Shown here one piece after another: positions 1 to 64,000 of a stretch of 64,000 nt of DNA. The DNA is from Candidatus Portnoybacteria bacterium RBG_19FT_COMBO_36_7. GTDB taxonomy: Bacteria; Patescibacteriota; Minisyncoccia; Portnoybacterales; GWB1-42-6. How positions within the stretch are numbered: the first letter of the stretch is position 1; every line of letters begins with the position of its first letter. The stretch spans positions 10,706 through 74,705 of the forward strand of contig MHMW01000021.1 in the NCBI GenBank assembly GCA_001819495.1, read 5' to 3'. The notes under the pieces are model-generated. The model was not told the DNA's origin and searched no databases. It saw only the letters and a list, made by a program, of their open reading frames with translations. Made by a program: the position numbers and the translations under genes.

Positions 1-2
1 CC

Positions 3-1205
3 TGCGACGAAACTAGCATCGCCGTCTTACAAACAAAGGAGGACGGCGATTTTAGTATTCTCTCAAACATCGTTTCCTCGCAGGTTGCCATCCATGCACC
101 TTTTGGAGGAGTGGTACCAACTCTCGCCAAGAGAGAACATCAGAAAAATTTAACTCTCATTTTAAAACAGGGTCTTGCTGAAGCTAAGCTTTTAAAAGTT
201 CAAAGTTCAAAGTTCCCGCCCGCCTCGCAAGCGAGAGCGTTGCGGGCAGGCAAAGTTCAAAGTAACAGTGCAAAATTCAAAGTTTTAAAACAAATTCTTA
301 ATCGAGAAGAAACGCTTTTTAAAAAATTAATGCCGTTCCTTAAAAAGTACGCCAAACCCGATATTGACGTAATTGCTGTTACTGTCGGTCCGGGTCTTGA
401 GCCAGCGCTTTGGGTAGGCGTTAATTCTGCCAAAGCGCTCGCCTGCTTCTGGGATCTGTCGATAATTCCTGTCAATCACGTTGAAGCCCATATTATCGCT
501 AATTGGCTCAAGCCAATTAGCGGAGCTCAAAACTCAAATGCCAGAACTCAAAACTTATTTCCGGCGGATTGCTTAATTGTGAGCGGCGGGCACACACAAT
601 TGGTTCTGATGCGCGATTTTGGAAAATACGAGATTCTGGGCGAAACGCGGGATGACGCGGCAGGAGAGGCATTTGATAAACTGGCTAAAATGTTAAATAT
701 TGGATATCCAGGTGGTCCTATAGTTTCAAAACTCTCAGCCCAAGCCAAGAAACAAAAGCTTGCCCCGAGCGTAGTCGAGGGGTTAAAAGTTAAATTACCG
801 AGGCCGATGATAAATTCAAAAGACTATGATTTTTCTTTTTCTGGTCTTAAAACAGCCGCTCTTTATTTTGTCAAAACGCTGAATAAAAAAACACTTAAAA
901 AATTAACTCCAGCAATTTGTGCTGAATTCCAGCAAGCTGCAATAGACGTCCTGGTTTCCAAAACCATCCGCGCGGCCAAAGAATATAATGTAAAATCTGT
1001 CTTGCTCTCCGGCGGCGTCGCGGCCAATGACCTCTTACGCACGTCACTAGAAAAAGAATTCAAACGATTTGGCTTAGTTTTTTCCGTTCCGCCCAAAAAA
1101 TTCTGCACCGATAACGCCGCTATGATAGCGCTGACAGCGGCTAAAAAAACAAAAAAATATAATTGGCAGGAAATCACAACTGAGGCAAATTTGCGAATAG
1201 CTTAA
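3..1205 (+). CDS. tsaD: tRNA N6-adenosine threonylcarbamoyltransferase TsaD (Kae1/Gcp family). It is 5'-partial: the reading frame continues from the window edge upstream of the listed ORF start at 111
   Basis: Translation from nt 3 gives CDETSIAVL...HAPFGGVVPTLAKREH, then VTVGPGLEPALWVGV, VSGGHTQL, DDAAGEAFDK, PGGP, DFSFSGLKT, CTDNAAMIA. These are the canonical TsaD motifs. Confidence 0.85.
   Translation, partial: CDETSIAVLQTKEDGDFSILSNIVSSQVAIHAPFGGVVPTLAKREHQKNLTLILKQGLAEAKLLKVQSSKFPPASQARALRAGKVQSNSAKFKVLKQILNREETLFKKLMPFLKKYAKPDIDVIAVTVGPGLEPALWVGVNSAKALACFWDLSIIPVNHVEAHIIANWLKPISGAQNSNARTQNLFPADCLIVSGGHTQLVLMRDFGKYEILGETRDDAAGEAFDKLAKMLNIGYPGGPIVSKLSAQAKKQKLAPSVVEGLKVKLPRPMINSKDYDFSFSGLKTAALYFVKTLNKKTLKKLTPAICAEFQQAAIDVLVSKTIRAAKEYNVKSVLLSGGVAANDLLRTSLEKEFKRFGLVFSVPPKKFCTDNAAMIALTAAKKTKKYNWQEITTEANLRIA
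178..292. repeat. In-frame insertion of a short-period AT-rich repeat (caaagtt units) flanking a GC-rich palindrome (cccgcccgcctcgcaagcgagagcgttgcgggcagg). It is translated as LKVQSSKFPPASQARALRAGKVQSNSAKFKVLKQ inside TsaD
   Basis: Tandem caaagttcaaagtt units on both sides of a GC palindrome. The segment is a multiple of 3 and interrupts the otherwise conserved TsaD N-terminal region. Related motifs occur at 20815-20850, 57736-57762 and 63940-63990. Confidence 0.5.
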
Positions 1206-1226
1206 TAAAGCTGTTATAATCAAGCT

Positions 1227-3401
1227 ATGGAAAATAACGGAAATAAAGCTTATAATCCCCGCGAAATCGAGCCTGAAATCTACAAATTATGGGAATATTC
1301 GGGTTATTTTAATCCCGACAATTTACCTGTTTCAAAAATTAAAAATTCAAAAATTAAAAATTTTTGCATTATAATGCCCCCTCCCAATGCCAACGAAGCC
1401 CTGCATATGGGCCACGCACTTGATTTTACTATCCAGGACGCGCTTATCCGTTTTAACCGAATGCAGGACAAAAAAACACTCTGGCTGCCTGGTGCCGACC
1501 ATGCCGGCTTTGAAACCCAGGTTGTTTTTGAGAAAAAACTTGAGAAAGAAGGTAAAAGCAGGTTCCAGTTTGAACGTAGCACTCTCTATAAAATGATCTG
1601 GGATTATGTCCAGCAGAACAAGCATATTATGGAAGAGCAGGCCAGGAGCTTAGGTGCTTCCTGCGACTGGTCAAGAGAAAAATTTACTCTTGACCCAAAA
1701 ATAGTGGAGATTGTCTATGATACTTTTAAAAAACTTTACGACGATAAACTTATCTATCGGGGCAAAAGAATAATCAATTGGTGCCCAAAACATCAGACTG
1801 GCTTGTCCGACCTGGAAGTCAAATACGAAGAACGGGAAGATAAGCTCTGGTATTTTAAATACCCCCTCTCCTCGGGTGAAGGATTTATAGTCGTGGCGAC
1901 GACCCGCCCCGAAACTATGCTTGGCGACACGGCTGTAGCTGTTAATCCGAAAGATAACCGCTACAAAAAATTGATCGACCAAAAAGTTAAACTGCCTCTG
2001 ACAAATAGAGAAATTCCGATCATTACCGACAGTGCGGTTGAGCTGGAATTTGGCACCGGCGCGGTCAAGGTAACGCCTGCGCATGATCCGGTTGACTTTG
2101 ATATCGCGGATAGACACAAACTGGAGTTCATCGAGGTCATCGGCAAAGACGGAAAAATGACCAACGAGGTGCCAGAAGCCTATCAAGGATTAAAGGTTGA
2201 TGATGCCCGCGCCAAGGTAGTGGTAGATCTAAACGCACTGGGCCTGATGGAAAAAGAAGAACCTTATAAACATTCTGTCGGCGCCTGCTATAAATGCGGC
2301 CGGACAATCGAGCCCTTAGCAATGGAGCAATGGTTCGTCAAAATAAAACCGCTGGCCGAAAAAGCAATTGAAGCGGTCAAAAAAGGCAAGACAAGGTTCG
2401 TCACAAAAAAGTACGAAAAGACATTTATGCACTGGATGAGGAATATCAAAGATTGGAATATTTCCCGCCAAATAGTCTGGGGCATCCGCATCCCGGCTTG
2501 GTATAAAAATGACCAGATTCATATCGGCAAAGAGCCCCCAAAAGAAGATGGCTGGGTTCAAGATACCGATGTTTTTGACACTTGGTTCTCTTCGGGCCAG
2601 TGGCCCTTCGTCACTTTGATGACCAGCGGCCAAAATGACTTAAAAGAATTTTATCCAACATCAGTAATGGTCACTGCCTGGGATATTTTATTTTTCTGGG
2701 TGGCACGCATGATAATGATGGGAATTTATTGCACAGGTAAAGAACCATTCAAACAAGTTTACATTCACGGACTCCTCAAAGACAAATACGGCAAAAAAAT
2801 GAGCAAATCAAAAGGCAATGTTATCAATCCTCTGGCAGTAGTAGAGCAGCGCGGAGCAGACGCCTTGCGCATGTCTCTCCTGTTTGGTTCTGAAGCTGAC
2901 AGTGATACTCCAATTTCTGAAGAAAAAATTATCGCCCAGCAGAGGTTTGCCAATAAGATCTGGAATGCTTCAAAGTTCGTGATGAATGCACTCGGGCCAG
3001 ACTACAAGCCAACCAAACCCGCCCGAGGCGCCCAGTCCGCCGACGGGTGGAGGTCCGCCATGGATGGATACACCAAAGAAGACAAATGGATATTGAAAGA
3101 ACTTGAAAAAGCGACTAAAAAGATCACGACAGATATCGAAAAATATAAATTCCACGAAGCGGCACAGGAAGCATATCACTTCTTCTGGCACAAGTTTTGC
3201 GACAAAACTATAGAAGATGTTAAAATAAGGATACAGAAAAATTCCAAAGACGCTGACGCTGGCAAACTCGTGGTTTGGACTGTTTTATATAATTCCCTGA
3301 AGCTTCTCCATCCTTTTATGCCCTTTGTCACTGAAGCTATCTATCAGAAGCTCCCCTCCCGGCCAAAAGAACTCTTGATGATTGAAAAATGGCCAAAATA
3401 A
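1227..3401 (+). CDS. valS: Valine--tRNA ligase, short form (724 aa). It lacks the long C-terminal coiled-coil domain
   Basis: PPPNANEALHMGHAL (HIGH region), LWLPGADHAGFETQ, CDWSREKFTLD, INWCPKHQTGLSDLEV, KMSKSKGN (KMSKS). Confidence 0.85.
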   Translation: MENNGNKAYNPREIEPEIYKLWEYSGYFNPDNLPVSKIKNSKIKNFCIIMPPPNANEALHMGHALDFTIQDALIRFNRMQDKKTLWLPGADHAGFETQVVFEKKLEKEGKSRFQFERSTLYKMIWDYVQQNKHIMEEQARSLGASCDWSREKFTLDPKIVEIVYDTFKKLYDDKLIYRGKRIINWCPKHQTGLSDLEVKYEEREDKLWYFKYPLSSGEGFIVVATTRPETMLGDTAVAVNPKDNRYKKLIDQKVKLPLTNREIPIITDSAVELEFGTGAVKVTPAHDPVDFDIADRHKLEFIEVIGKDGKMTNEVPEAYQGLKVDDARAKVVVDLNALGLMEKEEPYKHSVGACYKCGRTIEPLAMEQWFVKIKPLAEKAIEAVKKGKTRFVTKKYEKTFMHWMRNIKDWNISRQIVWGIRIPAWYKNDQIHIGKEPPKEDGWVQDTDVFDTWFSSGQWPFVTLMTSGQNDLKEFYPTSVMVTAWDILFFWVARMIMMGIYCTGKEPFKQVYIHGLLKDKYGKKMSKSKGNVINPLAVVEQRGADALRMSLLFGSEADSDTPISEEKIIAQQRFANKIWNASKFVMNALGPDYKPTKPARGAQSADGWRSAMDGYTKEDKWILKELEKATKKITTDIEKYKFHEAAQEAYHFFWHKFCDKTIEDVKIRIQKNSKDADAGKLVVWTVLYNSLKLLHPFMPFVTEAIYQKLPSRPKELLMIEKWPK

Positions 3402-3403
3402 TT

Positions 3404-3520
3404 CCCAATTACCAATAACCAATTCCCAATAAAATTTCTAATGTCCAAATGTCCAAAAATGCCCCACAAGGCGGGGCATGGATTGGAAATTGGAAATTGG
3501 AAATTGGAAATTTTACGTGA
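3404..3520. terminator. GC stem (gccccacaaggcggggc) embedded in a long imperfect inverted repeat of ccaat/attgg-type pentamer units. Probable bidirectional terminator or insulator between valS and the next gene
   Basis: ccaattaccaataaccaattcccaat ... gccccacaaggcggggc ... tggattggaaattggaaattggaaattggaaatt. The two flanks are imperfect reverse complements. Confidence 0.4.
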
Positions 3521-4296
3521 TTTATCTTCTCTACGCCATTTTCGGCCTCTTGCCCAGCGTTATCTGGCTTCTTTTTTATCTGCGAAAAGACAAACATCCT
3601 GAACCAAACAGAATGGTCGTCAAAATTTTTCTCTGGGGAATGCTGATGGGGCCGCTGGCCATTTTAGCTGAACTTTTCATAAAATGGCTGATGAACCCCG
3701 TAGATCTGGCAAATTTTATTGATATTTTGAGAACGAACGCAAAGGATAGCTATCTTTTTATCGGCATAGTTTTTGTTGCCCCGGTAGTTGAGGAAATCGT
3801 AAAATACGCGGTGGTTCACTTTGCCGTGCTTAAAAATCCTGATTTTGATGAACCGATTGATCTTATGCTCTATATGATTATCGCTGCTCTTGGCTTTGCG
3901 GCTATCGAAAATCTATTGCTTATTTTCCAAACTCCCCTGCCTGCTCTAGATAAAGTTATCACCCTGGCCGCGTTGCGATTCGTCTCGGCCACTTTTTTGC
4001 ATGCGTTAAGCTCCGGGCTTTTGGGATACTGGCTGGCCAAATCCATGCGTGACCCGGCCAAAAAAATCCAGTATCTGGCTCGAGGCTTTGGCCTTGCCAT
4101 TTTTTTCCATGCCAGTTACAATTATCTTACCTGGATCATTTCTGATAACCAGCCCTATGGTTCTGTTATTGCAATAGTTATGACCGTTCTTCTTCTTTCT
4201 TTCATGGCAGTCGCTGCATCTTATAATTTTTCGCTTTTGAAAAAAATGCATTCTGTCTGCAAAATCTGTAAGCCCCGTCCCAGCTTTTGGTCTTAA
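3478..4296 (+). CDS. Multi-pass membrane protein, PrsW-like intramembrane metalloprotease family (putative). The true start may be downstream, at MVVKIF
   Basis: About 7 hydrophobic helices. VVEEIVKYAVV (EExxK motif), FLHALSSG and FFHASYNY histidine motifs are typical of PrsW/CPBP-like proteases. Confidence 0.4.
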   Translation: MDWKLEIGNWKFYVIYLLYAIFGLLPSVIWLLFYLRKDKHPEPNRMVVKIFLWGMLMGPLAILAELFIKWLMNPVDLANFIDILRTNAKDSYLFIGIVFVAPVVEEIVKYAVVHFAVLKNPDFDEPIDLMLYMIIAALGFAAIENLLLIFQTPLPALDKVITLAALRFVSATFLHALSSGLLGYWLAKSMRDPAKKIQYLARGFGLAIFFHASYNYLTWIISDNQPYGSVIAIVMTVLLLSFMAVAASYNFSLLKKMHSVCKICKPRPSFWS

Positions 4297-4403
4297 ACAT
4301 TTCAACACCGTTATCTCTCTTGCGCGCTTTTTCAATAAGAGTTAAAATATAAAAAACATAAACAAATTCATAAGGCGGCACCCTCGCCGTCAATTAAATC
4401 AAT

Positions 4404-4892
4404 ATGGCAAAAAAACCTAATTTTCTTGAAAGATTAACGGGCGCGTCTTCGGACAACGATTCTATTGGGCCGCCAGAAATCAAATCCCGAGACAAACAAA
4501 TTGAAAAGCCAAAGGTCCATGAACCAATTGAGCCCGAAGGCGACGAGTGGCTTCCAGAATCAGAAGGCCAGCTGACCATTGATGTCTATCAGTCCCCTAA
4601 TCATATTATCATCAAATCCACCATTGCCGGAGTAAAGCCCGAAGATCTGGATATTACAATAACCAACGATATGGTTACGATCCGGGGCAAACGCGAGAAG
4701 GACGAAGAAATTCAGACTGACGATTATTACTATCAGGAATGTTACTGGGGCTCTTTTTCCCGGTCGGTCATTCTGCCCGTTGACGTTGAAGCAGATGCCG
4801 CCGAGGCCAGCCTTAAAAACGGAATTCTTACAATCAAACTGCCCAAGATTGAAAAAATAAAGACGAAAAAGATCAAAATCGCTACCGATTAA
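4404..4892 (+). CDS. Hsp20/alpha-crystallin family small heat-shock protein
   Basis: Alpha-crystallin domain: LTIDVYQSPNHIIIKSTIAGVKPEDLDITI ... SFSRSVILPVDVEADAAEASLKNGILTIKLPK. Confidence 0.8.
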   Translation: MAKKPNFLERLTGASSDNDSIGPPEIKSRDKQIEKPKVHEPIEPEGDEWLPESEGQLTIDVYQSPNHIIIKSTIAGVKPEDLDITITNDMVTIRGKREKDEEIQTDDYYYQECYWGSFSRSVILPVDVEADAAEASLKNGILTIKLPKIEKIKTKKIKIATD

Positions 4893-4917
4893 GTCGCCAG
4901 CTGAATTTAAAAACACA

Positions 4918-4949
4918 AAAACAATCCCGCCATGGCGGGATTGTTTTTT
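4918..4949 (+). terminator. Rho-independent terminator after the hsp20 gene
   Basis: acaatcccgccatggcgggattgttttttc: perfect 11-bp stem followed by a T-run. Confidence 0.6.
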
Positions 4950-4982
4950 CACCACCAATAAGCTTATAATATAAAATAGACA

Positions 4983-6659
4983 ATGCCACAAAAAATGAAA
5001 AAATTAATATTTTTTATAATCGCCCTTGCGGCCGGCTTATTTTTCTTTTTTTTATATATCGGGTCTATCAACCACAACAAAGTTTCTTACGGGGTGAGCG
5101 TCGCCGGAACAAATATTTCCGGCTCAAACTATGAAACTGCTAAAAATAAAATAAAGGATCTGGCAGATCAGAAAGAAAAACAGACGATAGAAATAAAATA
5201 TGAAGATAAAAAATGGCTGGTTTTGCCCCAAATTTTGGGAATAAGCATAGAAGAGAAAATGACAGCCGAAACAGTCTATTTGGTTGGACACGGAAAAAAT
5301 ATTTTTATCGCCTTGGTCCAACAGATCGATTCCTTTATCAGGGGCAGAAATATCGGATTCATTTTTTCATTGGACGATAAAAAATTCAGTAATTTTATTC
5401 AGGAAAACTTATCAGAGTCTGAGAAACCCGCTATAAACGCGACTTTAAAATACGATAAAGGCACAGACGATTTTTTGCTTGTCAGAGCGCAGGAAGGTCA
5501 AGTTTTTGATAGAGACAACTTCAAAGAACAGCTCGATGAATATTTGTCTTCTGCCGACCCTAAACCAATAGAACTTAAAAAAATTACTGACAATCCTGTT
5601 CTAACAGAAGATAAAAACAACACGGCCAGAAATAAAGCGAAATCTTTGATCAGCTTAGCTCCTTATCTTTTGAAAAATAGCGGCCAAAACTGGCAGATAG
5701 ACAAACAAATCATATTAGACTGGCTAGATTTTATTCCTTCGATCAATCAAAGCGGAACAATGACCGCCGTTATTTCCGAAACTGACATAAAAGACTTTTT
5801 GTCTCAGCTCGCTCCAAGCATAAATAAACAGCCCATTAACGCAAAACTGATGGCCCAAGACGGTAAAATTGTTGCCTTTGATCTTTCTCAACAGGGTCTG
5901 GAACTGCAAATAGACGAAAGTGCTAAAAAAATTAGCGAACAAATTGAAACAGGACAAAAAGAAATTTATTTGGTTGTACTTATCGTTGAGCCGGAGATTT
6001 CTGCTCAGACAATTGATACTCTTGGCTTAAACAGTCTTTTGGGCATTGGCAGCTCTTCATATGCAGGCTCTCCCAGTAACAGAATCCATAACATTTCCGT
6101 TGGCTCAGCCAAATTGAATGGCATTTTAGTCAAACCTGGCCAGGAATTTTCTTTTGTTGAAAATATCGGTGAAATTGAAGCTGAACAAGGTTATTTGCCT
6201 GAGCTTGTCATCAAAAATAACAAAACTATTCCTGAATACGGGGGCGGCCTATGCCAAATTTCAACCACTCTTTTCCGGGCGGCGGTTAACGCCGGCTTAA
6301 AAATAACAGAACGCTTTCCCCACGCTTTTCCTGTTAAATACTACAATCCTCAGGGTTTTGACGCAACGATCTATCCACCGCATCCTGACCTGCGTTTTTT
6401 GAATGATACGCCAAACAATATTTTACTCCAGCCAAAAATCAGAGGCACCCAAATTACATTTGAAATTTACGGTACGAAAGATGGCCGCCAAGTCAAAGTA
6501 ATTGGTCCGGCCATTTTAGAATCAAATACAGACGGTTCGATGAAAACGGTGCTTTATCAGGAAGTCTGGCGAGAGGGCATTATGGAAAGAAGAGATACTT
6601 TCCGTTCAAACTATCGATCTCCGGCCCTTTATCCGGTCCAGCGCAATCCGCTGGAATAA
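4983..6659 (+). CDS. VanW-domain protein (vancomycin-resistance-W-like), N-terminally membrane anchored
   Basis: N-terminal TM helix. C-terminal VanW-like region GSSSYAGSPSNRIHNISVGSAKLNGILVKPGQEFSFVENIG ... GGGLCQISTTLFRAAVNAGL. Confidence 0.7.
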   Translation: MPQKMKKLIFFIIALAAGLFFFFLYIGSINHNKVSYGVSVAGTNISGSNYETAKNKIKDLADQKEKQTIEIKYEDKKWLVLPQILGISIEEKMTAETVYLVGHGKNIFIALVQQIDSFIRGRNIGFIFSLDDKKFSNFIQENLSESEKPAINATLKYDKGTDDFLLVRAQEGQVFDRDNFKEQLDEYLSSADPKPIELKKITDNPVLTEDKNNTARNKAKSLISLAPYLLKNSGQNWQIDKQIILDWLDFIPSINQSGTMTAVISETDIKDFLSQLAPSINKQPINAKLMAQDGKIVAFDLSQQGLELQIDESAKKISEQIETGQKEIYLVVLIVEPEISAQTIDTLGLNSLLGIGSSSYAGSPSNRIHNISVGSAKLNGILVKPGQEFSFVENIGEIEAEQGYLPELVIKNNKTIPEYGGGLCQISTTLFRAAVNAGLKITERFPHAFPVKYYNPQGFDATIYPPHPDLRFLNDTPNNILLQPKIRGTQITFEIYGTKDGRQVKVIGPAILESNTDGSMKTVLYQEVWREGIMERRDTFRSNYRSPALYPVQRNPLE

Positions 6660-6740
6660 AAAAGTGTTGAAGGAGAGATTTGCCCCAGTACCAGATCCCG
6701 CTTTGCGGGAACGGTACGGGGTAAAAACTCTCAAAAACAG

Positions 6741-6823
6741 TGTCCTCGGTGGGAGTTGAACCCACAACCCTTTCGGGATACGGTCCTAAGCCGTACGCGT
6801 ATGCCAAATTCCGCCACGAGGAC
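6741..6823 (-). tRNA. tRNA-Leu (anticodon TAG) with a long variable arm
   Basis: Reverse complement folds as a cloverleaf: acceptor GTCCTCG/CGAGGAC, anticodon arm TACGG-CTTAGGA-CCGTA, variable arm TCCCGAAAGGGTT, T arm GTGGG-TTCAACT-CCCAC. Confidence 0.8.
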
Positions 6824-6886
6824 AAAAATGCCAATCCCTGCCTGCCGGCAGACAGACGCCACTCAGACATATTCAAATTTTACGCC

Positions 6887-8332
6887 ATGGATAATCTAAA
6901 ATCAATCTTTCAAGAAAAGAACAGAGCCCTGATTTTTGCCGTTATAGGCCTTTTTTTGATATTTTTTATCGCTTTGCAGGCCCCGACTGATCCTGATTTT
7001 GGCTGGCATTTGCACAATGGGAGCGAAATAATAAAAAATCGCGCCATCGCTCATTTTGACCAGGATTCGTTTACCATGAACGATTATCCATGGATCTGCT
7101 TCTCATGGATATCCGATATATTCATAGTGTTATTACAAAAATTGTTCGGGCTTTTCGGACTATCAATGTTTTTTTCGATAATAGCGGGAACGGCTTTTTT
7201 CTTGGCAGCCCGAGCTTTTAAATCGGAAGTTGTCTATCAGGTAATAATAGCGATGTTTGGCACAATCTTGAGCGTTTCAACTTTGGGCGTAAGAGATCAA
7301 ATGTGGGGTATTCTTGGTTTAGCTGTGCTGATATACATTCTAATTCGGTGGCGCGACAACCCTCAAAACAAAATAATCTGGTATCTTCCTTTATTATTCG
7401 CGGTCTGGACTAATCTGCACGCTGGCATTATTGTGGGAATAGGTACTATGTTATTGTTTTTTTTAATAGAATCCTGGAAGAAAAAAACTGTGTCGAAAAA
7501 TTTGATCCTGGTCTTTTTTTTGTCAATCCTGGCCACCTTCGTTAACCCTTACGGCCCGCGGATGTATCAAGAAACATGGATGACGCTGATAGATTTTTCC
7601 GGCCGTTTTCAATTGATAGAATGGCGGCCTTTATTTTTTGCCGGCCGGGATATCCTTCTGCCGGCTTTTATTTATGCTGCCTGTCTGCTGGTCGCACAGT
7701 TTTACATCAAAAAGCGTGATCTGACATTAATAATTATATCTGCCTTGTTTTTTGCTTTCGCGTTGGCTGCCTGGCGGAATCTGCCGCTTTTTTTTATTGT
7801 CAGTTCACCCCTAGCCGTTATGACGCTCAAAGACCTTATTGGCAAAAATCTATTAGATTTGATAAAAATGCCGGCAATTTTATTGACATTTTTTATCCTG
7901 ACATTCTATATTGGCTGGCAAGATATAAAATCAGTCTGGGCGATAGACACCGATCAGAAGCTCTTAGCCCAAGAAGCTGATTTCCCCTATTATGCCGTAG
8001 CATTTATTCGCGATAAAATGCCTAAAGCTGAAAGCTACCGACTTTTTAATGAGTATAACTGGGGCGGCTATATCCTTTGGCAAATACCGGATCAAAAAGT
8101 CTTTATTGACGGGAAAATGCCCCATTGGAAATTGCCCGACAGAAATATTTTTGCTGATTATTTAACTTTTCAGCAAGCACAAAATTTAAGCGATTTGGCT
8201 TTGTTGATTAAAAAATACGATTTAAATTTTGCTTTGATTCGCCGCAATTCTCCTATTGTCTTTAAGCTTTCCTTTTTTGGCTGGCATAATATCTATGAGG
8301 ACGATATGGCTATAATCCTAAAAAGGCCGTAG
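6887..8332 (+). CDS. Large polytopic membrane protein, possibly a GT-C-type (ArnT/PMT/YfhO-like) glycosyltransferase. The track ORF start at 6740 is rejected because it overlaps the tRNA-Leu
   Basis: At least 12 predicted TM helices, with a periplasmic-loop aromatic-rich segment and a C-terminal soluble domain. Neighbour of a GT2 polyprenol-phosphate glycosyltransferase. Confidence 0.35.
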   Translation: MDNLKSIFQEKNRALIFAVIGLFLIFFIALQAPTDPDFGWHLHNGSEIIKNRAIAHFDQDSFTMNDYPWICFSWISDIFIVLLQKLFGLFGLSMFFSIIAGTAFFLAARAFKSEVVYQVIIAMFGTILSVSTLGVRDQMWGILGLAVLIYILIRWRDNPQNKIIWYLPLLFAVWTNLHAGIIVGIGTMLLFFLIESWKKKTVSKNLILVFFLSILATFVNPYGPRMYQETWMTLIDFSGRFQLIEWRPLFFAGRDILLPAFIYAACLLVAQFYIKKRDLTLIIISALFFAFALAAWRNLPLFFIVSSPLAVMTLKDLIGKNLLDLIKMPAILLTFFILTFYIGWQDIKSVWAIDTDQKLLAQEADFPYYAVAFIRDKMPKAESYRLFNEYNWGGYILWQIPDQKVFIDGKMPHWKLPDRNIFADYLTFQQAQNLSDLALLIKKYDLNFALIRRNSPIVFKLSFFGWHNIYEDDMAIILKRP

Positions 8333-8367
8333 ATTGCCAATTTATCAGAAAATTAAATTTAATTTAA

Positions 8368-9087
8368 CTAATCTCTGTAAAAAATTTTCATCAGCGTCCA
8401 TAATGCCTTAACTGAAACAGAAACCATTTTCACGCTACTTTTACGCTCGTTATATCTTTGTTCAATCCATTGCATAGGCACCTCTTTGATGCGCAAACCC
8501 GCTCTTTTTGTTTGTGTCAGAAGCTCGCCATCAATAAAAAAGCCATTCTCCCTGCATCGCTCAATCATGATATCGGAGGCTTTTTTATTCATCGCTTTAA
8601 TGCCGCTTAAAGCATCTCTTACTTTCAGACCAAAAAAAATGTAAAGTATCTTAGCCAGACATATCGTTAATAGACGCCTGTGCCAAGGCCTTCTGCCCCC
8701 TATTCTTTTCCCGACTATCAAATCTGCTTCTCCATCTTCAAGCGGATTAAAAAAATTGATAATTCCCTCTGGCGGCAAAGGAATGTCAGAATCAACATAA
8801 AGATAAAATTTTGAGTTGATTTTTTTTATCGTTTCTCTTAAAGCATTGCCTTTTCCGGCCTGCGGGACATAGAAATAAGAAATCCTGCCGTTGCTTCTCT
8901 GGGCTATTTCTCGGCCAATTGTTTCGGTGGCGTCAGAAGAACAATTATCGGCTAAAATGATCCGCCAGGATTTTTTATCCCAACTGTCAAATACACCCAG
9001 CAACAAATCGACCGAATTTCGTAAAATTTTGGCATCGTTATAAAGCGGGATTATAATAACGTAGTCAATTGGACCGATTTTATCCAT
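8368..9087 (-). CDS. Family-2 glycosyltransferase (Dpm1/GtrB-like polyprenyl-phosphate sugar transferase)
   Basis: IIIPLYND ... ILADNCSSDATE ... YVDSDIPLPPEG (DxD-like motifs), with a C-terminal amphipathic segment. Confidence 0.65.
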   Translation of the reverse strand: MDKIGPIDYVIIIPLYNDAKILRNSVDLLLGVFDSWDKKSWRIILADNCSSDATETIGREIAQRSNGRISYFYVPQAGKGNALRETIKKINSKFYLYVDSDIPLPPEGIINFFNPLEDGEADLIVGKRIGGRRPWHRRLLTICLAKILYIFFGLKVRDALSGIKAMNKKASDIMIERCRENGFFIDGELLTQTKRAGLRIKEVPMQWIEQRYNERKSSVKMVSVSVKALWTLMKIFYRD

Positions 9088-9162
9088 AATTTAATACTTT
9101 TAGCATAATTGTTTATCTTTATTTAAGCAAGCGTCTTTTCGCTTCAAAATCTTGTTCGCCAT

Positions 9163-9195
9163 AATAAAAACCCGACTTTTTGTCGGGTTTTTATT
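9163..9195. terminator. Bidirectional rho-independent terminator between the 16S trailer and the GT2 gene
   Basis: aaaaacccgactttttgtcgggtttttatt. Confidence 0.55.
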
Positions 9196-9662
9196 ATAAT
9201 CTCTTTAAGCTGTCTCGGAGAGGGCTTTTTGGTTTACCTTTGTTAAATCCCGCAAAGCGGGAGCTGCAAAGCAGCTATTTAACAGGGTGACTACTCTCGT
9301 CAACCGACATTTTAGGTCTTGCCTGACCCACTCCGACCCAAGGTCGGAGCAATCGACACTACTTCCTCTTATATTAAAAAATATAAGAAAGGAGGTGATC
9401 CATCCACAGCTTCCGCTACGGATGCCTTGTTACGACTTCGTCCCTGTCACCGAGCCTACCTTGAAACCAATAAATTGGCGCTTCCGGTATTCCCGGCTTC
9501 CTTGACGTGACGGGCGGTGAGTACAAGACTTGAGAACGTATTCACCGCGCCATGGCTGATGCGCGATTACTAGCGATTCCGGCTTCATGAGGTCGGGTTG
9601 CAGACCTCAATCCGAACTGGGACCGGCTTTGATGGGATTAGCTCCATGTTACCATTTCGCTT

Positions 9663-9693
<31 letters not shown>

Positions 9694-10332
9694 AGCCCAG
9701 GTCATCAAAGGATCACGCTGATTTGACGTCATCCCCGCCTTCCTCCCCATTGTCTGAGGCAGTCTGCTGCGACACTTGTAACGCAGCATAAGGGTTGCGC
9801 TCGTTTCCTCACTTAAGAGAACAGCTCACGCCACGAGCTGACGACAACCGTGCAATACCTGACCCATCTGTCCTTGTGAGACATCGGCTGTTTCCAGCAG
9901 ACTTCAGATGGATGTCTAGACCTGGTAAGGTTCCTCGCTTGTCGTCGAATTGAACCACATGCTCCACCGCTTGTGCAAGTCCCCGTCTATTTCTTTGAGT
10001 TTTAGCCTTGCGGCCGTACTTCCCAGGCGGCAAACTTAACGCGTTAGCTTCGCCACCTGAAGGGTCGATACTTCAAATGGCTAGTTTGCATAGTTTAGGG
10101 CGTGGACTACAAGGGTATCTAATCCTTTTTGCTCCCCACGCTTTCGTCTCTCAGGGTCAGAGTAGCGCTAGCTGAATGCCTTCGCTTTTGGTGTTCCCTA
10201 CGATATCAACGGATTTCACCCCTACACCGTAGGTTCCATCAGCCTCTCGCACTCTCTAGTTTTGACGTTTCTTGCGCGGCGTTGGAGTTGAGCCCCAACA
10301 TTTAACACAAGACTATCAAAACCCCCTACAGA

Positions 10333-10363
<31 letters not shown>

Positions 10364-10454
10364 TGGGGTACTCGTCTTACCGCTCCTGCTGGCACGAGTT
10401 TAGGAACCCCTTATTCTTAGGGTACGCTCATTACGCTCCTCGCTTTCGCTCGTC

Positions 10455-10600
10455 GCTCAAATTAAAATTTTAAAGTTAAAAGTGTGAAATCATTGTATCG
10501 CTACGCAATGATTTATATATAATCATCCCGCGAAGCGGGGCACCTTAATTTTTAACTTTTCATTTTCCATTTTTAACTTAGCTCCGAACGTAAGTGAGGA
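10455..10600 (-). repeat. Insertion (~150 nt) in the V3 hairpin of 16S, built from the genome-wide AT-rich repeat family (aaagttaaaa / aatttttaac arms) around a GC palindrome
   Basis: Flanking 16S sequence aligns to E. coli ~430-500. The inserted segment is caaattaaaattttaaagttaaaagtgtgaaatc - core with cccgcgaagcgggg - ccttaatttttaacttttcattttccatttttaactt. The arms are inverted repeats. Confidence 0.5.
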
Positions 10601-10989
10601 GCGCATTGCTCCCCTATAAAAGAGTTTTACACCCCGAAGGGCTTCTTCACTCACGCGGCGTCGCTCGATCACGCTTTCGCGCATTGTCGAAGATTCTCGA
10701 CTGCAGCCTCCCGTAGGAGTCCGGACAGTTTCTCAGTTCCGATGTTGGGGGCCGACCTCTCAGTCCCCCTACCCGTCATCGCCTTGGTGGGCCGTTACCT
10801 CACCAACTAGCTGATAGGACGCAGGCCTCTCCTGAAGCAACCCTTGCGGGTCTTTAAATGAGAATGACATAAGTCCCCTCATTACTATCTTGTATTAGTC
10901 CCGATTTCTCGGGATTATTCAAAACTTCAGGGTAAGTTACCTACGCGTTACTAACCCGTTTGCCACTACCGCTCGTGCTTCGCTATCGC

Positions 10990-11045
10990 TCATCACTCGC
11001 TCAAATTAAAAGTTTAAATTTTCATTTTTAATTTTTAACTTAAGT
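10990..11045 (-). repeat. Insertion (~55 nt) in the V1 hairpin of 16S from the same AT-rich repeat family
   Basis: caaattaaaagtttaaattttcatttttaatttttaactt lies between CAAGTCGAACG...GCACAAAC and the GAGCGGTAGTGGCAAACGGGT region. Confidence 0.4.
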
Positions 11046-11726
11046 TTGTGCTGAACATAGTGAAGCACAAACGATCGTTCGACTTGCATGCCCGTATCCA
11101 CGCCGCCAGCGTTCATCCTGAGCTAGAATCAAACTCTCATTGTAAATGTTAGAACTAAAATTGCTGAATCGATCTTCGACCGTCCCACAAAATGCGGGGC
11201 AGTAAAGCGACTCAACACCTCTAGAATCCAACAAGTTTTTTCGAGACAACTTAAAAAGATTATCTCATCTCGCCGAAGCTCCGAATGGAGCATAGGCGGA
11301 TTAGCTCAAAAAAAATCTGGTTTATCCCGTTACATCCGCCAAAAAGACGGAAGTATTTATTACATCCCTTATAGTAGGATGCAATGGGATTTATTTAACC
11401 TTACTTTTTGTCTGTATTTTGTTGTTAAAGTTCAATCAAGTTTATCCATTTATACCCTCTTTCGCCCTGCAGGCTACGGACGGGTTATTCTCTTACGAGA
11501 ATAAAAAATACAACTAGTCAGACCTCTTAACTAATATTTAATTAAGAACCCCTCAAGTTGTATTTTCTAACTAACAAACTGATAACTGACAAACTGATTT
11601 TTTTTAATGGGTTCTTCTACATAGGCGTATTTTTCCTTTCCGCCCCGCAACTGCAGGGCTCTATGCAATGTCTATTTTACTCCTCTCAGTTAGCTTGTCA
11701 AGTGCTTAAATTTTACTTATCAAAAA

Positions 11727-12011
11727 CTACGATTTTTTATTATTTCTTTTATATTTTATATAGATAATTACGACTGCAATTCCAAAAATTAATGGGACTA
11801 AAAATAGAATATCAATCATACAACTACTCGAGCAATAGCCCCAAAAACCGTATGAATACATTTCTATAAACAACAATATTATGAAAACAACTAAACCAGA
11901 TAATAATCCAAATAGAATTCCAATTAAATTTTTCATTATATAGAGTACGTCTATTACAATGCCTTTGCCACATATTCTGTCATTTCTGCCAAGCGACACG
12001 CATAACCCCAT
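11727..12011 (-). CDS. Small hydrophobic protein (2 TM helices). The probable true start is at the internal MKNLIGILFG; the listed N-terminus is an out-of-frame read of a gap 3'-end remnant
   Basis: Hydrophobic segments GILFGLLSGLVVFIILLF and ILFLVPLIFGIAVVIIYI. The first 17 codons overlap the gap-fragment copy. Confidence 0.3.
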   Translation of the reverse strand: MGLCVSLGRNDRICGKGIVIDVLYIMKNLIGILFGLLSGLVVFIILLFIEMYSYGFWGYCSSSCMIDILFLVPLIFGIAVVIIYIKYKRNNKKS

Positions 12012-12030
12012 TCATTATCATACCAAGCCA
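11954..12030 (-). other. Degenerate duplicate (copy C) of the gap gene 3' end, encoding LAWYDNEWGYACRLAEMTEYVAKAL*
   Basis: Reverse complement ttggcttggtatgataatgaatggggttatgcgtgtcgcttggcagaaatg... matches the real gap C-terminus (WYDNEWGYACRLAEMTDFVANSF*) at protein level, with many synonymous differences. Confidence 0.55.
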
Positions 12031-12037
12031 AAATATA

Positions 12038-12331
12038 TTATTTATGCCGCACGCCGACTTTCTTTTCCAAAACATCAACACGTTTTTGTAATTCAACCAG
12101 CTCAAAACGATACGCGACGTTATGTAATCGCAACATAATTGCTTCGTGCTCACGCGCATTCGTTTCTCCTATGCTCTTTATTTCTTTTTTCAATCCTTTC
12201 TCTATTCCTTCAATTTTCTCTCCCGTTTCATCAAAACCGTTTTTAACCATAACGGCCAAATCATTCATTGTAATTTTCTTATTCGCTTTTTTCATGCCTT
12301 TATTATATTTATTGTCAAATTTTTGAGACAT
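12038..12331 (-). CDS. Hypothetical coiled-coil protein (~97 aa). Its start codon lies inside gap-fragment copy B
   Basis: MSQKFDNKYNKGMKKANKK ... AIMLRLHNVAYRFELVELQKRVDVLEKKV. No recognisable family. Confidence 0.35.
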   Translation of the reverse strand: MSQKFDNKYNKGMKKANKKITMNDLAVMVKNGFDETGEKIEGIEKGLKKEIKSIGETNAREHEAIMLRLHNVAYRFELVELQKRVDVLEKKVGVRHK

Positions 12332-12380
12332 ACTCCGCCATTTCAGCCAGCCGACACGCGTAGCCCACATTCGTATCGCT
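12315..12380 (-). other. Degenerate duplicate (copy B) of the gap 3' end, encoding ...DTNVGYACRLAEMAEYVSKI*
   Basis: ggctacgcgtgtcggctggctgaaatggcggagtatgtctcaaaaatttga; GYACRLAEM is conserved with different codons. It is preceded by two hairpins (gagcacat..atgtgctc; caagaaacc..ggtttcttg). Confidence 0.5.
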
Positions 12381-12535
12381 CCTCACGGCAGAGCTCCCAA
12401 GAAACCATCGGTTTCTTGCGCTCCCGAGCACATAAAACGTCATGTGCTCGGTCGCTGATTTCCTCCGCGGGGAAACACCCAGTTTCCTCATCCCCCTTCT
12501 GATGAATGGGGCCCGGCTGAAAGGACTTAAATTTA

Positions 12536-13546
12536 TTAGAAAGAATTAGCCACAAAGTCGGTCATCTCAGCTAATCTACACGCATAACCCCACTCATTAT
12601 CATACCAGGCCAAGACCTTGACCAAGGTTTCATCCATCACCATCGTGTAATTTGCGTCAACGATGGAAGAATAGGTATTGCCTTTGTAATCTATAGAAAC
12701 CAGAGGTGCGTCTTCGATGCCCAGAATACCATCCAGTTCCTTTGTCTGAGACATTTTTTTGAATGTCATATTTATTTCTTCAGCCGAGGTCGGGGTTTTG
12801 ACAACGCAGACAAAATCGGTAATCGAAACGACCGGTGTCGGCACTCTTAGCGAAATTCCATCCAGTTTTCCCTCAAGCTCGGGTATTGTTTTTGTGACGG
12901 CAGTAGCCGCGCCGGTGGTTGTCGGAATAATGGAAAGTGCGGCGGCACGGGCTCTTCGCAGATCCTTATGCGGCAAATCCAGAAGGCGCTGGTCGTTGGT
13001 ATAGCTGTGAGCAGTGGTCATAAAACCGTGCAAAATCTTGAATTTATCGTTCAAAACCTTGACCACCGGGGCCAGGCAATTGGTGGTACAAGATGCCATT
13101 GATATAATATCGTCTTTTTCTGAATCGTACTTTTCTTCGTTCACGCCGAGAACATATGTCTGGATTTCCCTGCTTTTTGTCGGCGCGGAAATTATCACTT
13201 TTTTGGCGCCGGCCTCAAGATGTTTTTTGGCACCTTCATATTCTGTAAAAACCCCAGAACATTCAAGCACGATATCAACGCCCATTTCTTTCCAGGGCAA
13301 GCGAGCGGGCTCTTTTTCTGCCAGTATTTTAATTTTTTTGCCGCCAATTTCCAATCCCCCGTCTTTTCCTTTAACGATTTTATCATAAACCCCATACATG
13401 GAATCATACTTTAACAAATGAGCTAAAGTTGGCGCATCGGTCAAGTCATTGATAGCCACAATTTCCAATCCAGGAAAATGGCTTAAAATTCGCTTTAATG
13501 TTGGACGCCCTATTCTCCCAAATCCATTTATAGCTATTTTGGTCAT
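12536..13546 (-). CDS. gap: Type I glyceraldehyde-3-phosphate dehydrogenase
   Basis: MTKIAINGFGRIGR, ASCTTNCLAP, WYDNEWGY. Full-length, 336 aa. Confidence 0.9.
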   Translation of the reverse strand: MTKIAINGFGRIGRPTLKRILSHFPGLEIVAINDLTDAPTLAHLLKYDSMYGVYDKIVKGKDGGLEIGGKKIKILAEKEPARLPWKEMGVDIVLECSGVFTEYEGAKKHLEAGAKKVIISAPTKSREIQTYVLGVNEEKYDSEKDDIISMASCTTNCLAPVVKVLNDKFKILHGFMTTAHSYTNDQRLLDLPHKDLRRARAAALSIIPTTTGAATAVTKTIPELEGKLDGISLRVPTPVVSITDFVCVVKTPTSAEEINMTFKKMSQTKELDGILGIEDAPLVSIDYKGNTYSSIVDANYTMVMDETLVKVLAWYDNEWGYACRLAEMTDFVANSF

Positions 13547-13659
13547 ATCTTTTTGGCCGGACTACTTGCCCCGTACAGAGCCGCCAGGAGGCGGATCTGG
13601 TTCGGGGTGCGGCCGAAACCGTTAATGGCAATTTTAGGCATAAGTGTCTATTTACTATT

Positions 13660-13893
13660 TTAACACTCTAGTTTTAGCAATTGACAGATTTTTTCCTTGT
13701 CAAAACCAATGACAATTTCTCCGTCAATATCCGAAACCGGCACCCCCATCTGCCCAGATTTTTCTATCATTTCTTCCGCTGCTTTGCTGTCGCTGCTCAC
13801 GTCAATATCATTAAATTCAATCCCTTTTTCTTTCAAAAAAGCTTTAAGAGTATGACAATAAGGACACGTTGGTGTTGAATAAATTTTGATCAT
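13660..13893 (-). CDS. Glutaredoxin-like (NrdH/YruB-type) thioredoxin-fold protein
   Basis: MIKIYSTPTCPYCHTLKAFLKEKGIEFNDIDV ... GVPV..IDGEIVIGFD. CPYC active site. Confidence 0.65.
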   Translation of the reverse strand: MIKIYSTPTCPYCHTLKAFLKEKGIEFNDIDVSSDSKAAEEMIEKSGQMGVPVSDIDGEIVIGFDKEKICQLLKLEC

Positions 13894-13919
13894 TTTTAAC
13901 GCGACTCTAATATCCGAAT

Positions 13920-13985
13920 ACATCCGAATTACTCTAATTTTATTCGTGTCATTCGGGTGTCAATTCGTGTCATTCGTGTCGCTAT
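13920..13985. repeat. Tandem decamer repeats (cattcgtgtc / cattcgggtg) with a catccgaatta motif, immediately upstream of the glutaredoxin gene. The same family occurs at 53125-53225
   Basis: catccgaattactctaattttattcgtgtcattcgggtgtcaattcgtgtcattcgtgtcgc. Confidence 0.5.
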
Positions 13986-14935
13986 TATCTATTCTTTAAA
14001 TAATTGTATGCAGAAAGGGCGGATTTTGCGCCTTCGCCAGCGGAAATTATTATCTGTTTTTCCAATATATCCGTCACGTCACCGGCCGCAAAGATCCCCG
14101 GCACGGATGTAACACAACTATTATGATCAACGATAATCTCTCCTTTCTCGTTACATCTGAGCAATCCCTTAACAAACGAAGACGCGGGCGTTGAACCGAT
14201 TTCAACGAAAATTCCGTTGACCTCTATCTGTTTTTCTTCTTTGGACCTGAAATTCCGATAAACAAGAGCTGTGACGAATTTATCTCCCAGTATTTTAATC
14301 AGCTCTACCTCTGATAAAGTTTGAACTTTCGGCTCTTTTTTTAATTTTTCCTGCAGATTTTTATCATCACCTCTTAGCTCATTATACCGATTTAAAAGAT
14401 AAATTTTTGAAGCGTATTTCGTCAACTGCCAGACAGTATCCTGCCCGGAATCTCCCGCTCCAATTACTGCCACTATTTTATCACGAAAAAGAGGCGCATC
14501 ACAAGTTGCACAATAAGTGATGCCTTTACCCTCAAATTCTTTAGTACCAGGCACTTCTAATTTTCGTTCGGCACGGCCGGTCGCGATAATAATTGACTTT
14601 GTTATATAAATTCTTCTGTCTGAACAGACCTCAAATTCTCCGCTGTCTGGCGCCATTTTTATGTTTTTTACTTCTTCTCCTTCTTTTATTTCCAAATCAA
14701 AAATTCCCTGGCCTGAGTTTTTTTCAAATTTTTTTAAATGCTCGGCAAATTTTTTGGTCAAATCAGCTCCCATAAGGCCGGGCACGCCCAGATAATTTTC
14801 AATTTGATAACCTTCCATCATCTGGCCGCCCAAGATTTTGGCAACAAGCAAAGTTTTTATCTTTTTGCGGGCTGCATAAATGGCTGCTGACATCGCGCCC
14901 GGCCCGCCGCCGATAATGATTAATTCGTAATTCAT
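13985..14935 (-). CDS. trxB: Thioredoxin-disulfide reductase
   Basis: IIIGGGPGAMSAAIYAARK (FAD GxGxxG), CATCDAPLF (redox-active CxxC), VIGAGDSGQD (NADPH site), GIFAAGDV. Confidence 0.85.
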   Translation of the reverse strand: MNYELIIIGGGPGAMSAAIYAARKKIKTLLVAKILGGQMMEGYQIENYLGVPGLMGADLTKKFAEHLKKFEKNSGQGIFDLEIKEGEEVKNIKMAPDSGEFEVCSDRRIYITKSIIIATGRAERKLEVPGTKEFEGKGITYCATCDAPLFRDKIVAVIGAGDSGQDTVWQLTKYASKIYLLNRYNELRGDDKNLQEKLKKEPKVQTLSEVELIKILGDKFVTALVYRNFRSKEEKQIEVNGIFVEIGSTPASSFVKGLLRCNEKGEIIVDHNSCVTSVPGIFAAGDVTDILEKQIIISAGEGAKSALSAYNYLKNR

Positions 14936-15975
14936 AATAGAAAATCTTTTATCTGTTTTTTTATATTGCATCCTATGATTTTACAGCTTTTTTGGCATTT
15001 TTGCAATCTTTTTCTTTCCAAGCCTGCCTTCTCTCCTTGCCACACCTCTCGAACGCTAGAATTTGAAATATTGCCTAAAACATTGCTCCGGAAGCATAAG
15101 GCGACATCACCGTTTGGCCAAACGACCAGATTATTATAAGGCGCAAGACATTGCCTTTTTTTAAATGAATCAGGGTCAAGATAATATTGATAAATCAATT
15201 TTAAATAAAATGGCGGATTTTTTATAATTTTTGACCTTTGTTCGGTCAGTGGCTTCAGATATTTTATAACCTGATCTTTTTCCGGCCACAGATCGCTTTT
15301 GGTTTGCCAATTATTTTTATAATCGGCATCGATATTAAAATCAAGCGGCTGGAAGATCAAATCAAGTCCCTTTAATGAGGCGTAGCTAATAATTTCATCA
15401 ATTTCTTTGATGTTTTGCCTAGTCAGAAGCATCCCTATTTCTACGCGCGTACCTTTGCCCTGCCGCAATTCATTTAGACAATCAAGCGCCTGCTTGGTTT
15501 TTTCAAAAGTTCCTGCCAAGCCTCTTAATTCATCGTGAACCAACGGATTCAAACTATACAAAGAAATTTTGACGCTTTTTAAATTCCATTTTAATAATTC
15601 TTGCGTCGCATCCCTGTCAATCATCGTTCCGTTAGTGTTTAAGCTAACAGGTAAATTAAGCTGATTACATTTTTCTATTATTTTAAAAACTAATTCTTTT
15701 TTCAGAAGCGGCTCTCCGCCATTTATCTCTATTTCCTGTGCGCCAAGCCAGTTTTTTATATCTTCAAGCGCCCGAAGCCATTTTTCATCTTCCAGTTCCC
15801 GGCCTGAATCTTCGTTTTTCCAGATATCGCAATGGCGGCATCTTAAGTTGCATTTTTTTGTAATAACTAAACTGACATACCGCGGCCGGCTAAAAGATGT
15901 GCCAAAACCCGAGTCCGATGCATTTGTTAAATATCTGATTGCTGATTTTAATTTCATGCTATTTTTCTCCTTCAA
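14932..15975 (-). CDS. Radical SAM enzyme with a C-terminal SPASM/twitch-like cysteine cluster
   Basis: VITKKCNLRCRHCDIW (CX3CX2C) ... GGEPLL ... C-terminal C..17..C, CQKSCKIIGC. It overlaps the upstream hypA-like gene by 17 nt and trxB by 4 nt. Confidence 0.7.
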   Translation of the reverse strand: MKEKNSMKLKSAIRYLTNASDSGFGTSFSRPRYVSLVITKKCNLRCRHCDIWKNEDSGRELEDEKWLRALEDIKNWLGAQEIEINGGEPLLKKELVFKIIEKCNQLNLPVSLNTNGTMIDRDATQELLKWNLKSVKISLYSLNPLVHDELRGLAGTFEKTKQALDCLNELRQGKGTRVEIGMLLTRQNIKEIDEIISYASLKGLDLIFQPLDFNIDADYKNNWQTKSDLWPEKDQVIKYLKPLTEQRSKIIKNPPFYLKLIYQYYLDPDSFKKRQCLAPYNNLVVWPNGDVALCFRSNVLGNISNSSVREVWQGEKAGLERKRLQKCQKSCKIIGCNIKKQIKDFLL

Positions 15976-16201
15976 TTTCCTTCAGTTTCCAAGCGCTACC
16001 CTTAATCCGGTGAATTTTAACCTTGATATTTGGCATCAATAAATTAATATTGTATTTCAAATTTTTGGGAGATACGCTTTCGCCGTGCTCAATAATATTG
16101 CCAAGTTCCACCACTATCTCCTTAATTTTTGAAAGCCCGTTTTGGCGGGCCTCCTCTTGAGCTACCTTGACTATTTCGTTGGCCAAATGAAAATCATGCA
16201 T
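15959..16201 (-). CDS. hypA: HypA-like hydrogenase nickel-incorporation protein, truncated (80 aa). It keeps the N-terminal MH(D/E) Ni-binding motif but lacks the CxxC...CxxC zinc finger
   Basis: MHDFHLANEIVKVAQEEARQNGLSKIKEIVVELGNI aligns with the HypA N-terminal domain. ...GSAWKLKEI aligns with the segment that normally follows the first CxxC. Confidence 0.5.
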   Translation of the reverse strand: MHDFHLANEIVKVAQEEARQNGLSKIKEIVVELGNIIEHGESVSPKNLKYNINLLMPNIKVKIHRIKGSAWKLKEIEGEK

Positions 16202-16202
16202 G

Positions 16203-17474
16203 TTAGTGTGTAGCGCAGGTCAGACAGGGGTCATAGGCCCGAATAAGCATTTTTATCAGGTCTTCACATTCTTCCTTGCATAAAGCTTTACCCCCATTGG
16301 TCAGCTGCGGAAGATAAGAAATCATATCCTCTTCCAGGCGCGCCAGGTTCTGGGCGGTCGGAGTAATAATATTGACGTTTTTTATCAAACCGTCTTCGCC
16401 GACCTCATAGTAATAAAAAAGTGTGCCGCGCGGCGCCTCTATCGCGCCAAAACCTTTACCAGCCTTGGGCTCAAAAGGATGGGACTGGACTGATTCAAAA
16501 TCAATATCTCGGGCTTTTTCCAAAAACAGTTGGGTTTCTTCCACGCAATCAACCATTTCAATCGCCTGGGCCAGAATGTTATAAAAAGGATTACCAATCG
16601 GCAGGATTAAATCCGTTTCCCGAAACAAGGATTTGGCCTTGGGGTTTAAATACTTTGCATTCAGATTCAGCCTAGCCAGAGCCCCTACCATAAATGGCTT
16701 TCCTTTAAATTCGGAACGTTTTGCCGCCGGATTTTCTTTAACCTGAAATTCCTGGATTTGAGGCATAAATTCACCAACCGGTTCTGTTTCTTTCTGCCTC
16801 TTGACCAAGCCATCATAAATCGCGTATTCGTCCGGCAGGCTCAAAGCGACAAAATCACACTCCCTATTAAATAAAGGATATTTAAGCGAACTGAAAAATT
16901 TTGCCAAAGAAACAGCGGAAGCCAAAGCCTTAACGCTCGCTTTTTCAATTTCTTTCAATTTTTCTTTGTCTGGCGCTTTTGTGAATCCGCCGACAATCGG
17001 CGTTAAAGGATGAATGCTTCTGCCGCCGATGATCTCAATTGTCTTGTTGCCAAAATCTCGCAGGACCAGCGCGTCGGCCGCCCGGCCCGGATATTTTTTT
17101 ATCAGCGCCAGATCATTTTTAATCCCGAAAAAATCGGAAAGTGAAAAGAAAAAAAGGTGCAAGGCATGACTGTTTAAAATCTGCCCCATCATCATCAGCC
17201 GCCTGAGCAAAATCGTCTGCTCGGAAGGAAAAATACCCAAAGCCGCTTCCAGTGCCTTTAAACTCGTCAAATTATGGACCACCGGACAGACCCCGCAGAT
17301 GCGGGAAGTGATTTGGGAAACTTCGTTATGGCTGCGGCCTTGTAAAATTCCTTCCAGCAACCTGGCTCCTTCATATAAATTCAGCCTGGCTTTGACAACA
17401 TTACCGTCAACTATATCGGCGACAAATCCGGCATGCCCCTCAATTTTTGCGATATGGTCTATTTTAATCTTCAT
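16203..17474 (-). CDS. [NiFe]-hydrogenase large (alpha) subunit, short group-3b/sulfhydrogenase type
   Basis: N-terminal RICGVCPVVH (L1 motif) and C-terminal DPCLTCATH (L2 motif). 423 aa. Confidence 0.85.
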   Translation of the reverse strand: MKIKIDHIAKIEGHAGFVADIVDGNVVKARLNLYEGARLLEGILQGRSHNEVSQITSRICGVCPVVHNLTSLKALEAALGIFPSEQTILLRRLMMMGQILNSHALHLFFFSLSDFFGIKNDLALIKKYPGRAADALVLRDFGNKTIEIIGGRSIHPLTPIVGGFTKAPDKEKLKEIEKASVKALASAVSLAKFFSSLKYPLFNRECDFVALSLPDEYAIYDGLVKRQKETEPVGEFMPQIQEFQVKENPAAKRSEFKGKPFMVGALARLNLNAKYLNPKAKSLFRETDLILPIGNPFYNILAQAIEMVDCVEETQLFLEKARDIDFESVQSHPFEPKAGKGFGAIEAPRGTLFYYYEVGEDGLIKNVNIITPTAQNLARLEEDMISYLPQLTNGGKALCKEECEDLIKMLIRAYDPCLTCATH

Positions 17475-18259
17475 TTTTTTATAATTTTATTTTTTGGTAT
17501 TACCGGTGGCGACGGGTACATATCGTCCAGCATACCAAATCTCTGCATAATCAAATCTATTTCCTGCTGCGAAAATCCGTAAACTTCTTTTAATTTATTA
17601 TTGAAATTATTGATGGCAGCGCCCTTAAGCGGGCCTCGGCAGCCGTCGCACGGATACGCAGAAGAAGGGCAGGGCGCGCCGCAGCCGCCCAAAATCATGG
17701 GCCCGAGGCATGGCTCGCCTTTTTGCAGAAGACATTCGTTTCGTTTCAGTTGGCATTCATAGCAGACCGGCCTTTGCGGAATTTTTGGAATAACGCCGGC
17801 TATCAACTCCTTTGCCGCCCACAAAAATTCTTCTTTGTTGATGGGACAGCCCGGAATTTCCAAATCCACTTTAACGTAATATCTGACCGGCCTGATATCC
17901 GGATTGGCAATGCCTTCAAAGTTTTTATAAACATAGCGCAGGCGCTGTTCTTTGTTCTGGTAATTTTTAAGCTCGGCGATACCGCCCAAACAAGCACAGG
18001 CACCAATCGTTACAAGAAGCTTCGTTCGCGCGCGCAGATCCTTGACCCTGGCCACATTCTGAGAGGTAATCGGTGTTCCTTCGACAAAAACCACATCGTA
18101 ATTTTCCGGCTCTGCCCGATCTTCTATCAGCGCAAAATCACCTATTTTTATCTTTTCGGTCAGCTCCAGCAATCTCTCTCCCAAATCTAAAATCGCCACC
18201 TGGCAGCCTTCGCAGCAGGTCAAAGAAACAATCGCGATACTCGGCTTTTTGTTAGACAT
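17471..18259 (-). CDS. [NiFe]-hydrogenase small (delta) subunit with C-terminal Fe-S cysteine clusters
   Basis: IAIVSLTCCEGCQVAILD ... GACACLGG ... CYECQLKRNECLLQKGEPCLGP..GGCGAPCPSSAYPCDGC. Confidence 0.75.
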   Translation of the reverse strand: MSNKKPSIAIVSLTCCEGCQVAILDLGERLLELTEKIKIGDFALIEDRAEPENYDVVFVEGTPITSQNVARVKDLRARTKLLVTIGACACLGGIAELKNYQNKEQRLRYVYKNFEGIANPDIRPVRYYVKVDLEIPGCPINKEEFLWAAKELIAGVIPKIPQRPVCYECQLKRNECLLQKGEPCLGPMILGGCGAPCPSSAYPCDGCRGPLKGAAINNFNNKLKEVYGFSQQEIDLIMQRFGMLDDMYPSPPVIPKNKIIKK

Positions 18260-19034
18260 ATAAGGAATCTAAACTATTTTTTGTGTACTTATACAGATTC
18301 GTGATGTTCTCTTCGTTTAAAATCTGAATGGCATAATTCCAATGAAACGAAATCCAATCCCCCACTTCAACATTTGGCAACATTGTTTTATCCCAATTAA
18401 TTTCTTTTTCTTTCATGCTTCCAAACTTTATTTTCTTTCTCCCGATTAATGGGTTATATTCAACAATAATTTTTAACTTTTCATTTTTAAATTTTAACTT
18501 TTTAACCCTCCCCCAGCCAACCCGGCAGATATCTTTTAGATCCGTCCTGCCTGCAAAATCAATGCTGCCGGTTACCGCCCCCAGAACCAGAACATGAAAA
18601 CTGTGGTGCGGTTTGGAAGAAACTGGAATTGCATCAGATTTTTCTTTCGCGGCTTTTCTTGATAATAAACCGGGGCCAGAAAATCTTTTAACAATCAATT
18701 CGCGCAAATCATTAAAAGTTACCTTTTCCAATAACTCATTGCCGAGCCAATAAGCTTCAATTACTTTTTTGTTCAAAGACCCTGTTTTAATTCTGTTTTT
18801 CTTGGCAATCAATTCGTAATAAGGATAGGCTGCCTGAAATCTTTTTAGGGCCGGGATTATATCGGGTATGCCCAATTTCCCCCTGATAAATTCTCTTAAG
18901 TTTTTCTGGTCTTCCGACAGCCCGCAAAGACCCATCTCATTTGGAATCAAGCCATATAGCGCCGCGATTTTAGGCCCTGACATTGATTTTTTCTCCCAGC
19001 AGTTTAATTTTTTCCAATATAAAACGGTACCCAA
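18252..19034 (-). CDS. Hypothetical protein with a C-terminal HypC/HupF-like domain. The alternative start MSGPKIAALYG at 18983 gives a shorter overlap with the upstream gene
   Basis: C-terminal DICRVGWGRV...VGDWISFHWNYAIQIL resembles HypC MC(L/I)(A/G)(I/V)PG...VGDWVLVHVGFAI. The N-terminal ~185 aa have no recognisable family. An in-frame AT-rich repeat insertion (KKLKFKNEKLK) is at 18440-18500. Confidence 0.4.
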   Translation of the reverse strand: MGTVLYWKKLNCWEKKSMSGPKIAALYGLIPNEMGLCGLSEDQKNLREFIRGKLGIPDIIPALKRFQAAYPYYELIAKKNRIKTGSLNKKVIEAYWLGNELLEKVTFNDLRELIVKRFSGPGLLSRKAAKEKSDAIPVSSKPHHSFHVLVLGAVTGSIDFAGRTDLKDICRVGWGRVKKLKFKNEKLKIIVEYNPLIGRKKIKFGSMKEKEINWDKTMLPNVEVGDWISFHWNYAIQILNEENITNLYKYTKNSLDSLYV

Positions 19035-19881
19035 GAATCATTATCAGACCTCCGGTTATCAGGCCGCTTGAAACAATCTCGCCAAAATTTATTTTTCCCG
19101 TTGAAGCGAATGCCAGCAAAGTGGTAATGGGAGATCCTAAAAGCAGAATTGCGGCTGCTGTAGAAACAGGAATATGCCTCAAACCGCTGTACCATGTTAT
19201 GACATAACCGAACAAGATAAAAGAAGCAATCTGGATCCAGAAAACCTGTTCAAAGTTAAGCTGGCTGATTATCGTCAATTGTCCGCTACCGGCCAGAAAA
19301 ATCAAAATCAGAATGGCGCCAAAAAACATTCTGCCCCAGGCAACGATCTTGGGTGACAGGCCTGCCAGCGCGTATTTTGATATAACGCTTTCAACCGCCC
19401 AAAGCAATGTGGCCAAAAATACATAAAAATCGCCGCGGTTAAAAGACAAATGAAGCGCTTTTAGGGCAATCAGATTTCCTGCCAATATCATCAGAGCTCC
19501 AATCAGCATTTCTTTTCTTATTTTTTCGCGCAAAAATATCGAGGCCAAAATCATAGTGTATATAAACATCGTTTTGTGGATAAAAGAACCTTGAGCGGCT
19601 GAGGTAATGGATAAACCTTTGAAAAATAACAAGAATGCGGCGCCGCCGCCCACAAATCCGATTACCAAAAGCATCAGCCACTGCTTTTTTGTCAGCTTGG
19701 CCAGCTGGCGCCATTCTTTGGCCAGCAGCACAAATCCGCTAAAAGCCAAAGCGACCATCACATTTTTTAAAAAAGCAAATAAGTACGGATTGACTCCGCC
19801 AACACCGTATTTGTTGATAAAAATCGAAAATCCCGAAATAATGGCGGTGATAAAAACTAATAATAATCCTTTTTTATTCAT
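18970..19881 (-). CDS. EamA/DMT-family 10-TM transporter
   Basis: Two duplicated 5-TM EamA-like halves. Confidence 0.7.
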   Translation of the reverse strand: MNKKGLLLVFITAIISGFSIFINKYGVGGVNPYLFAFLKNVMVALAFSGFVLLAKEWRQLAKLTKKQWLMLLVIGFVGGGAAFLLFFKGLSITSAAQGSFIHKTMFIYTMILASIFLREKIRKEMLIGALMILAGNLIALKALHLSFNRGDFYVFLATLLWAVESVISKYALAGLSPKIVAWGRMFFGAILILIFLAGSGQLTIISQLNFEQVFWIQIASFILFGYVITWYSGLRHIPVSTAAAILLLGSPITTLLAFASTGKINFGEIVSSGLITGGLIMILGYRFILEKIKLLGEKINVRA

Positions 19882-19990
19882 ACCAGGTAGTGAAAATTCG
19901 ACTTGTTATTGATAGATTATCAATAGCTTAGTCTTTTAATAAAATTACAGATGCCATATAGTAAAATCCGCATTATTTTTTATCCTGCTT
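19873..19990. repeat. Miniature inverted-repeat element, family B. The 21-bp terminal inverted repeats GCCAGGTAGTGAAAATTCGAC / GTCGAATTTCTACTACCTGGC enclose a core with the palindrome ttgatagattatcaa
   Basis: accaggtagtgaaaattcgac ... ggtcgaatttctactacctggc. Other copies are at 32903-32992, 47968-48045 and 48128-48192. Confidence 0.55.
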
Positions 19991-20231
19991 CGCGGGACGG
20001 TCGAATTTCTACTACCTGGCATGTTTTTTTCTTCGCACTTTTAAATAATTTATTAATTTCTTGCGCCTGTTTTTTGCTGATCTTCTGCACTATCACATTA
20101 TTTTGGGTCAGAACCCAGTCGCCTTTTTTGACAGAAATTATGGCGCCGACCTCCTGCGGCCCTTTTTGCGATTTCACCGTCGCAACGCCTTTTTTTAATC
20201 CGATAACTTGTTTTGGAATTGTCAGACACAT
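19980..20231 (-). CDS. hypC: Hydrogenase assembly chaperone HypC/HupF
   Basis: MCLTIPKQVIGL ... GDWVLTQNNVIVQKI; about 83 aa. Confidence 0.7.
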   Translation of the reverse strand: MCLTIPKQVIGLKKGVATVKSQKGPQEVGAIISVKKGDWVLTQNNVIVQKISKKQAQEINKLFKSAKKKTCQVVEIRPSREAG

Positions 20232-20249
20232 ATTCACTGTCGTTCAATT

Positions 20250-20320
20250 TAAAAAATGAAAATGAAAATGAAAATGTAAAAAAGTCATCCAGTTTTTAGT
20301 TTTTAAATTTTAATTTTTAA
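20250..20320. repeat. AT-rich short-period repeat block (aaaatg x4, then ttttaaatttt units)
   Basis: aaaatgaaaatgaaaatgaaaatgtaaaaaagtcatccagtttttagtttttaaattttaatttttaaatt. Confidence 0.4.
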
Positions 20321-20321
20321 A

Positions 20322-21185
20322 TTAAATTGCTCCCTGCACATTTTTTATCTGGTCATATCTGAACACCGGGCCCTGCTTGCAAACATAATGGCTTCCTATC
20401 CCGCAATGCTGGCAGACTCCGACTCCGCAGTGCATCCGCCGTTCAAACGAAAGATAAATATCTTCGTCAGCAAATCCGTATTTTTTCAATTTCTCCAAAA
20501 CGGCTTTATACATCACCGGCGGCCCACAGACAAATGCTCTGGCATCGGCAACAACAGAAACAACCTCAAATAACTTTGTAACCAAGCCAACGCACCCCTT
20601 CCAGTCTTCACAAACTTTATCTATGCTTAATTGAAGATTGACGCCGTCTTTCTGCCAAGATTCGTATTCATTGCGAAATAACATTTCCGAAGGATGCTTG
20701 GCGCCGTAAAATATCTGAATCTTGGCGTCTTTACCTAAAAATTCATTCTTGCCCAAAATCAAAGTCCTTAAAGGTATTAAGCCCAGTCCCCCGACAACTA
20801 TTAATAAATTCTTTTTTTCTTCATTTTTAACTTTAAACTTTGAACTTTGAACTTGAGCGCCAGCAATGGGCCAGCCGATGCCAAAAGGTCCTCTGATGCC
20901 GATTTTATCCCCCACTTTCAAAATATGCATTCTATTGGTCAGTTTCCCTATCGCTCTTATGCAAAGTTCTAAATTTTTTCCTGGCTTGTTGCAGGGCGCA
21001 AAGGGCGCTTCGCCAAACCCAGGCAAAGACAGCATAATGAATTGGCCTGGATAAATTCTGGCATCTTCATCAAATCTTAATTGAAAATGCATCTTGTCAA
21101 AGCCCAATTCAAACAGTTTGATGCCCGGCACATGGTCGGAAATCTTCAGAATTTTTGCCGTTTTGGTCTCGTAAAGATTAAACAT
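20322..21185 (-). CDS. Hydrogenase gamma subunit / AsrB-like FAD-NAD(P)-binding oxidoreductase with a C-terminal [2Fe-2S] cluster
   Basis: FNR-like fold motifs (GPFG, LLIVVGGLGLIPL) and C-terminal RRMHCGVGVCQHCGIG. It carries an in-frame repeat insertion QVQSSKFKVKNEEKK at 20815-20850. Confidence 0.75.
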   Translation of the reverse strand: MFNLYETKTAKILKISDHVPGIKLFELGFDKMHFQLRFDEDARIYPGQFIMLSLPGFGEAPFAPCNKPGKNLELCIRAIGKLTNRMHILKVGDKIGIRGPFGIGWPIAGAQVQSSKFKVKNEEKKNLLIVVGGLGLIPLRTLILGKNEFLGKDAKIQIFYGAKHPSEMLFRNEYESWQKDGVNLQLSIDKVCEDWKGCVGLVTKLFEVVSVVADARAFVCGPPVMYKAVLEKLKKYGFADEDIYLSFERRMHCGVGVCQHCGIGSHYVCKQGPVFRYDQIKNVQGAI

Positions 21186-21195
21186 ATATCCTCCA

Positions 21196-21224
21196 TTGAC
21201 AAATTAAAATAATAGTTTTAATAT
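21196..21224 (+). promoter_or_regulatory. Sigma-70-like promoter for the plus-strand zinc-ribbon gene
   Basis: ttgaca - 17 nt - taatat/tataat, followed by the RBS aaaaggagggtaag. Confidence 0.4.
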
Positions 21225-21251
21225 AATAAAAACGAATAAAAGGAGGGTAAG

Positions 21252-21386
21252 ATGGAAAAGGAGTACTGTGTGAAATGCGGAAAAGAAACACCATACACAA
21301 AGGACGTTCCTATCGACCAAAGAGATTGCTATATTGAAGGAGCTGGTCAGCTCTGTGACGACTGTTTTATCGAGATTTACGGCTAA
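21252..21386 (+). CDS. 44-aa zinc-ribbon protein (CxxC...C..CxxC) on the strand opposite to the hydrogenase operon. It is absent from the supplied ORF track (<60 aa)
   Basis: MEKEYCVKCGKETPYTKDVPIDQRDCYIEGAGQLCDDCFIEIYG*. Strong RBS 8 nt upstream, own promoter and a downstream hairpin terminator. Confidence 0.45.
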   Translation: MEKEYCVKCGKETPYTKDVPIDQRDCYIEGAGQLCDDCFIEIYG

Positions 21387-21389
21387 TAC

Positions 21390-21425
21390 CATCAGCGTTA
21401 TGCGCTATTTTAAAATAAAATAGCG
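21390..21425. terminator. Hairpin terminator (bidirectional) between the hydB 3' end and the zinc-ribbon gene
   Basis: ttatgcgctattttaaaataaaatagcgcattttatttt. Confidence 0.5.
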
Positions 21426-21447
21426 CATTTTATTTTAACAAATGATC

Positions 21448-22485
21448 TTAAGAATTTTCTATGTTTTTTAAAACTTCCGCAATATCAATACCCACAGGGC
21501 AAACGGCCGCACAGCGGCCGCATCCCACGCATCCCATAAAATTGAATTCTTCCGGAATCCTGGCGAATTTATGATAATACCAGAAATGAATCCGCTTGGC
21601 GGTGTCGTTCAGAAACTTATGCCCCAAGGCCACTTCGGAAAATTCCTGATAAAAGCAGGAGTCCCAGCAGCGCTGGCGCTCGCCCTCGCTATTTTCCAGT
21701 CCGGCTTTATCGTCAATCCGAAAACAAAAACAGGTCGGGCAGACTATTGTGCATTTGCCGCATTCAATGCATCGAGCCCCCAGCTCGTCCCAGATTTTTT
21801 GATTGTGCTTATTTTTCAGCTTATCCTGAATCTTTATCATCCGTTCGTCCAGTTTGCCTTCCTTGACCGGCCCGCTGAATTGAATATTAATATAGTCTTT
21901 ATAGCCAAAGTCATTTAAGATTTTTTGCCCAAGCAGGGAGCCGGTAAAAACTGCGTATTCGCCGTTATCCTTTTCTTCATTTATCAGTTTTGCTTTTTTT
22001 GTTCTTATGGCCGGCACCTTGGCAAAACTCATCTCGGCCAAAAAAATATCAAAGCTTAAATGCTCCAAAATATCCTCTTCCAGCGTCATCTCAAAGATAT
22101 TCTGGGACATGTCGGGGATGAGGCTATGGCCGACAATGAGCAGATTGCGTCTCCGCGCCTGATAATAGGGGTCTTTTTCAAAAACCTGGTCATAAAGCAA
22201 AACAGATTTCAAATCCAATAAATTCATGCCTAAAATCGCCGTTTTTTTTGGAGCCAATTCTTCAGCTTTTAAGATATGCCCTTTATATTCAAAAAGTTTT
22301 TCTTTTTCCGGGATAAAAAAGCGCTTAAAGGAATAAAAAGGCACGCCTTTCTCCAGCTTCAAATCTGCGGGGTATTTCAAGTGGTCAACTTCCAGCAGAT
22401 TTTCGCGCTTTTGTGTGCCAAAAACATCCCATCCGTTTTTTTGAAGGAATAAAATAAAATCTTCCAACTTATGTCTGGTTAGCAT
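21448..22485 (-). CDS. Hydrogenase beta subunit / AsrA-like iron-sulfur protein
   Basis: C-terminal CIECGKCTIVCPTCFC and CVGCGRCAAVCPVGID (2x 4Fe-4S ferredoxin motifs). About 345 aa, like sulfhydrogenase HydB. Confidence 0.75.
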   Translation of the reverse strand: MLTRHKLEDFILFLQKNGWDVFGTQKRENLLEVDHLKYPADLKLEKGVPFYSFKRFFIPEKEKLFEYKGHILKAEELAPKKTAILGMNLLDLKSVLLYDQVFEKDPYYQARRRNLLIVGHSLIPDMSQNIFEMTLEEDILEHLSFDIFLAEMSFAKVPAIRTKKAKLINEEKDNGEYAVFTGSLLGQKILNDFGYKDYINIQFSGPVKEGKLDERMIKIQDKLKNKHNQKIWDELGARCIECGKCTIVCPTCFCFRIDDKAGLENSEGERQRCWDSCFYQEFSEVALGHKFLNDTAKRIHFWYYHKFARIPEEFNFMGCVGCGRCAAVCPVGIDIAEVLKNIENS

Positions 22486-22685
22486 TATCCAAATTTTAAC
22501 ATAAAATCACAGCCGAACAAATAGTCAAAACTGTGAATAACTAAAAAGTCCCAAGCAATAAATCTTAGGGCTTTTTTACAGGAACCTTTTAATTTCCTGC
22601 TGTCTATTTCATTATCCTGAATACAAGCTTTTTCTTATGTTCAAAAGAATGAAGGAGAGAGTGATTTTTCACTCTCTCCTGATTT

Positions 22686-23582
22686 TTAACGAGGGACTGA
22701 CCACCTATAATTTGGCCTCTTGGTCGGATAAGACTTTGAAGGATACCGAGAAGTCTTATGCCTGTACTGAGACCGAGGTTGGCTATGATTATAGCTATAA
22801 CTTCTACTATAACCGTAGTTTCTATACTTAGAATAACTTCTGTACTCGTAATATCCGCCGTTGATAATTATCGGCGGAGGCAAGGGTATGGAACCCCACC
22901 AAGAACGTTGCCCTGGTGGAACTTGTACCGTGACTTCAACGGGCACTTCCACCGGGACCTCCACCAGAACCTCTTTTTCTACAATTTGAGTCTGTGGAGG
23001 CGGAGCCGGCCTAACAGCTGGCGGCTGAAAAGCTTGTGGCTGAAGGGGTTGTGTCTCAGAAACAACTTCATTTTTCCGAGGAATCCCGTTACCGCACTTC
23101 TTTATAATGGTAATCCAGAATTCCTCTTCATTATAAGGAAACTTGACCTCTAACGCTTCTAAGGTCTGTTTCCCTAACCACTCAACCGGCCTGCTGTCAT
23201 AAAACACTCCCTTTCTGGGTTTGAAAAACATCCCATCAGGGAATATTGCCCCCGGTTGATAAGATGACTGCGTTACATCGGAACATTCCACAGCCATTTG
23301 GAAGACAACAAATAATTCTTCCGCATCGTACTCCGGGTAGGCTTGCTCGAGTGCCCTTACGAAATCCTCCTGAATTCCAGGATCACCCAATTTATTTATT
23401 AGGTCATCCTGATTCCTGACTCCCCCTTTAATCATGGGTGCACCGCCTAACTTCGTCCATTTAAATGTCGGAGTACCGGCGTAAGCGTGAGACAGAAAGG
23501 GAGTCACTGCCAACAAAAACAAAATAAAGAATAAAACCAACACAATTAATCCCCAGATAAACATTTTCTTGTTCTTTTCCAT
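22686..23582 (-). CDS. N-terminally anchored extracytoplasmic protein with a Pro-rich linker and a Tyr/Ser/Arg-rich low-complexity C-terminal tail
   Basis: TM helix IWGLIVLVLFFILFLLAV, globular domain, PQAFQPPAVRPAPPPQTQ, (EVPV)3, then YYEYRSYSKYRNYGYSRSYSYNHSQPRSQYRHKTSRYPSKSYP. Confidence 0.5.
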   Translation of the reverse strand: MEKNKKMFIWGLIVLVLFFILFLLAVTPFLSHAYAGTPTFKWTKLGGAPMIKGGVRNQDDLINKLGDPGIQEDFVRALEQAYPEYDAEELFVVFQMAVECSDVTQSSYQPGAIFPDGMFFKPRKGVFYDSRPVEWLGKQTLEALEVKFPYNEEEFWITIIKKCGNGIPRKNEVVSETQPLQPQAFQPPAVRPAPPPQTQIVEKEVLVEVPVEVPVEVTVQVPPGQRSWWGSIPLPPPIIINGGYYEYRSYSKYRNYGYSRSYSYNHSQPRSQYRHKTSRYPSKSYPTKRPNYRWSVPR

Positions 23583-23774
23583 ATTTCCCTCCTTTGATAG
23601 TTTTTTGTTTTTTTTAAAAGAACCTTTTTTCTCGTAAATCTGCCGATTTCAGAATTTAGCATTATATATTAATTCTATAATTTTGTCAAGTGATTATGCT
23701 AGTCGGCGCGCAAATCAAAAAAGAGCCCATTTGGGACTCTTTTTTAAAATTTACGGAAGCGATTAAAATACAGC

Positions 23775-23924
23775 CTATTGCTGAATATTTGCCGCGACAT
23801 TACCGATGTCCAGACCGCTGGGCTGGTTAATGGAGCTCCAGATTAATAAAGTGAAGACCAGTCCGGTCAGAAAAATTAGCGCTATCGCCAGATACGGATT
23901 GATTTTTTGTTTTGGGTCTAGCAT
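23775..23924 (-). CDS. Possible 49-aa single-TM small protein immediately downstream of dsbA (not in ORF track)
   Basis: MLDPKQKINPYLAIALIFLTGLVFTLLIWSSINQPSGLDIGNVAANIQQ*. Its start is 5 nt after the dsbA stop. Confidence 0.25.
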   Translation of the reverse strand: MLDPKQKINPYLAIALIFLTGLVFTLLIWSSINQPSGLDIGNVAANIQQ

Positions 23925-23928
23925 TTTT

Positions 23929-24552
23929 TTATTGAAGCTTGCTGTCTATTGCCTTTTGAAAATCCTCATAGGGCACGGCGCCGACGACTTCCTCGCCGTT
24001 GATGAAAAATGTTGGCGTTCCTTCAACTCCCTTTTCACCCGCCTTATTATACCAATCCTGACCTGCTGTTTTAGCCGCATCCGAATTATAGCATTGTTCA
24101 AAATTATCGCCCAGCTCTAATGTTTTTGCCGCGTCAAGCACGTCCTGCTCTCCCTTTATGTCGGCCTGGTGATTGAACATATAGTCCTGGAATTGATTGA
24201 ATTTTCCTGCCTGATTGGCGCAATAGCTGGCTCTGGCCAGCTCGTAAGGTGGCAAAATATAAATAATCATTTTAACCTTGCCTTTTGCAATATAATCCTG
24301 CTCTATCTTGGGCAGGGTCTGCAGGGCAAAATTTGCGCAATGAGAGCATAAAAAATTGGTGTATTCTTCTATGACCACGGATGCGTCATCAATTCCCAAA
24401 ACTATTCCCGGCGTCCCCTGGCTAGAAGTGGTTGCCGAATTTGAAATTGAGGCCGGGTTTTCATTTGGTTTTTTTTCGCTGAAATACCAACCCGCGCCTA
24501 TCAAAATCAACGCCAAGATTACCGCGATTATAATAATTCTTTTGTCTGACAT
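23929..24552 (-). CDS. DsbA-family thiol:disulfide oxidoreductase, membrane anchored
   Basis: N-terminal TM helix; FLCSHCANF (CxxC) in a thioredoxin fold. Confidence 0.7.
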   Translation of the reverse strand: MSDKRIIIIAVILALILIGAGWYFSEKKPNENPASISNSATTSSQGTPGIVLGIDDASVVIEEYTNFLCSHCANFALQTLPKIEQDYIAKGKVKMIIYILPPYELARASYCANQAGKFNQFQDYMFNHQADIKGEQDVLDAAKTLELGDNFEQCYNSDAAKTAGQDWYNKAGEKGVEGTPTFFINGEEVVGAVPYEDFQKAIDSKLQ

Positions 24553-24639
24553 ATCATTGATTTAATGGTTAAAACTGACTTTACTTTAACAAGATATCAA
24601 ATAATTTAAAAACAGTCAAATAGCTACGCTAACCTTTGC

Positions 24640-24834
24640 CTATAGTTCGCGTACTTTTTTAAAAGCTTCCTTAGCCGCTTTATCCTTTTTTTCTTTTGAA
24701 ATCGGTACGCCTCCCTCTAGCCCTGTCAATTCTTCATCCTCTTCCGGCGTCGGCAATCTTCCTTTAAATGTTTTGCCGATCATTTTTTTCTCATCTTCTT
24801 CTTTTTTAAACGGAAATTTATATTGCTCGTTCAT
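24640..24834 (-). CDS. Small acidic/basic hypothetical protein (64 aa) with an LTGLEGG motif
   Basis: MNEQYKFPFKKEEDEKKMIGKTFKGRLPTPEEDEELTGLEGGVPISKEKKDKAAKEAFKKVREL. Confidence 0.3.
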   Translation of the reverse strand: MNEQYKFPFKKEEDEKKMIGKTFKGRLPTPEEDEELTGLEGGVPISKEKKDKAAKEAFKKVREL

Positions 24835-25080
24835 ATATTGTTATGAAAATATAATTTATTTTTTATCCAATAAATTTTTTAACAGTGATAAAACATCAAT
24901 AATTTTATAAATCCAGGTCAATTCCCCTGTCTTTTGCCTGCCTGTTTATGACGGCTGTGGAAGTATAGTTCTTGGGATCGGAAACAAACTTATCATAGAT
25001 ATGAAGCAAATAAAAAAGGCTGATAATCTCGAGCACGATGACTGCCAGCAACGTCGGTTTAATAATGGTTAGCATGTTTT

Positions 25081-25746
25081 TTATGGGGCGACGTATTCTA
25101 TCCAGAGTCCGTAAAGCTCGGCTGTGGCGCGCGTGTCTGCCAGACAATAACGGGCAATTTCCAGATATTTTCCTTCTTTGAAATATTGGGCCACTTTTTC
25201 CCCGCTGATTCCACTGATTTTTGGGCTTTCTATGCCCAGCGACCGGCAATAAAAATCCAAGCTGAATTTTCTGAACGCGCCGTAAAAAGTCAACTGGTCT
25301 AAGAGATCAATATGAAAATCGGCTGAATATCGTGGTGGCATAAGATTCCTTGTCGGCCTTACCTTTAGCGCCGCGCTTCGCAGCATAAGATATGGGCAGT
25401 CAAAACCACGGCCGTTAAATGTGATAAACTGATGATAATTTTTTATATTCTGCCAAAATTTTTCCAGAATTTTCTTTTCGGTGCTTATTTCAAAATCTAT
25501 TCCGTCTTCGGAAAAATTTTCTATTTTTCCGTCCGGGCCCTGAAAAAAAACTTTTCCCTTGCCAGATTCGGGATTCAAAAGACTGATGGCGACGATTTCG
25601 CCGCTAAACGGCCAAAAATTGACATTCTTTTTTATTTCTTCAATATCTCTTTCGTCTTTGGCGTTTTTTAAAAAATAATCCTGGGATTCCTTATCCAAGC
25701 TATCAAAATCGCCCGCTGTCTCTATGTCAAAAACAATCCTGCTCAT
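25081..25746 (-). CDS. PolB-type 3'-5' exonuclease domain protein (RNase H-like, COG3298-like)
   Basis: IVFDIETAG (Exo I, DxE), FITFNGRGFDCPYL (Exo II), YCLADTRATAELY (Exo III, YxxxD). Confidence 0.6.
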   Translation of the reverse strand: MSRIVFDIETAGDFDSLDKESQDYFLKNAKDERDIEEIKKNVNFWPFSGEIVAISLLNPESGKGKVFFQGPDGKIENFSEDGIDFEISTEKKILEKFWQNIKNYHQFITFNGRGFDCPYLMLRSAALKVRPTRNLMPPRYSADFHIDLLDQLTFYGAFRKFSLDFYCRSLGIESPKISGISGEKVAQYFKEGKYLEIARYCLADTRATAELYGLWIEYVAP

Positions 25747-25776
25747 AATTAGTGAGTTATTTGTTCTGAGGATTTT

Positions 25777-26016
25777 TTATTTCCCCTTTACGCCTTTAAA
25801 TCTGCTCATCTTTCCCATGCTGGTTTTGTTATCCATAAAACGGCCGCTTTCGGTGGTGGCTTTTATGAAAAGCTTTGTGCGGGGGTTTTTGTATTGGACA
25901 CGGCGGCGAACCATGCCTTTTCTCCCCGTTCCTTTTGGAGGATTAGTAGCCATATTAAATAAATTAACATTTTTGCCCTCTGGATACATTTTAATCTTTT
26001 TTTCTTTTTTTGACAA
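25777..26016 (-). CDS. Small basic protein, possibly ribosomal protein bL32-like. The likely start is MATNPPKGTGRKGMVRRR at 25953
   Basis: MATNPPKGTGRKGMVRRRVQYK resembles the bL32 N-terminus (MAVQQNKPTRSKRGMRRSH). 58 aa from the internal start. Confidence 0.3.
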   Translation of the reverse strand: MSKKEKKIKMYPEGKNVNLFNMATNPPKGTGRKGMVRRRVQYKNPRTKLFIKATTESGRFMDNKTSMGKMSRFKGVKGK

Positions 26017-26291
26017 ATGAAAAGGGCTGTCCGCTCGACAGCCCCAAAATTACTTCATTTCCTTGAATATCTTTAAAAGAACTCCCAGAATCAATGGATA
26101 CCTGCATGCTTTTGTCCAAAATTTAGCCACCCAATTCGGCCATTTTCTAACCAAAATCTCTTCGGCTTTTACTGCAAACTTTCTTGTTCCCATGTCTATC
26201 CCCTCCTCTTTTTTGATTGATAAAAAAGAAAAAAATAAATATCCCTTATCAGAAATAAAGGACATTTATTTTATCCCTAAACTGAATAAGC

Positions 26292-26849
26292 TTAGAATTT
26301 CACCTGAACGGGTTCTTTTTCTGCCTCACCTTTTATTTCAAAAAATTCTGCTGATTTGAAACTAAAGATTTTGGCGACTATATTGGAAGGAAAAACCTCC
26401 AAAGCAGTGTTTAAATCCCTGACATTGCCGTTGTAAAATCTCCTGGCTGCCTGAATTTTATTCTCTGTGTCGGCCAACTCTTCCTGAAGTTTTGAAAAAT
26501 TCTCAGAGGCTCTCAGCTGGGGATATGCTTCCGCTACCGCAAACAGGGATTTTAGCGCGCCTGACAGCATATTCTCGGCTTCTGCTTTTTGAGCCGCGCC
26601 TTGCGCCGAAATCGCCTGAGCGCGGGCACGAGTCACGTTTTCAAAAGCTTCCCGCTCGTGAGTCGCGTAACCCTTGACTGTTTCTACCAGATTGGGAATC
26701 AAATCATAGCGCCTTTTCAGCTGGACATCAATATCTGACCAGGCTTCTTCTGTCCTCTTTTTTAACCTGATGAAACGGTTATAAGCGACGACAAGCCACA
26801 AAATGATAGCAGCTAACGCCGCTATGATGACTGAAGTGTATATTGGCAT
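26292..26849 (-). CDS. LemA-family membrane protein
   Basis: N-terminal TM helix, then NRFIRLKKRTEEAWSDIDVQLKRRYDLIPNLVETVKGYATHE. Confidence 0.8.
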   Translation of the reverse strand: MPIYTSVIIAALAAIILWLVVAYNRFIRLKKRTEEAWSDIDVQLKRRYDLIPNLVETVKGYATHEREAFENVTRARAQAISAQGAAQKAEAENMLSGALKSLFAVAEAYPQLRASENFSKLQEELADTENKIQAARRFYNGNVRDLNTALEVFPSNIVAKIFSFKSAEFFEIKGEAEKEPVQVKF

Positions 26850-26929
26850 AGGTTTTAAAAATTTAATTATTAAAAATCTGCCTGATTAAATTATAATTTT
26901 ATTTACTGGTAAAGTCAATGTTTTAAATC

Positions 26930-27769
26930 TTAAAGTTTTTGGCATTTTGGACAAAAATGAGCCGAGCGGCCGCTGATTTTTAAGCGCTGGACAAAACCGG
27001 AACATTTTTTGCATCTTTGCCCTTCCCGGCCGTAAACTTTAAGATGCGACACATATTCCCCTTCTTGGCCTCGCGCGTCTAGATAATCGTTGTCCGAAGA
27101 ACCCCGAAGCGTCAGTGCTTCGGACAAAATTTTTTTTATGCCTTGAAAGATTTTTTTGATTTCGTCTGATTTTAAATCTTCTACGCGGTGCAACGGATGA
27201 ATTCTGGCAAAAAATAAAATCTCATCTGAATAGATGTTGCCGATGCCCGCGATATTTTTCGGGTCCATCAAGAACTGTTTTATTTTTGCCTTAGGCCGCT
27301 TTCTCAGAATTGCCGCAAAATCGTCAAGAGCGAAATCTTTATCCAGTGGCTCGGGCCCCAATTTTTCTTTTTCAAAGAAATCCACCAACTTATCCGTTTT
27401 TACTGCTTTGACATAGCCGAACTGCCGAAGATCGTTGTGAAAAAGCCGGCTGCCGTCGGAAAACCAATAAATCAGGTGATTCCACTTTTTGTCCTGGTCC
27501 TGCAGTTTCTCGTTTTTTTGGCGGAAAATCAGTCGGCCAGACAGTTTTAAGTGTATAAGCAAGCTCCAACCGTTTGATAATTCAATTATTAAAATTTTGG
27601 CGCGTCGCGCCAAGCATTTTATTTTTGCGCCTAATATGATTTTTTTAAATTCAACCAAAGAAAGCTTAACCATTTTTGGCAAGCTAACCTGGACTTTTTT
27701 GATTTTTTTACCCGCCATCAATCTGTTAAGCTGGGTTCGGATTGTCTCGACTTCCGGAAGCTCAGGCAT
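26930..27769 (-). CDS. mutM: Formamidopyrimidine-DNA glycosylase (Fpg/Nei family)
   Basis: MPELPEVETIR (catalytic P2/E3), H2TH region, C-terminal zinc finger CKKC...CPKC. Confidence 0.85.
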   Translation of the reverse strand: MPELPEVETIRTQLNRLMAGKKIKKVQVSLPKMVKLSLVEFKKIILGAKIKCLARRAKILIIELSNGWSLLIHLKLSGRLIFRQKNEKLQDQDKKWNHLIYWFSDGSRLFHNDLRQFGYVKAVKTDKLVDFFEKEKLGPEPLDKDFALDDFAAILRKRPKAKIKQFLMDPKNIAGIGNIYSDEILFFARIHPLHRVEDLKSDEIKKIFQGIKKILSEALTLRGSSDNDYLDARGQEGEYVSHLKVYGREGQRCKKCSGFVQRLKISGRSAHFCPKCQKL

Positions 27770-27779
27770 ATTTGGCAGT

Positions 27780-28292
27780 TTAAAAATAATATCCTTTTAT
27801 TTTACGCTTCAATTTTTCCGGCGAAGGCACAAACATCCATTCATAATAAATGCGCCTGGCGTTCTTAATATGCGGACCTTCAAAATCAAACCAGACTTTT
27901 TTGAAAGCCTCAATCAGGATCTTTCTGGCCCGCCCTATCTCCGGATCGGCTAAATATATATGCTGCCTGTCTATGCCGATTATTACAGAATAATGGCCTT
28001 CATAATGTTCGCCGTACAAAGAGAACCAGTCCACCAAAACCGGCTTTCTTTTTTTCAAAAAATATCTGATATCGCCAATCGTAGAATTCTCTTTCCAGAA
28101 ACCATGCCAGCCCAAAGATTTGACCGCCCCAATTAAACTTTCGGGAGACGCCCCTTCCCGGGCGCTGGTTCCACTTTTTCTGCCTAAGCCCTGTTCGCTG
28201 ATTTTAAATCCGTAAAAATTCAAAATCGTCCGAAGGGCGGCTGGCCCGCAATATCCCGTTTTTGTTTGTTCAAAAATTTTAAGTTTGATCAT
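27780..28292 (-). CDS. Standalone peptidase C39-like (papain-fold) domain protein
   Basis: FEQTKTGYCGPAALRTILNFYG (C39 Q...CGPAAL signature with catalytic Cys) and GHYSVIIGID...DP (catalytic His/Asp). Confidence 0.6.
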   Translation of the reverse strand: MIKLKIFEQTKTGYCGPAALRTILNFYGFKISEQGLGRKSGTSAREGASPESLIGAVKSLGWHGFWKENSTIGDIRYFLKKRKPVLVDWFSLYGEHYEGHYSVIIGIDRQHIYLADPEIGRARKILIEAFKKVWFDFEGPHIKNARRIYYEWMFVPSPEKLKRKIKGYYF

Positions 28293-28362
28293 TTTTTATA
28301 AGCACTTATGTTTTTATTCTTCCCATAAACTTGGATTTTATCATAGCACCAAAAATAAAAAA

Positions 28363-28392
28363 ATAAAAGAGCTTCTTTTAAAAGAAGCTCTC
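28363..28392. terminator. Hairpin terminator
   Basis: aaaagagcttcttttaaaagaagctctc. Confidence 0.45.
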
Positions 28393-28519
28393 GCTAATTA
28401 TCTTTCAATATCTTCTCCGAATTATTTGTGCTTTAGATATTTCATCGCCTGTTCTACCCTTTCTTTACGCGAGCCGGCAATAATAAAGAATTTTATTCCC
28501 ATTTTTTAAGGCAAATAAA

Positions 28520-29758
28520 TTATTCGTATCGCAACGCTTCTATCGGGTTTAATTTTGAGGCACGGCGGGCTGGATAAATGCCGAAAACAATGCCGATGAA
28601 GGCAGCAATGCCAAGGCCAAGCGCTATCCCGAGCAAAGAAATGCCGGTCGGCCAGTCCTGTCCCAGGAAATAACTTATTGTAATCGCCGACAATACAGAT
28701 AATACGATTCCGAGAAATATACCGATTGCCCCGCCAAGACAGGTCAGAATCACTGATTCAAACAAAAACTGCGTCAAAATGTCGCTGTTTTTGGCGCCGA
28801 CTGCTTTGCGCAGGCCAATCTCACGGGTGCGCTCGGTTACCGAAACCAGCATAATATTCATGATGCCGATGCCGCCGACTAACAGAGAAATGGCCGCCAC
28901 CGCTGCCAAAAAATAAGTCATGATGTTCGTAATGGTCTTGACCTGCTCCATTGCGCTGGCTTGAGTGCCAACGCTAAAATCGTCTTTTTCCGGATCGGTT
29001 ATATTATGAGAATTTCTCATCGTTATTTTTATATCCTCTGCCGTCCGATTAACTAAATCTTCTGATTCGGCTTCAACCAAAATATGCTGAAAATATTTTG
29101 TGCCAAAGATATACTGCTGAGCTGTTGTCCAGGGAATAAGGACAACATCATCAAAATTAACCATTGAAACCTGTCCTTTTTCAGATAATATTCCAATCAC
29201 CCTGTAATTCTTGCTGTTTATTTTTATTTTTTGTCCCATTGCCTCCGAAGAGCCGAAAAGCTCTTCTTTTACCTTTGAGCCTATAACAACTACATCGGCA
29301 AGATTTTTCACGTCATCATCATCCAGGGCTCTTCCTTTATCAATTTCTATGTCATATATCCTTATAAAACCGCTCCCGATTCCATAGATATTGACACTGT
29401 AAGTATCGGTCTGCGAAATAGCATTGGCGCTGCCAAACAACAAAGGCTCTACGTTTATAGCATAAGGAACATTCTCTTTTTTCTTCAGGGCAATCAGATC
29501 TTTTTCTTTCAAAGAGTCGCTGAATATCTGCATAACATCGTTAAACCCCTTGGGTTCGCGGCCTGGAGCTATCTCAATAACCTTGGCGCCCATTCCCTGG
29601 ATCTGTCCCAAAATTAAGTTTTGCGCTCCCTGCCCCAGCGACATAACAAAAATTATAGACATGATGCCTATTACAATTCCCAGCATAGTCAAAGCTGTCC
29701 TGCCTTTATTGACCTTGAGGGCCCTGGTGGCGCTTTTAAGAATATCTTTTGATGACAT
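28520..29758 (-). CDS. ABC transporter permease, MacB/FtsX family with a periplasmic MacB_PCD domain
   Basis: N-terminal TM helix, large periplasmic domain, three C-terminal TM helices (FtsX-type). Confidence 0.8.
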   Translation of the reverse strand: MSSKDILKSATRALKVNKGRTALTMLGIVIGIMSIIFVMSLGQGAQNLILGQIQGMGAKVIEIAPGREPKGFNDVMQIFSDSLKEKDLIALKKKENVPYAINVEPLLFGSANAISQTDTYSVNIYGIGSGFIRIYDIEIDKGRALDDDDVKNLADVVVIGSKVKEELFGSSEAMGQKIKINSKNYRVIGILSEKGQVSMVNFDDVVLIPWTTAQQYIFGTKYFQHILVEAESEDLVNRTAEDIKITMRNSHNITDPEKDDFSVGTQASAMEQVKTITNIMTYFLAAVAAISLLVGGIGIMNIMLVSVTERTREIGLRKAVGAKNSDILTQFLFESVILTCLGGAIGIFLGIVLSVLSAITISYFLGQDWPTGISLLGIALGLGIAAFIGIVFGIYPARRASKLNPIEALRYE

Positions 29759-29767
29759 TTTTTACTT

Positions 29768-30328
29768 TTATCTTTTTACCAGTTTGCGCTTTGCGTTAAA
29801 ATAAGTTACTAAATGTTTTCTCTTGTTCTTGGTGATGTATAAAGCGAAGTAAATAACCGCCAAAACACAAAAATTTATAGCCAAAATATAATTATTGTCT
29901 CCCCAGTTAATGGAATCAATACTAAAAGAAGACAGAGGATATAGAAATGGTGTAGCGAAATATTTGACGCTGTGAAAAGGAATATCAACTAAAATATGAA
30001 TGCCCCAGGCAGCCAGCGGCCACCATGGTTTTTTCAGGATCAGCCAAACAGCGATAAAAGCGATGGCAAAAAAAACAAGACTATGGCTAAAAGAATAAAG
30101 AGTCGGAATTATTTCTGGTCCCACCGGATTCAAATGTACCCTCGTGCTGTCAACGAAAGAAATACCCTTGAATATGGAAATTACGACATAAATGCCGTTT
30201 GAAAAAAGATCCGGCGCCACGGAAAAAATTATCGGCCACCAGATTTTTTTCTCTTTTCTATAAATTAAGCCTGTCCAGAGGCTGTGAGAAAAAATATCCA
30301 CAATATTAATGTAAAATTTAAAATGCAA
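29768..30328 (-). CDS. Hypothetical polytopic membrane protein inserted between the ABC permease and ATPase genes
   Basis: 5-6 hydrophobic helices; no recognisable motifs. Confidence 0.45.
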   Translation of the reverse strand: MHFKFYINIVDIFSHSLWTGLIYRKEKKIWWPIIFSVAPDLFSNGIYVVISIFKGISFVDSTRVHLNPVGPEIIPTLYSFSHSLVFFAIAFIAVWLILKKPWWPLAAWGIHILVDIPFHSVKYFATPFLYPLSSFSIDSINWGDNNYILAINFCVLAVIYFALYITKNKRKHLVTYFNAKRKLVKR

Positions 30329-30440
30329 AAATTAAAATGACAGATCAAAATTAAAAATTAGCTAATGCTAAAATCATTTTAAATTTTGCCCATTTTGCAT
30401 TTTACATTGTCGTTTTTAATTTTGATATTTGATTCTTGAA

Positions 30441-31151
30441 TTATTTAAGCTTTCCATCTCCTGCCCTGCGCCTGTGATTGACTATTTCATCTCCGATAAC
30501 GCAACCGTCTTTCATCTTAATGATCCGCTTGGCAAAACGCGCGGTTTCTGTTTCGTGGGTGACGACAACAATCGTGTGGCCTTTTTCGTTCAATTCCTCC
30601 AAAACCTGCATTATCTGCTCGCCTCCCTTTGAATCTAGGTTGCCGGTCGGCTCATCCGCCAAAATAAGCAAAGGATTATTGACCAGAGCCCTGGCAATCG
30701 CCACTCTCTGCTGTTCACCGCCGGACAACTGACTTGGCATATGATTTGCCCGATGCGACAAGCCAACAGCCGCAATCGCTGACTTAGCCGTATCCCCAAT
30801 CTTTTGTTTGTTCTCCTTATAAAAAAGAGGTAGCATAACGTTATCAAACACGCTGGTCCGCGGCAACAGATTATAGCTTTGAAAAACAAATCCAATTTTT
30901 TCATTCCTGATTTCAGCCAGCTGATCATCAGAAAATCTGGCAAAATTCTGGCCCTCAAACAAATACTGGCCGTATGTCGGCCGGTCTAAAAATCCTAATA
31001 TATGCATCAAAGTTGATTTTCCGCATCCCGAAGGCCCCATGATTGCGACAAATTCGCCTTTCTCAATTCTAAGGCTGATGCCGCAAAGGGCTTTGGTGAC
31101 TATTCCATCGCCGTATTCTTTGATAATATCCTTTGTCTCAATTATGACCAT
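30441..31151 (-). CDS. ABC transporter ATP-binding protein (MacB/LolD-like)
   Basis: GPSGCGKSTL (Walker A), LSGGEQQRVAIARAL (signature), LILADEPTGNLD (Walker B). Confidence 0.85.
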   Translation of the reverse strand: MVIIETKDIIKEYGDGIVTKALCGISLRIEKGEFVAIMGPSGCGKSTLMHILGFLDRPTYGQYLFEGQNFARFSDDQLAEIRNEKIGFVFQSYNLLPRTSVFDNVMLPLFYKENKQKIGDTAKSAIAAVGLSHRANHMPSQLSGGEQQRVAIARALVNNPLLILADEPTGNLDSKGGEQIMQVLEELNEKGHTIVVVTHETETARFAKRIIKMKDGCVIGDEIVNHRRRAGDGKLK

Positions 31152-31157
31152 CCTATT

Positions 31158-32819
31158 TTATTTGCTTATGGCAACGGCCTGTCCTTCAATAAGGCCGGAA
31201 ATTATTTCTACTTCTCCCTCGTTGTTTCTAATGCCGGTCTGAACCTCTTTTTCTTTTATCTGACCATTTTCCATGATTTTTACGATTTTGACATTGTTAT
31301 TTTGCTCAATTGCCCGCAAAGGAATAATTAAAGCGTTCTCGTGCCGGCTCGTTTCAATTTCAAGATTAGCCGTCATGCCTGCCTTTACTTTTGAATCGGT
31401 GCCGGACAAGCCGATAGTTATTTTGTAATAGACAACTCCCTGCACGACTGTCTGTGCCGGGTCAATTTTTATCACCTTGCCCTGCCACTTTTCATTTTCT
31501 CTGAAAGCGTCAAAAGTTATCTCTGCCGGGTTCCCCGCGATTATTTTAGCAATGTCTGATTCAGCGATATCTGATTTAATCTCAAAATCAGACAAACTGT
31601 TCATGGAAACAGCTGTCTGGCTGGAAAGCGCCATTTCTCCTTTTTCAAAAGGGATATCGGTGATTATGCCGTTGATGGGAGCGGTCAGACTTTTTTGGGC
31701 AACTTGATTTCTAGCCTGATTCAAATTGGCTTGCGCCTGCTTGACCTGCGCAGTGTAAAGGTCAATATCGGATTGACGAGGACTGGCCAGCTTGAGCGCC
31801 AGCTGACTTTGCGCAGTTGCCAAAGTTCCTTCTGCGCTGCTAAAAGCCGCCTGAGCCGTGTTTATGTTTGTTTGATTTGTGTTTTTTTGAGAAATGATCG
31901 TCTGCTGGGCAGCAACAAGGTTGGTCAAAGCGGTGTTCAAATTTGTCCGCGCAGCTGATATACTTGTTTTAAAAGCGTCCAGCTCTGTCTGGGTCAAGCT
32001 TGAAGATATTACCACCGAAAGCAAAACGTCATAAGTTCGGTTAAGCGCATTTATGGAAAAAGTGGCAGTCGTTTTTAATCTTTCCAGCGCGCTGTCGATG
32101 TCAGATTCGTTATAAGTTGAAGCTGCTGCGTTGATTGTCGGCAAAACCGAATTATAATCAAGCTCAGCCAGATATTTAAGATTTCTTGCATCTATCAAAG
32201 CCTGCGCATTAGAAGCTGTCTGATTAATATTCAATTCGGTAGAATCCAAAGTGTCTTTGTTTGTCTGTAAAGATGTCTGTGTTGTCAGCAAAGAAGAGCT
32301 CAACGTTCTTTGAGCATCCTCGTATACATGAGTGAGAGAAGCGGCCGCGGTTGCCTGCGCATTGGCTAAAGTTTTTTGCGCTTCTTCCAGATTTTTCTGG
32401 GCGTTGGCAACTGCAGTTTGCGCCACAGCGATGTCTTCGGCCGAAGCGCCGGCCAAAAGTTGAGAAAACTTTGCCTGGACAATTGCCAAAGCCGCTTCGT
32501 AGTTTTGAATCTGAAAAGCCAAATCGCTTGAATCCTGCGACATCAGAACCTGGCCGGCAGAAACTTTGTCGCCGACATTGGCTTTTATTTCTGTAATGCG
32601 GCCGGAGGCGACAAATTGAAGATTGATCTGGCTGGCCGGCTGGGCCGAGCCGGTGGCCGAAACCGTCTGAGCAATATCCCCTTTTTTGACCTTCACGAAA
32701 TCATAATCCGGTTCTTTCCCGCTTTGGTAACTCTGATAAAGCAAACCCAAATCGATTGCCAGCAATATAAAAAGACCGAGAATTATCAATTTTCTATGCT
32801 GCATAATGAAGTTTTTCAT
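31158..32819 (-). CDS. HlyD/MacA-family periplasmic adaptor (membrane fusion protein) with a long coiled-coil hairpin
   Basis: N-terminal TM helix, long Q/A-rich coiled coil, C-terminal beta-barrel/MP domain. Confidence 0.7.
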   Translation of the reverse strand: MKNFIMQHRKLIILGLFILLAIDLGLLYQSYQSGKEPDYDFVKVKKGDIAQTVSATGSAQPASQINLQFVASGRITEIKANVGDKVSAGQVLMSQDSSDLAFQIQNYEAALAIVQAKFSQLLAGASAEDIAVAQTAVANAQKNLEEAQKTLANAQATAAASLTHVYEDAQRTLSSSLLTTQTSLQTNKDTLDSTELNINQTASNAQALIDARNLKYLAELDYNSVLPTINAAASTYNESDIDSALERLKTTATFSINALNRTYDVLLSVVISSSLTQTELDAFKTSISAARTNLNTALTNLVAAQQTIISQKNTNQTNINTAQAAFSSAEGTLATAQSQLALKLASPRQSDIDLYTAQVKQAQANLNQARNQVAQKSLTAPINGIITDIPFEKGEMALSSQTAVSMNSLSDFEIKSDIAESDIAKIIAGNPAEITFDAFRENEKWQGKVIKIDPAQTVVQGVVYYKITIGLSGTDSKVKAGMTANLEIETSRHENALIIPLRAIEQNNNVKIVKIMENGQIKEKEVQTGIRNNEGEVEIISGLIEGQAVAISK

Positions 32820-32902
32820 TAAAGTTAATTAAAACAAAAAATGCTCAATATTTATGGCTCATATTGCCTTTAAATCATAATCTTTTTGCTCAAATAAGTC
32901 AA

Positions 32903-32992
32903 ACCTTGCCCGGTAGTGAAATTTCGGCATATTTTTTGAATTTAGCCCCGCCAGGCGGGGCCAGCCGAAATTCTACTACCGGGCTTGACATT
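32903..32992. repeat. Family-B inverted-repeat element, divergent copy (cccggtagtgaaatttcggc ... ccgaaattctactaccgggc), with core palindrome ccccgccaggcgggg
   Basis: See 19873-19990. Confidence 0.5.
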
Positions 32993-33015
32993 TCTTATAA
33001 ATCTGCTATAATATA
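32982..33015 (+). promoter_or_regulatory. Sigma-70-like promoter (TTGACA - 17 nt - TATAAT), followed by a ~240-nt structured leader
   Basis: cttgacatttcttataaatctgctataatatacc. Confidence 0.45.
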
Positions 33016-33258
33016 CCATTGTCCTCTCCCAAGCGGACTATAGCTCTATTTTGACCCCGTAATACAACTTTGGCTGTCGCGAAGCGACAATCAAATAAAT
33101 GCCGAAGTTGATATACGGGGTTGAGCCGAATAAGCTGAACAATCAGGCTTAAAAACCTGTTTAAATAATATCTTCTTTAAAAACTTAATAAGGGAAAATG
33201 ATCCCAAAAAATACAGAAAATTCAGATATGGCCGGAAAAGGCCGAAAGGAGGAAGAAA

Positions 33259-34353
33259 ATGACAGGTTTATTATTTTTTTTAGCGATTGTTGTATTTCTT
33301 TTAGGCGGAGCGATTCTGCAAGGATTAAGAAAGATCCCAGCCGAGCCGCCCCATATAGCCGTCGTAACTCGTTTTGGAAAAAGAACCGGCAAGGTGGAAA
33401 AGGAAGGGTGGCGATTTTTTCCGGGGTATCCATATTTTTATGGGTTCATTCTGGTTGATGTGACTAAAAAAAACCAGGATATGCCCAATGAAGTAGTCAG
33501 AACCCCTGATCTGGCGGAAATTAAAATTCCCGTCAGCATCACCTGGACGCCGCTGTCGAAAAATTTAATTGACTTCTTGAACTCCGGCGGAGAAAAAGGA
33601 GTCAAAGCGATCCTTGAAGATATTGTCAGGGAGCGCATCCGTGAATGGGCCATATCAGACGAAGAAGGCCCGGGCACATGGGAAGACGCCCTTAAATCAC
33701 GAGGGGATGCCGTAGCCATTTTGGTTAAGGCAATCATCGGGGAACAGTTACCACGCGTCCCTTCTTCAATTCCCACCTCGATTCTCTTAAAATATTTTGA
33801 CGAACCCCAGAAAAGTCCTATAAAATCGGAGTTAAAAAAATGGGGGCAAAATTGGGAGACAGTCACAAAAAAAATCGAGGAGGATTACAATAATCTTCCT
33901 CAGGATCAAAAAAGAACCCTGCAAGAATTTAATGCGGGGCTAAAAGAAAAAATTGAAGAAAGGAGAAAAATAATAAATAATATACGCCAAGGTAAGGGCG
34001 AACAAGAGATGCCTCAGCTGGGCATTATCCTCAATCGCCTCAACATCGGCGAAATGGCGGTCACCGGAGAAGTAGCCAAGGCCGCTGAATTCCGGGCTAA
34101 GGAAGAAAAAGAAAGAGAGGGAGAAATCCTGGAACTGGAGCATATCGCCAAAAGAGTCAATAAGTTGAAAAAAACCGGATTCTCGGGCGAGCAGTCCATC
34201 GAAATCCTCCAGACAGAAAGAGGCAAAGTAAAGAAACAAATCAACGAGAACAAGCTGAATATCTCGGAGGAAACCAGAAAGACTATTGAAAATATCGCGT
34301 CAGTACTGGGTTCTTTGCTAAAAAAAGGGGGTGACAAAAATGGCGGAAACTGA
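33259..34353 (+). CDS. SPFH/band-7 (stomatin/prohibitin/flotillin-like) membrane protein with a C-terminal coiled coil
   Basis: N-terminal TM helix, then IAVVTRFGKRTGKVEKEGWRFFPGYPYFYGFILVDVTKKNQDMPNEVVRTPDLAEIKIPVSITWTP (SPFH core pattern); K/E-rich C-terminus. Confidence 0.5.
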   Translation: MTGLLFFLAIVVFLLGGAILQGLRKIPAEPPHIAVVTRFGKRTGKVEKEGWRFFPGYPYFYGFILVDVTKKNQDMPNEVVRTPDLAEIKIPVSITWTPLSKNLIDFLNSGGEKGVKAILEDIVRERIREWAISDEEGPGTWEDALKSRGDAVAILVKAIIGEQLPRVPSSIPTSILLKYFDEPQKSPIKSELKKWGQNWETVTKKIEEDYNNLPQDQKRTLQEFNAGLKEKIEERRKIINNIRQGKGEQEMPQLGIILNRLNIGEMAVTGEVAKAAEFRAKEEKEREGEILELEHIAKRVNKLKKTGFSGEQSIEILQTERGKVKKQINENKLNISEETRKTIENIASVLGSLLKKGGDKNGGN

Positions 34354-34777
34354 GAAAGCGCCCAAATGGCTTTGGACAGGGTTAATTGTTGTTGTCGCTC
34401 TTCTGTTTATTGGCGGAATAATTAGTCTTATTCCTTCGCCTGAAGATAGAAAAGAGACTGACCGGTCTCCGCAAAGAGAAGCCGAAAAAAAGATTCAGGG
34501 AGAAGAGATAATTTCTGTCTCTCTCTCCTCGTCCACCTGGTCAAGCCCTGTGTATCTCAGAGCTTGCCGAAGCTTTGACATCGTCGGCCCAATCGGATCT
34601 TTATTCCGTCTGGACGCCGACGGTTTTGTGGGAAGGGTCGGAGAAGGCCACTTCCCTAATGATACCCGCTTTCAAGCGGGTATCAGGTTCAAAGGCCTTC
34701 CGGGAATGGAAGGCAGAAAAGTCTATATCAGGACATTCCCAATGAGGAATAATCCTGATATTGAAAAAATGCAATGA
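34340..34777 (+). CDS. Hypothetical membrane-anchored protein, translationally coupled to the SPFH gene (possible NfeD-like partner)
   Basis: It overlaps the SPFH stop by 14 nt. TM helix WLWTGLIVVVALLFIGGIISLI and a C-terminal beta-rich domain. Confidence 0.35.
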   Translation: MAETEKAPKWLWTGLIVVVALLFIGGIISLIPSPEDRKETDRSPQREAEKKIQGEEIISVSLSSSTWSSPVYLRACRSFDIVGPIGSLFRLDADGFVGRVGEGHFPNDTRFQAGIRFKGLPGMEGRKVYIRTFPMRNNPDIEKMQ

Positions 34778-35059
34778 GTTCAGGCCAGCGAAAAGATTCA
34801 AAAAAGAATCAATTCGCTGGCTTTTTTTTATTTGTCTGTCAAAAATTCCAAGTCGTAGGCGCTGGATTTTTTGGTACAGACAAATAACCCCGCACTTATT
34901 TTGACTCTCTTGAAATCATCTTTTTAAAGGTTAACTTAGTCTATCTAAAAATTTTGCAGACCGCGTGGCCGAATAGACCAAACTTTTTTGGGCGAAGCGG
35001 TCTGCCATGGGTTATTTTGCAAAATAAGTGCCGGGGCAATCTCCGAATAAAATCAAAAG

Positions 35060-35095
35060 CTAACGAAAGCAATTCCGTTAGCTTTTTAATTCAAA
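35060..35095. terminator. Bidirectional hairpin terminator
   Basis: aaaagctaacgaaagcaattccgttagcttttt. Confidence 0.5.
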
Positions 35096-35110
35096 TTTAT
35101 AAATTGTATT

Positions 35111-35443
35111 TTATGCCTGTAAGAAGCTTGCCACCAATTCCCAGATTCCAAAGGCCAATATCGCAACGCCAACACCCACCAAGCCGTAAATGAAAGCTCT
35201 TTTAGCTTTTCCGATTTTTTCCTCATCTCCCGCAGCAGTCATATAAAGAAATGCGGCATAAAGTATTACGAAAATACCTACTATAAAGATAATCGCAGCA
35301 AACCATGTTAAAATGGTATTTAACAAATCTAGAATTCCCCCTCTGGTCAAAGTAACACTCGGTAACGTGCCTGTCTGAGCCAAAGCAACTGCCGGCAGAA
35401 TTTGAGCTGCCAAAATCGCTCCCAGATATTTAATTTTTCTCAT
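35111..35443 (-). CDS. TrbC/VirB2-like pilin paralog 1 (signal peptide plus two TM helices)
   Basis: Signal peptide MRKIKYLGAILAAQILPAVALAQ; conserved LYAAFLYMTAAGDEEKIGKAKRAFIYGLVGVGVAI. Confidence 0.5.
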   Translation of the reverse strand: MRKIKYLGAILAAQILPAVALAQTGTLPSVTLTRGGILDLLNTILTWFAAIIFIVGIFVILYAAFLYMTAAGDEEKIGKAKRAFIYGLVGVGVAILAFGIWELVASFLQA

Positions 35444-35522
35444 TTTCTATCTCACCTCCTTTCAAATAAAAATTTTAATACTAATATTTATCAATTGGTA
35501 AAATTGCGATGTTTTTTTATCG

Positions 35523-35864
35523 TCAAGTCAGCAAGCTCTCAACCGCGTCCCAAATTCCATAAGCAAGCATGGCGACAATAATACCGACAATACCATAAAT
35601 AAAGGTTTTTTTAGCTTTCTCAATTCTGCTGTCGTCCCCTCCTGATGTCATGTATAAAAATGCGGCGTAAAGAATACAGGCAATACCTAGTATAAAAATA
35701 ATTTGGGCAAACCATGTTTTAATCTGATCAAATAACTCAACAAGTCTATCTGCCGTTAAATCAATCTGCGGCGGCTCATTGCCTTGGGCTGAAGCAATCA
35801 CGGGCAGCATTAGAATCGTTATGACAGAAATTATTAATAAATATCTTAAAATTTTTTTCTTCAT
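35523..35864 (-). CDS. TrbC/VirB2-like pilin paralog 2
   Basis: LYAAFLYMTSGGDDSRIEKAKKTFIYGIVGIIVAM. Confidence 0.5.
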   Translation of the reverse strand: MKKKILRYLLIISVITILMLPVIASAQGNEPPQIDLTADRLVELFDQIKTWFAQIIFILGIACILYAAFLYMTSGGDDSRIEKAKKTFIYGIVGIIVAMLAYGIWDAVESLLT

Positions 35865-35899
35865 ATGTTTATTGTTTCCTTCTTATTATTTATTATTTT

Positions 35900-36313
35900 T
35901 TAGTTTACCTCTAAAATACTTTTAATTAAAGTGATGAAACCGGCGCCAATCACAATTATCGCCACTCCGACAATCGTATAAGTGATGGCTTTTTTGGCTT
36001 TTTTAATCTTTTCTTCATCGCCGCCGGAAGTCAAAAAGAGAAATCCGGCGTATAAAACCATAATGGCTGCCAAAGGAACCATAATTTTATAAAACCATTC
36101 GGCTATCTTTTTGACTAAACCCTCAAAAGAATCAGTGTTTATGGGATTAGGAATTTCATATTTTCCCGTGCTACCTTGCTGCGCTAAAATAGGCTGCATA
36201 ATTAGTGCGCAGCCAAGTAGAGATAGAAATAATATTATAAAAATTTTTATCGATTTATTCAAATTCATAAAAATTAAATTTTTAATTTTTATCCGCTGCA
36301 TGTAAACTTCCAC
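35900..36313 (-). CDS. TrbC/VirB2-like pilin paralog 3
   Basis: LYAGFLFLTSGGDEEKIKKAKKAITYTIVGVAIIV. Confidence 0.5.
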   Translation of the reverse strand: MEVYMQRIKIKNLIFMNLNKSIKIFIILFLSLLGCALIMQPILAQQGSTGKYEIPNPINTDSFEGLVKKIAEWFYKIMVPLAAIMVLYAGFLFLTSGGDEEKIKKAKKAITYTIVGVAIIVIGAGFITLIKSILEVN

Positions 36314-36768
36314 CAGCTCTGGGGATTAAAGTCCCCGACGCTTTTGCCGATAACCTGAATGATGCTGTTGACAATCAGCCATGAAGCAAAAACAAAAATC
36401 AAGCCGATTACAACATTAATAAATATCTTTTTTGCCTGGGTAACCCTTTCCTCGGATCCGCCCGAAGTAAGAAAAATTGCTCCGGCAAAAACAATCAGAA
36501 GCCCGGCCACCGGCGGCGCCAGTCTGAAGGCAATAAAAGCGAAAATGTTTACGACAAGCGAGAAAAAAGCGCAAAGGTCGCATCCCTTATCGCCACATAC
36601 CGGCACAATCCGACAATTGGTGGTTAATTTAGTCATTACATCTTTGCATTCCGGCGTCTGGGCGTTTGCTAAAGAAGGATATAAAAATAATGAAAATCCG
36701 ATGATCAATAACAATGGCAATATTATAATAATTTTTTTCTTCATTAAGGTCTGCCTCATGAATTTCAA
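36289..36768 (-). CDS. TrbC/VirB2-like pilin paralog 4 with an extra Cys-rich insertion (7 Cys). The probable start is MKKKIIIIL at 36744
   Basis: VFAGAIFLTSGGSEERVTQAKKIFINVVIGLIFV plus TPECKDVMTKLTTNCRIVPVCGDKGCDLCAF. Confidence 0.45.
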   Translation of the reverse strand: MKFMRQTLMKKKIIIILPLLLIIGFSLFLYPSLANAQTPECKDVMTKLTTNCRIVPVCGDKGCDLCAFFSLVVNIFAFIAFRLAPPVAGLLIVFAGAIFLTSGGSEERVTQAKKIFINVVIGLIFVFASWLIVNSIIQVIGKSVGDFNPQSWWKFTCSG

Positions 36769-36782
36769 TTTTATATCTTAAA

Positions 36783-38225
36783 TCATTTCTTTAATTTCTT
36801 CTCGATTAAGTTGCTTACTTGGCTGGCCGCCTGGCTGATTGCCCGCGAAGCTTCCAGCTGTCCGTTATTGACCGCGTTTATCATTTCGTCAAAAATCGCG
36901 GAAATCGCCAGGTTGTCAACCTGATACCAGGAACGAGCTGATAACGATTGCTTGGCATAAACACCAAGCTCAAGGCCTTTTTGCTGATAATCAACCAGGT
37001 CCCGCCGGGCGGTCGGCCGCTCGGTCTTGTCCAGATATTGCTGGGCTTGCGTCTTTTGGGTCAGCCACTTAAGAAAAACCCAGGCGTATGTTTGTTTATT
37101 TGCGTCGGCGCTGGCCGAAACCGTCACCCCCCAATAATTGGGGTATGTCACATCAATTTGCGAGTCTTTGGGCTGGGGAACGGGAGCAATGCCGAATCGC
37201 AGATGCGGCTGCTTGGCTTTGATAGTTGAAATATGAAAAGAATAATTGATCATCATCGCCGATTTTCCCTGCGAAAATGCGTCAATTGAATAATCCAGAT
37301 TGTTATTCCAAGTATAGCTCTTTTTGCTCGGGTCGGCAAAATTTGTGTAAAATTGCAGCGAATTCAAACCCGGCTGATAAAGCTGGCCTTGGGCAAGCAC
37401 TGATTTGGCAAAAGTCGCTTCATCTTTTTTTTCATTGACCATCTCCGCCCCTGTTTGCAACATCAGCATCATCAGGATATCGGAGCCGCGATTGATATTT
37501 TTGACCGTGCCGATGCTGGCACCCGACATTAAAATATTATTGCTCTCATCTTTTTTCGTTAATTTCTCCACTGTCTCATTAAATTCATTCCAGTCTTTGG
37601 GCGGAGTGGATATCCCTGCAGAATTGAATATGTCTTTATTCCAGTAAAGAGCCAGTGTGTCAACAAAAAGTGGCAAAGCATAAATTCTTTCAGGCAAGGC
37701 ATTGCCCTTTTCGTCTGCTCCTCCATAAATAAAATCTTGCGCCGCCACATCAACGAAAGAATCCTTGAATTCTCTGACGGTCAAAGAATCTTCTCCGCTG
37801 TACTTTGAGGCGGACGGAATCGGAGCTGTTTTATCAACGTGCTTTGGCAGCCAGGAATTTTCAATCATAAAAATATCCGGTCCCCTGCCTGCCGCCAAGG
37901 CATCAACTAAATCTCTTTCGTAATCTGCGTAGGTTTTTTTATAATAAGTTATCTTAACTTTTCCGTAAGTCTGGTTAAAACTTTCAATCAGGGGCTTAAA
38001 AGCGTCGGAATCATCAAAAACGCCCCAAAACACAAGCTCTTCCTTTCCTTTTGTCAGGTCTTCTTTGCAGCCTGGCAAAGCAGCGCTTAAGCTCCCCAGA
38101 AGGCTCAATGCCACAACCGGAGCCACAATATTTAAAACAATTTTTTTGTTCGCTGCGTTTTTTTTAATTTTACGGAAAAGTCCCATTTTATTCGTAGTTA
38201 TTCGCGAGCTCGCCCGCCTTGTCAT
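36783..38225 (-). CDS. ABC transporter extracellular solute-binding protein (family 1, sugar/oligosaccharide type), lipoprotein-like
   Basis: N-terminal signal/lipobox-like LSAALPGC; typical SBP length and alternating alpha/beta composition. Confidence 0.65.
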   Translation of the reverse strand: MTRRASSRITTNKMGLFRKIKKNAANKKIVLNIVAPVVALSLLGSLSAALPGCKEDLTKGKEELVFWGVFDDSDAFKPLIESFNQTYGKVKITYYKKTYADYERDLVDALAAGRGPDIFMIENSWLPKHVDKTAPIPSASKYSGEDSLTVREFKDSFVDVAAQDFIYGGADEKGNALPERIYALPLFVDTLALYWNKDIFNSAGISTPPKDWNEFNETVEKLTKKDESNNILMSGASIGTVKNINRGSDILMMLMLQTGAEMVNEKKDEATFAKSVLAQGQLYQPGLNSLQFYTNFADPSKKSYTWNNNLDYSIDAFSQGKSAMMINYSFHISTIKAKQPHLRFGIAPVPQPKDSQIDVTYPNYWGVTVSASADANKQTYAWVFLKWLTQKTQAQQYLDKTERPTARRDLVDYQQKGLELGVYAKQSLSARSWYQVDNLAISAIFDEMINAVNNGQLEASRAISQAASQVSNLIEKKLKK

Positions 38226-38300
38226 CGGAATATCACAAAGACTGGACAGCGAGCAAAATTCGTATTAATTCATAACCCAACTCAGAATACCGCTAATCAT
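38196..38300. repeat. Family-D repeat (attcgcgagctcgcccgcc ... cagaataccgctaat); the second copy is at 43955-44075
   Basis: Shared blocks gagctcgcccgcct and cagaataccgctaat(c/t)at, in the same orientation at both loci. Confidence 0.4.
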
Positions 38301-38842
38301 TAAAATTTTCTGAAAATCAAACCATAATGAAAATTTCCGGCGTCAAATTCTCTGTCAAAAGTGAATTTTTTTTCAGTTGCCGCCTGGCTTGCCTCGCCCT
38401 GCGAAATCCGCCAGCCGCTGTCAGAAGTTAAAGTCTTGCCAGAGGGCTGCCAGTCTATAATCACCATTTTGCCGCCGCTTTTTAAAACCCGCCTGGCTTC
38501 TCTGATAATATCAGCTTTTTTATTGGACTGGAAAAGGACATTTGCCAGTAAAGCCATATCGCATGAATTATCAGGCAGCTTTGAGCCGCCGGGAATTTCC
38601 AGATTCCCGCGCAAAGTTTCAATATTGGCAAGCTCCGCCTGAACCGCTTTTCCTTTCACTTCCTCAAGCGCTTCGTTCAAGATATCTACCGCAAAGACCT
38701 GCCCTTCTTTACCAACCATTTTGGCCAAAGGAATAGAAAAATAGCCGTGGCCGCAGCCAAAATCGGCAATCCTTGAAGGAGTCTGAATTTCAAGCTGATC
38801 TAAAACTTTTTGAGGGTTAAGAAATCCTCCTGTTCCTGCCAT
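38300..38842 (-). CDS. Class I SAM-dependent methyltransferase
   Basis: IADFGCGHGYFSIPLA (motif I), VFAVDI (motif II). Confidence 0.75.
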   Translation of the reverse strand: MAGTGGFLNPQKVLDQLEIQTPSRIADFGCGHGYFSIPLAKMVGKEGQVFAVDILNEALEEVKGKAVQAELANIETLRGNLEIPGGSKLPDNSCDMALLANVLFQSNKKADIIREARRVLKSGGKMVIIDWQPSGKTLTSDSGWRISQGEASQAATEKKFTFDREFDAGNFHYGLIFRKF

Positions 38843-38990
38843 TGTTGTTGAAATTTATGAATGAGGCTCAATGCCGAATGAAATATTTTATAAAAAATTT
38901 ACGAAGTAAATTTTTGAGTGAAGGAACAAAGGTTTTGTTACTAAATTTTCATCTCCGCCCTGGGCGGATCAAAAATTTGGACAAAGCCCT

Positions 38991-41474
38991 TTAGATACAC
39001 GTAATCGTCGCCACTTTGTCGCCTGGCTCAAGCTTCATAATTCTGACTCCCTGAGTGGCGCGGCCGAGAAGAGAAACGCTGGACAAAGCTATCCGGATGG
39101 TCTGGCCTTTATCGGACATAGCAATCAAATCCTGTTCGTCAGGCTCCAAAATCTTTGCTATGACCAGCTTTCCGGTTTTGCTTGTCACCTGTGCCGCTTT
39201 GATGCCTGAACCGCCCCGGTGCTGGACCTTGAATTGTTTGACATCCGTCTTTTTGCCATATCCGTTTTGCGCCACCACGAGCAGCTCCAGTCTTGCATTC
39301 TTAATTTTCCATTTGGCGTCGATTATTTCCATACTGACCAGCTCATCGTCCTTTTTTATTAATATACCCTTCACTCCGGCTGCTGAACGACCCATTGGCC
39401 GTACGTCTTTTTCTTTAAAATGGATGCTTTGACCCTTAGCCGTAACCAAAATTATTTCGTCTTGCCCGCTGGTTGCTCTTGCCCAACGTAATTCATCCCC
39501 CTTTTTTAAAGTAATGGCAATAAGGCCGGAGCGGCGAACATTCGCAAAATCTTCAATCTCTGTTTTTTTAATTATACCATTTTTGGTCGCCATGACCAGA
39601 AAGTTATCCTCAAGGGATTGATTGTTTGCCTGCGAAGTGTTTTTTTTCAGATTTTTGAAAGATTCTTTGGCCGGCACCAGCGCTGTCACCCGTTCGCCCG
39701 GAGCCAACTGCAAGAAATTGACGATTGCCTGGCCTCTGGCCACCCGGCTGCCTTCGCCTATCTCATAGGCCTTTGTCTGGAAAACCCGGCCAGTATTGGT
39801 AAAAAACAGCAGATTGTCATGCGTAGACACAACAGCCAGATATTTCACCGCGTCTTCTTCTCTGGTTGTCATGCCAATCATGCCTTTGCCGCCGCGTTTC
39901 TGGGCTTTATAATTTTTTGGGTTTATCCTTTTGATATAACCGCCCTGCGTCAGGGTTATAATACATTCTTCTTGGGGCACTAAATCTTCTTCTTTGAATT
40001 CTCCGATAGGCGAGACAAAAACTTTTGTTTTTCGTTCATCGCCGTATTTTTCTTTTATCGCCGAAAGTTCATTGCCAATGACTTCCAGCACCTTTCTTGC
40101 GTCTTTCAAAATTGCCTCAAGCTCTTTTATCAATTTTAATTTTTCTTTAAGCTCGTCTTCTATTTTTTGGCGTTCAAGGCCGGCCAGCGCCTGCAGGCGC
40201 ATTTCCAAAATAGCGGAGGCTTGGGCATCGGAAAATTTAAAACGGACGCACAGATTCTTGTGAGCTTCTTCTTTGGTCGCTGATTTTTTAATCGTTGAAA
40301 TTATCGCGTCAATATGGTCAAGCGCTTTTTTCAGGCCTTCCAAAACATGAGCTCGTTCGCGCGCGCGTTTCAGATCAAACTGGGTCCGCCGCGTCACAAC
40401 CTCTTTTCGGTGACTTATATAATGCCCCAGAATATCTTTCAACGGAAGCACCTGGGGCTGCAAGCCGTCGGTCAAAGCCAGCAGATTAAGGTGGAAAGTT
40501 TTTTGCAAGTCGGTTAGTTTATACAGACGATTCAGAATCTTCTGCGGATAGGCTTCTGATTTAAGCTCAATAACAACCCTCATTCCTTCTCTGGAAGATT
40601 CATCCCTGATATCTTTTATCCCTTCAAGTTTTTTCTCTTTTACCAGTTCTGCTATTTTTTCAAGCAAATTGGCTTTGTTGACCTGATAAGGAATCTCGGT
40701 AATCAAAATATAAAAATTACCCTTCTTTGTTTCTTCAACCTTGGCGATACCGCGATTGATGATGCCGCCCTTGCCTGTTGAATATGCCTGAGTGATGGCT
40801 GAGCGGTCGTAGATTGCGCCGCCAGTTGGAAAGTCCGGGCCTTTGATAAATTTCAATAAGTCTTCTGTTGTGGCCTTGGGATGGTCTATTAAATGAACTA
40901 AACCGTCAACCAATTCGGTTAGATTGTGGGGCGGAATGCTGGTAGCCATGCCAACGGCAATGCCCAGAGAGCCGTTCAGCAGAAGCTGAGGTAATCTGGC
41001 CGGAAGAACCGTCGGCTCCTGGCGCGTACCGTCGTAATTGTCTATCCAATTGACAGTGTCTTTATCAATATCAATCAGCATCTCTTCGGCCAACGGAGTC
41101 AGGCGGCATTCGGTATAGCGCATGGCCGCCGGCGCATCACCGTCAATTGAACCAAAATTTCCCTGACCCTGTATCAGGGGGTATCGCATTGAAAAATCCT
41201 GGGCCAGACGGACTAAAGTGTCATAAACCGCCATGTCGCCGTGCGGATGATATTTACCCAATGTTTCTCCGACCACTGTGGCGGATTTTCTCAATTTTGC
41301 ATTTGACCTCAAGCCCATGTCCCACATCGCATACAAAATCCGGCGGTGAACGGGCTTTAATCCGTCTCTTACATCGGGCAGGGCGCGGCCCACGATAACC
41401 GACATCGCATAATCCAGATAGGAATCTTTCAGTTCATCGGTTATTTCTATCGGCTTAATATTTCCTAATTCCAT
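38991..41474 (-). CDS. gyrA: DNA gyrase subunit A
   Basis: AAMRYTECRL (active-site Tyr), HPHGD, C-terminal beta-pinwheel repeats; 827 aa. Confidence 0.9.
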   Translation of the reverse strand: MELGNIKPIEITDELKDSYLDYAMSVIVGRALPDVRDGLKPVHRRILYAMWDMGLRSNAKLRKSATVVGETLGKYHPHGDMAVYDTLVRLAQDFSMRYPLIQGQGNFGSIDGDAPAAMRYTECRLTPLAEEMLIDIDKDTVNWIDNYDGTRQEPTVLPARLPQLLLNGSLGIAVGMATSIPPHNLTELVDGLVHLIDHPKATTEDLLKFIKGPDFPTGGAIYDRSAITQAYSTGKGGIINRGIAKVEETKKGNFYILITEIPYQVNKANLLEKIAELVKEKKLEGIKDIRDESSREGMRVVIELKSEAYPQKILNRLYKLTDLQKTFHLNLLALTDGLQPQVLPLKDILGHYISHRKEVVTRRTQFDLKRARERAHVLEGLKKALDHIDAIISTIKKSATKEEAHKNLCVRFKFSDAQASAILEMRLQALAGLERQKIEDELKEKLKLIKELEAILKDARKVLEVIGNELSAIKEKYGDERKTKVFVSPIGEFKEEDLVPQEECIITLTQGGYIKRINPKNYKAQKRGGKGMIGMTTREEDAVKYLAVVSTHDNLLFFTNTGRVFQTKAYEIGEGSRVARGQAIVNFLQLAPGERVTALVPAKESFKNLKKNTSQANNQSLEDNFLVMATKNGIIKKTEIEDFANVRRSGLIAITLKKGDELRWARATSGQDEIILVTAKGQSIHFKEKDVRPMGRSAAGVKGILIKKDDELVSMEIIDAKWKIKNARLELLVVAQNGYGKKTDVKQFKVQHRGGSGIKAAQVTSKTGKLVIAKILEPDEQDLIAMSDKGQTIRIALSSVSLLGRATQGVRIMKLEPGDKVATITCI

Positions 41475-41487
41475 AAAAATAATTTAT

Positions 41488-41907
41488 TTAAGGCAAAACT
41501 GATGGCGGCACTGTTTTTTCATCACTTGTCTGCGGCACAACTTCTATATTTGTTTCCGGCTCTTTATCTATTTCTTCATTGACCGACTCAAATAATCCTG
41601 AAATGCTGGCTTTCAAGCTCTGCCAGAGACTCGGAATTTCTTCTTTCGCTTCTGAAAAAGATTGGACCTGCTGCTCAAATTGGTACTCGCTCGCCAGGTC
41701 TTTAGCGCTTTGGCCAGAACTTTCAGAACCTATTGTCGCCACCCACAAAATTAAAAAAAAGGTCATAAAAATGGCCACTCCAACCCACATTATTATCACT
41801 CTGACCGGTCGCGGTTTATTTTGAATTTTTTCAAGATAATCGCCTAAGCTCATTGTATTTACTGACCAGATAAGGATTAACGGCAGATAAATTTTTATAA
41901 TCATCAA
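41488..41907 (-). CDS. Hypothetical membrane protein
   Basis: Two TM helices, acidic C-terminus. Confidence 0.4.
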   Translation of the reverse strand: MMIIKIYLPLILIWSVNTMSLGDYLEKIQNKPRPVRVIIMWVGVAIFMTFFLILWVATIGSESSGQSAKDLASEYQFEQQVQSFSEAKEEIPSLWQSLKASISGLFESVNEEIDKEPETNIEVVPQTSDEKTVPPSVLP

Positions 41908-41924
41908 TCTCCGGCCGCCAGTTT

Positions 41925-42599
41925 CTATATTTTCATCACCACTACATCAGGCCCTTCTTCCGGCAGATCTTTTTTCTTAATAGTCAATCTTTCAACTGCC
42001 TCTTTTTTGCTTACACCCATTTCCTCTAAAAAATCTTCCAACCCTTCAAGCTTGATGGCCAGGCCAGGAATTTTGTAATGCATGGGGATAACAATCTTAG
42101 GTTCGATCTGATTAATGATATCAGCCGCCTCTTCTCCGTTAACAGTATAAATGCCGCCTACCGGAATCATCAAAATATCAATACCGTCAATGATTTCTAT
42201 CTGAGTGTTATCCAGCTTAACTTGTCCGATGTCTCCTAAATGACATATTTTTATGCCTTCCATTTCAATCACATAAGAAGTGCTTTTACCTCGTTCTTTT
42301 CCTTCTTTTTGATCATGAAAAGTTTCAAGACCAATGATATTAACGCCTTTTACTTCATACTCTCCTGGTCCCTCAATAACAAGAGGATTTGAGGCGGCCA
42401 GCGCTTCCATATTATTATGGTCGTAATGCTGATGGGAAATAGTAACGATATTTGCCTGGCCGCGAGGCGGAGTAAGGCCAATCCCTTTATCAAAAGGGTC
42501 GGTCACCAAAACCGTTTCTCCGCTCTGTATTTTGAAACAAGATTGTCCGTACCAAGTAATGACCATAGAAAACCAAAATATCAATTGCCCAATGGACAA
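41925..42599 (-). CDS. MBL-fold metallo-hydrolase
   Basis: TISHQHYDHN (HxHxDH motif). Confidence 0.75.
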   Translation of the reverse strand: MSIGQLIFWFSMVITWYGQSCFKIQSGETVLVTDPFDKGIGLTPPRGQANIVTISHQHYDHNNMEALAASNPLVIEGPGEYEVKGVNIIGLETFHDQKEGKERGKSTSYVIEMEGIKICHLGDIGQVKLDNTQIEIIDGIDILMIPVGGIYTVNGEEAADIINQIEPKIVIPMHYKIPGLAIKLEGLEDFLEEMGVSKKEAVERLTIKKKDLPEEGPDVVVMKI

Positions 42600-42761
42600 T
42601 TGGCTGATTAATTATATTTTCACTATTTAATCCTATCATAAATAACAGCTCCTGCCAATACCAAAATCATACACAAGCTATTGCAAATTTTTAAAAAACA
42701 AGCTATATTATATCTGCTAGCAATCGGCAAAAAACGCTGAACGCTTTATTAATAATTAAAT

Positions 42762-43940
42762 ATGAAAAAAATAGAGAAAGAAACACCAATGAATAATCTT
42801 CTGTTAAAATCCCCTGTTTTGCCAAAGATTAATCAGATTGTTTCGGGCACGGTCATTGAAATCGGCAAAAATACAATATTTATTGACCTGGGCGCTTTTG
42901 GCACCGGCGTAATTTTGGGCCGCGAAATTAAAGAGAACCAACAGATAATAAAAAGCTTAAAAATGGACGAAGAAATCAGTGCTATGATTGTTGAGCTGGA
43001 AAACGACGACGGGTTCATTGAATTGTCTTTAAAAGCCGCCAACAAACAGAATACTTGGGAGCAATTAAACGAACTTATGCAAAAAATGGAGCCGATTTCC
43101 ACCAAAATAATAAAAGCCAACAAGGGCGGATTAATAGTTGAACTAAAAGGCGTTCAGGGCTTTCTTCCTGTTTCCCAGCTTTCCTACGAACATTATCCTC
43201 GGGTTGAGGACGCGGACAAAATGAAAATATTGAGCGAACTTAATAAATTCGTCGGAAAAGAACTCGCTGTCAGAATAATTGATTTATCGCAGGAACAACA
43301 AAAATTGATAGTATCGGAAAAAGCTCTGCAGGAAATCAAACTTAAAGAAGTGCTAAAAAATTTCCAGGTTGGCGACATGGTAAAAGGCGTAATTTCGGGA
43401 GTGGTTGATTTTGGCGCTTTTGTCAGAATTAATTTGCCCAAGGCCCAAGAGCAAAAAAGCACAGAAGCAGAAATTGAAACCGAGCACTCTTCCAAATCTG
43501 ACGTTATCGAAGGCTTGATTCATATTTCCGAAATTGACTGGCAGCTCATCGACGACCCGCGTGAATTCTTAAAGGTTGACCAGGAAATCCAGGCAAAAAT
43601 CATCGGCATTGAAGGCGACCGACTATCTCTTTCCTTGAAAGCTCTTAAAAAAGACCCTTGGATGGAAATTGATGAAAAATATAAAAAAGAACAGACAGTC
43701 AAAGGCCAAGTGACCAAGTTTAATCCGTTCGGCGCCTTTGTTCAGCTGGATAAAGACATCCATGGTTTGGTTCATGTCTCTGAATTCGGCAACGAAACCA
43801 CTATGAAACAAGCGCTTGAAATAGCCAAAGAATACGAATTCAAAATTCTCTCAATAGAACCCAAGGTCCATAAAATGGCATTGGGCCTCATTAAACCAGA
43901 AGCTCAAAAAAAAGAGACAAAAACAGAAGAACAAAAATAA
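42762..43940 (+). CDS. rpsA: 30S ribosomal protein S1 (four S1 domains)
   Basis: Repeated S1-domain pattern G..V.G.V..I...GAFV.L; a sigma-70-like promoter (ttgcaa-17-tatatt) lies about 60 nt upstream. Confidence 0.8.
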   Translation: MKKIEKETPMNNLLLKSPVLPKINQIVSGTVIEIGKNTIFIDLGAFGTGVILGREIKENQQIIKSLKMDEEISAMIVELENDDGFIELSLKAANKQNTWEQLNELMQKMEPISTKIIKANKGGLIVELKGVQGFLPVSQLSYEHYPRVEDADKMKILSELNKFVGKELAVRIIDLSQEQQKLIVSEKALQEIKLKEVLKNFQVGDMVKGVISGVVDFGAFVRINLPKAQEQKSTEAEIETEHSSKSDVIEGLIHISEIDWQLIDDPREFLKVDQEIQAKIIGIEGDRLSLSLKALKKDPWMEIDEKYKKEQTVKGQVTKFNPFGAFVQLDKDIHGLVHVSEFGNETTMKQALEIAKEYEFKILSIEPKVHKMALGLIKPEAQKKETKTEEQK

Positions 43941-43954
43941 CATTGGAATACGAA

Positions 43955-44075
43955 ACCTGTGTATTCGTATATATTCGTGAGCTCGCCCGCCTCGCTGCTG
44001 GAACATCGAAAAATCTTGATGGAGACCAAAATCTATATTAATCAATAGCTCAAAACAGAATACCGCTAATTATGA
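43955..44075. repeat. Family-D repeat copy overlapping the ftsH 5' UTR and start codon
   Basis: attcgtgagctcgcccgcctcgctgc ... aacagaataccgctaattATG. Confidence 0.4.
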
Positions 44076-45898
44076 AAAACCTAGCCAAAAATATATTCAT
44101 TATATTAATCATTTTTCTTGCCATATCACTGATTTTTTCGCTTTTCTCCGGACAAAGCCAGGAATTAAAAGGCGTTACTTTAACCGGATTGGTTCAGCAA
44201 ATTAATGAAGAACAGGTGTCCAAAATAGTGATAAAAGGTCAAGATGTCAATATCACGCTCAGAGACGGCACATTCGAAAAAACCACCAAGGAAGACGCAG
44301 CTCCTTTAAGCACGACATTAAAGGATCTGGGAGCCGACCCTTCAAAGATCCAAGCAGTGCCAATCGAGGTTTCGCAGGAATCAGTTCTGTCATACTGGCT
44401 GATAAACTTACTGCCGTTTTTGCTTCCTTTAATCTTTATCGGCCTTTTCCTCTGGTTCATGCTTCGCCAAGCCCAGCGCGGCGCCAACCAAGCCTTTGGC
44501 TTTACACGCTCTCTGGTCAGAATGCTTTCTCCCCAAGACAAAAAGAACCAGCGCACCACATTCAAAGATGTGGCTGGCCTGCAGGAAGCAAAAGACGAGC
44601 TAAAAGAAGTCGTTGAGTTCTTAAAACAGCCGGAAAAATTTAAAGCAGTCGGCGCCCGCATTCCCAAAGGCGTTCTCCTTGTCGGGCCGCCCGGCACGGG
44701 AAAAACTCTTCTGGCTCGGGCGGTTTCGGGCGAAGCCAATGTTCCATTTTTCCATATTTCTGGTTCGGAATTTGTAGAGCTTTTTGTCGGAGTCGGCGCT
44801 TCTCGCGTCCGCGACACTTTTGCCCAAGCTAAAAAAACAGCGCCTGCGATTTTATTCGTTGACGAACTTGACGCCATCGGCCGCCACCGGGGAGCCGGCC
44901 TGGGCGGCGGGCATGATGAAAGAGAACAAACATTAAATCAAATCCTGGTTGAGATGGACGGCTTTGAACCAGATACCAGAGTAATCGTTATTTCAGCCAC
45001 CAACCGTCCTGATATTCTGGACCCGGCACTTTTAAGACCTGGCAGATTTGACCGCAGAATAATTCTCGATCTGCCCGATATTAACGATCGCGAACAAATC
45101 TTAAAAATCCACGCCAAAGGCAAGCCGCTGGCAAAAAAAATTGATTTGCGCCAGATTGCCGAGCGGACGCCGGGCTTTTCGGGCGCCGACCTTTCAAATC
45201 TGATGAACGAAGCGGCTATCTTTGCGGCCAGAAGGAACAAAAAAGAAGTTTCCATGGAAGAGCTCATCCCTTCGGTTGAAAAAGTTCTGCTCGGCCCGGA
45301 AAGAAAAAGTCATATCTTGTCTGATAAAGAAAAAAAAATAGCGGCTTGGCACGAAGCCGGACACGCGCTGGTCAATGCTTCCCTCCCCCATACCGACCCG
45401 GTCAGAAAAGTTTCAATTATTGCCAGAGGTCGCGCTGCCGGATATACCTTAAAATTACCGACCCAGGACAGACATTTAACAAGTAAAACAGAATTCGTTG
45501 AAGAGCTGGCGGTTTTGATGGGCGGCTACGCAACTGAAAAGCTGGTTTTCGGCGAAATGACCACTGGTTCTTCCAATGATCTGGAACAAGCAACAGACCT
45601 GGCTAGAAAACTTGTCACCAGATTTGGCATGAGCGATAAGCTCGGCCCGCGCACTTTCGGCGAACAGGAAGAACTGATATTTTTAGGCAAGGAAATAGTA
45701 ACGGAAAAAGATTATTCGGAAAAAATCGCCGCCCAAATTGACGAGGAAGTAACCAAATTCATTACCGATGCCCAAAAAACCGCCCAAAATATCGTCACAG
45801 AAAAAAGAGCTTTGCTGGACAGAATCGCCGAACGCCTGATTGAAAAAGAAACAATTGAAAAAGAAGAATTTGAAAAAATAATGGCGGGTGAAGCATAA
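44072..45898 (+). CDS. ftsH: ATP-dependent zinc metalloprotease FtsH
   Basis: [13 protein letters not shown] (Walker A), second region of homology, HEAGHAL (zinc site). Confidence 0.9.
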
Positions 45899-45938
45899 AG
45901 AAGGGTTTAAATTTTTTTCCTAACTTGAGCGCGCCTCT

Positions 45939-45967
45939 CTTGAAAAGGTGCGTTCTTATTTATATAC
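45939..45967 (+). promoter_or_regulatory. Sigma-70-like promoter for the tRNA cluster
   Basis: ttgaaa - 17 nt - tatact. Confidence 0.4.
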
Positions 45968-46007
45968 TGATTATAAAAGAAGTAAATCAGCAACCCTGCT
46001 AAATTTT

Positions 46008-46049
46008 GGGCGCGTAGCTCAGCGGTTAGAGCACCGCCCTTACCCGCCT
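46008..46049 (+). other. tRNA 5'-half-like fragment (acceptor plus D arm) directly upstream of tRNA-Ile. It cannot be folded into a complete cloverleaf
   Basis: GGGCGCGTAGCTCAGCGGTTAGAGCAC resembles the 5' half of the following tRNA (GCGCCCGTAGCTCAGTGGTAGAGCAC). Confidence 0.4.
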
Positions 46050-46059
46050 GCCAAAGCCT

Positions 46060-46131
46060 GCGCCCGTAGCTCAGTGGTAGAGCACGACTCTTATAAAGTC
46101 GGGGTCCTTGGTCCGATCCCAAGCGGGCGCA
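46060..46131 (+). tRNA. tRNA-Ile (anticodon TAT as encoded). An unusual UAU isoacceptor if unmodified
   Basis: GCGCCCG-TA-GCTC-AGTGGTA-GAGC-A-CGACT-CTTATAA-AGTCG-GGGTC-CTTGG-TCCGATC-CCAAG-CGGGCGC-A; 72 nt. Confidence 0.55.
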
Positions 46132-46201
46132 CTAAAATAGCCTAAAGCATATGGCTTATAGCACATAATCCGCTAAAAGCTATCTGCCAAAAGCTATTAT
46201 C

Positions 46202-46278
46202 GGGCGGTTAGCTCAGCTGGCTAGAGCGTCACATTGACATTGTGAAGGTCAGTGGTTCAAGTCCACTACCGCCCACCA
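46202..46278 (+). tRNA. tRNA-Val (anticodon GAC), CCA encoded
   Basis: GGGCGGT...TCACA-TTGACAT-TGTGA...ACCGCCC-A-CCA. Confidence 0.8.
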
Positions 46279-46279
46279 A

Positions 46280-47068
46280 ATGAAGTCAAAAAAATCGGCC
46301 ATTTTTATTTTATTGCTTTTTACCGCCCTCGTTTTGGCGGGTGTTTTTTATTGGTCCTTCATAAAGACTCAGGACAAGCTAAATAATCTGCCGAATGAAT
46401 CAGCCCAAAATTATTCCAATCTGCCAAATACAGAGAAAGAGATTTCAACCTCCACTCCCCCGTTTGTAATCAAAGACGAAATTTCGCGCGGCAATCCCGC
46501 TAAAAAACAGATTATTTTTACTTTTGACGCCGGCGCCGGATCAAATTCTTTGCAAAAAATTCTTGAAGTGACCAAAGCACATAATTTAAAATTAACTTTT
46601 TTTAGTACCGGGAAATTTGCCCAGAAGTATCCAGATTTAATAAAACAAATTGCCGCGGAAGATCACGAAATTTTCAATCACACGTATTCTCATCCGCATT
46701 TGACCCAAATAACGGACGAACAAATAAAAGAAGAACTTGATAAAACGGAACAAATTATCATCGGCCTGACCGGCCAAACCACCAAACCATATTTCCGTCC
46801 TCCATATGGCGACCGCAATTCTTATGTGCTTGAATTAGCCAAAGAGGAAGGCTACCAATCTGTCTATTGGACCATCGATGCATGGGATTGGATGACCGAT
46901 AAAACCGAAGAACAAGTCAAAAACAGAATTTACTCAAATTTAAAAAATGGCTCAATAATCCTGATGCATATTGGTGATAATATCACGGGGAATATCCTAG
47001 AAGAAGTTTTTACAAAAATAAAAAATGACGGATACAAAATAGTCAGCTTAACCGAAGGATTAAAATGA
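46280..47068 (+). CDS. Polysaccharide deacetylase (NodB-homology, CE4) family protein, secreted
   Basis: FTFDAG, HTYSHPHL, RPPYGDRN motifs; N-terminal signal/anchor. Confidence 0.8.
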   Translation: MKSKKSAIFILLLFTALVLAGVFYWSFIKTQDKLNNLPNESAQNYSNLPNTEKEISTSTPPFVIKDEISRGNPAKKQIIFTFDAGAGSNSLQKILEVTKAHNLKLTFFSTGKFAQKYPDLIKQIAAEDHEIFNHTYSHPHLTQITDEQIKEELDKTEQIIIGLTGQTTKPYFRPPYGDRNSYVLELAKEEGYQSVYWTIDAWDWMTDKTEEQVKNRIYSNLKNGSIILMHIGDNITGNILEEVFTKIKNDGYKIVSLTEGLK

Positions 47069-47976
47069 AATTCATAGCCAAAAAAGAAAACGTTGGCCGG
47101 CGGCTCGATAAACTTATTGCCGGGTATTGGCCGCAATATTCGCGCGCCTATATTCAAAAACAGGTCAAAGGCGGCGCGGTTCTGGTCAACGGCCAGATAA
47201 AAAAATCTAGTTATTTATTGAAAGAAAACGACGAAATTGAGGCAAATATTTTACCACTTCCTGAAATTTCTCTTGAGCCTGACCAAACAATTGAACTAAA
47301 AATTATTTATGAGGACGATGACGTGATAGTGATTGATAAGCCTGCCGGTTTAATTGTTCATCCAAGCGCCACCCAGAAAAGCGGCACGCTTGTGAACGGC
47401 TTGCTCGCCCACTATCCCCTGCTCAAAGGCGTCGGAGAGGACCCAGTCAGACCAGGCATTGTCCATCGCCTTGATAAAGACACTTCTGGCCTGATGATTG
47501 TCTCTAAAAACAACGAATCGTTTGGATTCTTAAAAGACCAGTTCAAGAACAAAAAGGTTGAAAAAAAATATCTGGTTTTGGTGGCTGGCCGGCCGAAAGA
47601 ATCATCCGGCAAAATTAAAACTTTCATCAGCCGCAGCAAATCAGATCCGACCAGACAAAAAATTTCACAGCACGGAGCAAAAGAAGCAATCACTTTTTAC
47701 AAAACCATACGCGAATTTCGTAATTTTACTTTAATTGAGGCCGTTCCAAAAACCGGGCGCATGCATCAGATAAGAGTGCAGCTAGCTTGGCTGGGCAATC
47801 CAGTGACCTGCGACAATAAATACGGGCTAAAAAAGCGCGCCTGCCCCGAAGGCCTGACCAGGCAATTTCTGCACGCGGCAAAGCTGACAGTAGTCTTGCC
47901 CGACGGTCAAAAGAAATCTTTCATCAGCCATCTGCCGCCTGATCTCGATATAATATTAGCTAGCCTTGCCAGGTAG
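47065..47976 (+). CDS. RluA-family 23S rRNA pseudouridine synthase (RluD/RluC-like) with an S4 domain
   Basis: RLDKLIAG (S4), VIVIDKPAGLIVHP, HRLDKDTSGLMIV (catalytic Asp). Confidence 0.85.
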   Translation: MKFIAKKENVGRRLDKLIAGYWPQYSRAYIQKQVKGGAVLVNGQIKKSSYLLKENDEIEANILPLPEISLEPDQTIELKIIYEDDDVIVIDKPAGLIVHPSATQKSGTLVNGLLAHYPLLKGVGEDPVRPGIVHRLDKDTSGLMIVSKNNESFGFLKDQFKNKKVEKKYLVLVAGRPKESSGKIKTFISRSKSDPTRQKISQHGAKEAITFYKTIREFRNFTLIEAVPKTGRMHQIRVQLAWLGNPVTCDNKYGLKKRACPEGLTRQFLHAAKLTVVLPDGQKKSFISHLPPDLDIILASLAR

Positions 47977-48045
47977 TGAAAATTCGACATTTTTTTTGAT
48001 TTTTGATCGCCTTCGGCGATCAGTCGAATTTCTACTACCTGGCTT
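47968..48045. repeat. Family-B inverted-repeat element, copy 3 (core palindrome gatcgccttcggcgatc)
   Basis: gccaggtagtgaaaattcgac ... gtcgaatttctactacctggc. Confidence 0.55.
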
Positions 48046-48127
48046 GAAATAAAATGATATTTGTGCTAAAATTTCAAAGTTAATATAATTAAGACAGTAT
48101 TTCACCGAAAGACTGTTTTTATATACT

Positions 48128-48192
48128 TTGCCAGGTAGTGAAATTCGACTGCTGCCTGGCAACCATTTAATTTTAAATTGTCGAATTTCTAT
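48128..48192. repeat. Family-B inverted-repeat element, copy 4 (short core)
   Basis: gccaggtagtgaaattcgac tgctgcctggcaaccatttaattttaaattg tcgaatttctattacctagc. Confidence 0.5.
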
Positions 48193-48200
48193 TACCTAGC

Positions 48201-48587
48201 ATGAAAATGACAGAAGAACAACTGAAAAAAGATCTGCCGGAAATTAAGCCCGGCTATACCGTTATTGTCCACCAAAAAATTAAGGAAGGCGACAAAGAAA
48301 GAATCCAGCATTTTCAGGGACTGGTTATTGCTCAAAAACATGGCTCTGGAATAAACGCTACTTTTACCGTGCGCAAAATTTCCGCCGGCGTGGCGGTTGA
48401 ACGAATTTTCCCGCTTCATTCTCCAAACATCCAAAAAATTGAAGTAGTCAAAAAATCAAAAGTGCGGCGGGCCAAACTCTATTATCTTCGCGGCCGTTTT
48501 GGCAAACAGGCAAAGATGAAAAAGACAGAGGCGGTGGTGCCCGAAACCGTTTTGCCGGAGCAAACGCCTGACCAAACTGCTGAATAA
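48201..48587 (+). CDS. rplS: 50S ribosomal protein L19
   Basis: [34 protein letters not shown]...[21 protein letters not shown]. Confidence 0.9.
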
Positions 48588-48591
48588 AAAC

Positions 48592-48673
48592 GCGCGGGTG
48601 GCGGAATTGGTATACGCGTATGCTTGAGGTGCATATGCCGCAAGGCTTGGAGGTTCGAGTCCTCTCCCGCGCA
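48592..48673 (+). tRNA. tRNA-Leu (anticodon GAG)
   Basis: GCGCGGG...TATGC-TTGAGGT-GCATA, long variable arm, GGAGG-TTCGAGT-CCTCT, CCCGCGC-A. Confidence 0.75.
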
Positions 48674-48718
48674 CAATAGTGAGCTTGCGGCGACTCGTTT
48701 ATTCACCCCGTTAGATTA

Positions 48719-48790
48719 GGGCAATTAGCTCAATGGCAGAGCGTCTGCTTTACACGCAGAAGGCTGTAGGTTCAATCCCTACATTGCCCA
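48719..48790 (+). tRNA. tRNA-Val (anticodon TAC)
   Basis: GGGCAAT-TA-GCTC-AATGGCA-GAGC-G-TCTGC-TTTACAC-GCAGA-AGGCT-GTAGG-TTCAATC-CCTAC-ATTGCCC-A. Confidence 0.75.
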
Positions 48791-48850
48791 CGAGGTACCC
48801 TTATCTAACGGGGTAGGCCGCAGGCGCGCCCCGTACCGAGCTTTGCTTTG

Positions 48851-48880
48851 GTACTGGGGTTCAATCCTTACATCGCCCAC
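48851..48880 (+). other. Partial duplicate of the tRNA-Val(TAC) 3' end, ~65 bp downstream of the intact gene
   Basis: ggggttcaatccttacatcgcccac versus the tRNA 3' end ggttcaatccctacattgcccac. The 65-bp spacer contains the palindrome cggggtaggccgcaggcgcgccccg. Confidence 0.45.
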
Positions 48881-48958
48881 AATTCTGGCTTATAGCATAT
48901 AGCTTATGGCAAATAGCAATTTACTATTGGCTATAAGCGATTAGTGATAAGCCAAATC

Positions 48959-49034
48959 GCCGGGGTAGCCAAGGTGGTTACGGCGCGGCTCTGAAAAAGC
49001 TGAGATGTCGGTTCAACTCCGACCCCCGGCACCA
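48959..49034 (+). tRNA. tRNA-Phe (anticodon GAA), CCA encoded
   Basis: GCCGGGG-TA-GCCA...CGGCT-CTGAAAA-AGCTG...GTCGG-TTCAACT-CCGAC-CCCCGGC-A-CCA. Confidence 0.8.
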
Positions 49035-49155
49035 AACTAAGTTAAAAGTTTAAAATTAAAAATGAAAAATTTAGGTATCGCTTCGCGATAAAATATAAAT
49101 TACACACGGAGCACATACCTTTATTTTTAACTTTTCACTTTTAATTTTTAACTAT
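49035..49155. repeat. AT-rich repeat element with inverted arms (ttaaaattaaaaatgaaaaatt / aacttttcacttttaattttt) around the palindrome tatcgcttcgcgata, between tRNA-Phe and tRNA-Gly
   Basis: Same arm motifs as the 16S V3 insertion and the 59150-59300 element. Confidence 0.5.
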
Positions 49156-49159
49156 TTCT

Positions 49160-49231
<72 letters not shown>

Positions 49232-49574
49232 CCCATCCTCCGCCGAGGCTACGGAATGGTACGCTTTGACGGAAAACAATAAATGCGGATGTATGGTATT
49301 CCGTATCCGTCAGCCGACGGAGAAGGATACCATCGCCCGCTCTTTATTTTATTTTTTATGTTTTACATTTATGTTTTAAAAGGTCTCAAAGATAAACGGA
49401 CATATTTAATAGCAAACTGAAAAAACATTGTATTGGACAGGTTAAATCAACAAAACATAGACTTCCTGTTCAATTATTATTTACTGAAATGTATTTAACA
49501 TCAAAAGAAGCAAAAAGACACGGATTGTGGTGGAAAAGTGGAGCGGGCAGAAGGAAATTAAAAGAAATATACAG

Positions 49575-49608
49575 ATAAAACAAAAAACCCTTCCAAAATC
49601 GGGGGTTT
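49575..49608. terminator. Bidirectional rho-independent terminator (serves the hup gene on the minus strand)
   Basis: caaaaaacccttccaaaatcgggggttttttgtttt. Confidence 0.6.
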
Positions 49609-49636
49609 TTTGTTTTATGAGAAATTTCTTACAAAT

Positions 49637-49909
49637 TTACCTTACTGCATCCTTCAGCGCTTTGCCAGCTTTGAATTTAGGAACTTTCATGGCCGGGATC
49701 TGAATTTTGGCGCCGGTCTTTGGATTAACGCCTTTGCGGGCGGCACGCTTTGAAACCTGAAAAGCGCCAAAACCGGTCAGAACAACCTTATCCCCTTTTT
49801 GTATGGCTTTGGTTATGGTTTCAAGCGTTCCTTCCAGACATTCGGCTGCCGCTTTTTTTGAACAAGCACATTTGGAAGCGATTGCTTCAATTAATTCGTC
49901 TTTTGTCAT
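49637..49909 (-). CDS. hup: HU-family DNA-binding protein
   Basis: MTKDELIEAIA ... VLTGFGAFQVSKRAARKGVNPKTGAKIQIPAMKVPKFKAGKALKDAV. Confidence 0.85.
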   Translation of the reverse strand: MTKDELIEAIASKCACSKKAAAECLEGTLETITKAIQKGDKVVLTGFGAFQVSKRAARKGVNPKTGAKIQIPAMKVPKFKAGKALKDAVR

Positions 49910-49931
49910 AATGATTTAATAGTCTTAATAA

Positions 49932-50747
49932 TCAAACATCGACCTTTGTGACTAATTTTATCTTCTCTATATTTTGAGCCAAACCTGTTTTATCGTCAAT
50001 AGTGATAAGCACTGCATTAACTAAAACCGGCCCTTCTGCCACTTCCATATGATAAGGCATCTGCGTTAAAAATCTTTTTATTATTATATCTTTATCTACG
50101 CCAAGCACTGAATTCTCCACCCCGACCATGCCCACATCGGAAACATAGGCAGTGCCGCCGGGCAAAACCCTGGCATCATCTGTTCCGATATGGGTATGCG
50201 TACCAACAACAGCCGAAACTTTTCCGTCCAAATACCAGCCCATGGCCATTTTTTCTGAAGTCGCCTCGGCATGCCAGTCAATGATTATGGCAGACACCTT
50301 TTCCTTGCCCGATTCTTTTTTCAGCGAGTAGTCTTCCAAAATTTCTTTGACGCAGACAAACGGATTATCAAACTGCTGCTGCATGAAAACACGGCCAATT
50401 AGATTAGCCAAAAGAATTTTTTTTGACCTGATATTGATTTGAAAAAATCCTTTTCCAGCAATTTCTGGTGCCCAATTAGCCGGCCTTAAAATCGGCAGTT
50501 TTTTCTCTTCAAGAATATCCATGGTACCTTTTTTGGCAAAAGCGTGGTTTCCCAAGGTCAACCAGTCAATTCCCGCATCAGCCATTTCTTTGACGCTGTC
50601 GCCTGAAATTCCTTTACCGTGCGCTAAATTCTCTCCGTTGGCCAAGATCAAATCGGGATCGTATTGCTTTTTCAATTCCGGTAGGACTTTTTTTATGGCC
50701 GACCTCCCCGGCTTCCCAACTATATCTCCAAAAAATAAGACTTTCAT
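49932..50747 (-). CDS. YmdB-family metallophosphoesterase (TIGR00282, 2',3'-cNMP phosphodiesterase-like)
   Basis: MKVLFFGDIVGKPGR ... ANGENLAHGKGI ... GNHAF. Confidence 0.8.
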   Translation of the reverse strand: MKVLFFGDIVGKPGRSAIKKVLPELKKQYDPDLILANGENLAHGKGISGDSVKEMADAGIDWLTLGNHAFAKKGTMDILEEKKLPILRPANWAPEIAGKGFFQINIRSKKILLANLIGRVFMQQQFDNPFVCVKEILEDYSLKKESGKEKVSAIIIDWHAEATSEKMAMGWYLDGKVSAVVGTHTHIGTDDARVLPGGTAYVSDVGMVGVENSVLGVDKDIIIKRFLTQMPYHMEVAEGPVLVNAVLITIDDKTGLAQNIEKIKLVTKVDV

Positions 50748-50754
50748 TTAATTC

Positions 50755-50885
50755 AAACTGCAAAGCGCAAAAATCAAAATGACAGTTCAAAATTTAAAAT
50801 TTTACATTTTGCATTGCTCGCCTCGCTGTAACTTTGGCGAAGCGGGTCATTTTGCACTTTGATTTTTTATTTTTGAATTAAGCAA
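50755..50885. repeat. AT-rich repeat block homologous to 30320-30430 (gcaaaaat[ct]aaaatgacag[at]tcaaaatt) plus the GC palindrome gctcgcctcgctg...cgaagcgggtc
   Basis: About 30/35-nt identity to the 30330-30365 segment. Confidence 0.45.
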
Positions 50886-50888
50886 ACG

Positions 50889-52418
50889 TTAGCGAGCATA
50901 TTCTACCACTCTTGTTTCCCTTATCACATTAACCTTTATCTCTCCCGGATATTTCAGTTCTTCCTGAATTCGGTCCGCAATCTGACGGGCCAGTTTTCGC
51001 GCGGCTAAATCGTCAAGTTTTTCTGGATGAATAAAAACCCTGATTTCGCGGCCAGCCTGAATGGCAAAAGTTTTTTCCACCCCTTCAAATGAATTAGCGA
51101 TCTTTTCCAGCTCCTCGAGTCTTTTCAAATAAGCTTCTAAAGTGTCTTTTCTGGCACCCGGCCTGGCTCCGGAAATTGCATCAGCTACCTGAATAATGAC
51201 CGATTCTAAGCTTTCATGAGGATATTCTTCATGGTGTGATATTACTGCTTTGATAATGTCTGGCGAAATATTGAATTTTTCTAGAATCATTTTACCGATC
51301 TCGGTGTGCGAACCCTGGATTTCGTGGTCAATTGCTTTGCCAATATCATGAAGCAGGCCGGCCTTTTTCGCCACCGAAACATCCGCGCCGATTTCAGCCG
51401 CAATGGCCGCTGCCAAATGCGCTACTTCAACCGAATGAAGCAGAACATTCTGGCCGTAACTGGTTCGGAATCTCAAGCGGCCCAGAATTTTAACTAGCTT
51501 TGGGTCAAGCCCGGCGATTCCTGTGTCAAAAGCTGCTGCCTCGCCCGCTTCCTGGATTTTATTACCAATCTCGTCTCTGGCTTTTTCAACTGCTTCCTCG
51601 ATTCTGGCTGGCTGAATTCGGCCATCGCTCATTAATTTTTCCAAAGCCAGCTTGGCAACCTGGCGCCTGACCGGATCAAAACCCGATATGACAATGGCGC
51701 CTGGCGTATCATCCACTATCACCTCAACGCCCGTTAATTTCTCCAATGTTTTAATATTACGGCCTTCTTTGCCGATAATCCTGCCTTTTAAGTCATCGGA
51801 AGGAAGTTCAACAGTGGTCGTTGAAATTTCGGCCGCCTGAGAAGCGGCGTAGCGCTGCATAGCGAGCGTAATGATATCTCGGGCTTTCTTTTCTAATTCC
51901 TGCCTTCCATCATCTTCCAATTTCTTGATTCTTTCAAGCAGAACCTGCTGGTGGTCTTTCTCTATTAAATCCAGTAGCTCTTTTTTTGCTTCTTCCTGGG
52001 AAAGCCCTGATATTCTTTCTAGATTTTCTCTCTGTTTCTGGCCGAATCCCTCCAGCTCCTGCTTGATTTGTTTCACTTTGTCTATTTTTTCTGTTAATTC
52101 CTGGAATTTTTTGTCTGTTTCTTCGGTTTTTCTATCCAGGTTTTCTTCTCTTTTTTCCAGCCGCTCTTCCATTTTAATCACCTGTTGTTTTCTTTCTTTT
52201 TCTTCTTTCTCCGCTTCTTCAATTATCTGCACTGCTCTGTCTTTGGCCTTAAAAAGTGTTTCTTTCGCTTCTTGTTTTGCATCTTCAATCAATTTATTTA
52301 ATTTAGATTCAACCGTTCCCAATTGTTTTTTGGCGATTGTCTGGCGAGCCAAATAACCTAAAAATGACCCAAGAGACAGGGCCACAATAACGACAATTAT
52401 ATATCCTAAGTATTCCAT
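50889..52418 (-). CDS. rny: Ribonuclease Y
   Basis: N-terminal TM helix, coiled coil, KH domain (IGKEGRNIKTLEKLTGV), HD domain (HSVEVAHLA...LLHDIGK). Confidence 0.85.
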   Translation of the reverse strand: MEYLGYIIVVIVALSLGSFLGYLARQTIAKKQLGTVESKLNKLIEDAKQEAKETLFKAKDRAVQIIEEAEKEEKERKQQVIKMEERLEKREENLDRKTEETDKKFQELTEKIDKVKQIKQELEGFGQKQRENLERISGLSQEEAKKELLDLIEKDHQQVLLERIKKLEDDGRQELEKKARDIITLAMQRYAASQAAEISTTTVELPSDDLKGRIIGKEGRNIKTLEKLTGVEVIVDDTPGAIVISGFDPVRRQVAKLALEKLMSDGRIQPARIEEAVEKARDEIGNKIQEAGEAAAFDTGIAGLDPKLVKILGRLRFRTSYGQNVLLHSVEVAHLAAAIAAEIGADVSVAKKAGLLHDIGKAIDHEIQGSHTEIGKMILEKFNISPDIIKAVISHHEEYPHESLESVIIQVADAISGARPGARKDTLEAYLKRLEELEKIANSFEGVEKTFAIQAGREIRVFIHPEKLDDLAARKLARQIADRIQEELKYPGEIKVNVIRETRVVEYAR

Positions 52419-52472
52419 AGTTAGAGCGTTTTTTGGCTCTAACCACTAATTAGCGCTAGTTTGCAATAGCAA

Positions 52473-53057
52473 TTAATCTTTGGCTTTGATAATCTTATCT
52501 ATCAGCCCATAAGCTTTTGCTTCCTCGGCCGACATATAAAAATCACGGTCCGTGTCTTTTTCAACCTTTTTTATCTCCTGCCCAGTGTGTTTTGCTAAAA
52601 TTTGATTCAGTTTATCTTTGACTTTGATTATCTGGCGCGCCGCAATGTCAACGTCAACTGCTTGACCTTCGGCGCCGCCCATCACCTGATGCAGAAGCGC
52701 CTGGGAATTTGGCAGCATATAACGTTTCCCTTTCGTGCCGGCTGTCAGAAGAACCGCACCCATTGAAGCGGCCACACCCACGCAGACGGTTGAGACGTCC
52801 GCTTTGACAAACCGCATCGTATCATAAATCGCCAAGCCGGAATAAACCACTCCGCCAGGCGTGTTTATATACATCGTGATATCTTTTTTGGGATCTTGAC
52901 TGTCTAAAAACAGGAGCTGGGCAACGACCGTGTTGGCCACCGCATCAGTAATCGGACTGCCCAAAAATATAATCCTTTCTTTCAGGAGCCGGGAGTAGAT
53001 ATCATAGGCGCGCTCGCCAAATTGAGATTTTTCTATGACCGTAGGAATCAAATTCAT
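52473..53057 (-). CDS. clpP: ATP-dependent Clp protease proteolytic subunit
   Basis: [18 protein letters not shown] ... [11 protein letters not shown] (catalytic Ser), HQVMGG (His). Confidence 0.9.
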
Positions 53058-53124
53058 TGAAGCCTAAATTCTTAATTAATGGTTAGATAGAAAAACATTT
53101 AAATTACTTTTTTTAATAACCTGA

Positions 53125-53225
53125 ATAAAATTTATTCGGGTCATTCGGGTCTCATTCGGGTTATTCGGGTCTGTCTAAAAGCGACACGAATATACAAATG
53201 CATCCGAATTATCCGAATAGATTTA
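53125..53225. repeat. Tandem nonamer/decamer repeats (tcattcgggt x4) plus cgacacgaat / catccgaatta motifs upstream of clpP. Same family as 13920-13985
   Basis: ttattcgggtcattcgggtctcattcgggttattcgggtctg...gcgacacgaatatacaaatgcatccgaattatccgaatag. Confidence 0.5.
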
Positions 53226-53232
53226 TAAATTA

Positions 53233-54513
53233 TCACTCCTCAAGCAATTTAAAAACTTTTTCGTTTTTCAGGATATCTTGAGTATATTGTGAAAGTTGTT
53301 CTTTGTCAATCTGATGATCGGTCTGATCGGCCGTCTCAAAATGGCTCAGGGTCTTATTCATTTCCTGTTTAAGTTCTTCTTCGGTCACTTCAATTTTTTC
53401 CTGCTTGGCCATTTCCTGCAAAACCAAAAAGTTTTTCACATTCTGCTGGGCTTTCTCCCTAAATTCCTTTAATAATTCCGGCTCTGTTTTGTTGAATTTT
53501 TCAAGATATTTTTCGTATTCAAGTCCAATCTGGCTAACTTTGCTTTTTAGGTCATCCAACAATCTTTGTATTTCTCCCTGGATTAAAACCTCGGGAATTT
53601 CCATCCCAGACTTTTCTGCGATTTTTTCTATCAGAGCCGTTCGCCATCTCTCTTTTTCCTGTTCTTTCTTTTCGGCTACTAAACCCTCTTTAATGCTGTC
53701 TTTCAACGCCGAAGCATCCTTAAAATTGCCGACTCTCTTTGCGAATTCATCATTGAATTCGGCCGCTTCTATTTCTTGCACCAAATTCATTTTTGTTTTG
53801 AAATCCACATTTTTGCCGGCCAAATTTTTGGCTGAGAAACCAGCCGGGAAAGAAACTTTAAATTCCTTCTTTTCACCTTCTTTCATACCCAAAATATTTT
53901 CTTCAAATTCAGGCATAAAATAACCTCTGCCCAGAATCGCCGGATGGTTTTTGCTTGTTAATTCCGCTAAATTTTGACCTTCGCACTGACCTTCAAAATC
54001 GATCTCAATCCTGTCTCCAGCGGCGCAGGCCCGGGCCACGGTTATGTATTTGGCCCGCGATTTTAAAAGCCAGTCAATCGCTTTTTTTATTTCCTCCTCA
54101 CTGACCGAAACTTCCTTCAGGTCTTTTTTAAATGATCCGGCGATTTTTTTGTAATCGGGCAAATTAATTTCAGGCATCACCGCCACCTTTGCTTTAAATT
54201 CAAAAGGGTTATCCTTGGCTATTTTTGTTACCGATATTTCCGGCTTGCTGACCGGCTCAAGTTTATAATCCATCACCGTGCGCACATAGGATTTACGCAC
54301 GCAATGCTCGGCCGCGTGTTCCAAAATATGGTCGGCCCCGATCTTTTCTTCCACCATTTTGGCCGGCACATGCCCCGGCCTGAATCCCTCAATTTTCAAA
54401 TCGGCTGCTAGTTCTCGCGTCGCCTCATCTATAAATTCGTGCCACTCTTGAGTTGGCACTTCTATTTTCAACTCTATTTCTGATTTGGGAAGTTTTGTGA
54501 TATCTACTTTCAT
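53233..54513 (-). CDS. tig: Trigger factor
   Basis: N-terminal ribosome-binding domain (GFRPGHVP), PPIase-like middle domain, C-terminal arm; 426 aa. Confidence 0.85.
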   Translation of the reverse strand: MKVDITKLPKSEIELKIEVPTQEWHEFIDEATRELAADLKIEGFRPGHVPAKMVEEKIGADHILEHAAEHCVRKSYVRTVMDYKLEPVSKPEISVTKIAKDNPFEFKAKVAVMPEINLPDYKKIAGSFKKDLKEVSVSEEEIKKAIDWLLKSRAKYITVARACAAGDRIEIDFEGQCEGQNLAELTSKNHPAILGRGYFMPEFEENILGMKEGEKKEFKVSFPAGFSAKNLAGKNVDFKTKMNLVQEIEAAEFNDEFAKRVGNFKDASALKDSIKEGLVAEKKEQEKERWRTALIEKIAEKSGMEIPEVLIQGEIQRLLDDLKSKVSQIGLEYEKYLEKFNKTEPELLKEFREKAQQNVKNFLVLQEMAKQEKIEVTEEELKQEMNKTLSHFETADQTDHQIDKEQLSQYTQDILKNEKVFKLLEE

Positions 54514-54596
54514 TTATTTTTGACAAAATTTGTGATTATGATAAATTTATGTATCAGCTAAAATCTAGCTGAAATAGTTCCTAAAAGGAGGACAAA

Positions 54597-55079
54597 ATGA
54601 GCCAAAAAAAGAAAGCTAAACCAAAACCTATCGCAAGATTATATTCCCGCCATATATCTTTAGGCATTCTTGTTCCAGAAAATTATGCCCGAGATCTTGT
54701 TGAACTTATCCAAATCGGCATCCCTTTTAGTTTTAAAGGATATCGCAATCCAAATGAAAAAGGATATGTCGTTCTTGAATTCGAAATTATAGGAACAGCG
54801 GAGACAAGATTCAATGAGGATCTGGAATCATTCTTCAAAGAAAAAGGTGTTACCTTTGATAAACCATCTACCCTCCGGCCCAAAGACGAAATAAAGCAGG
54901 TCCTTCAACGGGCCGAAAAAGCAGCTGAAACATCCAAAAAAGAAGTAGATAATGCTCATGCTCTCTTACGAGACGAAAAGGCAATTATTGTTAAAAGAAT
55001 GGGCATCCATCATGGAGTGATTCATGCTCTTTCTTGGGTTATGAACCAAAAAGGTATCGGCGAAATTGCGCCTGTTTAA
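54597..55079 (+). CDS. Hypothetical protein (160 aa)
   Basis: Good RBS (aaaaggaggacaaaATG); no recognisable family. Confidence 0.45.
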   Translation: MSQKKKAKPKPIARLYSRHISLGILVPENYARDLVELIQIGIPFSFKGYRNPNEKGYVVLEFEIIGTAETRFNEDLESFFKEKGVTFDKPSTLRPKDEIKQVLQRAEKAAETSKKEVDNAHALLRDEKAIIVKRMGIHHGVIHALSWVMNQKGIGEIAPV

Positions 55080-55099
55080 TTAAACCAAATCTTAATCAT

Positions 55100-55135
55100 C
55101 CCGACCAGTCCGCACGACTGGTCTTTTTTTTGTTT
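55100..55135 (+). terminator. Rho-independent terminator
   Basis: ccgaccagtccgcacgactggtcttttttttgtttc. Confidence 0.6.
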
Positions 55136-55162
55136 CTTGAATTTTCCTCCCCTCCTCAGATG

Positions 55163-55628
55163 AGGAGGGGCTGGGGGTGGTGTTGATTTTTTAACTTCAA
55201 CACCTCACCTCTATCTCCTATCCTCAACTGAGGAGAGGAGAATAATTTGAAATTATTTTAAATTTTCAAAGATTTTTAACAAAACTCCGTCTAAATTATT
55301 ATTCACATCATTATCCCAAAATCTTAAAACTTTGAAGTCTAAGTTTTCTAAATACCCATCGCGTTTCTTGTCGTATTCTGAATCTATGTGCTGGCTACCG
55401 TCTATTTCAATAATTAGACGCTTCTTCGGACAGTAAAAATCTACAATATATTTACCAATGGAATGTTGCCTTCTAAATTTATAACCCAATCGGCTACTTC
55501 TTAAGCGCAACCAGAGAATAATTTCTTGAGGGGTTGATGATTTTCGCAACTTTTTACGAAACTCTTTTTTATTTTTTAAATTATGGACAGTGCGCATTAA
55601 ATCAACACCCCACCCTACCCCTCCCCTC
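55163..55628. mobile_element. About 466-bp mini-element: a DUF559 endonuclease gene bounded by ~26-bp G/C-rich imperfect terminal inverted repeats, each embedded in a hairpin
   Basis: Left gaggaggggctgggggtggtgttgat (55163-55188). Right atcaacaccccaccctacccctcccctc (55601-55628), reverse complement gaggggaggggtagggtggggtgttgat. Confidence 0.45.
55253..55597 (-). CDS. DUF559 / Vsr-like (PD-(D/E)xK) endonuclease-domain protein
   Basis: STPQEIILWLRLRSSRLGYKFRRQHSIGKYIVDFYCPKKRLIIEIDGSQH...KRDGYLENLDFKVLRFW; start taken at MRTVHNL. Confidence 0.6.
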   Translation of the reverse strand: MRTVHNLKNKKEFRKKLRKSSTPQEIILWLRLRSSRLGYKFRRQHSIGKYIVDFYCPKKRLIIEIDGSQHIDSEYDKKRDGYLENLDFKVLRFWDNDVNNNLDGVLLKIFENLK

Positions 55629-55684
55629 AACCGAAGGGAGGGAAAAAAAGTAAATTCTCAATCGAGTAAAGGGAATAAAAAAAT

Positions 55685-57766
55685 TTACATAAACAACGCC
55701 GCCAAGGCCAGCGTCAAAGTTCCTAACAATTTGACCAATACGTGCAGAGAGGGACCGGCTGTGTCTTTAAACGGATCACCGACCGTGTCGCCGGTGACCG
55801 AAGCCGCGTGAGCCGCGCTGCCTTTGCCACCGTAATTTCCCGCTTCAATGAATTTCTTGGCATTATCCCAAGCGCCGCCGGCATTATTCATCAATGTTGC
55901 CAAAAGTACGCCAACGATCGTACCAATCATAATTAATCCTGCTTCTGCTTCCGCTCCCATTAATAGCCCTGTGGCCACCGGAATAACAACAGCGAGCAAT
56001 CCGGGTAATATCATCTGTTTCAGCGCCCCTTTGGTCGTGATATCAACACACATGGAATAATTCGGCTTGCTCGTGCCGGCCATAATGCCTTTATCTTCTT
56101 TGAACTGTCGCCTGACTTCATTAATAATGTAGGAAGCCGCTTTACCAACCGCCCTCATCGCTAAAGAAGAAAAAAGGAAAACCAGCATGGCGCCGATAAA
56201 TCCACCAATAAAAACTTCCACTTTGGCCAAGTCCACTATTTTTAATTGTACTTCTTCCAAAAAAGCCGAAAAAAGCAGGAAAGCGGCTAGAGCCGCACTG
56301 CCCATGGCGTATCCTTTGGTGAGCGCCTTGGTCGTGTTGCCGGCTGAATCCAATTTGTCGGTCACTTTACGTGTTTCCTCTGCTCCGCCTGACATCTCAA
56401 CAATGCCGCCGGCGTTATCGGTTATTGGGCCAAAAGTATCCATAGCCAAAACATAGGCGGCTGTGGCTAACATTCCCATAGTTGCCACTGCTGTGCCAAA
56501 AAGCCCGCCGCCTTCAAAACCGCTCATAGCGCCCAATTTGTAAGAACCAATTAAAGCCAGCGAAATTGTCACAACTGTCGCGGCTGTTGATTCCATGCCA
56601 ACTGAAAACCCGGCAATAATATTGGTCGCATGGCCGGTAGCCGAGCTTCTGACGATTTCTTTGACTGGCCGGTATTTTGCTTCAGTATAGTATTGAGTAA
56701 TGTAAACAAAAGCGATGCTGGTTACAATACCGACAAGCCCCGCCCAAAAAAACCAGATACTGCCCAGCATTTCCATAGTAATAAAGTAAAAAGAGACAGC
56801 TGCCAGAAAACTGGCCACCAAATATCCTCTGTTCATCGCCTTCATCGGCTCATCAATTTCTTTCGGCCTGACCACCATTATTCCCGCGATGCTTGAAAAA
56901 AGCCCAAATGCCCGGGCAACCAAAGGAAATAAAATACCGCTGATGCCAAAATGAGGGAAAAGAGCTACGCCCAGGATCATCGCGCCAATGTTCTCGGCCG
57001 CCGTTGATTCAAAAAGATCAGCGCCACGGCCTGCGCAATCGCCGACGTTATCGCCGACCAGATCGGCGATAACGGCCGGGTTTCTGGGGTCGTCTTCTGG
57101 AATCCCCGCTTCAATTTTGCCGACCAGATCCGCGCCCACGTCAGCCGCTTTAGTATAAATTCCGCCGCCCAACTGCGCAAATAGCGCCACCAATGAGGCG
57201 CCAAATCCGAATCCCACGATCAAAGAAGGAATACTGGCCGCTGTATAGCCTAAAAAAGTATAGACAAGATAAAGACCGGAGATACCGATTAAGCTCATGG
57301 CTACTATCGCAATACCAGAAACCGCGCCCCCGCGCAAAGCCAAAACCAAAGCCCGAGCAAAACTAGACTGAGCCGCATGTGCGACCCTGATATTTGAACG
57401 GGTGGCACTCCACATCCCAATCCAGCCAGATAACAAAGAACAGGCTGCGCCAAACACAAAAGCAATGGAAACTTGATAACCATAGACCCAGCTGCCGGTA
57501 AACCCGTAGGTGCCCAACAATAACAAAGCCAAAATAACGGCAATTCCCCCGATTGTCAGATATTGTCTTTTTAAAAATGCGTTGGCGCCTTCTTTGATAT
57601 ACCTGGCGATATCAACCATTTTTCCTTGACCGGTTTGCTCTTCACCTACTTTTCTAGCCAGATAAAAAGCGAAAAAGATACCCAGCAGACTGGCAACGAT
57701 AGAGATAATGATTCCTATGTGCACGGCAATAGTTTCAAAGTTCAAGTTCAAAGTTGAATCTGCCAA
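55685..57766 (-). CDS. hppA: K+/Na+-stimulated membrane-bound H+/Na+-translocating pyrophosphatase
   Basis: GDNVGDCAGRGADLFES, DNAGG, 15-16 TM helices; 693 aa. The N-terminal LNLNFE is encoded by caaagtt-type repeat units. Confidence 0.9.
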   Translation of the reverse strand: MADSTLNLNFETIAVHIGIIISIVASLLGIFFAFYLARKVGEEQTGQGKMVDIARYIKEGANAFLKRQYLTIGGIAVILALLLLGTYGFTGSWVYGYQVSIAFVFGAACSLLSGWIGMWSATRSNIRVAHAAQSSFARALVLALRGGAVSGIAIVAMSLIGISGLYLVYTFLGYTAASIPSLIVGFGFGASLVALFAQLGGGIYTKAADVGADLVGKIEAGIPEDDPRNPAVIADLVGDNVGDCAGRGADLFESTAAENIGAMILGVALFPHFGISGILFPLVARAFGLFSSIAGIMVVRPKEIDEPMKAMNRGYLVASFLAAVSFYFITMEMLGSIWFFWAGLVGIVTSIAFVYITQYYTEAKYRPVKEIVRSSATGHATNIIAGFSVGMESTAATVVTISLALIGSYKLGAMSGFEGGGLFGTAVATMGMLATAAYVLAMDTFGPITDNAGGIVEMSGGAEETRKVTDKLDSAGNTTKALTKGYAMGSAALAAFLLFSAFLEEVQLKIVDLAKVEVFIGGFIGAMLVFLFSSLAMRAVGKAASYIINEVRRQFKEDKGIMAGTSKPNYSMCVDITTKGALKQMILPGLLAVVIPVATGLLMGAEAEAGLIMIGTIVGVLLATLMNNAGGAWDNAKKFIEAGNYGGKGSAAHAASVTGDTVGDPFKDTAGPSLHVLVKLLGTLTLALAALFM

Positions 57767-57864
57767 CTGGCGGAGGAAATTGTCCCGATAGTTAAGCTAT
57801 CGTGGATCCCCGATTGAATAGCGTTCAATCGGGAAAAATTGAAAATTGAAAAATTTAGTTATTA

Positions 57865-59139
57865 TTATTTTTTCTTTTTGGTTTTTTTCTTTTTTGGCTC
57901 TTTTTCCTCATTTTTTTCTTCTTTCGCTTCTTTTTTGTCTTCTTTCGTCTCCGCTATTTCCGATTCTTTAGATTTCCCTTCTTCATTTTGAACAGCTTTG
58001 CCTTGACCAGTCAAAACATCTATTTTCCAACCAGTCAGCCGAGCCGCCAGCCTGACATTCTGTCCTTTTTTGCCAATAGCCAAAGAAAGCTGGTCTTCGG
58101 GCACTTCAACTTGGGCAATTTTTTGTTCTACATTAATATCTACGTTCAAAACTTTTGCCGGCGCCAGAGCATTTGAAATAAATTTTGCCGGATTTTCTGA
58201 CCATTCTATTATGTCTATCTTCTCTCCGCCAAGCTCATTAATGACTGCCTGAACTCTTGTACCCCGCTGGCCGACACACGAACCTATCGGATCTACTCCT
58301 TCTTCGGTTGAAACAACTGCTATTTTTGAACGCGATCCGGCTTCTCTGGCTATTAACTTTATTTCAACCGTCCCAGCGGCGATTTCGGGCACCTCTAGTT
58401 CAAAAAGCTGAGCAATCATCTTGGGATGTGAACGCGAAAGCAGGACGCCCGAACCCTTGGGGTCTTTCTGAACTTCTAAGATCAAGAAACGCAGCCGCTG
58501 ACCGGGCCGGTAAAATTCGCCCTGGATCTGTTCTTCAGAAAAAATCACGCCGATGGTGCGGCCGATATCCACAAATACCGCTCCTCTCTCAAGCCGCTGG
58601 ACAATGCCCGAAACAACCTGACCTTCTTTATTCTTATATTCGTCATAAACTGCTTCTCTTTCGGCTTCGCGAATCCGCTGGATAATTACCTGCTTGGCTG
58701 TCTGCGCCGCGATCCGGCCAAAATCCTGATGGGCTTCAATGTCCATCTGCGTTTCTTCGCCTGGTTTTATTTTTTTACTGATTTTCTTGGCCTCATCAAT
58801 CATAATATGTTTTTCGGGATTAAAACGCACTTTTCTTATTTCGCCTTCAGCCAATTCTTTCTCTTCAATTTCACGTTCTGTCTGACCAGCTTCCATTTCT
58901 CTGACAATCTCTTCTTCTGACTTAATCATTGATTCATCTACCACCAGCTTTATCTGGTACATCTTGACTTTACCTGTTCTCAGGTCAAAATGAGCCCTGA
59001 TATTTTGGCCTTTATGTCCATAGTCTTTTTTATAAGCAGCCGCAACCGCCATCTCAATGGTTTCAATTACCTTTTCTTTTGAGATGCCTTTTTCCTCACA
59101 AATCTGATCAATGGCTGATGAAAATTGTTGTAAATCCAC
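57865..59139 (-). CDS. nusA: Transcription termination/antitermination factor NusA with a K/E-rich C-terminal tail
   Basis: N-terminal domain, S1 domain, two KH domains (GSCVGQRGTRVQAV; IGKKGQNVRLAARLTGWKIDV). Confidence 0.85.
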   Translation of the reverse strand: MDLQQFSSAIDQICEEKGISKEKVIETIEMAVAAAYKKDYGHKGQNIRAHFDLRTGKVKMYQIKLVVDESMIKSEEEIVREMEAGQTEREIEEKELAEGEIRKVRFNPEKHIMIDEAKKISKKIKPGEETQMDIEAHQDFGRIAAQTAKQVIIQRIREAEREAVYDEYKNKEGQVVSGIVQRLERGAVFVDIGRTIGVIFSEEQIQGEFYRPGQRLRFLILEVQKDPKGSGVLLSRSHPKMIAQLFELEVPEIAAGTVEIKLIAREAGSRSKIAVVSTEEGVDPIGSCVGQRGTRVQAVINELGGEKIDIIEWSENPAKFISNALAPAKVLNVDINVEQKIAQVEVPEDQLSLAIGKKGQNVRLAARLTGWKIDVLTGQGKAVQNEEGKSKESEIAETKEDKKEAKEEKNEEKEPKKKKTKKKK

Positions 59140-59149
59140 GTTCGCTTAC

Positions 59150-59300
59150 GCTCAAGTTAAAAATTAAAAGTGACAACTTTGTTGTCATCCTGAGGGCGAA
59201 GCCCGAAGGATCCTGCTGAATTTCCATAAAGTCCTCCCTTAACGCTCAGGATGGCGCCATGCGCCAGTTTTTAATTTTTAATTGTCGTTTTTACTTTTTA
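59150..59300. repeat. AT-rich inverted-arm element (ttaaaaattaaaagtgacaa ... ttgtcgttaattaaaaattaaaaa-type arms) with core inverted repeat catcctgagggcgaag / cgctcaggatgg
   Basis: Arms are reverse complements sharing TTAAAAATTAAAA; the core has a 9-bp inverted repeat. Confidence 0.5.
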
Positions 59301-59393
59301 TATTTTACTCTTTAAATTTATAAATAGGCCCGCTCACGCGGACCCATAAACCTACCTATCTGTATCTATACTATTATATAGCACGCTTTCTTG

Positions 59394-59831
59394 TCAATAT
59401 CCGTACACGGCCCGCTCCAAATGCCGGATAATGTGCCGATTCGCGGCTCGGTCAAATTCAATCGCGATGACGTCAATCTGCCAAGGAATCTCCGGGCTGA
59501 CTTTATTGAATTTAAGATAGCATTCAGCGGATTTTATCAAGTGCTTTTGTTTAAAATAATCCACATTCTGCTCGGCTTGGCCGATAAATTGCGCATCAGC
59601 CATGTCAATCGTTTTGACCTCAACAAAAACAATGGCTTTTGTTTTTTTAAAAATTTTGCCCGAGGTTTTTGCCGCCACAATATCAAGCTCGCCCAATTTG
59701 CATTTCCAGTTACGGCTCAGAATCCGGTAGCCTTTTTGCTTCAAAAAATTCTCCGCTATTTTTTCGCCTTCGGCCCCCAAAATTTGATTTTCCCTGCGCA
59801 TCAGATTATATTTAAATATAGTCCTTTTCAT
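59394..59831 (-). CDS. YraN/UPF0102-family endonuclease-like protein
   Basis: GAEGEKIAENFLKQKGYRILSRNWKCKLGELDIVA...VFVEVKT. Confidence 0.7.
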   Translation of the reverse strand: MKRTIFKYNLMRRENQILGAEGEKIAENFLKQKGYRILSRNWKCKLGELDIVAAKTSGKIFKKTKAIVFVEVKTIDMADAQFIGQAEQNVDYFKQKHLIKSAECYLKFNKVSPEIPWQIDVIAIEFDRAANRHIIRHLERAVYGY

Positions 59832-59897
59832 TCTATCATAAAGGGTTCTACTTCGTCCCGCTGAGCGGGACTACGGACGACCAAAGGAGGTGATCAA

Positions 59898-60476
59898 ATG
59901 AACGCTTGGTATAAAATTGCCAGGTTTTTGGGTAAAATCATCTTGTTTTTTGGGCCACCGGTTCTGGTTTTTGGCAGCCTGCCAGAGAATCCAGCCGTCA
60001 TCTTTTCTAACCATTACAGCTTTCTTGACCCGCCGCTGCTGGCCATAATGCTTAACCGCCGATTATGGTTTCTGGCCTTGCCCGAGGTATTGGAATGGAA
60101 ATTCATCGGCTGGCTTATCAGAAAATCTCGTTCGGCTATATCTATTTCTTCTACTGGTCCGTTCGGCTTAAAAGGCGCTATTAAGATTTTGAAAAGTGGC
60201 GGGACAATCGTCATTTTTCCAGAAGGCACAAGATCCGAGACTCGTGAGGTTCAGGATTTCAAACCTGGTCTGGCTATGCTAACCAAATTTGCCAAGGCAG
60301 TTCCAATTGCGATTGACGGCACTTTTGAAGCCTGGCCCCGCGGCAGACGGCTGCCCAGACGATACAAAATTAAGATCTTAATCGGCAAGCCGATTGAATT
60401 TTCTCCTGAACAGGAAAACGAAGAAATCGTCAGAATCGCAAAAAAAGAAATCTCATTGCTCCTTCGCCAGGGATAA
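59898..60476 (+). CDS. plsC: 1-acyl-sn-glycerol-3-phosphate acyltransferase
   Basis: NHYSFLDPP (HX4D), FPEGTRS. The RBS AAAGGAGGTGATC is a perfect complement of the 16S 3' end. Confidence 0.75.
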   Translation: MNAWYKIARFLGKIILFFGPPVLVFGSLPENPAVIFSNHYSFLDPPLLAIMLNRRLWFLALPEVLEWKFIGWLIRKSRSAISISSTGPFGLKGAIKILKSGGTIVIFPEGTRSETREVQDFKPGLAMLTKFAKAVPIAIDGTFEAWPRGRRLPRRYKIKILIGKPIEFSPEQENEEIVRIAKKEISLLLRQG

Positions 60477-60551
60477 AATCCCTGGCTTATTTTTTTCAAC
60501 CAAAAAAGTCCCTGACGGGCTTTTTCATACGGCAATAAATTTTATCCACAA

Positions 60552-61601
60552 TCATTCTGCCAGCGATGCCTGAAAGCTATTGCTGATACTGATTTTGACC
60601 GGTTCAATACTTTTTACATCCTTGCTCTCCAAAATTACTTTTAACATCATCCCTTCCATTGTTTCTTTTGAAAAACTCTGGTCAAAAATGAAATTGCCCA
60701 GGCTATAGGCGATAAAGCCATCTTTGTATTGTTCAATTTCCTGGACCACATGCGGATGATGGCCGACAACAAGATTGGCACCCGCGTCAATCGCGCTCCG
60801 AGAAACATCTTTTTGAAAATTATTTGCGGCCTGCTTGTATTCATCGCCAAAGTGCAGCGAGACGACCACAAAATCCGATATTTTTTTGGCGTCTGAAATA
60901 TCTTGAGCTATTCTTTCTTTGCTCGACCAGGCAATGCCCGAGCTGCTCGCAACTGCTTCAGTGTATTTTGCGCCCAAAGCCGTATAGGCTAAAAATCCCA
61001 ATTTAACTCCGCTAATTTCTATAATTTTTGCGTTGTGCGCTTCCTGCTCATTCAGCCCGCCGCCGGCAATTTCAATGCCGTTGTCTTGCAAAATTTTAAA
61101 TGTATCGTCCATGGCGATTTTTCCCCAATCGCCGATGTGATTATTGGCCACGGATAAAATATCAAAACCCGCATGCTTCAGTCCTTCAACAACTTTCGGG
61201 TCCGCCCGAAAAGAATAAATACTACCAACATTCCTGCCCCGTTCCGAAATTGCACCTTCTAAATTCCCGAAAGTCAGATCTGCTCCGGCCAGATACTCAC
61301 CAATCTTTTCAAACGGCCAAATCCAATTATCTAATTTTTCCATCTTATCCCCTACTGCGCGCGCCAGCATGATATCGCCGACAAACATCATGGTAATTAC
61401 TTTTTTTATTTCTTCCGTGGCAGTAACTGCGGCTGGCGAAGCAGTTTGGACAACATTTTTTTGCTCTCCTTGCTCAAAAACAAAAAAAGTGGCCGGTTTC
61501 AAAAATCTAAACCAAGCCACTGCGCCTGCCGCTAATATTAAAACAAGTGCTAAAACCGCCAGAATAATATTGCGATTCCTTATGCTTTTCTCTTCAGTCA
61601 T
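60552..61601 (-). CDS. CapA/PGA_cap-family metallophosphoesterase-like protein (poly-gamma-glutamate capsule synthesis family)
   Basis: MMFVGDIMLAR...GNLE...ANNH...GHHPHVVQ...SLGNFIFDQ. Confidence 0.7.
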   Translation of the reverse strand: MTEEKSIRNRNIILAVLALVLILAAGAVAWFRFLKPATFFVFEQGEQKNVVQTASPAAVTATEEIKKVITMMFVGDIMLARAVGDKMEKLDNWIWPFEKIGEYLAGADLTFGNLEGAISERGRNVGSIYSFRADPKVVEGLKHAGFDILSVANNHIGDWGKIAMDDTFKILQDNGIEIAGGGLNEQEAHNAKIIEISGVKLGFLAYTALGAKYTEAVASSSGIAWSSKERIAQDISDAKKISDFVVVSLHFGDEYKQAANNFQKDVSRSAIDAGANLVVGHHPHVVQEIEQYKDGFIAYSLGNFIFDQSFSKETMEGMMLKVILESKDVKSIEPVKISISNSFQASLAE

Positions 61602-62226
61602 GAATTATAATTTGAGTGCCCGCATCCGCCCAGTTATAAAGACCTTCCATGTTGGCATAAGAAACATTGATGCATCCGTGGCTCATCGGCTGGCCAAAAT
61701 TATTATGCCAATAAGCGCCGTGGATGTAGTAACGCGGTAAAAACTGCAGATTCCATTTGGTATTGGGAAAATAATAATCCGGCCCTACATATAACACCAC
61801 CGGCCTCTTTACCTGAACTTTAAATGTGCCTTTTGGCGTCGGCATCCACCTGACGCCAGAACTGATCAAAAAACTGCCAACTTCTAATCCGTCCGGATTA
61901 TAATACCTGAGTTTCTGCTCGCTCAAATCAATATCTATTAATTTATGGGGTCCAGTATCCTCGACCACAACAGGAGGCGTGCTGCTCGCAGAGTTGCCAT
62001 CTGCCTCTGTTTCTAATTCCTGCTTTTTTGGAGCGTCTTCTGCGATCGGTAGCGCTTGCACCGGAACAACACTCATCTTTTTCGCGCTGACTGTTGCCAA
62101 AGAATTATCCGGCATCACCTTTTTAGCGGCAGTGTTTTCAATCCTGGCCCAAGCATAAAAGCCAGCCCCTGCCAGAATAAACAGACCCAGGCTACAAATA
62201 ACTATAATTTTATAAATTTTCTTCAT
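61594..62226 (-). CDS. L,D-transpeptidase (YkuD domain), membrane anchored
   Basis: C-terminal HGAYWHNNFGQPMSHGCINVSYANM (catalytic His/Cys). Confidence 0.75.
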   Translation of the reverse strand: MKKIYKIIVICSLGLFILAGAGFYAWARIENTAAKKVMPDNSLATVSAKKMSVVPVQALPIAEDAPKKQELETEADGNSASSTPPVVVEDTGPHKLIDIDLSEQKLRYYNPDGLEVGSFLISSGVRWMPTPKGTFKVQVKRPVVLYVGPDYYFPNTKWNLQFLPRYYIHGAYWHNNFGQPMSHGCINVSYANMEGLYNWADAGTQIIIHD

Positions 62227-62280
62227 ATCTTTAAGATAAATCTTTTTCTGGATTAATACGATTCAAAAGCCCAAAAGTTA

Positions 62281-62866
62281 CTATTCCTGTTCCCCTGCTA
62301 TTTCAAGCACGGCCTCAAGCGCCGACGGCAATTCTTTGATGCCGTCGTTTCCCGAAAAATGTCCTTTTTGATGTTCAACGATAATTTTTGCTCCTACCCT
62401 TTCTTTCCATGACTCTTTATTTTTCGGATTGACAAACGGGTCGTTGTCAGAAAAAATGGCAATGGCGCGATTAACTGCCTGGCGAATTTTTTTGTCGTCT
62501 CTGGACTCGTTGACCCAAGGCCCGACAATCCGCTTTTCCTCTTCGGTTTCAAGATTCCGCAGATTATACCAGCCGGCGACAAAAACCGCGCCGCCGATTT
62601 TGATGCCTTCAGGCAGAGTCTGCAAATACCTAATAATAGTCTGGCAGCCGATGGAATGACCGACCAAAAAAGTGTTCTCATCCGGCTGGCCGACAAGTTT
62701 TGACAAATAAGGGATCCAGGTTTCAATTTTGGGATTTTCGGTGTCCGGCATGGCCGGAACTTGCACCACAAAACCCCGTTTTTTCAGCTCGGCCTTAAGC
62801 CAAGGAAACCACCCTTCTTTTGGATTTCCTCCCCAGCCGTGGATTATAAAGACTCGTTTTGACATA
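62281..62866 (-). CDS. Alpha/beta hydrolase, RBBP9/YdeN-like serine hydrolase. The start is set at MSKRVFIIHGW because the longer track ORF runs over the tRNAs
   Basis: VFIIHGWGGNP ... LVGHSIGCQ (GHSxG nucleophile elbow). Confidence 0.65.
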
Positions 62867-62868
62867 TG

Positions 62869-62896
62869 TGGACCCACCGGGAATTGAACCCGGACC
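62869..62896 (-). other. tRNA 3'-end-like fragment (T arm plus acceptor) adjacent to tRNA-Ala; not a complete tRNA
   Basis: Reverse complement CCGGG-TTCAATT-CCCGG-TGGGTCCA resembles the tRNA-Ala 3' end AGGGG-TTCAAAT-CCCCT-TCGGTCCA. Confidence 0.4.
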
Positions 62897-62922
62897 TTAG
62901 CAACCCGCCTCCGCCGTAATCG

Positions 62923-62994
62923 TGGACCGAAGGGGATTTGAACCCCTGACCCCTGCAATGCGAATGCAGTGCTCTACCGCTGAGCTATCGGCCC
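62923..62994 (-). tRNA. tRNA-Ala (anticodon CGC)
   Basis: Reverse complement GGGCCGA-TA-GCTC-AGCGGTA-GAGC-A-CTGCA-TTCGCAT-TGCAG-GGGTC-AGGGG-TTCAAAT-CCCCT-TCGGTCC-A. Confidence 0.75.
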
Positions 62995-63113
62995 ACGGCT
63001 ACGGCGGGCGCAGTGCGAATGCTTGCCCACCAAAGCATTGGCGACAATGGGCAATGTATTACCACTATACTACAGGCCCTTATTTATTTTTTGAATTTAT
63101 TGACAGCTATAAT

Positions 63114-63551
63114 TCATTCCCTTTTATTAGCCAGAAAATGAACCAATGATTCTGTGTCGTCGAAAACTTTAGCATAGATAGACTCTATCCATCCTTGAAC
63201 TTTTTCTCCAAAACCTTTCAAATTATTTGTTCTTACACCATATAAGGGTTTACCCAAACCCTTAGCATAGCCGCTTTCAGCATAAATCCCCGGCGTGTTG
63301 CCCAGCAAAACAATTACACCCTTAGCTTTTTTGATTAACTCAAACTCTTTTCTGCACAACCAACCCCCAGACCTACTTTGAGGTAAATCGCGCAATGCGA
63401 CCACAATTCTTAAACCGCTTTCTTCAAGCTGGTTTACGATGTTACGCCATTCTTTATGCATTTTTCTATCCCACCGCAATCTCCTACCGTTCCAAGAATA
63501 AAGCGGAGTACATAGAAAATAATAAGGTTTTCTTTCGGTAGTTTTTTTCAT
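63114..63551 (-). CDS. Hypothetical protein, possibly nucleoside 2-deoxyribosyltransferase-like Rossmann-fold
   Basis: GVIVLLGNTPGIYAESGYAKGLGKPLYGV resembles the N-deoxyribosyltransferase-family glycine-rich segment. Weak. Confidence 0.3.
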   Translation of the reverse strand: MKKTTERKPYYFLCTPLYSWNGRRLRWDRKMHKEWRNIVNQLEESGLRIVVALRDLPQSRSGGWLCRKEFELIKKAKGVIVLLGNTPGIYAESGYAKGLGKPLYGVRTNNLKGFGEKVQGWIESIYAKVFDDTESLVHFLANKRE

Positions 63552-63604
63552 ATCTTCATCATTTTTATTCCCCCTGCCTCATGGCACCTCTTAAACTAAA
63601 TCAC

Positions 63605-63907
63605 TTAATCACTAAACACTTTCTTTATTATCCCTGCCTCTTTTTGCAAAACTTCGTTCTCTTCGTATTCGCCGGAATGGGCGGGCGAACCAGAATACGA
63701 TGGCTCTTTCTGGTCTAAATGCAAATTCACAAAAACAAAATCCCCTTCTCTTTTGATATAAACGTGGAATTTCGGATAATCGCCCGAACTTAGGCGGCGC
63801 TCATATGCCTCCTCCTCTATCCGCTCGTCACGCCCAACATAGCTATAACCCGCTTGTCTCATTAGATTCAAAGGAGAGTCTTTTATATTTTTGAAATTCA
63901 ATCGCAT
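63605..63907 (-). CDS. Hypothetical protein (100 aa)
   Basis: Intact ORF with plausible start; no recognisable family. Confidence 0.35.
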   Translation of the reverse strand: MRLNFKNIKDSPLNLMRQAGYSYVGRDERIEEEAYERRLSSGDYPKFHVYIKREGDFVFVNLHLDQKEPSYSGSPAHSGEYEENEVLQKEAGIIKKVFSD

Positions 63908-64000
63908 AAACTATAAAATCTAAAACGTTTTGACATTTGAGCTTTGGACTTGATTTAAAATTTGAACTTTGACATTTTTTAATTCAGTCTTTTCTGCACT

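What the first reader, a model, noticed from the sequence alone, without database searches (positions are those of the whole stretch)
35111..36768. Array of four divergent TrbC/VirB2-like pilin paralogs; the fourth carries a 7-Cys insertion
Four consecutive minus-strand genes (110-159 aa) each have a signal peptide, two hydrophobic helices and a shared loop motif, L(Y/F)(A/L)TSGGD(E/D)(E/S)(K/R)IxKAKK(A/T)(F/I)xYxIVG. This matches the topology of conjugative or T4SS-like pilins reported as abundant in this lineage.

The paralogs are only ~40-50% identical. Paralog 4 adds a Cys-rich segment, TPECKDVMTKLTTNCRIVPVCGDKGCDLCAF, in its extracellular part.

No VirB4/VirB6/VirD4 genes are within the window. 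This may be a stand-alone pilin-diversity locus for surface variation or host attachment. An ABC substrate-binding protein and a methyltransferase follow it.
Basis: partly seen in the sequence, partly recalled or inferred. Interest (0 to 1): 0.55.

Follow-up and report, generated by a model that had tools for sequence, protein, structure and literature searches.

The report
VirB2-like pilin gene array, Patescibacteria
Four neighbouring small genes in this ultra-small (Portnoybacteria) bacterium encode VirB2-like secretion-system pilins; such arrays were described in this phylum in 2023-2025, so the locus is real but an ordinary example, with a few undescribed details.

Summary
Four consecutive minus-strand genes at 35111-36768 each encode a signal peptide plus a two-helix membrane hairpin. 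All four score above Pfam's curated cut-off for T4SS_pilin (PF18895), and two also pass for TrbC/VirB2.

Corrections:
- Paralog 4 has 6 cysteines, not 7.
- Paralog identity is 23-52%, not 40-50%.
- Paralogs 3 and 4 probably start further in, giving 133 and 151 aa.

[quoted passage not shown] It holds no VirB4, VirB6 or VirD4, but a published table scores this assembly VirB4-positive. The same 2025 paper reports 441 such VirB2 arrays in Patescibacteria, so the kind is known.

Added here:
- The array follows a conserved order, A (cysteine-bearing), B, then C×n. It always sits behind gyrA, a methyltransferase and an orphan solute-binding lipoprotein.
- Orthologues (55-80% identity) are more alike than paralogues, and dN/dS is 0.12-0.40. 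The set is old and constrained, not a fast-varying cassette.
- Four of paralog 4's cysteines are family-wide. Their covariation implies a disulfide joining the N-terminal and C-terminal ends. Only 16 residues, carrying 2 cysteines, are a lineage-specific insertion.
- A related genome carries, at the same locus, a single open reading frame fusing seven pilin modules.

The parts
36289..36744 (-). It has a signal peptide (residues 1-28), a Cys-rich exposed N-terminus, a two-helix hairpin and a C-terminal tail ending in WWKFTCSG. The mechanical ORF extends to 36768.
   Evidence: PF18895 at 41.7 bits against a cut-off of 26.6. Identical to the NCBI protein A2Y98_00605. AF2 model has pLDDT 78.6 with helices 57-93 and 98-133.
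36571..36660 (-). Cys-rich exposed N-terminal segment of type A (residues 29-58, 5 Cys). Residues 29-44 (window 36613-36660, QTPECKDVMTKLTTNC) form the lineage-specific extension. Residues 45-58 (RIVPVC..GC..C) form the family-wide motif.
   Evidence: Translation. Alignment of 33 homologues. Cys covariation in 120 homologues.
35900..36301 (-). Pilin type B (paralog 3), 133 aa, or 122 aa from the ATG at 36268. It carries an EIPNP...FEGLV..IAEWF N-terminal motif. Its start overlaps the end of type A.
   Evidence: PF18895 at 45.0 bits and PF04956 at 34.9 bits, both above cut-off. Ribosome-binding site GGTGGA. Orthologues are 44-55% identical.
35523..35864 (-). Pilin type C, copy 1 (paralog 2), 113 aa.
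   Evidence: PF18895 at 50.6 bits and PF04956 at 34.2 bits. 69% identical to L003 gene 4.
35111..35443 (-). Pilin type C, copy 2 (paralog 1), 110 aa.
   Evidence: PF18895 at 42.1 bits. NF045849 at 44.8 bits against a cut-off of 40. Strong GGAGGTGA ribosome-binding site. 80% identical to L003 gene 5.
35055..35086 (-). Terminator-like hairpin (14-bp stem followed by a T-rich tail), 25 nt after the last pilin gene. It marks the probable end of the transcription unit.
   Evidence: Consensus scan. No such site lies between the solute-binding-protein gene and the array.
36783..38225 (-). Orphan SBP_bac_1 solute-binding protein with a lipobox-like LPGC. It lies directly upstream of type A (gap of 14-38 nt) and is a conserved neighbour of the array in every related locus examined.
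   Evidence: Pfam hit at 5e-29. Adjacency seen in L003-L008 and L014-L016.
38300..38842 (-). Class I SAM methyltransferase, a conserved upstream neighbour (order gyrA, MT, SBP, pilins).
   Evidence: Pfam. Synteny.
23929..24552 (-). DsbA-like thioredoxin with a signal or anchor sequence. It is a candidate oxidase for the pilin disulfides. This link is inferred and not demonstrated.
   Evidence: PF13462 at 1.9e-29 and PF01323 at 1.4e-14.

Best explanation
The locus is a chromosomal array of four VirB2-like (Pfam T4SS_pilin) pilin genes in a Portnoybacteria (Patescibacteria, class Paceibacteria) genome. It is probably transcribed together with the upstream solute-binding-protein gene and ends at a terminator after the last pilin.

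Proposed mechanism:
1. Each product is exported by Sec, and its signal peptide is cut after AxA.
2. The mature 80-120-residue protein sits in the membrane as a helical hairpin. Both ends face outward and the conserved charged loop (SGG-D/E-E-K/R...AKK) faces inward.
3. The subunits are then taken up by the monoderm-type T4SS (VirB4 and partners), which this genome encodes elsewhere. They are built into a pilus-like or conduit structure used in contact with a host cell.

The four genes are three old, distinct classes and not interchangeable variants. Type A comes first and is stapled by disulfides, one of which ties the N-terminal end of helix 1 to the C-terminal tail. Here it carries an extra 16-residue, 2-Cys surface extension. 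Type B is second. Type C is last and variable in copy number, with two copies here.

Shown: family membership, topology, synteny, orthology, purifying selection and cysteine covariation.
Inferred: export and cleavage, disulfide pairing, dependence on the T4SS, filament formation, co-assembly of the three types and operon structure.
For: - Family: PF18895 above its cut-off for all four proteins. PF04956 above cut-off for P2 and P3. NF045849 above cut-off for P1.
- Topology: hydropathy and the AF2 hairpin.
- Machinery: the assembly is listed as VirB4-positive in Table S1 of PMC12102498.
- Precedent: 441 VirB2 arrays of 2-11 genes are reported in Patescibacteria, with mean identity 25% and maximum 54% (PMC12102498). 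The pilin array of S. epibionticum is essential (PMC10633639; PMC12857230).
- Order: the A-B-C order and the gyrA-MT-SBP context recur in L003, L004, L005, L008, L015 and L016.
- Orthology: orthologues are 55-80% identical against 23-52% for paralogues.
- Selection: dN/dS is 0.12-0.40. The exposed N-terminal segment is the most variable region.
- Cysteines: C50 and C55 are present in 120 of 120 homologues. C58 and C149 are both present in 107 and both absent in 12, with one exception (Fisher p = 1e-15).
- Oxidase: a DsbA-like protein is encoded in the window.
- Transcription unit: a terminator-like hairpin follows P1, and none lies between the SBP gene and P4.
- Fusion: a seven-module pilin ORF sits at the homologous locus, L016, which argues that the modules act together.
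Against: - No T4SS machinery gene lies within 35 kb upstream or 27 kb downstream in the window, or within 10 kb in L003-L005, L008 and L014-L016 (6 kb on each side of the SBP gene in L014 and L015).
- VirB4 in this genome rests on a published table. I could not reach the other contigs to check it.
- No T4SS pilus has been seen in any Patescibacterium. The reviews call it a possibility only.
- Structure searches gave only generic helical hairpins, and no solved pilin was matched by sequence.
- The disulfide pairing comes from presence/absence covariation among related sequences. It does not come from coordinates or chemistry.
- dS is about 1, near saturation, so the dN/dS values are rough.
Confidence: 0.62

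Rival explanations
1. Variation cassette. The paralogues are alternative major pilins. They would be expressed singly or in changing mixtures to vary the surface or to match different host strains, as proposed for the VirB2 paralogue arrays of Bartonella and Anaplasma and suggested for Patescibacteria.
For: - This is the authors' suggestion in PMC12102498.
- The exposed N-terminal segments are the least conserved parts, at 23-68% identity against 52-83% for the core.
- Type-C copy number varies from 1 to 5 between genomes.
- The Cys-rich N-terminal decoration of type A varies from 0 to 12 extra cysteines.
Against: - The three types have stable positions and orthologues across genomes whose solute-binding proteins are only 38-50% identical.
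- Gene-wide dN/dS is below 0.4.
- No repeats or inversion sites suggesting switching were looked for or noticed.
- The genes sit within 0-80 nt of each other and share a single terminator, which suggests co-expression.
- The fused seven-module ORF forces co-expression in one relative.
Confidence: 0.2
2. Membrane-resident role without a pilus. The proteins would act as VirB2-like channel or platform components of the T4SS, as in Gram-negative systems that need VirB2 but make no pilus. Alternatively they would act as small membrane partners of the adjacent orphan solute-binding lipoprotein in an uptake or adhesion module.
For: - The solute-binding-protein gene lies directly upstream in all nine loci examined, and in L008 it overlaps the first pilin gene.
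- No importer permease or ATPase lies nearby.
- VirB2 is needed by some T4SSs that form no pilus (PMC12857230).
- The fused multi-module proteins would be awkward to polymerise as canonical pilins.
Against: - gyrA and the methyltransferase are equally conserved neighbours, so the linkage may only reflect conserved gene order.
- The more distant type-A pilins are singletons with no solute-binding protein beside them.
- Nothing in the family profile points to a transporter role.
Confidence: 0.13
3. Remnant of an integrated conjugative element. The pilin genes would be left over from a mobile T4SS and no longer tied to a working machine.
For: - The family also occurs on Mycoplasma ICEs (NF045849).
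- No machinery genes lie nearby.
Against: - The flanks are housekeeping genes with conserved synteny (gyrA, ftsH, S1, leuS), and GC content is even at 0.39-0.46.
- The ORFs are intact, under purifying selection, and conserved across many genomes.
- No integrase, relaxase or repeat boundary was found in the window.
Confidence: 0.03

Closest known systems
VirB2-like pilin arrays of Patescibacteria (six-gene essential array in the T4SS cluster of Southlakia epibionticum ML1; Sec-secreted array of Nanosynbacter lyticus TM7x; 441 arrays catalogued in PMC12102498)
   Same: Same Pfam family (PF18895/PF04956). The genes are small, tandem, sequence-divergent (here 23-52% identity, against a mean of 25% and a maximum of 54% reported) and chromosomal. 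No relaxase lies nearby, the cell is monoderm, and this genome was in that study's dataset.
   Different: - This array is not next to virB4 (at least 27 kb away), whereas the ML1 array lies inside the T4SS cluster.
- The class is Paceibacteria, whereas arrays were reported as most abundant in Microgenomatia and Saccharimonadia.
- The searchable papers do not mention the conserved A-B-C order, the disulfide pattern, the solute-binding-protein neighbour or the fused multi-module form.
TrbC/VirB2 pilins of Gram-negative T4SSs (Agrobacterium T-pilin, RP4 TrbC, F TraA)
   Same: Signal peptide, two hydrophobic helices joined by a short charged loop, and both termini outside. P2 and P3 pass the PF04956 threshold.
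   Different: - There is no outer membrane, and no VirB5, VirB7, VirB9 or VirB10 partners are expected.
- P1 and P4 fall below the PF04956 threshold.
- T-pilin, TrbC and TrhA are joined head to tail by a peptide bond (general knowledge; PMC12037004 title). Type A here appears instead to link its two ends by a disulfide, which is inferred.
- No solved pilin is matched by sequence or fold search.
Mbov_0395 / ICE_MMCAP2_0565 pilin-like conjugal transfer protein of Mycoplasma ICEs (NCBIfam NF045849)
   Same: A small two-helix protein from monoderm bacteria. P1 scores 44.8 bits against a cut-off of 40.
   Different: - P2, P3 and P4 score below the cut-off (28.6, 29.2 and 14.3 bits).
- The Mycoplasma protein is a single gene on a mobile element, not a chromosomal array.
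VirB2 paralogue arrays of Bartonella and Anaplasma phagocytophilum
   Same: Tandem, divergent VirB2 genes in a host-dependent bacterium.
   Different: Those are diderm pathogens of animals, in which variation is tied to immune evasion. Here the paralogues are old, with conserved orthologues, and the presumed partner is another microbe.

Membership tests
Pfam PF18895 T4SS_pilin | Score at or above the curated gathering threshold (26.6 bits) | tested here: met
   P1 42.1, P2 50.6, P3 45.0, P4 41.7 bits. Public homologues carry the same precomputed domain.
Pfam PF18895 T4SS_pilin | Small protein with a cleavable N-terminal signal and a two-helix transmembrane hairpin joined by a short polar loop | tested here: met
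   Hydropathy segments and AxA motifs. The AF2 model of P4 has helices 2-25, 57-93 and 98-133. No dedicated signal-peptide predictor was available.
Pfam PF04956 TrbC/VirB2 | Score at or above the gathering threshold (27.9 bits) | tested here: inconclusive
   P2 (34.2) and P3 (34.9) pass. P1 (21.3) and P4 (17.1) do not.
NCBIfam NF045849 Mbov_0395 pilin-like conjugal transfer protein | Score at or above the cut-off (40 bits) | tested here: inconclusive
   P1 (44.8) passes. P2 (28.6), P3 (29.2) and P4 (14.3) do not.
Patescibacteria T4SS pilin array (as in PMC12102498 and Wang et al. 2023) | Two or more VirB2-like genes in tandem on a Patescibacteria chromosome | tested here: met
   Four adjacent genes. 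The organism is Portnoybacteria. The 16S rRNA gene and the housekeeping context agree.
Patescibacteria T4SS pilin array (as in PMC12102498 and Wang et al. 2023) | VirB4-type ATPase present in the same genome | not testable with these tools
   Only the 64-kb window was available. The published Table S1 lists GCA_001819495.1 as 'Presence of VirB4: Yes'. The source contig is not in the look-up index, and the genome is not among the GTDB representatives scanned.
Patescibacteria T4SS pilin array (as in PMC12102498 and Wang et al. 2023) | Pilin genes located near virB4 (true for 1135 of 1948 assemblies; not obligatory) | tested here: not met
   No CagE_TrbE_VirB, AAA_10, TraG or VirB6 hit among the window ORFs that were scanned; five small ORFs were not scanned. 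No Walker A motif in the unannotated ORFs checked.
Conjugative or T4SS pilus subunit (functional sense) | Polymerises into an extracellular filament in a T4SS-dependent way | not testable with these tools
   There is no experimental evidence in any Patescibacterium. The reviews describe it as a possibility.
Cyclic T-pilin/TrbC subclass | Head-to-tail peptide cyclisation by a TraF-type peptidase | not tested
   No TraF-like peptidase was searched for. Cys covariation suggests a disulfide link between the two ends of type A.

The most novel reading that the evidence does not exclude
The Portnoybacteria array encodes three ancient, non-redundant pilin classes that co-assemble into one heteromeric T4SS filament. 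Class A would be covalently closed by an N-to-C disulfide, a chemical substitute for the peptide cyclisation of T-pilin and TrbC, and would display a variable Cys-rich knob. The always-adjacent orphan solute-binding lipoprotein would be a working partner, acting for example as a receptor or cargo-capture element for uptake from the host. The fused seven-module 'polypilin' at the same locus in a relative would then be a covalent version of that heteromer.
Probability: 0.15. Interest if true: 0.65.

Novelty: new member of a known kind. Interest (0 to 1): 0.3.

Why it matters
Patescibacteria depend on host microbes. In the one tractable species, the T4SS and its pilin array are essential for growth on the host. 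What the pilins build is still unknown.

This locus adds no new kind of system. It does offer a clean comparative handle:
- a conserved A-B-C gene order;
- a disulfide pattern that chemistry can test;
- a constant solute-binding-protein neighbour;
- naturally fused multi-pilin proteins at the same locus.

These features make 'one heteromeric structure versus interchangeable variants' a testable question. They also point to residues and constructs for structural work.

Tried and rejected
- **Profile search of PDB sequences.** It returned only weak EfpA transporter noise.
- **Retrieving the rest of the source genome.** The exact-protein look-up of P0001 is not on record. The genome-contig scan returned only 4 loci and not the source assembly. 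VirB4 presence therefore rests on the published table.
- **Supplementary table of the 2025 paper.** The stored file is cut after Table S1. I could not confirm that this very array is among the 441 arrays.
- **NCBIfam on unannotated window ORFs.** No hits.
- **dN/dS between paralogues.** Not attempted, because 23-52% amino-acid identity is far beyond saturation. Orthologue dN/dS was done instead, but dS is about 1.
- **Integrated-element hypothesis.** Rejected on conserved housekeeping synteny and even base composition.
- **Artefact check on the multi-module proteins.** I considered that they came from stop-codon read-through. L016 gene 3 translates with table 11 without an internal stop.
Full report
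**1. What is in the sequence**

The ORF list shows four consecutive minus-strand ORFs at 35111-35443 (110 aa, P1), 35523-35864 (113 aa, P2), 35900-36313 (137 aa, P3) and 36289-36768 (159 aa, P4).
- P1 and P2 have clear ribosome-binding sites at their first ATG.
- P3 has a GGTGGA site 7 nt before the ATG at 36301, giving 133 aa. This matches the gene called on a public contig that carries the identical sequence. A 122-aa call also exists.
- P4 most likely starts at the ATG at 36744, giving 151 aa. That product is identical to the public NCBI protein.
- Each protein has an N-terminal hydrophobic segment ending in AxA|Q or LA|Q. Two long hydrophobic segments follow, separated by a short charged loop around (S/A)GG(D/S)(E/D)x(K/R)...AK(K/R).
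- Pairwise identity is 23-52%. Only P1-P2 reaches about 50%.
- P4 has six cysteines, not seven. Five lie in the quoted N-terminal segment (36571-36660) and one lies three residues from the C-terminus.

**2. Family**

All four proteins exceed Pfam's curated threshold for PF18895 T4SS_pilin, scoring 41.7-50.6 bits against 26.6. P2 and P3 also exceed the TrbC/VirB2 threshold. P1 exceeds the NCBIfam cut-off for the Mycoplasma ICE 'pilin-like conjugal transfer protein'. An HMM built from the array finds no further member in the window. A profile of the four paralogues finds 52,705 proteins at E ≤ 0.001 among 1.84 billion cluster representatives, so the family is very large. NCBI already names some members 'pilin'.

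**3. Organism and context**

[quoted passage not shown] The window is ordinary chromosome. It carries a 16S rRNA gene, tRNAs, leuS, tsaD, gyrA, ftsH, S1, nusA, RNase Y, clpP, trigger factor, an H+-pyrophosphatase and a [NiFe]-hydrogenase cluster.

No ORF scanned hits a VirB4, VirD4, VirB6 or relaxase family; five small ORFs of 100-157 aa were left unscanned. The unannotated ORFs that were checked have no Walker A motif. Table S1 of PMC12102498 lists GCA_001819495.1 (this organism, 761,679 bp, 732 CDSs, class Paceibacteria) with 'Presence of VirB4: Yes'. I could not verify this independently.

**4. What is already known**

- Wang et al. [quoted passage not shown] They noted that Gram-positive T4SSs normally lack a pilus.
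- Quiñonero-Coronel et al. 2025 (PMC12102498) searched 3,035 Patescibacteria genomes with PF04956 and PF18895. They found VirB2-like pilins in 1,948 VirB4-positive assemblies, located near virB4 in 1,135 of them. They also found 441 arrays of 2-11 pilin genes, with a mean identity of 25% and a maximum of 54%. They suggested a role in adapting to different hosts.
- A 2025 review calls a pilus an 'intriguing possibility'.

The kind of feature is therefore published, and the source genome was in that dataset.

**5. Comparative anatomy (new here)**

Related loci were reached through homologues of P4, homologues of the solute-binding protein and one profile hit. They show the same block. In transcription order it reads: (S1, MBL-fold hydrolase), gyrA, SAM methyltransferase, SBP_bac_1 lipoprotein, the pilin array, then a divergently oriented SPFH/Band_7 gene.

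Within the array the order is conserved.
- A cysteine-bearing type A comes first.
- A type B with an (E/S)I(P/x)NP...F(E/D)xL(V/I)..IA.W N-terminus comes second.
- One to five type-C genes follow.

The window has A-B-C-C. The other loci are L003 A-B-C-C-C, L004 A-B-C, L005 A-B-C-C, L008 A-B-C, L015 A-B-(B/C) and L014 B-(B/C).

Orthologues in the same position are 55-80% identical, whereas paralogues within a genome are 23-52%. Nei-Gojobori estimates against L003 give dN/dS of 0.15 (A), 0.40 (B), and 0.23 and 0.12 (C). The neighbouring genes give 0.04-0.11. dS is about 0.8-1.8, so these values are approximate. Divergence is concentrated in the signal peptide and the exposed N-terminal segment, while the hairpin core is 52-83% identical.

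A terminator-like hairpin follows P1, and none lies between the SBP gene and P4. In L008 the methyltransferase, SBP and type-A genes overlap end to end.

More distant type-A pilins are singletons at a different conserved site, between the CCA-adding enzyme and rpsO-NYN-pnp. In one case this is about 7 kb from ksgA and an SLT_3 lytic transglycosylase.

**6. The cysteines**

In an alignment of 33 P4 homologues, C50, C55, C58 and C149 (numbering of the 151-aa protein) are invariant or nearly so. They lie in the motif (R/G)(I/L)VP(E)C-x4-11-C-x-(L/F)-C-(D/H)-F and in a C-terminal W-x-x-F-x-C.

Among 120 profile hits:
- C50 and C55 are always present.
- C58 and C149 are both present in 107, both absent in 12, and split in only one (Fisher p = 1e-15, not corrected for phylogeny).

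This implies disulfides C50-C55 and C58-C149. The second would tie the start of helix 1 to the C-terminal tail on the outer face. C33 and C44 occur together only in the seven closest relatives, inside a 16-residue extension (QTPECKDVMTKLTTNC), and probably form a third disulfide.

The N-terminus of type A is a hot spot for such decoration. L016's type A has 16 Cys, and L004's type B carries a 4-Cys C-terminal tail. A DsbA-like protein is encoded at 23929-24552. The 2025 paper does not discuss cysteines in the pilins.

**7. Structure**

**8. Fused pilins**

The highest-scoring representatives for the paralogue profile are long proteins with 2-13 separately matched pilin modules behind a single signal peptide. 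Of the top 150, 136 have two or more modules, but this ranking favours multi-module proteins. The best one, P0241 (606 aa, seven modules), has no internal stop with table 11. It sits at the homologous locus (gyrA, MT, SBP, A, B, polypilin, C×5, then Band_7) in L016. This suggests that multiple modules work together. The papers read do not mention such fusions.

**9. Mechanism and rivals**

Best reading (0.62): these are Sec-exported VirB2-like subunits of three old classes, used by the T4SS encoded elsewhere to build a pilus-like or conduit structure for host contact. The N-terminal segments and the Cys knob would be surface-exposed.

Rivals:
- A variation cassette (0.20). This is disfavoured by the conserved orthologues, purifying selection and apparent co-transcription. 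It is favoured by the variable exposed segments and the type-C copy number.
- A membrane-resident role, possibly with the adjacent solute-binding protein (0.13).
- A remnant of a mobile element (0.03).

**10. Verdict**

The finding is real and its family assignment is correct. It belongs to a class published in 2023-2025, so interest is modest. The conserved A-B-C order, the inferred N-to-C disulfide, the constant solute-binding-protein neighbour and the fused polypilin at the same locus are small additions. They would need experiments to matter.

Noticed in passing
L016:10001-11821 (homologous locus in a related metagenome contig); also P0241-P0390: Single ORFs fuse 2-13 T4SS_pilin modules behind one signal peptide ('polypilins'). 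The best one (606 aa, 7 modules, no internal stop) sits inside the same gyrA-MT-SBP-pilin locus, together with 7 further pilin genes. The papers read do not mention this.
   Followed up: partly
window 36783-38225 (-): An orphan SBP_bac_1 solute-binding lipoprotein has no importer permease or ATPase in 64 kb. It lies directly upstream of the pilin array in all nine related loci examined. Functional linkage cannot be separated from conserved gene order.
   Followed up: partly
window 9388-11144 (-): The 16S rRNA gene spans 1757 nt against a 1533-nt model, implying an insertion of about 220 nt. No 23S or 5S gene lies in the window, so the rRNA genes are unlinked.
   Followed up: no
window 16203-22485 (-): Cytoplasmic [NiFe]-hydrogenase-like cluster: large subunit, Oxidored_q6 small subunit, a DHODB-type Fe-S/NAD-binding subunit and a Fer4_22 protein. 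A DUF6390 gene and an EamA transporter gene are interleaved.
   Followed up: no
L006:3739-7560: The gyrA ORF of Portnoybacteria CG08 is 1273 aa, against 827 aa in the window. It matches in two segments, so it probably carries an intein.
   Followed up: no
window 27780-32819 (-): HlyD/MacA-like adaptor, ABC ATPase, a 186-aa membrane protein and a MacB-type permease, plus a stand-alone Peptidase_C39. This may be a peptide or bacteriocin export module. The adaptor-ABC-MacB module is conserved next to the pilin locus in L004 and L005; in L003 the adaptor and ABC ATPase are present but the locus ends before a MacB gene could be seen.
   Followed up: no
window 6740-8332 (+) and 6741-6823 (-): A 530-aa ORF with about ten hydrophobic segments has no family hit in Pfam or NCBIfam and lies next to a GT2 glycosyltransferase. 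Its mechanical start overlaps a tRNA on the other strand, so the real start lies further in.
   Followed up: no
L009, L010, L012, L013: In other Paceibacteria lineages a single type-A (4-Cys) pilin sits at a conserved site between the CCA-adding enzyme and rpsO-NYN-pnp. In L012 an SLT_3 (PF18896) lytic transglycosylase next to ksgA follows about 7 kb downstream, and may mark the edge of the T4SS cluster.
   Followed up: partly

Follow-up and report, generated by a model that had tools for sequence, protein, structure and literature searches.

A YcjD-type DUF559 nuclease gene and BoxC/PIT/triplex-motif-type repeats recur together as a cassette across bacterial phyla

A gene encoding a small DUF559 nuclease, present in a stretch of 64,000 nucleotides from Candidatus Portnoybacteria bacterium RBG_19FT_COMBO_36_7 (hereafter, the window), is enclosed by G/C-rich repeats resembling those known from E. 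coli, and comparison with loci that carry relatives of the nuclease demonstrated that the gene and the repeats constitute one evolutionary unit, which recurs across bacterial phyla. Each of the two families, that of the gene and that of the repeats, is already known; the link between DUF559 and the repeats is what we add. In the searchable literature, subscription-only papers excepted, we found nothing that connects DUF559 or YcjD with BoxC repeats or intrastrand triplexes.

The cassette is compact, the whole of it occupying roughly 510 bp (55142-55648), and its neighbours are hppA and an unannotated, convergent 160-aa ORF (Table 1). The first-pass annotation had assigned a DUF559 protein of 114 aa to the minus strand at 55253-55597, and this assignment proved correct. 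The ORF matches Pfam PF04480 (DUF559) over the full domain (E=8e-36; 122.7 bits, cutoff 20.6), with the match spanning residues 20-124 when the ORF is read as 125 aa from a TTG start, and no other DUF559 gene is present in the window. The best NCBIfam model is NF007294, which represents E. coli YcjD (E=1e-25), with a score of 90 bits against an equivalog cutoff of 218, and the ORF also matches a solved "endonuclease-like protein" (PDB 3HRL; E=1e-21). The match to the Vsr model TIGR00632 is weak (E=4.5e-4; 20.5 bits, cutoff 97.85). Residues D53, E64, D66 and H70 are invariant among 23 homologues and are predicted to form the catalytic core. The Pfam matches of the ORF are DUF559 and MTES_1575 only, so that it does not encode an HUH/Y1 (IS200/IS605-like) transposase, and the Pfam search found no transposase domain at the cassette. 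Neither neighbour is a cytosine-5 methyltransferase gene, and no sigma-70-like promoter was found between hppA and the ATG of the nuclease gene. A PADLOC search for membership in a defence system returned only weak matches at the domain level. When the gene is compared with its orthologues, dN is ~0.10 and dS is saturated; by this measure, the nuclease protein is under purifying selection.

Table 1. Features of the nuclease cassette, with positions counted from the first nucleotide of the window
Feature	Position	Core	Strand	Remarks
DUF559/YcjD-like Vsr-fold PD-(D/E)XK nuclease gene, 114 aa	55253..55597		minus	ATG at 55597; stop codon 55253-55255
Unit C, upstream triplex-motif (TM) repeat	55599..55648	55606-55642	minus	Inverted-repeat arm; match of the TM finder
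Unit B, extra TM repeat just past the stop codon	55196..55246	55201-55241	minus	Same orientation as C
Unit A, downstream terminal TM repeat	55142..55189	55149-55182	plus	Inverted relative to C and B
Composite palindrome, units A and B head to head with an 8-nt AT spacer	55142..55246		.	105 nt

The locus had also been described as a GC-rich island, and this description did not hold. The GC content of the ORF is 31.3% (z=-4.1 relative to the 37 long ORFs of the window) and that of the whole element 36.7%, as against 42.2% for the window; the G/C-rich parts of the locus are the cores of the repeats only (51-71%). Its placement between a terminator and hppA was accurate, the real terminator being a separate hairpin at 55103-55123, followed by a T-run, that belongs to the convergent 160-aa ORF. 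A terminator scan flagged this hairpin and a site within the 3' end of hppA, and left units A, B and C unflagged; the units were rejected as intrinsic terminators because a T-run follows none of the three. An integron attC identity was likewise rejected, since the junctions, when inspected by eye, do not fit GTTRRRY/RYYYAAC and no integrase lies nearby. Inspection by eye of the sequence outside the units revealed no target-site duplication in the window or at three of the related loci described below (L081, L067 and L071).

Two terminal inverted repeats of ~26 bp had been noted at the locus. An imperfect inverted repeat is indeed present, with ungapped arms of 48 nt (55142-55189 and 55599-55646) that are 71% complementary, but the repeat exists in three copies rather than two. 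The sequence TCAACACCNCMCC occurs three times in the 64 kb, in every case at the cassette, where 0.24 occurrences are expected. The local hairpin that had been ascribed to each repeat is real, in that the hairpins in both flanking stretches fold better than shuffled sequences (z from -2.7 to -4.6). On the strand that places the hairpin first, each unit consists of a C-rich arm, a complementary G-rich arm, and a mirror-image G-rich block in which T or A faces A. On the coding (minus) strand, unit C is CCCTCCCTTC-ggtt-GAGGGGAGGG-gta-GGGTGGGGTG, followed by TTGAT, tta, and the ATG, and unit B, on the same strand, is TCTCCTCTCCTC-agtt-GAGGATAGGAGA-t-AGAGGTGAGGTG, followed by TTGAA. Unit A reads CCCCTCCTC-agat-GAGGAGGGG-ctg-GGGGTGGTG and then TTGAT on the plus strand, and appears on the coding strand as ATCAACACC, then the C-rich block, and then the hairpin.

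A strict finder for this three-block pattern identified units A, B and C and nothing else in the 64-kb window, compared with 0.05 matches in composition-preserving shuffles; further copies of the repeat, including solo units, were absent from the remainder of the window. The stems of A, B and C are 9, 12 and 10 nt long with 0-2 mismatches (none in A and one in C), the loops are 4/3, 4/1 and 4/3 nt, respectively, and the GC contents of the units are 0.71, 0.51 and 0.70. The hairpin of unit C folds with a z of -4.6, and its purine-rich third block, located 8-20 nt before the ATG, scores 1.0 as a mirror and 0.8 as a direct repeat, the corresponding values for unit A being 1.0 and 0.78. The palindrome formed by A and B folds with a z of -6.1 (113 nt). 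Its layout is that of a gene-less pair, as seen in E. coli BoxC pairs such as the one between hrpB and mrcB. Rfam gave no match at the gathering score in the window region, where a permissive threshold yielded only sub-threshold matches to generic long-hairpin miRNA models, and at the gathering threshold it detected tRNAs only in 20 homologue loci.

BoxC repeats in E. coli have been catalogued since 1992. The name BoxC was followed by PIT elements and then by triplex motifs, TM or TM_ECO (Holder et al. 2015, PMC4666352). The TM_ECO consensus, of 37 nt, is CCCTCNCCC-N3-6-GGGNGAGGG-N3-GGGNGAGGG; the ITxF criteria call for a stem of at least 8 nt, loops of 1-6 nt, and a stem G/C content above 50%, and the triads of the class II purine motif are G*G, A*A or T*A (PMC4666352). 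E. coli K-12 has 23 TM copies, five as inverted pairs, thousands of copies occur in 262 proteobacterial genomes, and many G/C-rich motifs are found in cyanobacteria (PMC4666352). Single strands of TM_ECO form a stable triplex in vitro, whereas none has been detected in vivo; PIT elements lack promoter and terminator activity and do not affect RNA polymerase, they block DNA polymerase in vitro, and RNA does not form purine-motif triplexes (PMC4666352). TM loci in E. coli are more rearranged than control intergenic sites, which associates them with instability, and the authors never found an activity of genetic mobility near TMs; their paper mentions neither DUF559 nor ycjD nor an endonuclease (PMC4666352).

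All three units of the window show the three-block pattern, with stems, loops and GC contents within the ITxF limits, and judging by their sequence, they belong to the G/C-rich BoxC/PIT/TM structural class II. Their blocks do not fit the consensus of TM_ECO in the strict sense, which is fitted at many of the proteobacterial, chloroflexal and melainabacterial homologue loci.

Comparison of units across loci showed that the three blocks of a repeat are under joint structural constraint. Where the purine arms are asymmetric, the third block mirrors the arm in 53 units and repeats it directly in 9 (p=3e-6); mirroring is perfect in 51 of 75 units, and direct repetition is perfect in 11. Its agreement with its own hairpin is 0.90, compared with 0.78 for the hairpins of other loci in a permuted comparison. 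The left and right units are more similar within a locus than between loci (0.82 versus 0.69, p=3e-11); nevertheless, the paired units of one locus often differ in block sequence, with each keeping its own three-way consistency. Between unit C of the window and the upstream unit of L081, one position is altered from C:G*G to T:A*A, and the alteration is present in all three blocks. The mirror-versus-direct test disfavours direct-repeat sites for protein binding. A G-quadruplex was considered as well, given that the G-rich strand has four G-runs, yet the A/T interruptions obey a position-specific mirror rule, and because a quadruplex does not need mirroring, a triplex-type constraint is favoured over it. 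On the whole, the sequence data favour a triplex-type constraint on the DNA over a quadruplex, an RNA hairpin, or direct protein-binding sites, with the triplex in cells being putative.

The association of the repeats with the gene was assessed at 80 loci (439 kb) that carry relatives of the nuclease in reference genomes of CPR, Proteobacteria, Chloroflexota, Melainabacteria, Bacteroidota, Nitrospirota, Deinococcus and others; Portnoybacteria are themselves bacteria of the candidate phyla radiation (CPR). A TM lies within 150 nt of the ends of the DUF559 domain at 58 of the 80 loci. Inward-facing units are present on both sides at 29 loci and the outward arrangement at 8, and the median distance between unit and domain is 9 nt for either side. 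The density of TMs near the gene is 31 times that of the rest of the same loci. The finder returned 161 matches in the 439 kb, compared with 0-1 in shuffles, and no TM at all in 80 control loci centred on hppA (371 kb), which hold no DUF559 gene. A strict TM is missing nearby at 22 of the 80 loci, some of which have variant or decayed hairpins, and a looser search for the hairpin only placed a C-rich hairpin next to the gene at 66 of the 80. Some of the missed units are variant forms whose second loop contains a small additional hairpin. One inward-facing pair that had been classed as far from the gene (at L045; 425 nt apart) was found to enclose a second DUF559 gene, so that inward-facing pairs ~300-600 nt apart enclose a DUF559 gene in 30 of 30 cases, namely the 29 main loci and L045.

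The arrangement around the gene follows a pattern. Upstream, the hairpin and the G-block, as in GGGAGAGGG-TTA-GGGTGAGGG, precede the ATG by a short distance; downstream, CCCTCACCC-TAA-CCCTCTCCC and the hairpin come right past the gene, with the stop codon often within the unit. The extended termini of database homologues (GGVGWGVDLM..., ...LNTTTPS..., ...PSSSEEGKK) are translated units. Homologues were present in 40 of 72,556 plasmid records and 3 of 50,697 phage records. The recurrence of the package around homologues supports the earlier view of a self-contained unit consisting of a nuclease and terminal inverted repeats with no transposase. The search for extra copies of the repeats, which had been proposed on the same occasion, was negative for the rest of the 64 kb but led to the package at DUF559 homologues in many phyla.

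Two Portnoybacteria relatives (L081 and L082) carry the cassette at the same hppA-tig site, with the gene order nusA, hppA, DUF559, a variable stretch, tig, and clpP, and with identities to the window of 83% for HppA, 61-64% for Tig, and 79-81% for DUF559. The cassette of L081 is a simple unit-gene-unit arrangement without unit B, which is present in the window and in L082, and L082 has a further, gene-less TM pair upstream of tig. Between the cassette and tig, each of the three Portnoybacteria has a different sequence. Unit A is ~93% identical, as counted by eye, to the orthologous units of L081 and L082, while the synonymous sites of the gene are saturated, and these comparisons showed that the protein and the outer repeat have been kept under purifying selection in the Portnoybacteria lineage. 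The downstream unit is better conserved than the upstream unit among the three genomes. The empty site that had been anticipated in relatives was found once, in an outgroup (L088; HppA 79%, Tig 33%), where hppA is followed by 65 nt and then tig, with no gene, no TM, and no repeat-like sequence. Because the hppA-tig junction is empty there, the repeats came with the gene and stay with it and not with the neighbours. The cassette entered the hppA-tig site in an ancestor of the three sampled Portnoybacteria genomes, prior to their divergence, and its inheritance since then has been vertical.

In other lineages, close homologues occur in other contexts, such as an ABC-transporter operon or next to rfb genes, and exact-protein look-ups of two abundant homologues returned one context each across dozens of samples. 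We found no sign of recent mobility of the window cassette, which lies at the same site in two relatives and is under purifying selection, and each identical protein keeps to a single context. Two contigs of one Dehalococcoidia metagenome-assembled genome (L067 and L071) are 94% identical over 411 nt, and the similarity starts precisely where the upstream unit has its outer boundary, the upstream flanks being unrelated. Taken together, these observations suggest that movement or duplication of the unit is a rare event and that, apart from this, the unit remains in the chromosome stably and under selection.

E. coli served as a cross-check. Its ycjD ORF terminates within a BoxC unit that is decayed or rearranged, a second unit is located ahead of fabI, and no TM lies upstream of ycjD. 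BoxC was first described in the ycjD/fabI region. Gene-less BoxC pairs between hrpB and mrcB and between lldD and trmL are laid out like the ends of the cassette. Among complete E. coli genomes, ycjD is present in 3378 of 5426, and the sapF-fabI locus alternates between ycjD with BoxC and the eefRABCD operon (for eef at this site, see PMC12817139). BoxC-matching places were counted in a sample of 59 genomes by a combined query of ycjD and one unit. The 37 ycjD-positive genomes had 14-28 such places (median 20) and the 22 ycjD-negative genomes 2-21 (median 4), with 2-4 in B2/ST131 strains; O157 has no ycjD, yet it has ~14 BoxC copies. The correlation in number between ycjD and BoxC is suggestive, being confounded by phylogroup and subject to clear exceptions such as O157.

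One could envision several ways in which the gene and the repeats are connected. The explanation that we favour, though tentatively and with chances that we judge to fall somewhat short of even, is that the locus is a YcjD-type DUF559 cassette with BoxC/PIT/TM ends, in which the repeats would be cis-acting DNA sites for the nuclease that they flank and the two would be dispersed jointly. When single-stranded during replication, repair or transcription, the repeats would adopt a hairpin or triplex structure and, in this form, be bound or nicked by the nuclease. Through such coupling, the cassette would be dispersed on rare occasions and gene-less copies of the repeat more often, by analogy with REP sequences and the RAYT gene or with MITEs and their parent element. 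The window copy would then be an old, intact, and probably still active resident and not a recent invader, and the purine-rich third block may double as a ribosome-binding site. We hold the explanation no more firmly than this because cleavage is something that we infer, a 114-aa nuclease by itself does not explain integration, and no target duplication was seen. Also counted against it are that the nuclease has no obvious strand-transfer or ligation activity, that the cassette is stable on short time scales and has no solo repeats in the window, and that 22 of the 80 loci are without a strict TM, 8 have the outward arrangement, O157 is an exception, and no triplex has been detected in vivo (PMC4666352). 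A further point against it is that VsrA of Caulobacter, the one DUF559-domain protein characterised to date, is connected with cytosine methylation and not with repeats (PMC12907096).

Alternatively, the units might be cis-regulatory or insulating parts of the gene, functioning as a hidden ribosome-binding site, as a stem that protects the end of the mRNA, or as a block to polymerase by which a potentially toxic nuclease gene is isolated. In this case, ordinary horizontal transfer and recombination would be the only means by which the package spreads, and solo BoxC repeats would be remnants or an unrelated use. The third block has GGAG/GAGG-like runs, the median distance from its end to the start of the domain is 9 nt, and with no sigma-70-like promoter between hppA and the ATG, expression may need readthrough and local structure; furthermore, the upstream G-block could pair with the downstream C-block and so close the mRNA. 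Stable inheritance under selection and the block to DNA polymerase by PIT elements in vitro (PMC4666352) fit this possibility as well. We nevertheless think that it is rather unlikely. PIT elements have no promoter, terminator or RNA-polymerase effect, and purine-motif triplexes are not formed in RNA (PMC4666352), yet the mirror rule holds. Units without a gene exist, 23 of them in E. coli K-12 and a pair upstream of tig in L082, the unit with the better conservation is the downstream one, and near-identical sequence types from CPR to Proteobacteria would not be expected of a purely regulatory element.

It is improbable that the association is a passive one, in which DUF559 is a host Vsr-like nuclease for T:G mismatch repair and unstable repeat loci capture or keep small acquired genes. 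The geometry is too regular for this, with inward-facing units a median of 9 nt from both ends and the stop codon often inside a unit. Moreover, every one of the 30 inward-facing TM pairs ~300-600 nt apart encloses DUF559, the only three TMs of the window adjoin its only DUF559 gene, the boundary of similarity between the L067 and L071 paralogues coincides with the edge of a TM, and no methyltransferase gene adjoins the cassette. What a passive association would accommodate is the more frequent rearrangement of E. coli TM loci relative to control sites (PMC4666352), the stretch between the cassette and tig that differs among the three Portnoybacteria, the alternation of ycjD plus BoxC with the eef operon at sapF-fabI, and the atypically low GC content of the ORF, which is consistent with a foreign origin; in addition, a DUF559-domain protein of Caulobacter acts with a cytosine methyltransferase (PMC12907096). 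The remaining idea, that the repeats are terminators of the neighbouring genes or a chance resemblance of low-complexity sequence, would account for G/C-rich intergenic hairpins beside convergent and tandem genes, but its likelihood is negligible, because the T-run is absent from all units and the true terminator at 55103-55123 is separate, chance would produce 0.05 occurrences of the three-block pattern per window, and the pattern is kept alongside DUF559 across phyla, with no occurrence at the empty hppA-tig junction or in the 371 kb of control loci. The first-pass annotation, in taking the repeats to be something other than terminators of the neighbours, was right in this respect, as the outgroup junction of hppA and tig has neither the gene nor the repeats.

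Returning to the explanation that the repeats are cis sites of the nuclease, it is possible, although we would not call it probable, that YcjD-type DUF559 proteins are the cognate enzymes of BoxC/PIT/TM repeats and that the cassettes represent a new class of nuclease-driven element with triplex- or hairpin-forming ends. If this is true, then such elements have spread over a range from CPR to Proteobacteria, the gene-less repeats at unstable loci of E. coli, Enterobacter and cyanobacteria would be non-autonomous derivatives, and the very large DUF559 family would gain its first functional context. TM repeats, present in hundreds of genomes, mark unstable loci, and the DUF559 nuclease is a concrete candidate for their partner, by which the origin and upkeep of the repeats becomes a question that can be addressed at the bench. 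Selection maintains cassettes of this type even in CPR bacteria, whose genomes are reduced.

The cassette can be compared with several known systems. The window nuclease has its fold and catalytic core in common with Vsr and with Caulobacter VsrA, a DUF559-domain protein that is active in vivo and is linked to cytosine methylation and not to repeats (PMC12907096). It differs from Vsr in its weak match to TIGR00632 and in having no adjacent cytosine methyltransferase gene, and vsr genes lack flanking repeats; since it falls short of the family cutoff and lacks the linkage to a methyltransferase, we do not assign it to Vsr (very-short-patch repair). Free-standing homing endonuclease genes and MITE/IS pairs resemble the cassette in that they combine a small nuclease gene, defined ends, presence in some relatives and absence in others, and gene-less derivatives that have these ends. 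Unlike these, the cassette has no recognised homing-endonuclease family, transposase, target-site duplication, intron or intein, and the empty site of the outgroup holds no repeat that could be used as a target in homing. With neither a transposase nor target-site duplications, it is also not placed among insertion sequences or MITEs.

The window units share with the TM class the three-block anatomy, a size of ~35-40 nt, the intergenic site, and the inverted pairing, and the units at proteobacterial DUF559 homologues are literally of the TM_ECO type. In contrast, the window blocks CCCCTCCTC, CCCTCCCTTC and TCTCCTCTCCTC do not fit CCCTCNCCC...GGGNGAGGG, and the window units carry an extra inner tail, GGTGTTGA. 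Within the 64 kb, they are found only at the DUF559 gene, whereas for TMs the published study describes neither an associated gene nor a mobility function. With YcjD and 3HRL, the window protein shares the organization of a single-domain Vsr-fold protein of ~115 aa and matches end to end, and E. coli ycjD also ends in a BoxC unit, with a second unit after it. The score of 90 bits against the cutoff of 218 indicates that the window protein is a relative of YcjD and not the same protein.

The last comparison is with the REP/RAYT (TnpA-REP)/REPIN system. The window protein is a PD-(D/E)XK Vsr-like nuclease and not an HUH/Y1 transposase, the window repeats have a third, mirror block, and the action of the nuclease on the repeats is a candidate one. 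As in the REP/RAYT system, however, the gene is flanked by inverted hairpin repeats, it is a single-copy chromosomal gene that is mostly inherited vertically and is rare on plasmids or phages, and its repeats also exist as gene-less copies and pairs.

The stretch between the cassette, the DUF559 nuclease gene with its triplex-motif (TM) units, and tig is a hypervariable spot adjoining the repeats. Its content differs in all three Portnoybacteria that carry the cassette at the hppA-tig site, namely the window and the relatives L081 and L082. In the window, this stretch holds a 160-aa ORF, for which Pfam and NCBIfam returned no match and whose sole match was a weak, Csn2-like one in PADLOC (E=0.003). 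In L081, the opposite strand of the corresponding stretch carries an ORF of 75 aa, and in L082 the stretch is without a called gene. A pair of triplex-type units that encloses no gene was found in L082, and no such pair is present at the corresponding place in the window.

Coordinates of features around the cassette
Feature	Sequence	Position	Strand	Remarks
160-aa ORF	window	54597-55079	+	convergent on cassette
Candidate decayed half-unit, CTCAATCGAGTAAAGGGAATAAAA	window	55657-55680		between hppA stop codon and unit C
hppA, mechanical ORF	window	55685-57766	-	693 aa, TTG start
Terminator-like hairpin	window	55694-55716	-	overlaps final hppA codons; T-rich tail after
Gene-less pair of triplex-type units	L082 (RBG_13_41_18)	5886-5944		outward arrangement; just upstream of tig

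On the hppA side, the segment CTCAATCGAGTAAAGGGAATAAAA is possibly a decayed half-unit: it is 75% identical to part of unit C, the upstream TM copy, namely its loop and 3′ arm. No sigma-70-like promoter was found between the terminator-like hairpin and the DUF559 start. The true hppA start in the window is probably downstream of the mechanical TTG, because the HppA proteins of relatives are shorter (676-679 aa) and start approximately 14 codons further in.

Among the homologue loci, the unit varied in both structure and orientation. In the flanks of several proteobacterial loci (L008, L040, L043 and L047), the second loop is enlarged by an additional small G/C hairpin, for example ggcgtgaagcgcc, and the whole structure of approximately 48 nt forms a near-perfect inverted repeat flanking the gene on both sides; such variants are missed by the strict TM finder, a pattern search for three-block units. 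Pontibacter and a few other loci (L039, L056, L017 and L037) carry outward-facing units, with the C-block upstream and the G-block downstream of the gene, opposite to the order seen in the majority. At locus L005, each side of the gene carries the complete palindrome (C-block, hairpin, G-block), and the two copies are direct repeats.

In E. coli, the BoxC unit in which the DUF559 gene ycjD ends contains approximately 92 extra bases in K-12-type strains (L086, W3110, 640-760) as compared with strain 88-3493 (L084, 1225-1270). This additional sequence is a rearrangement scar at the repeat, in which part of the final ~40 nt of ycjD is duplicated (GGAGACGGTGCTGGAGAATATT...).
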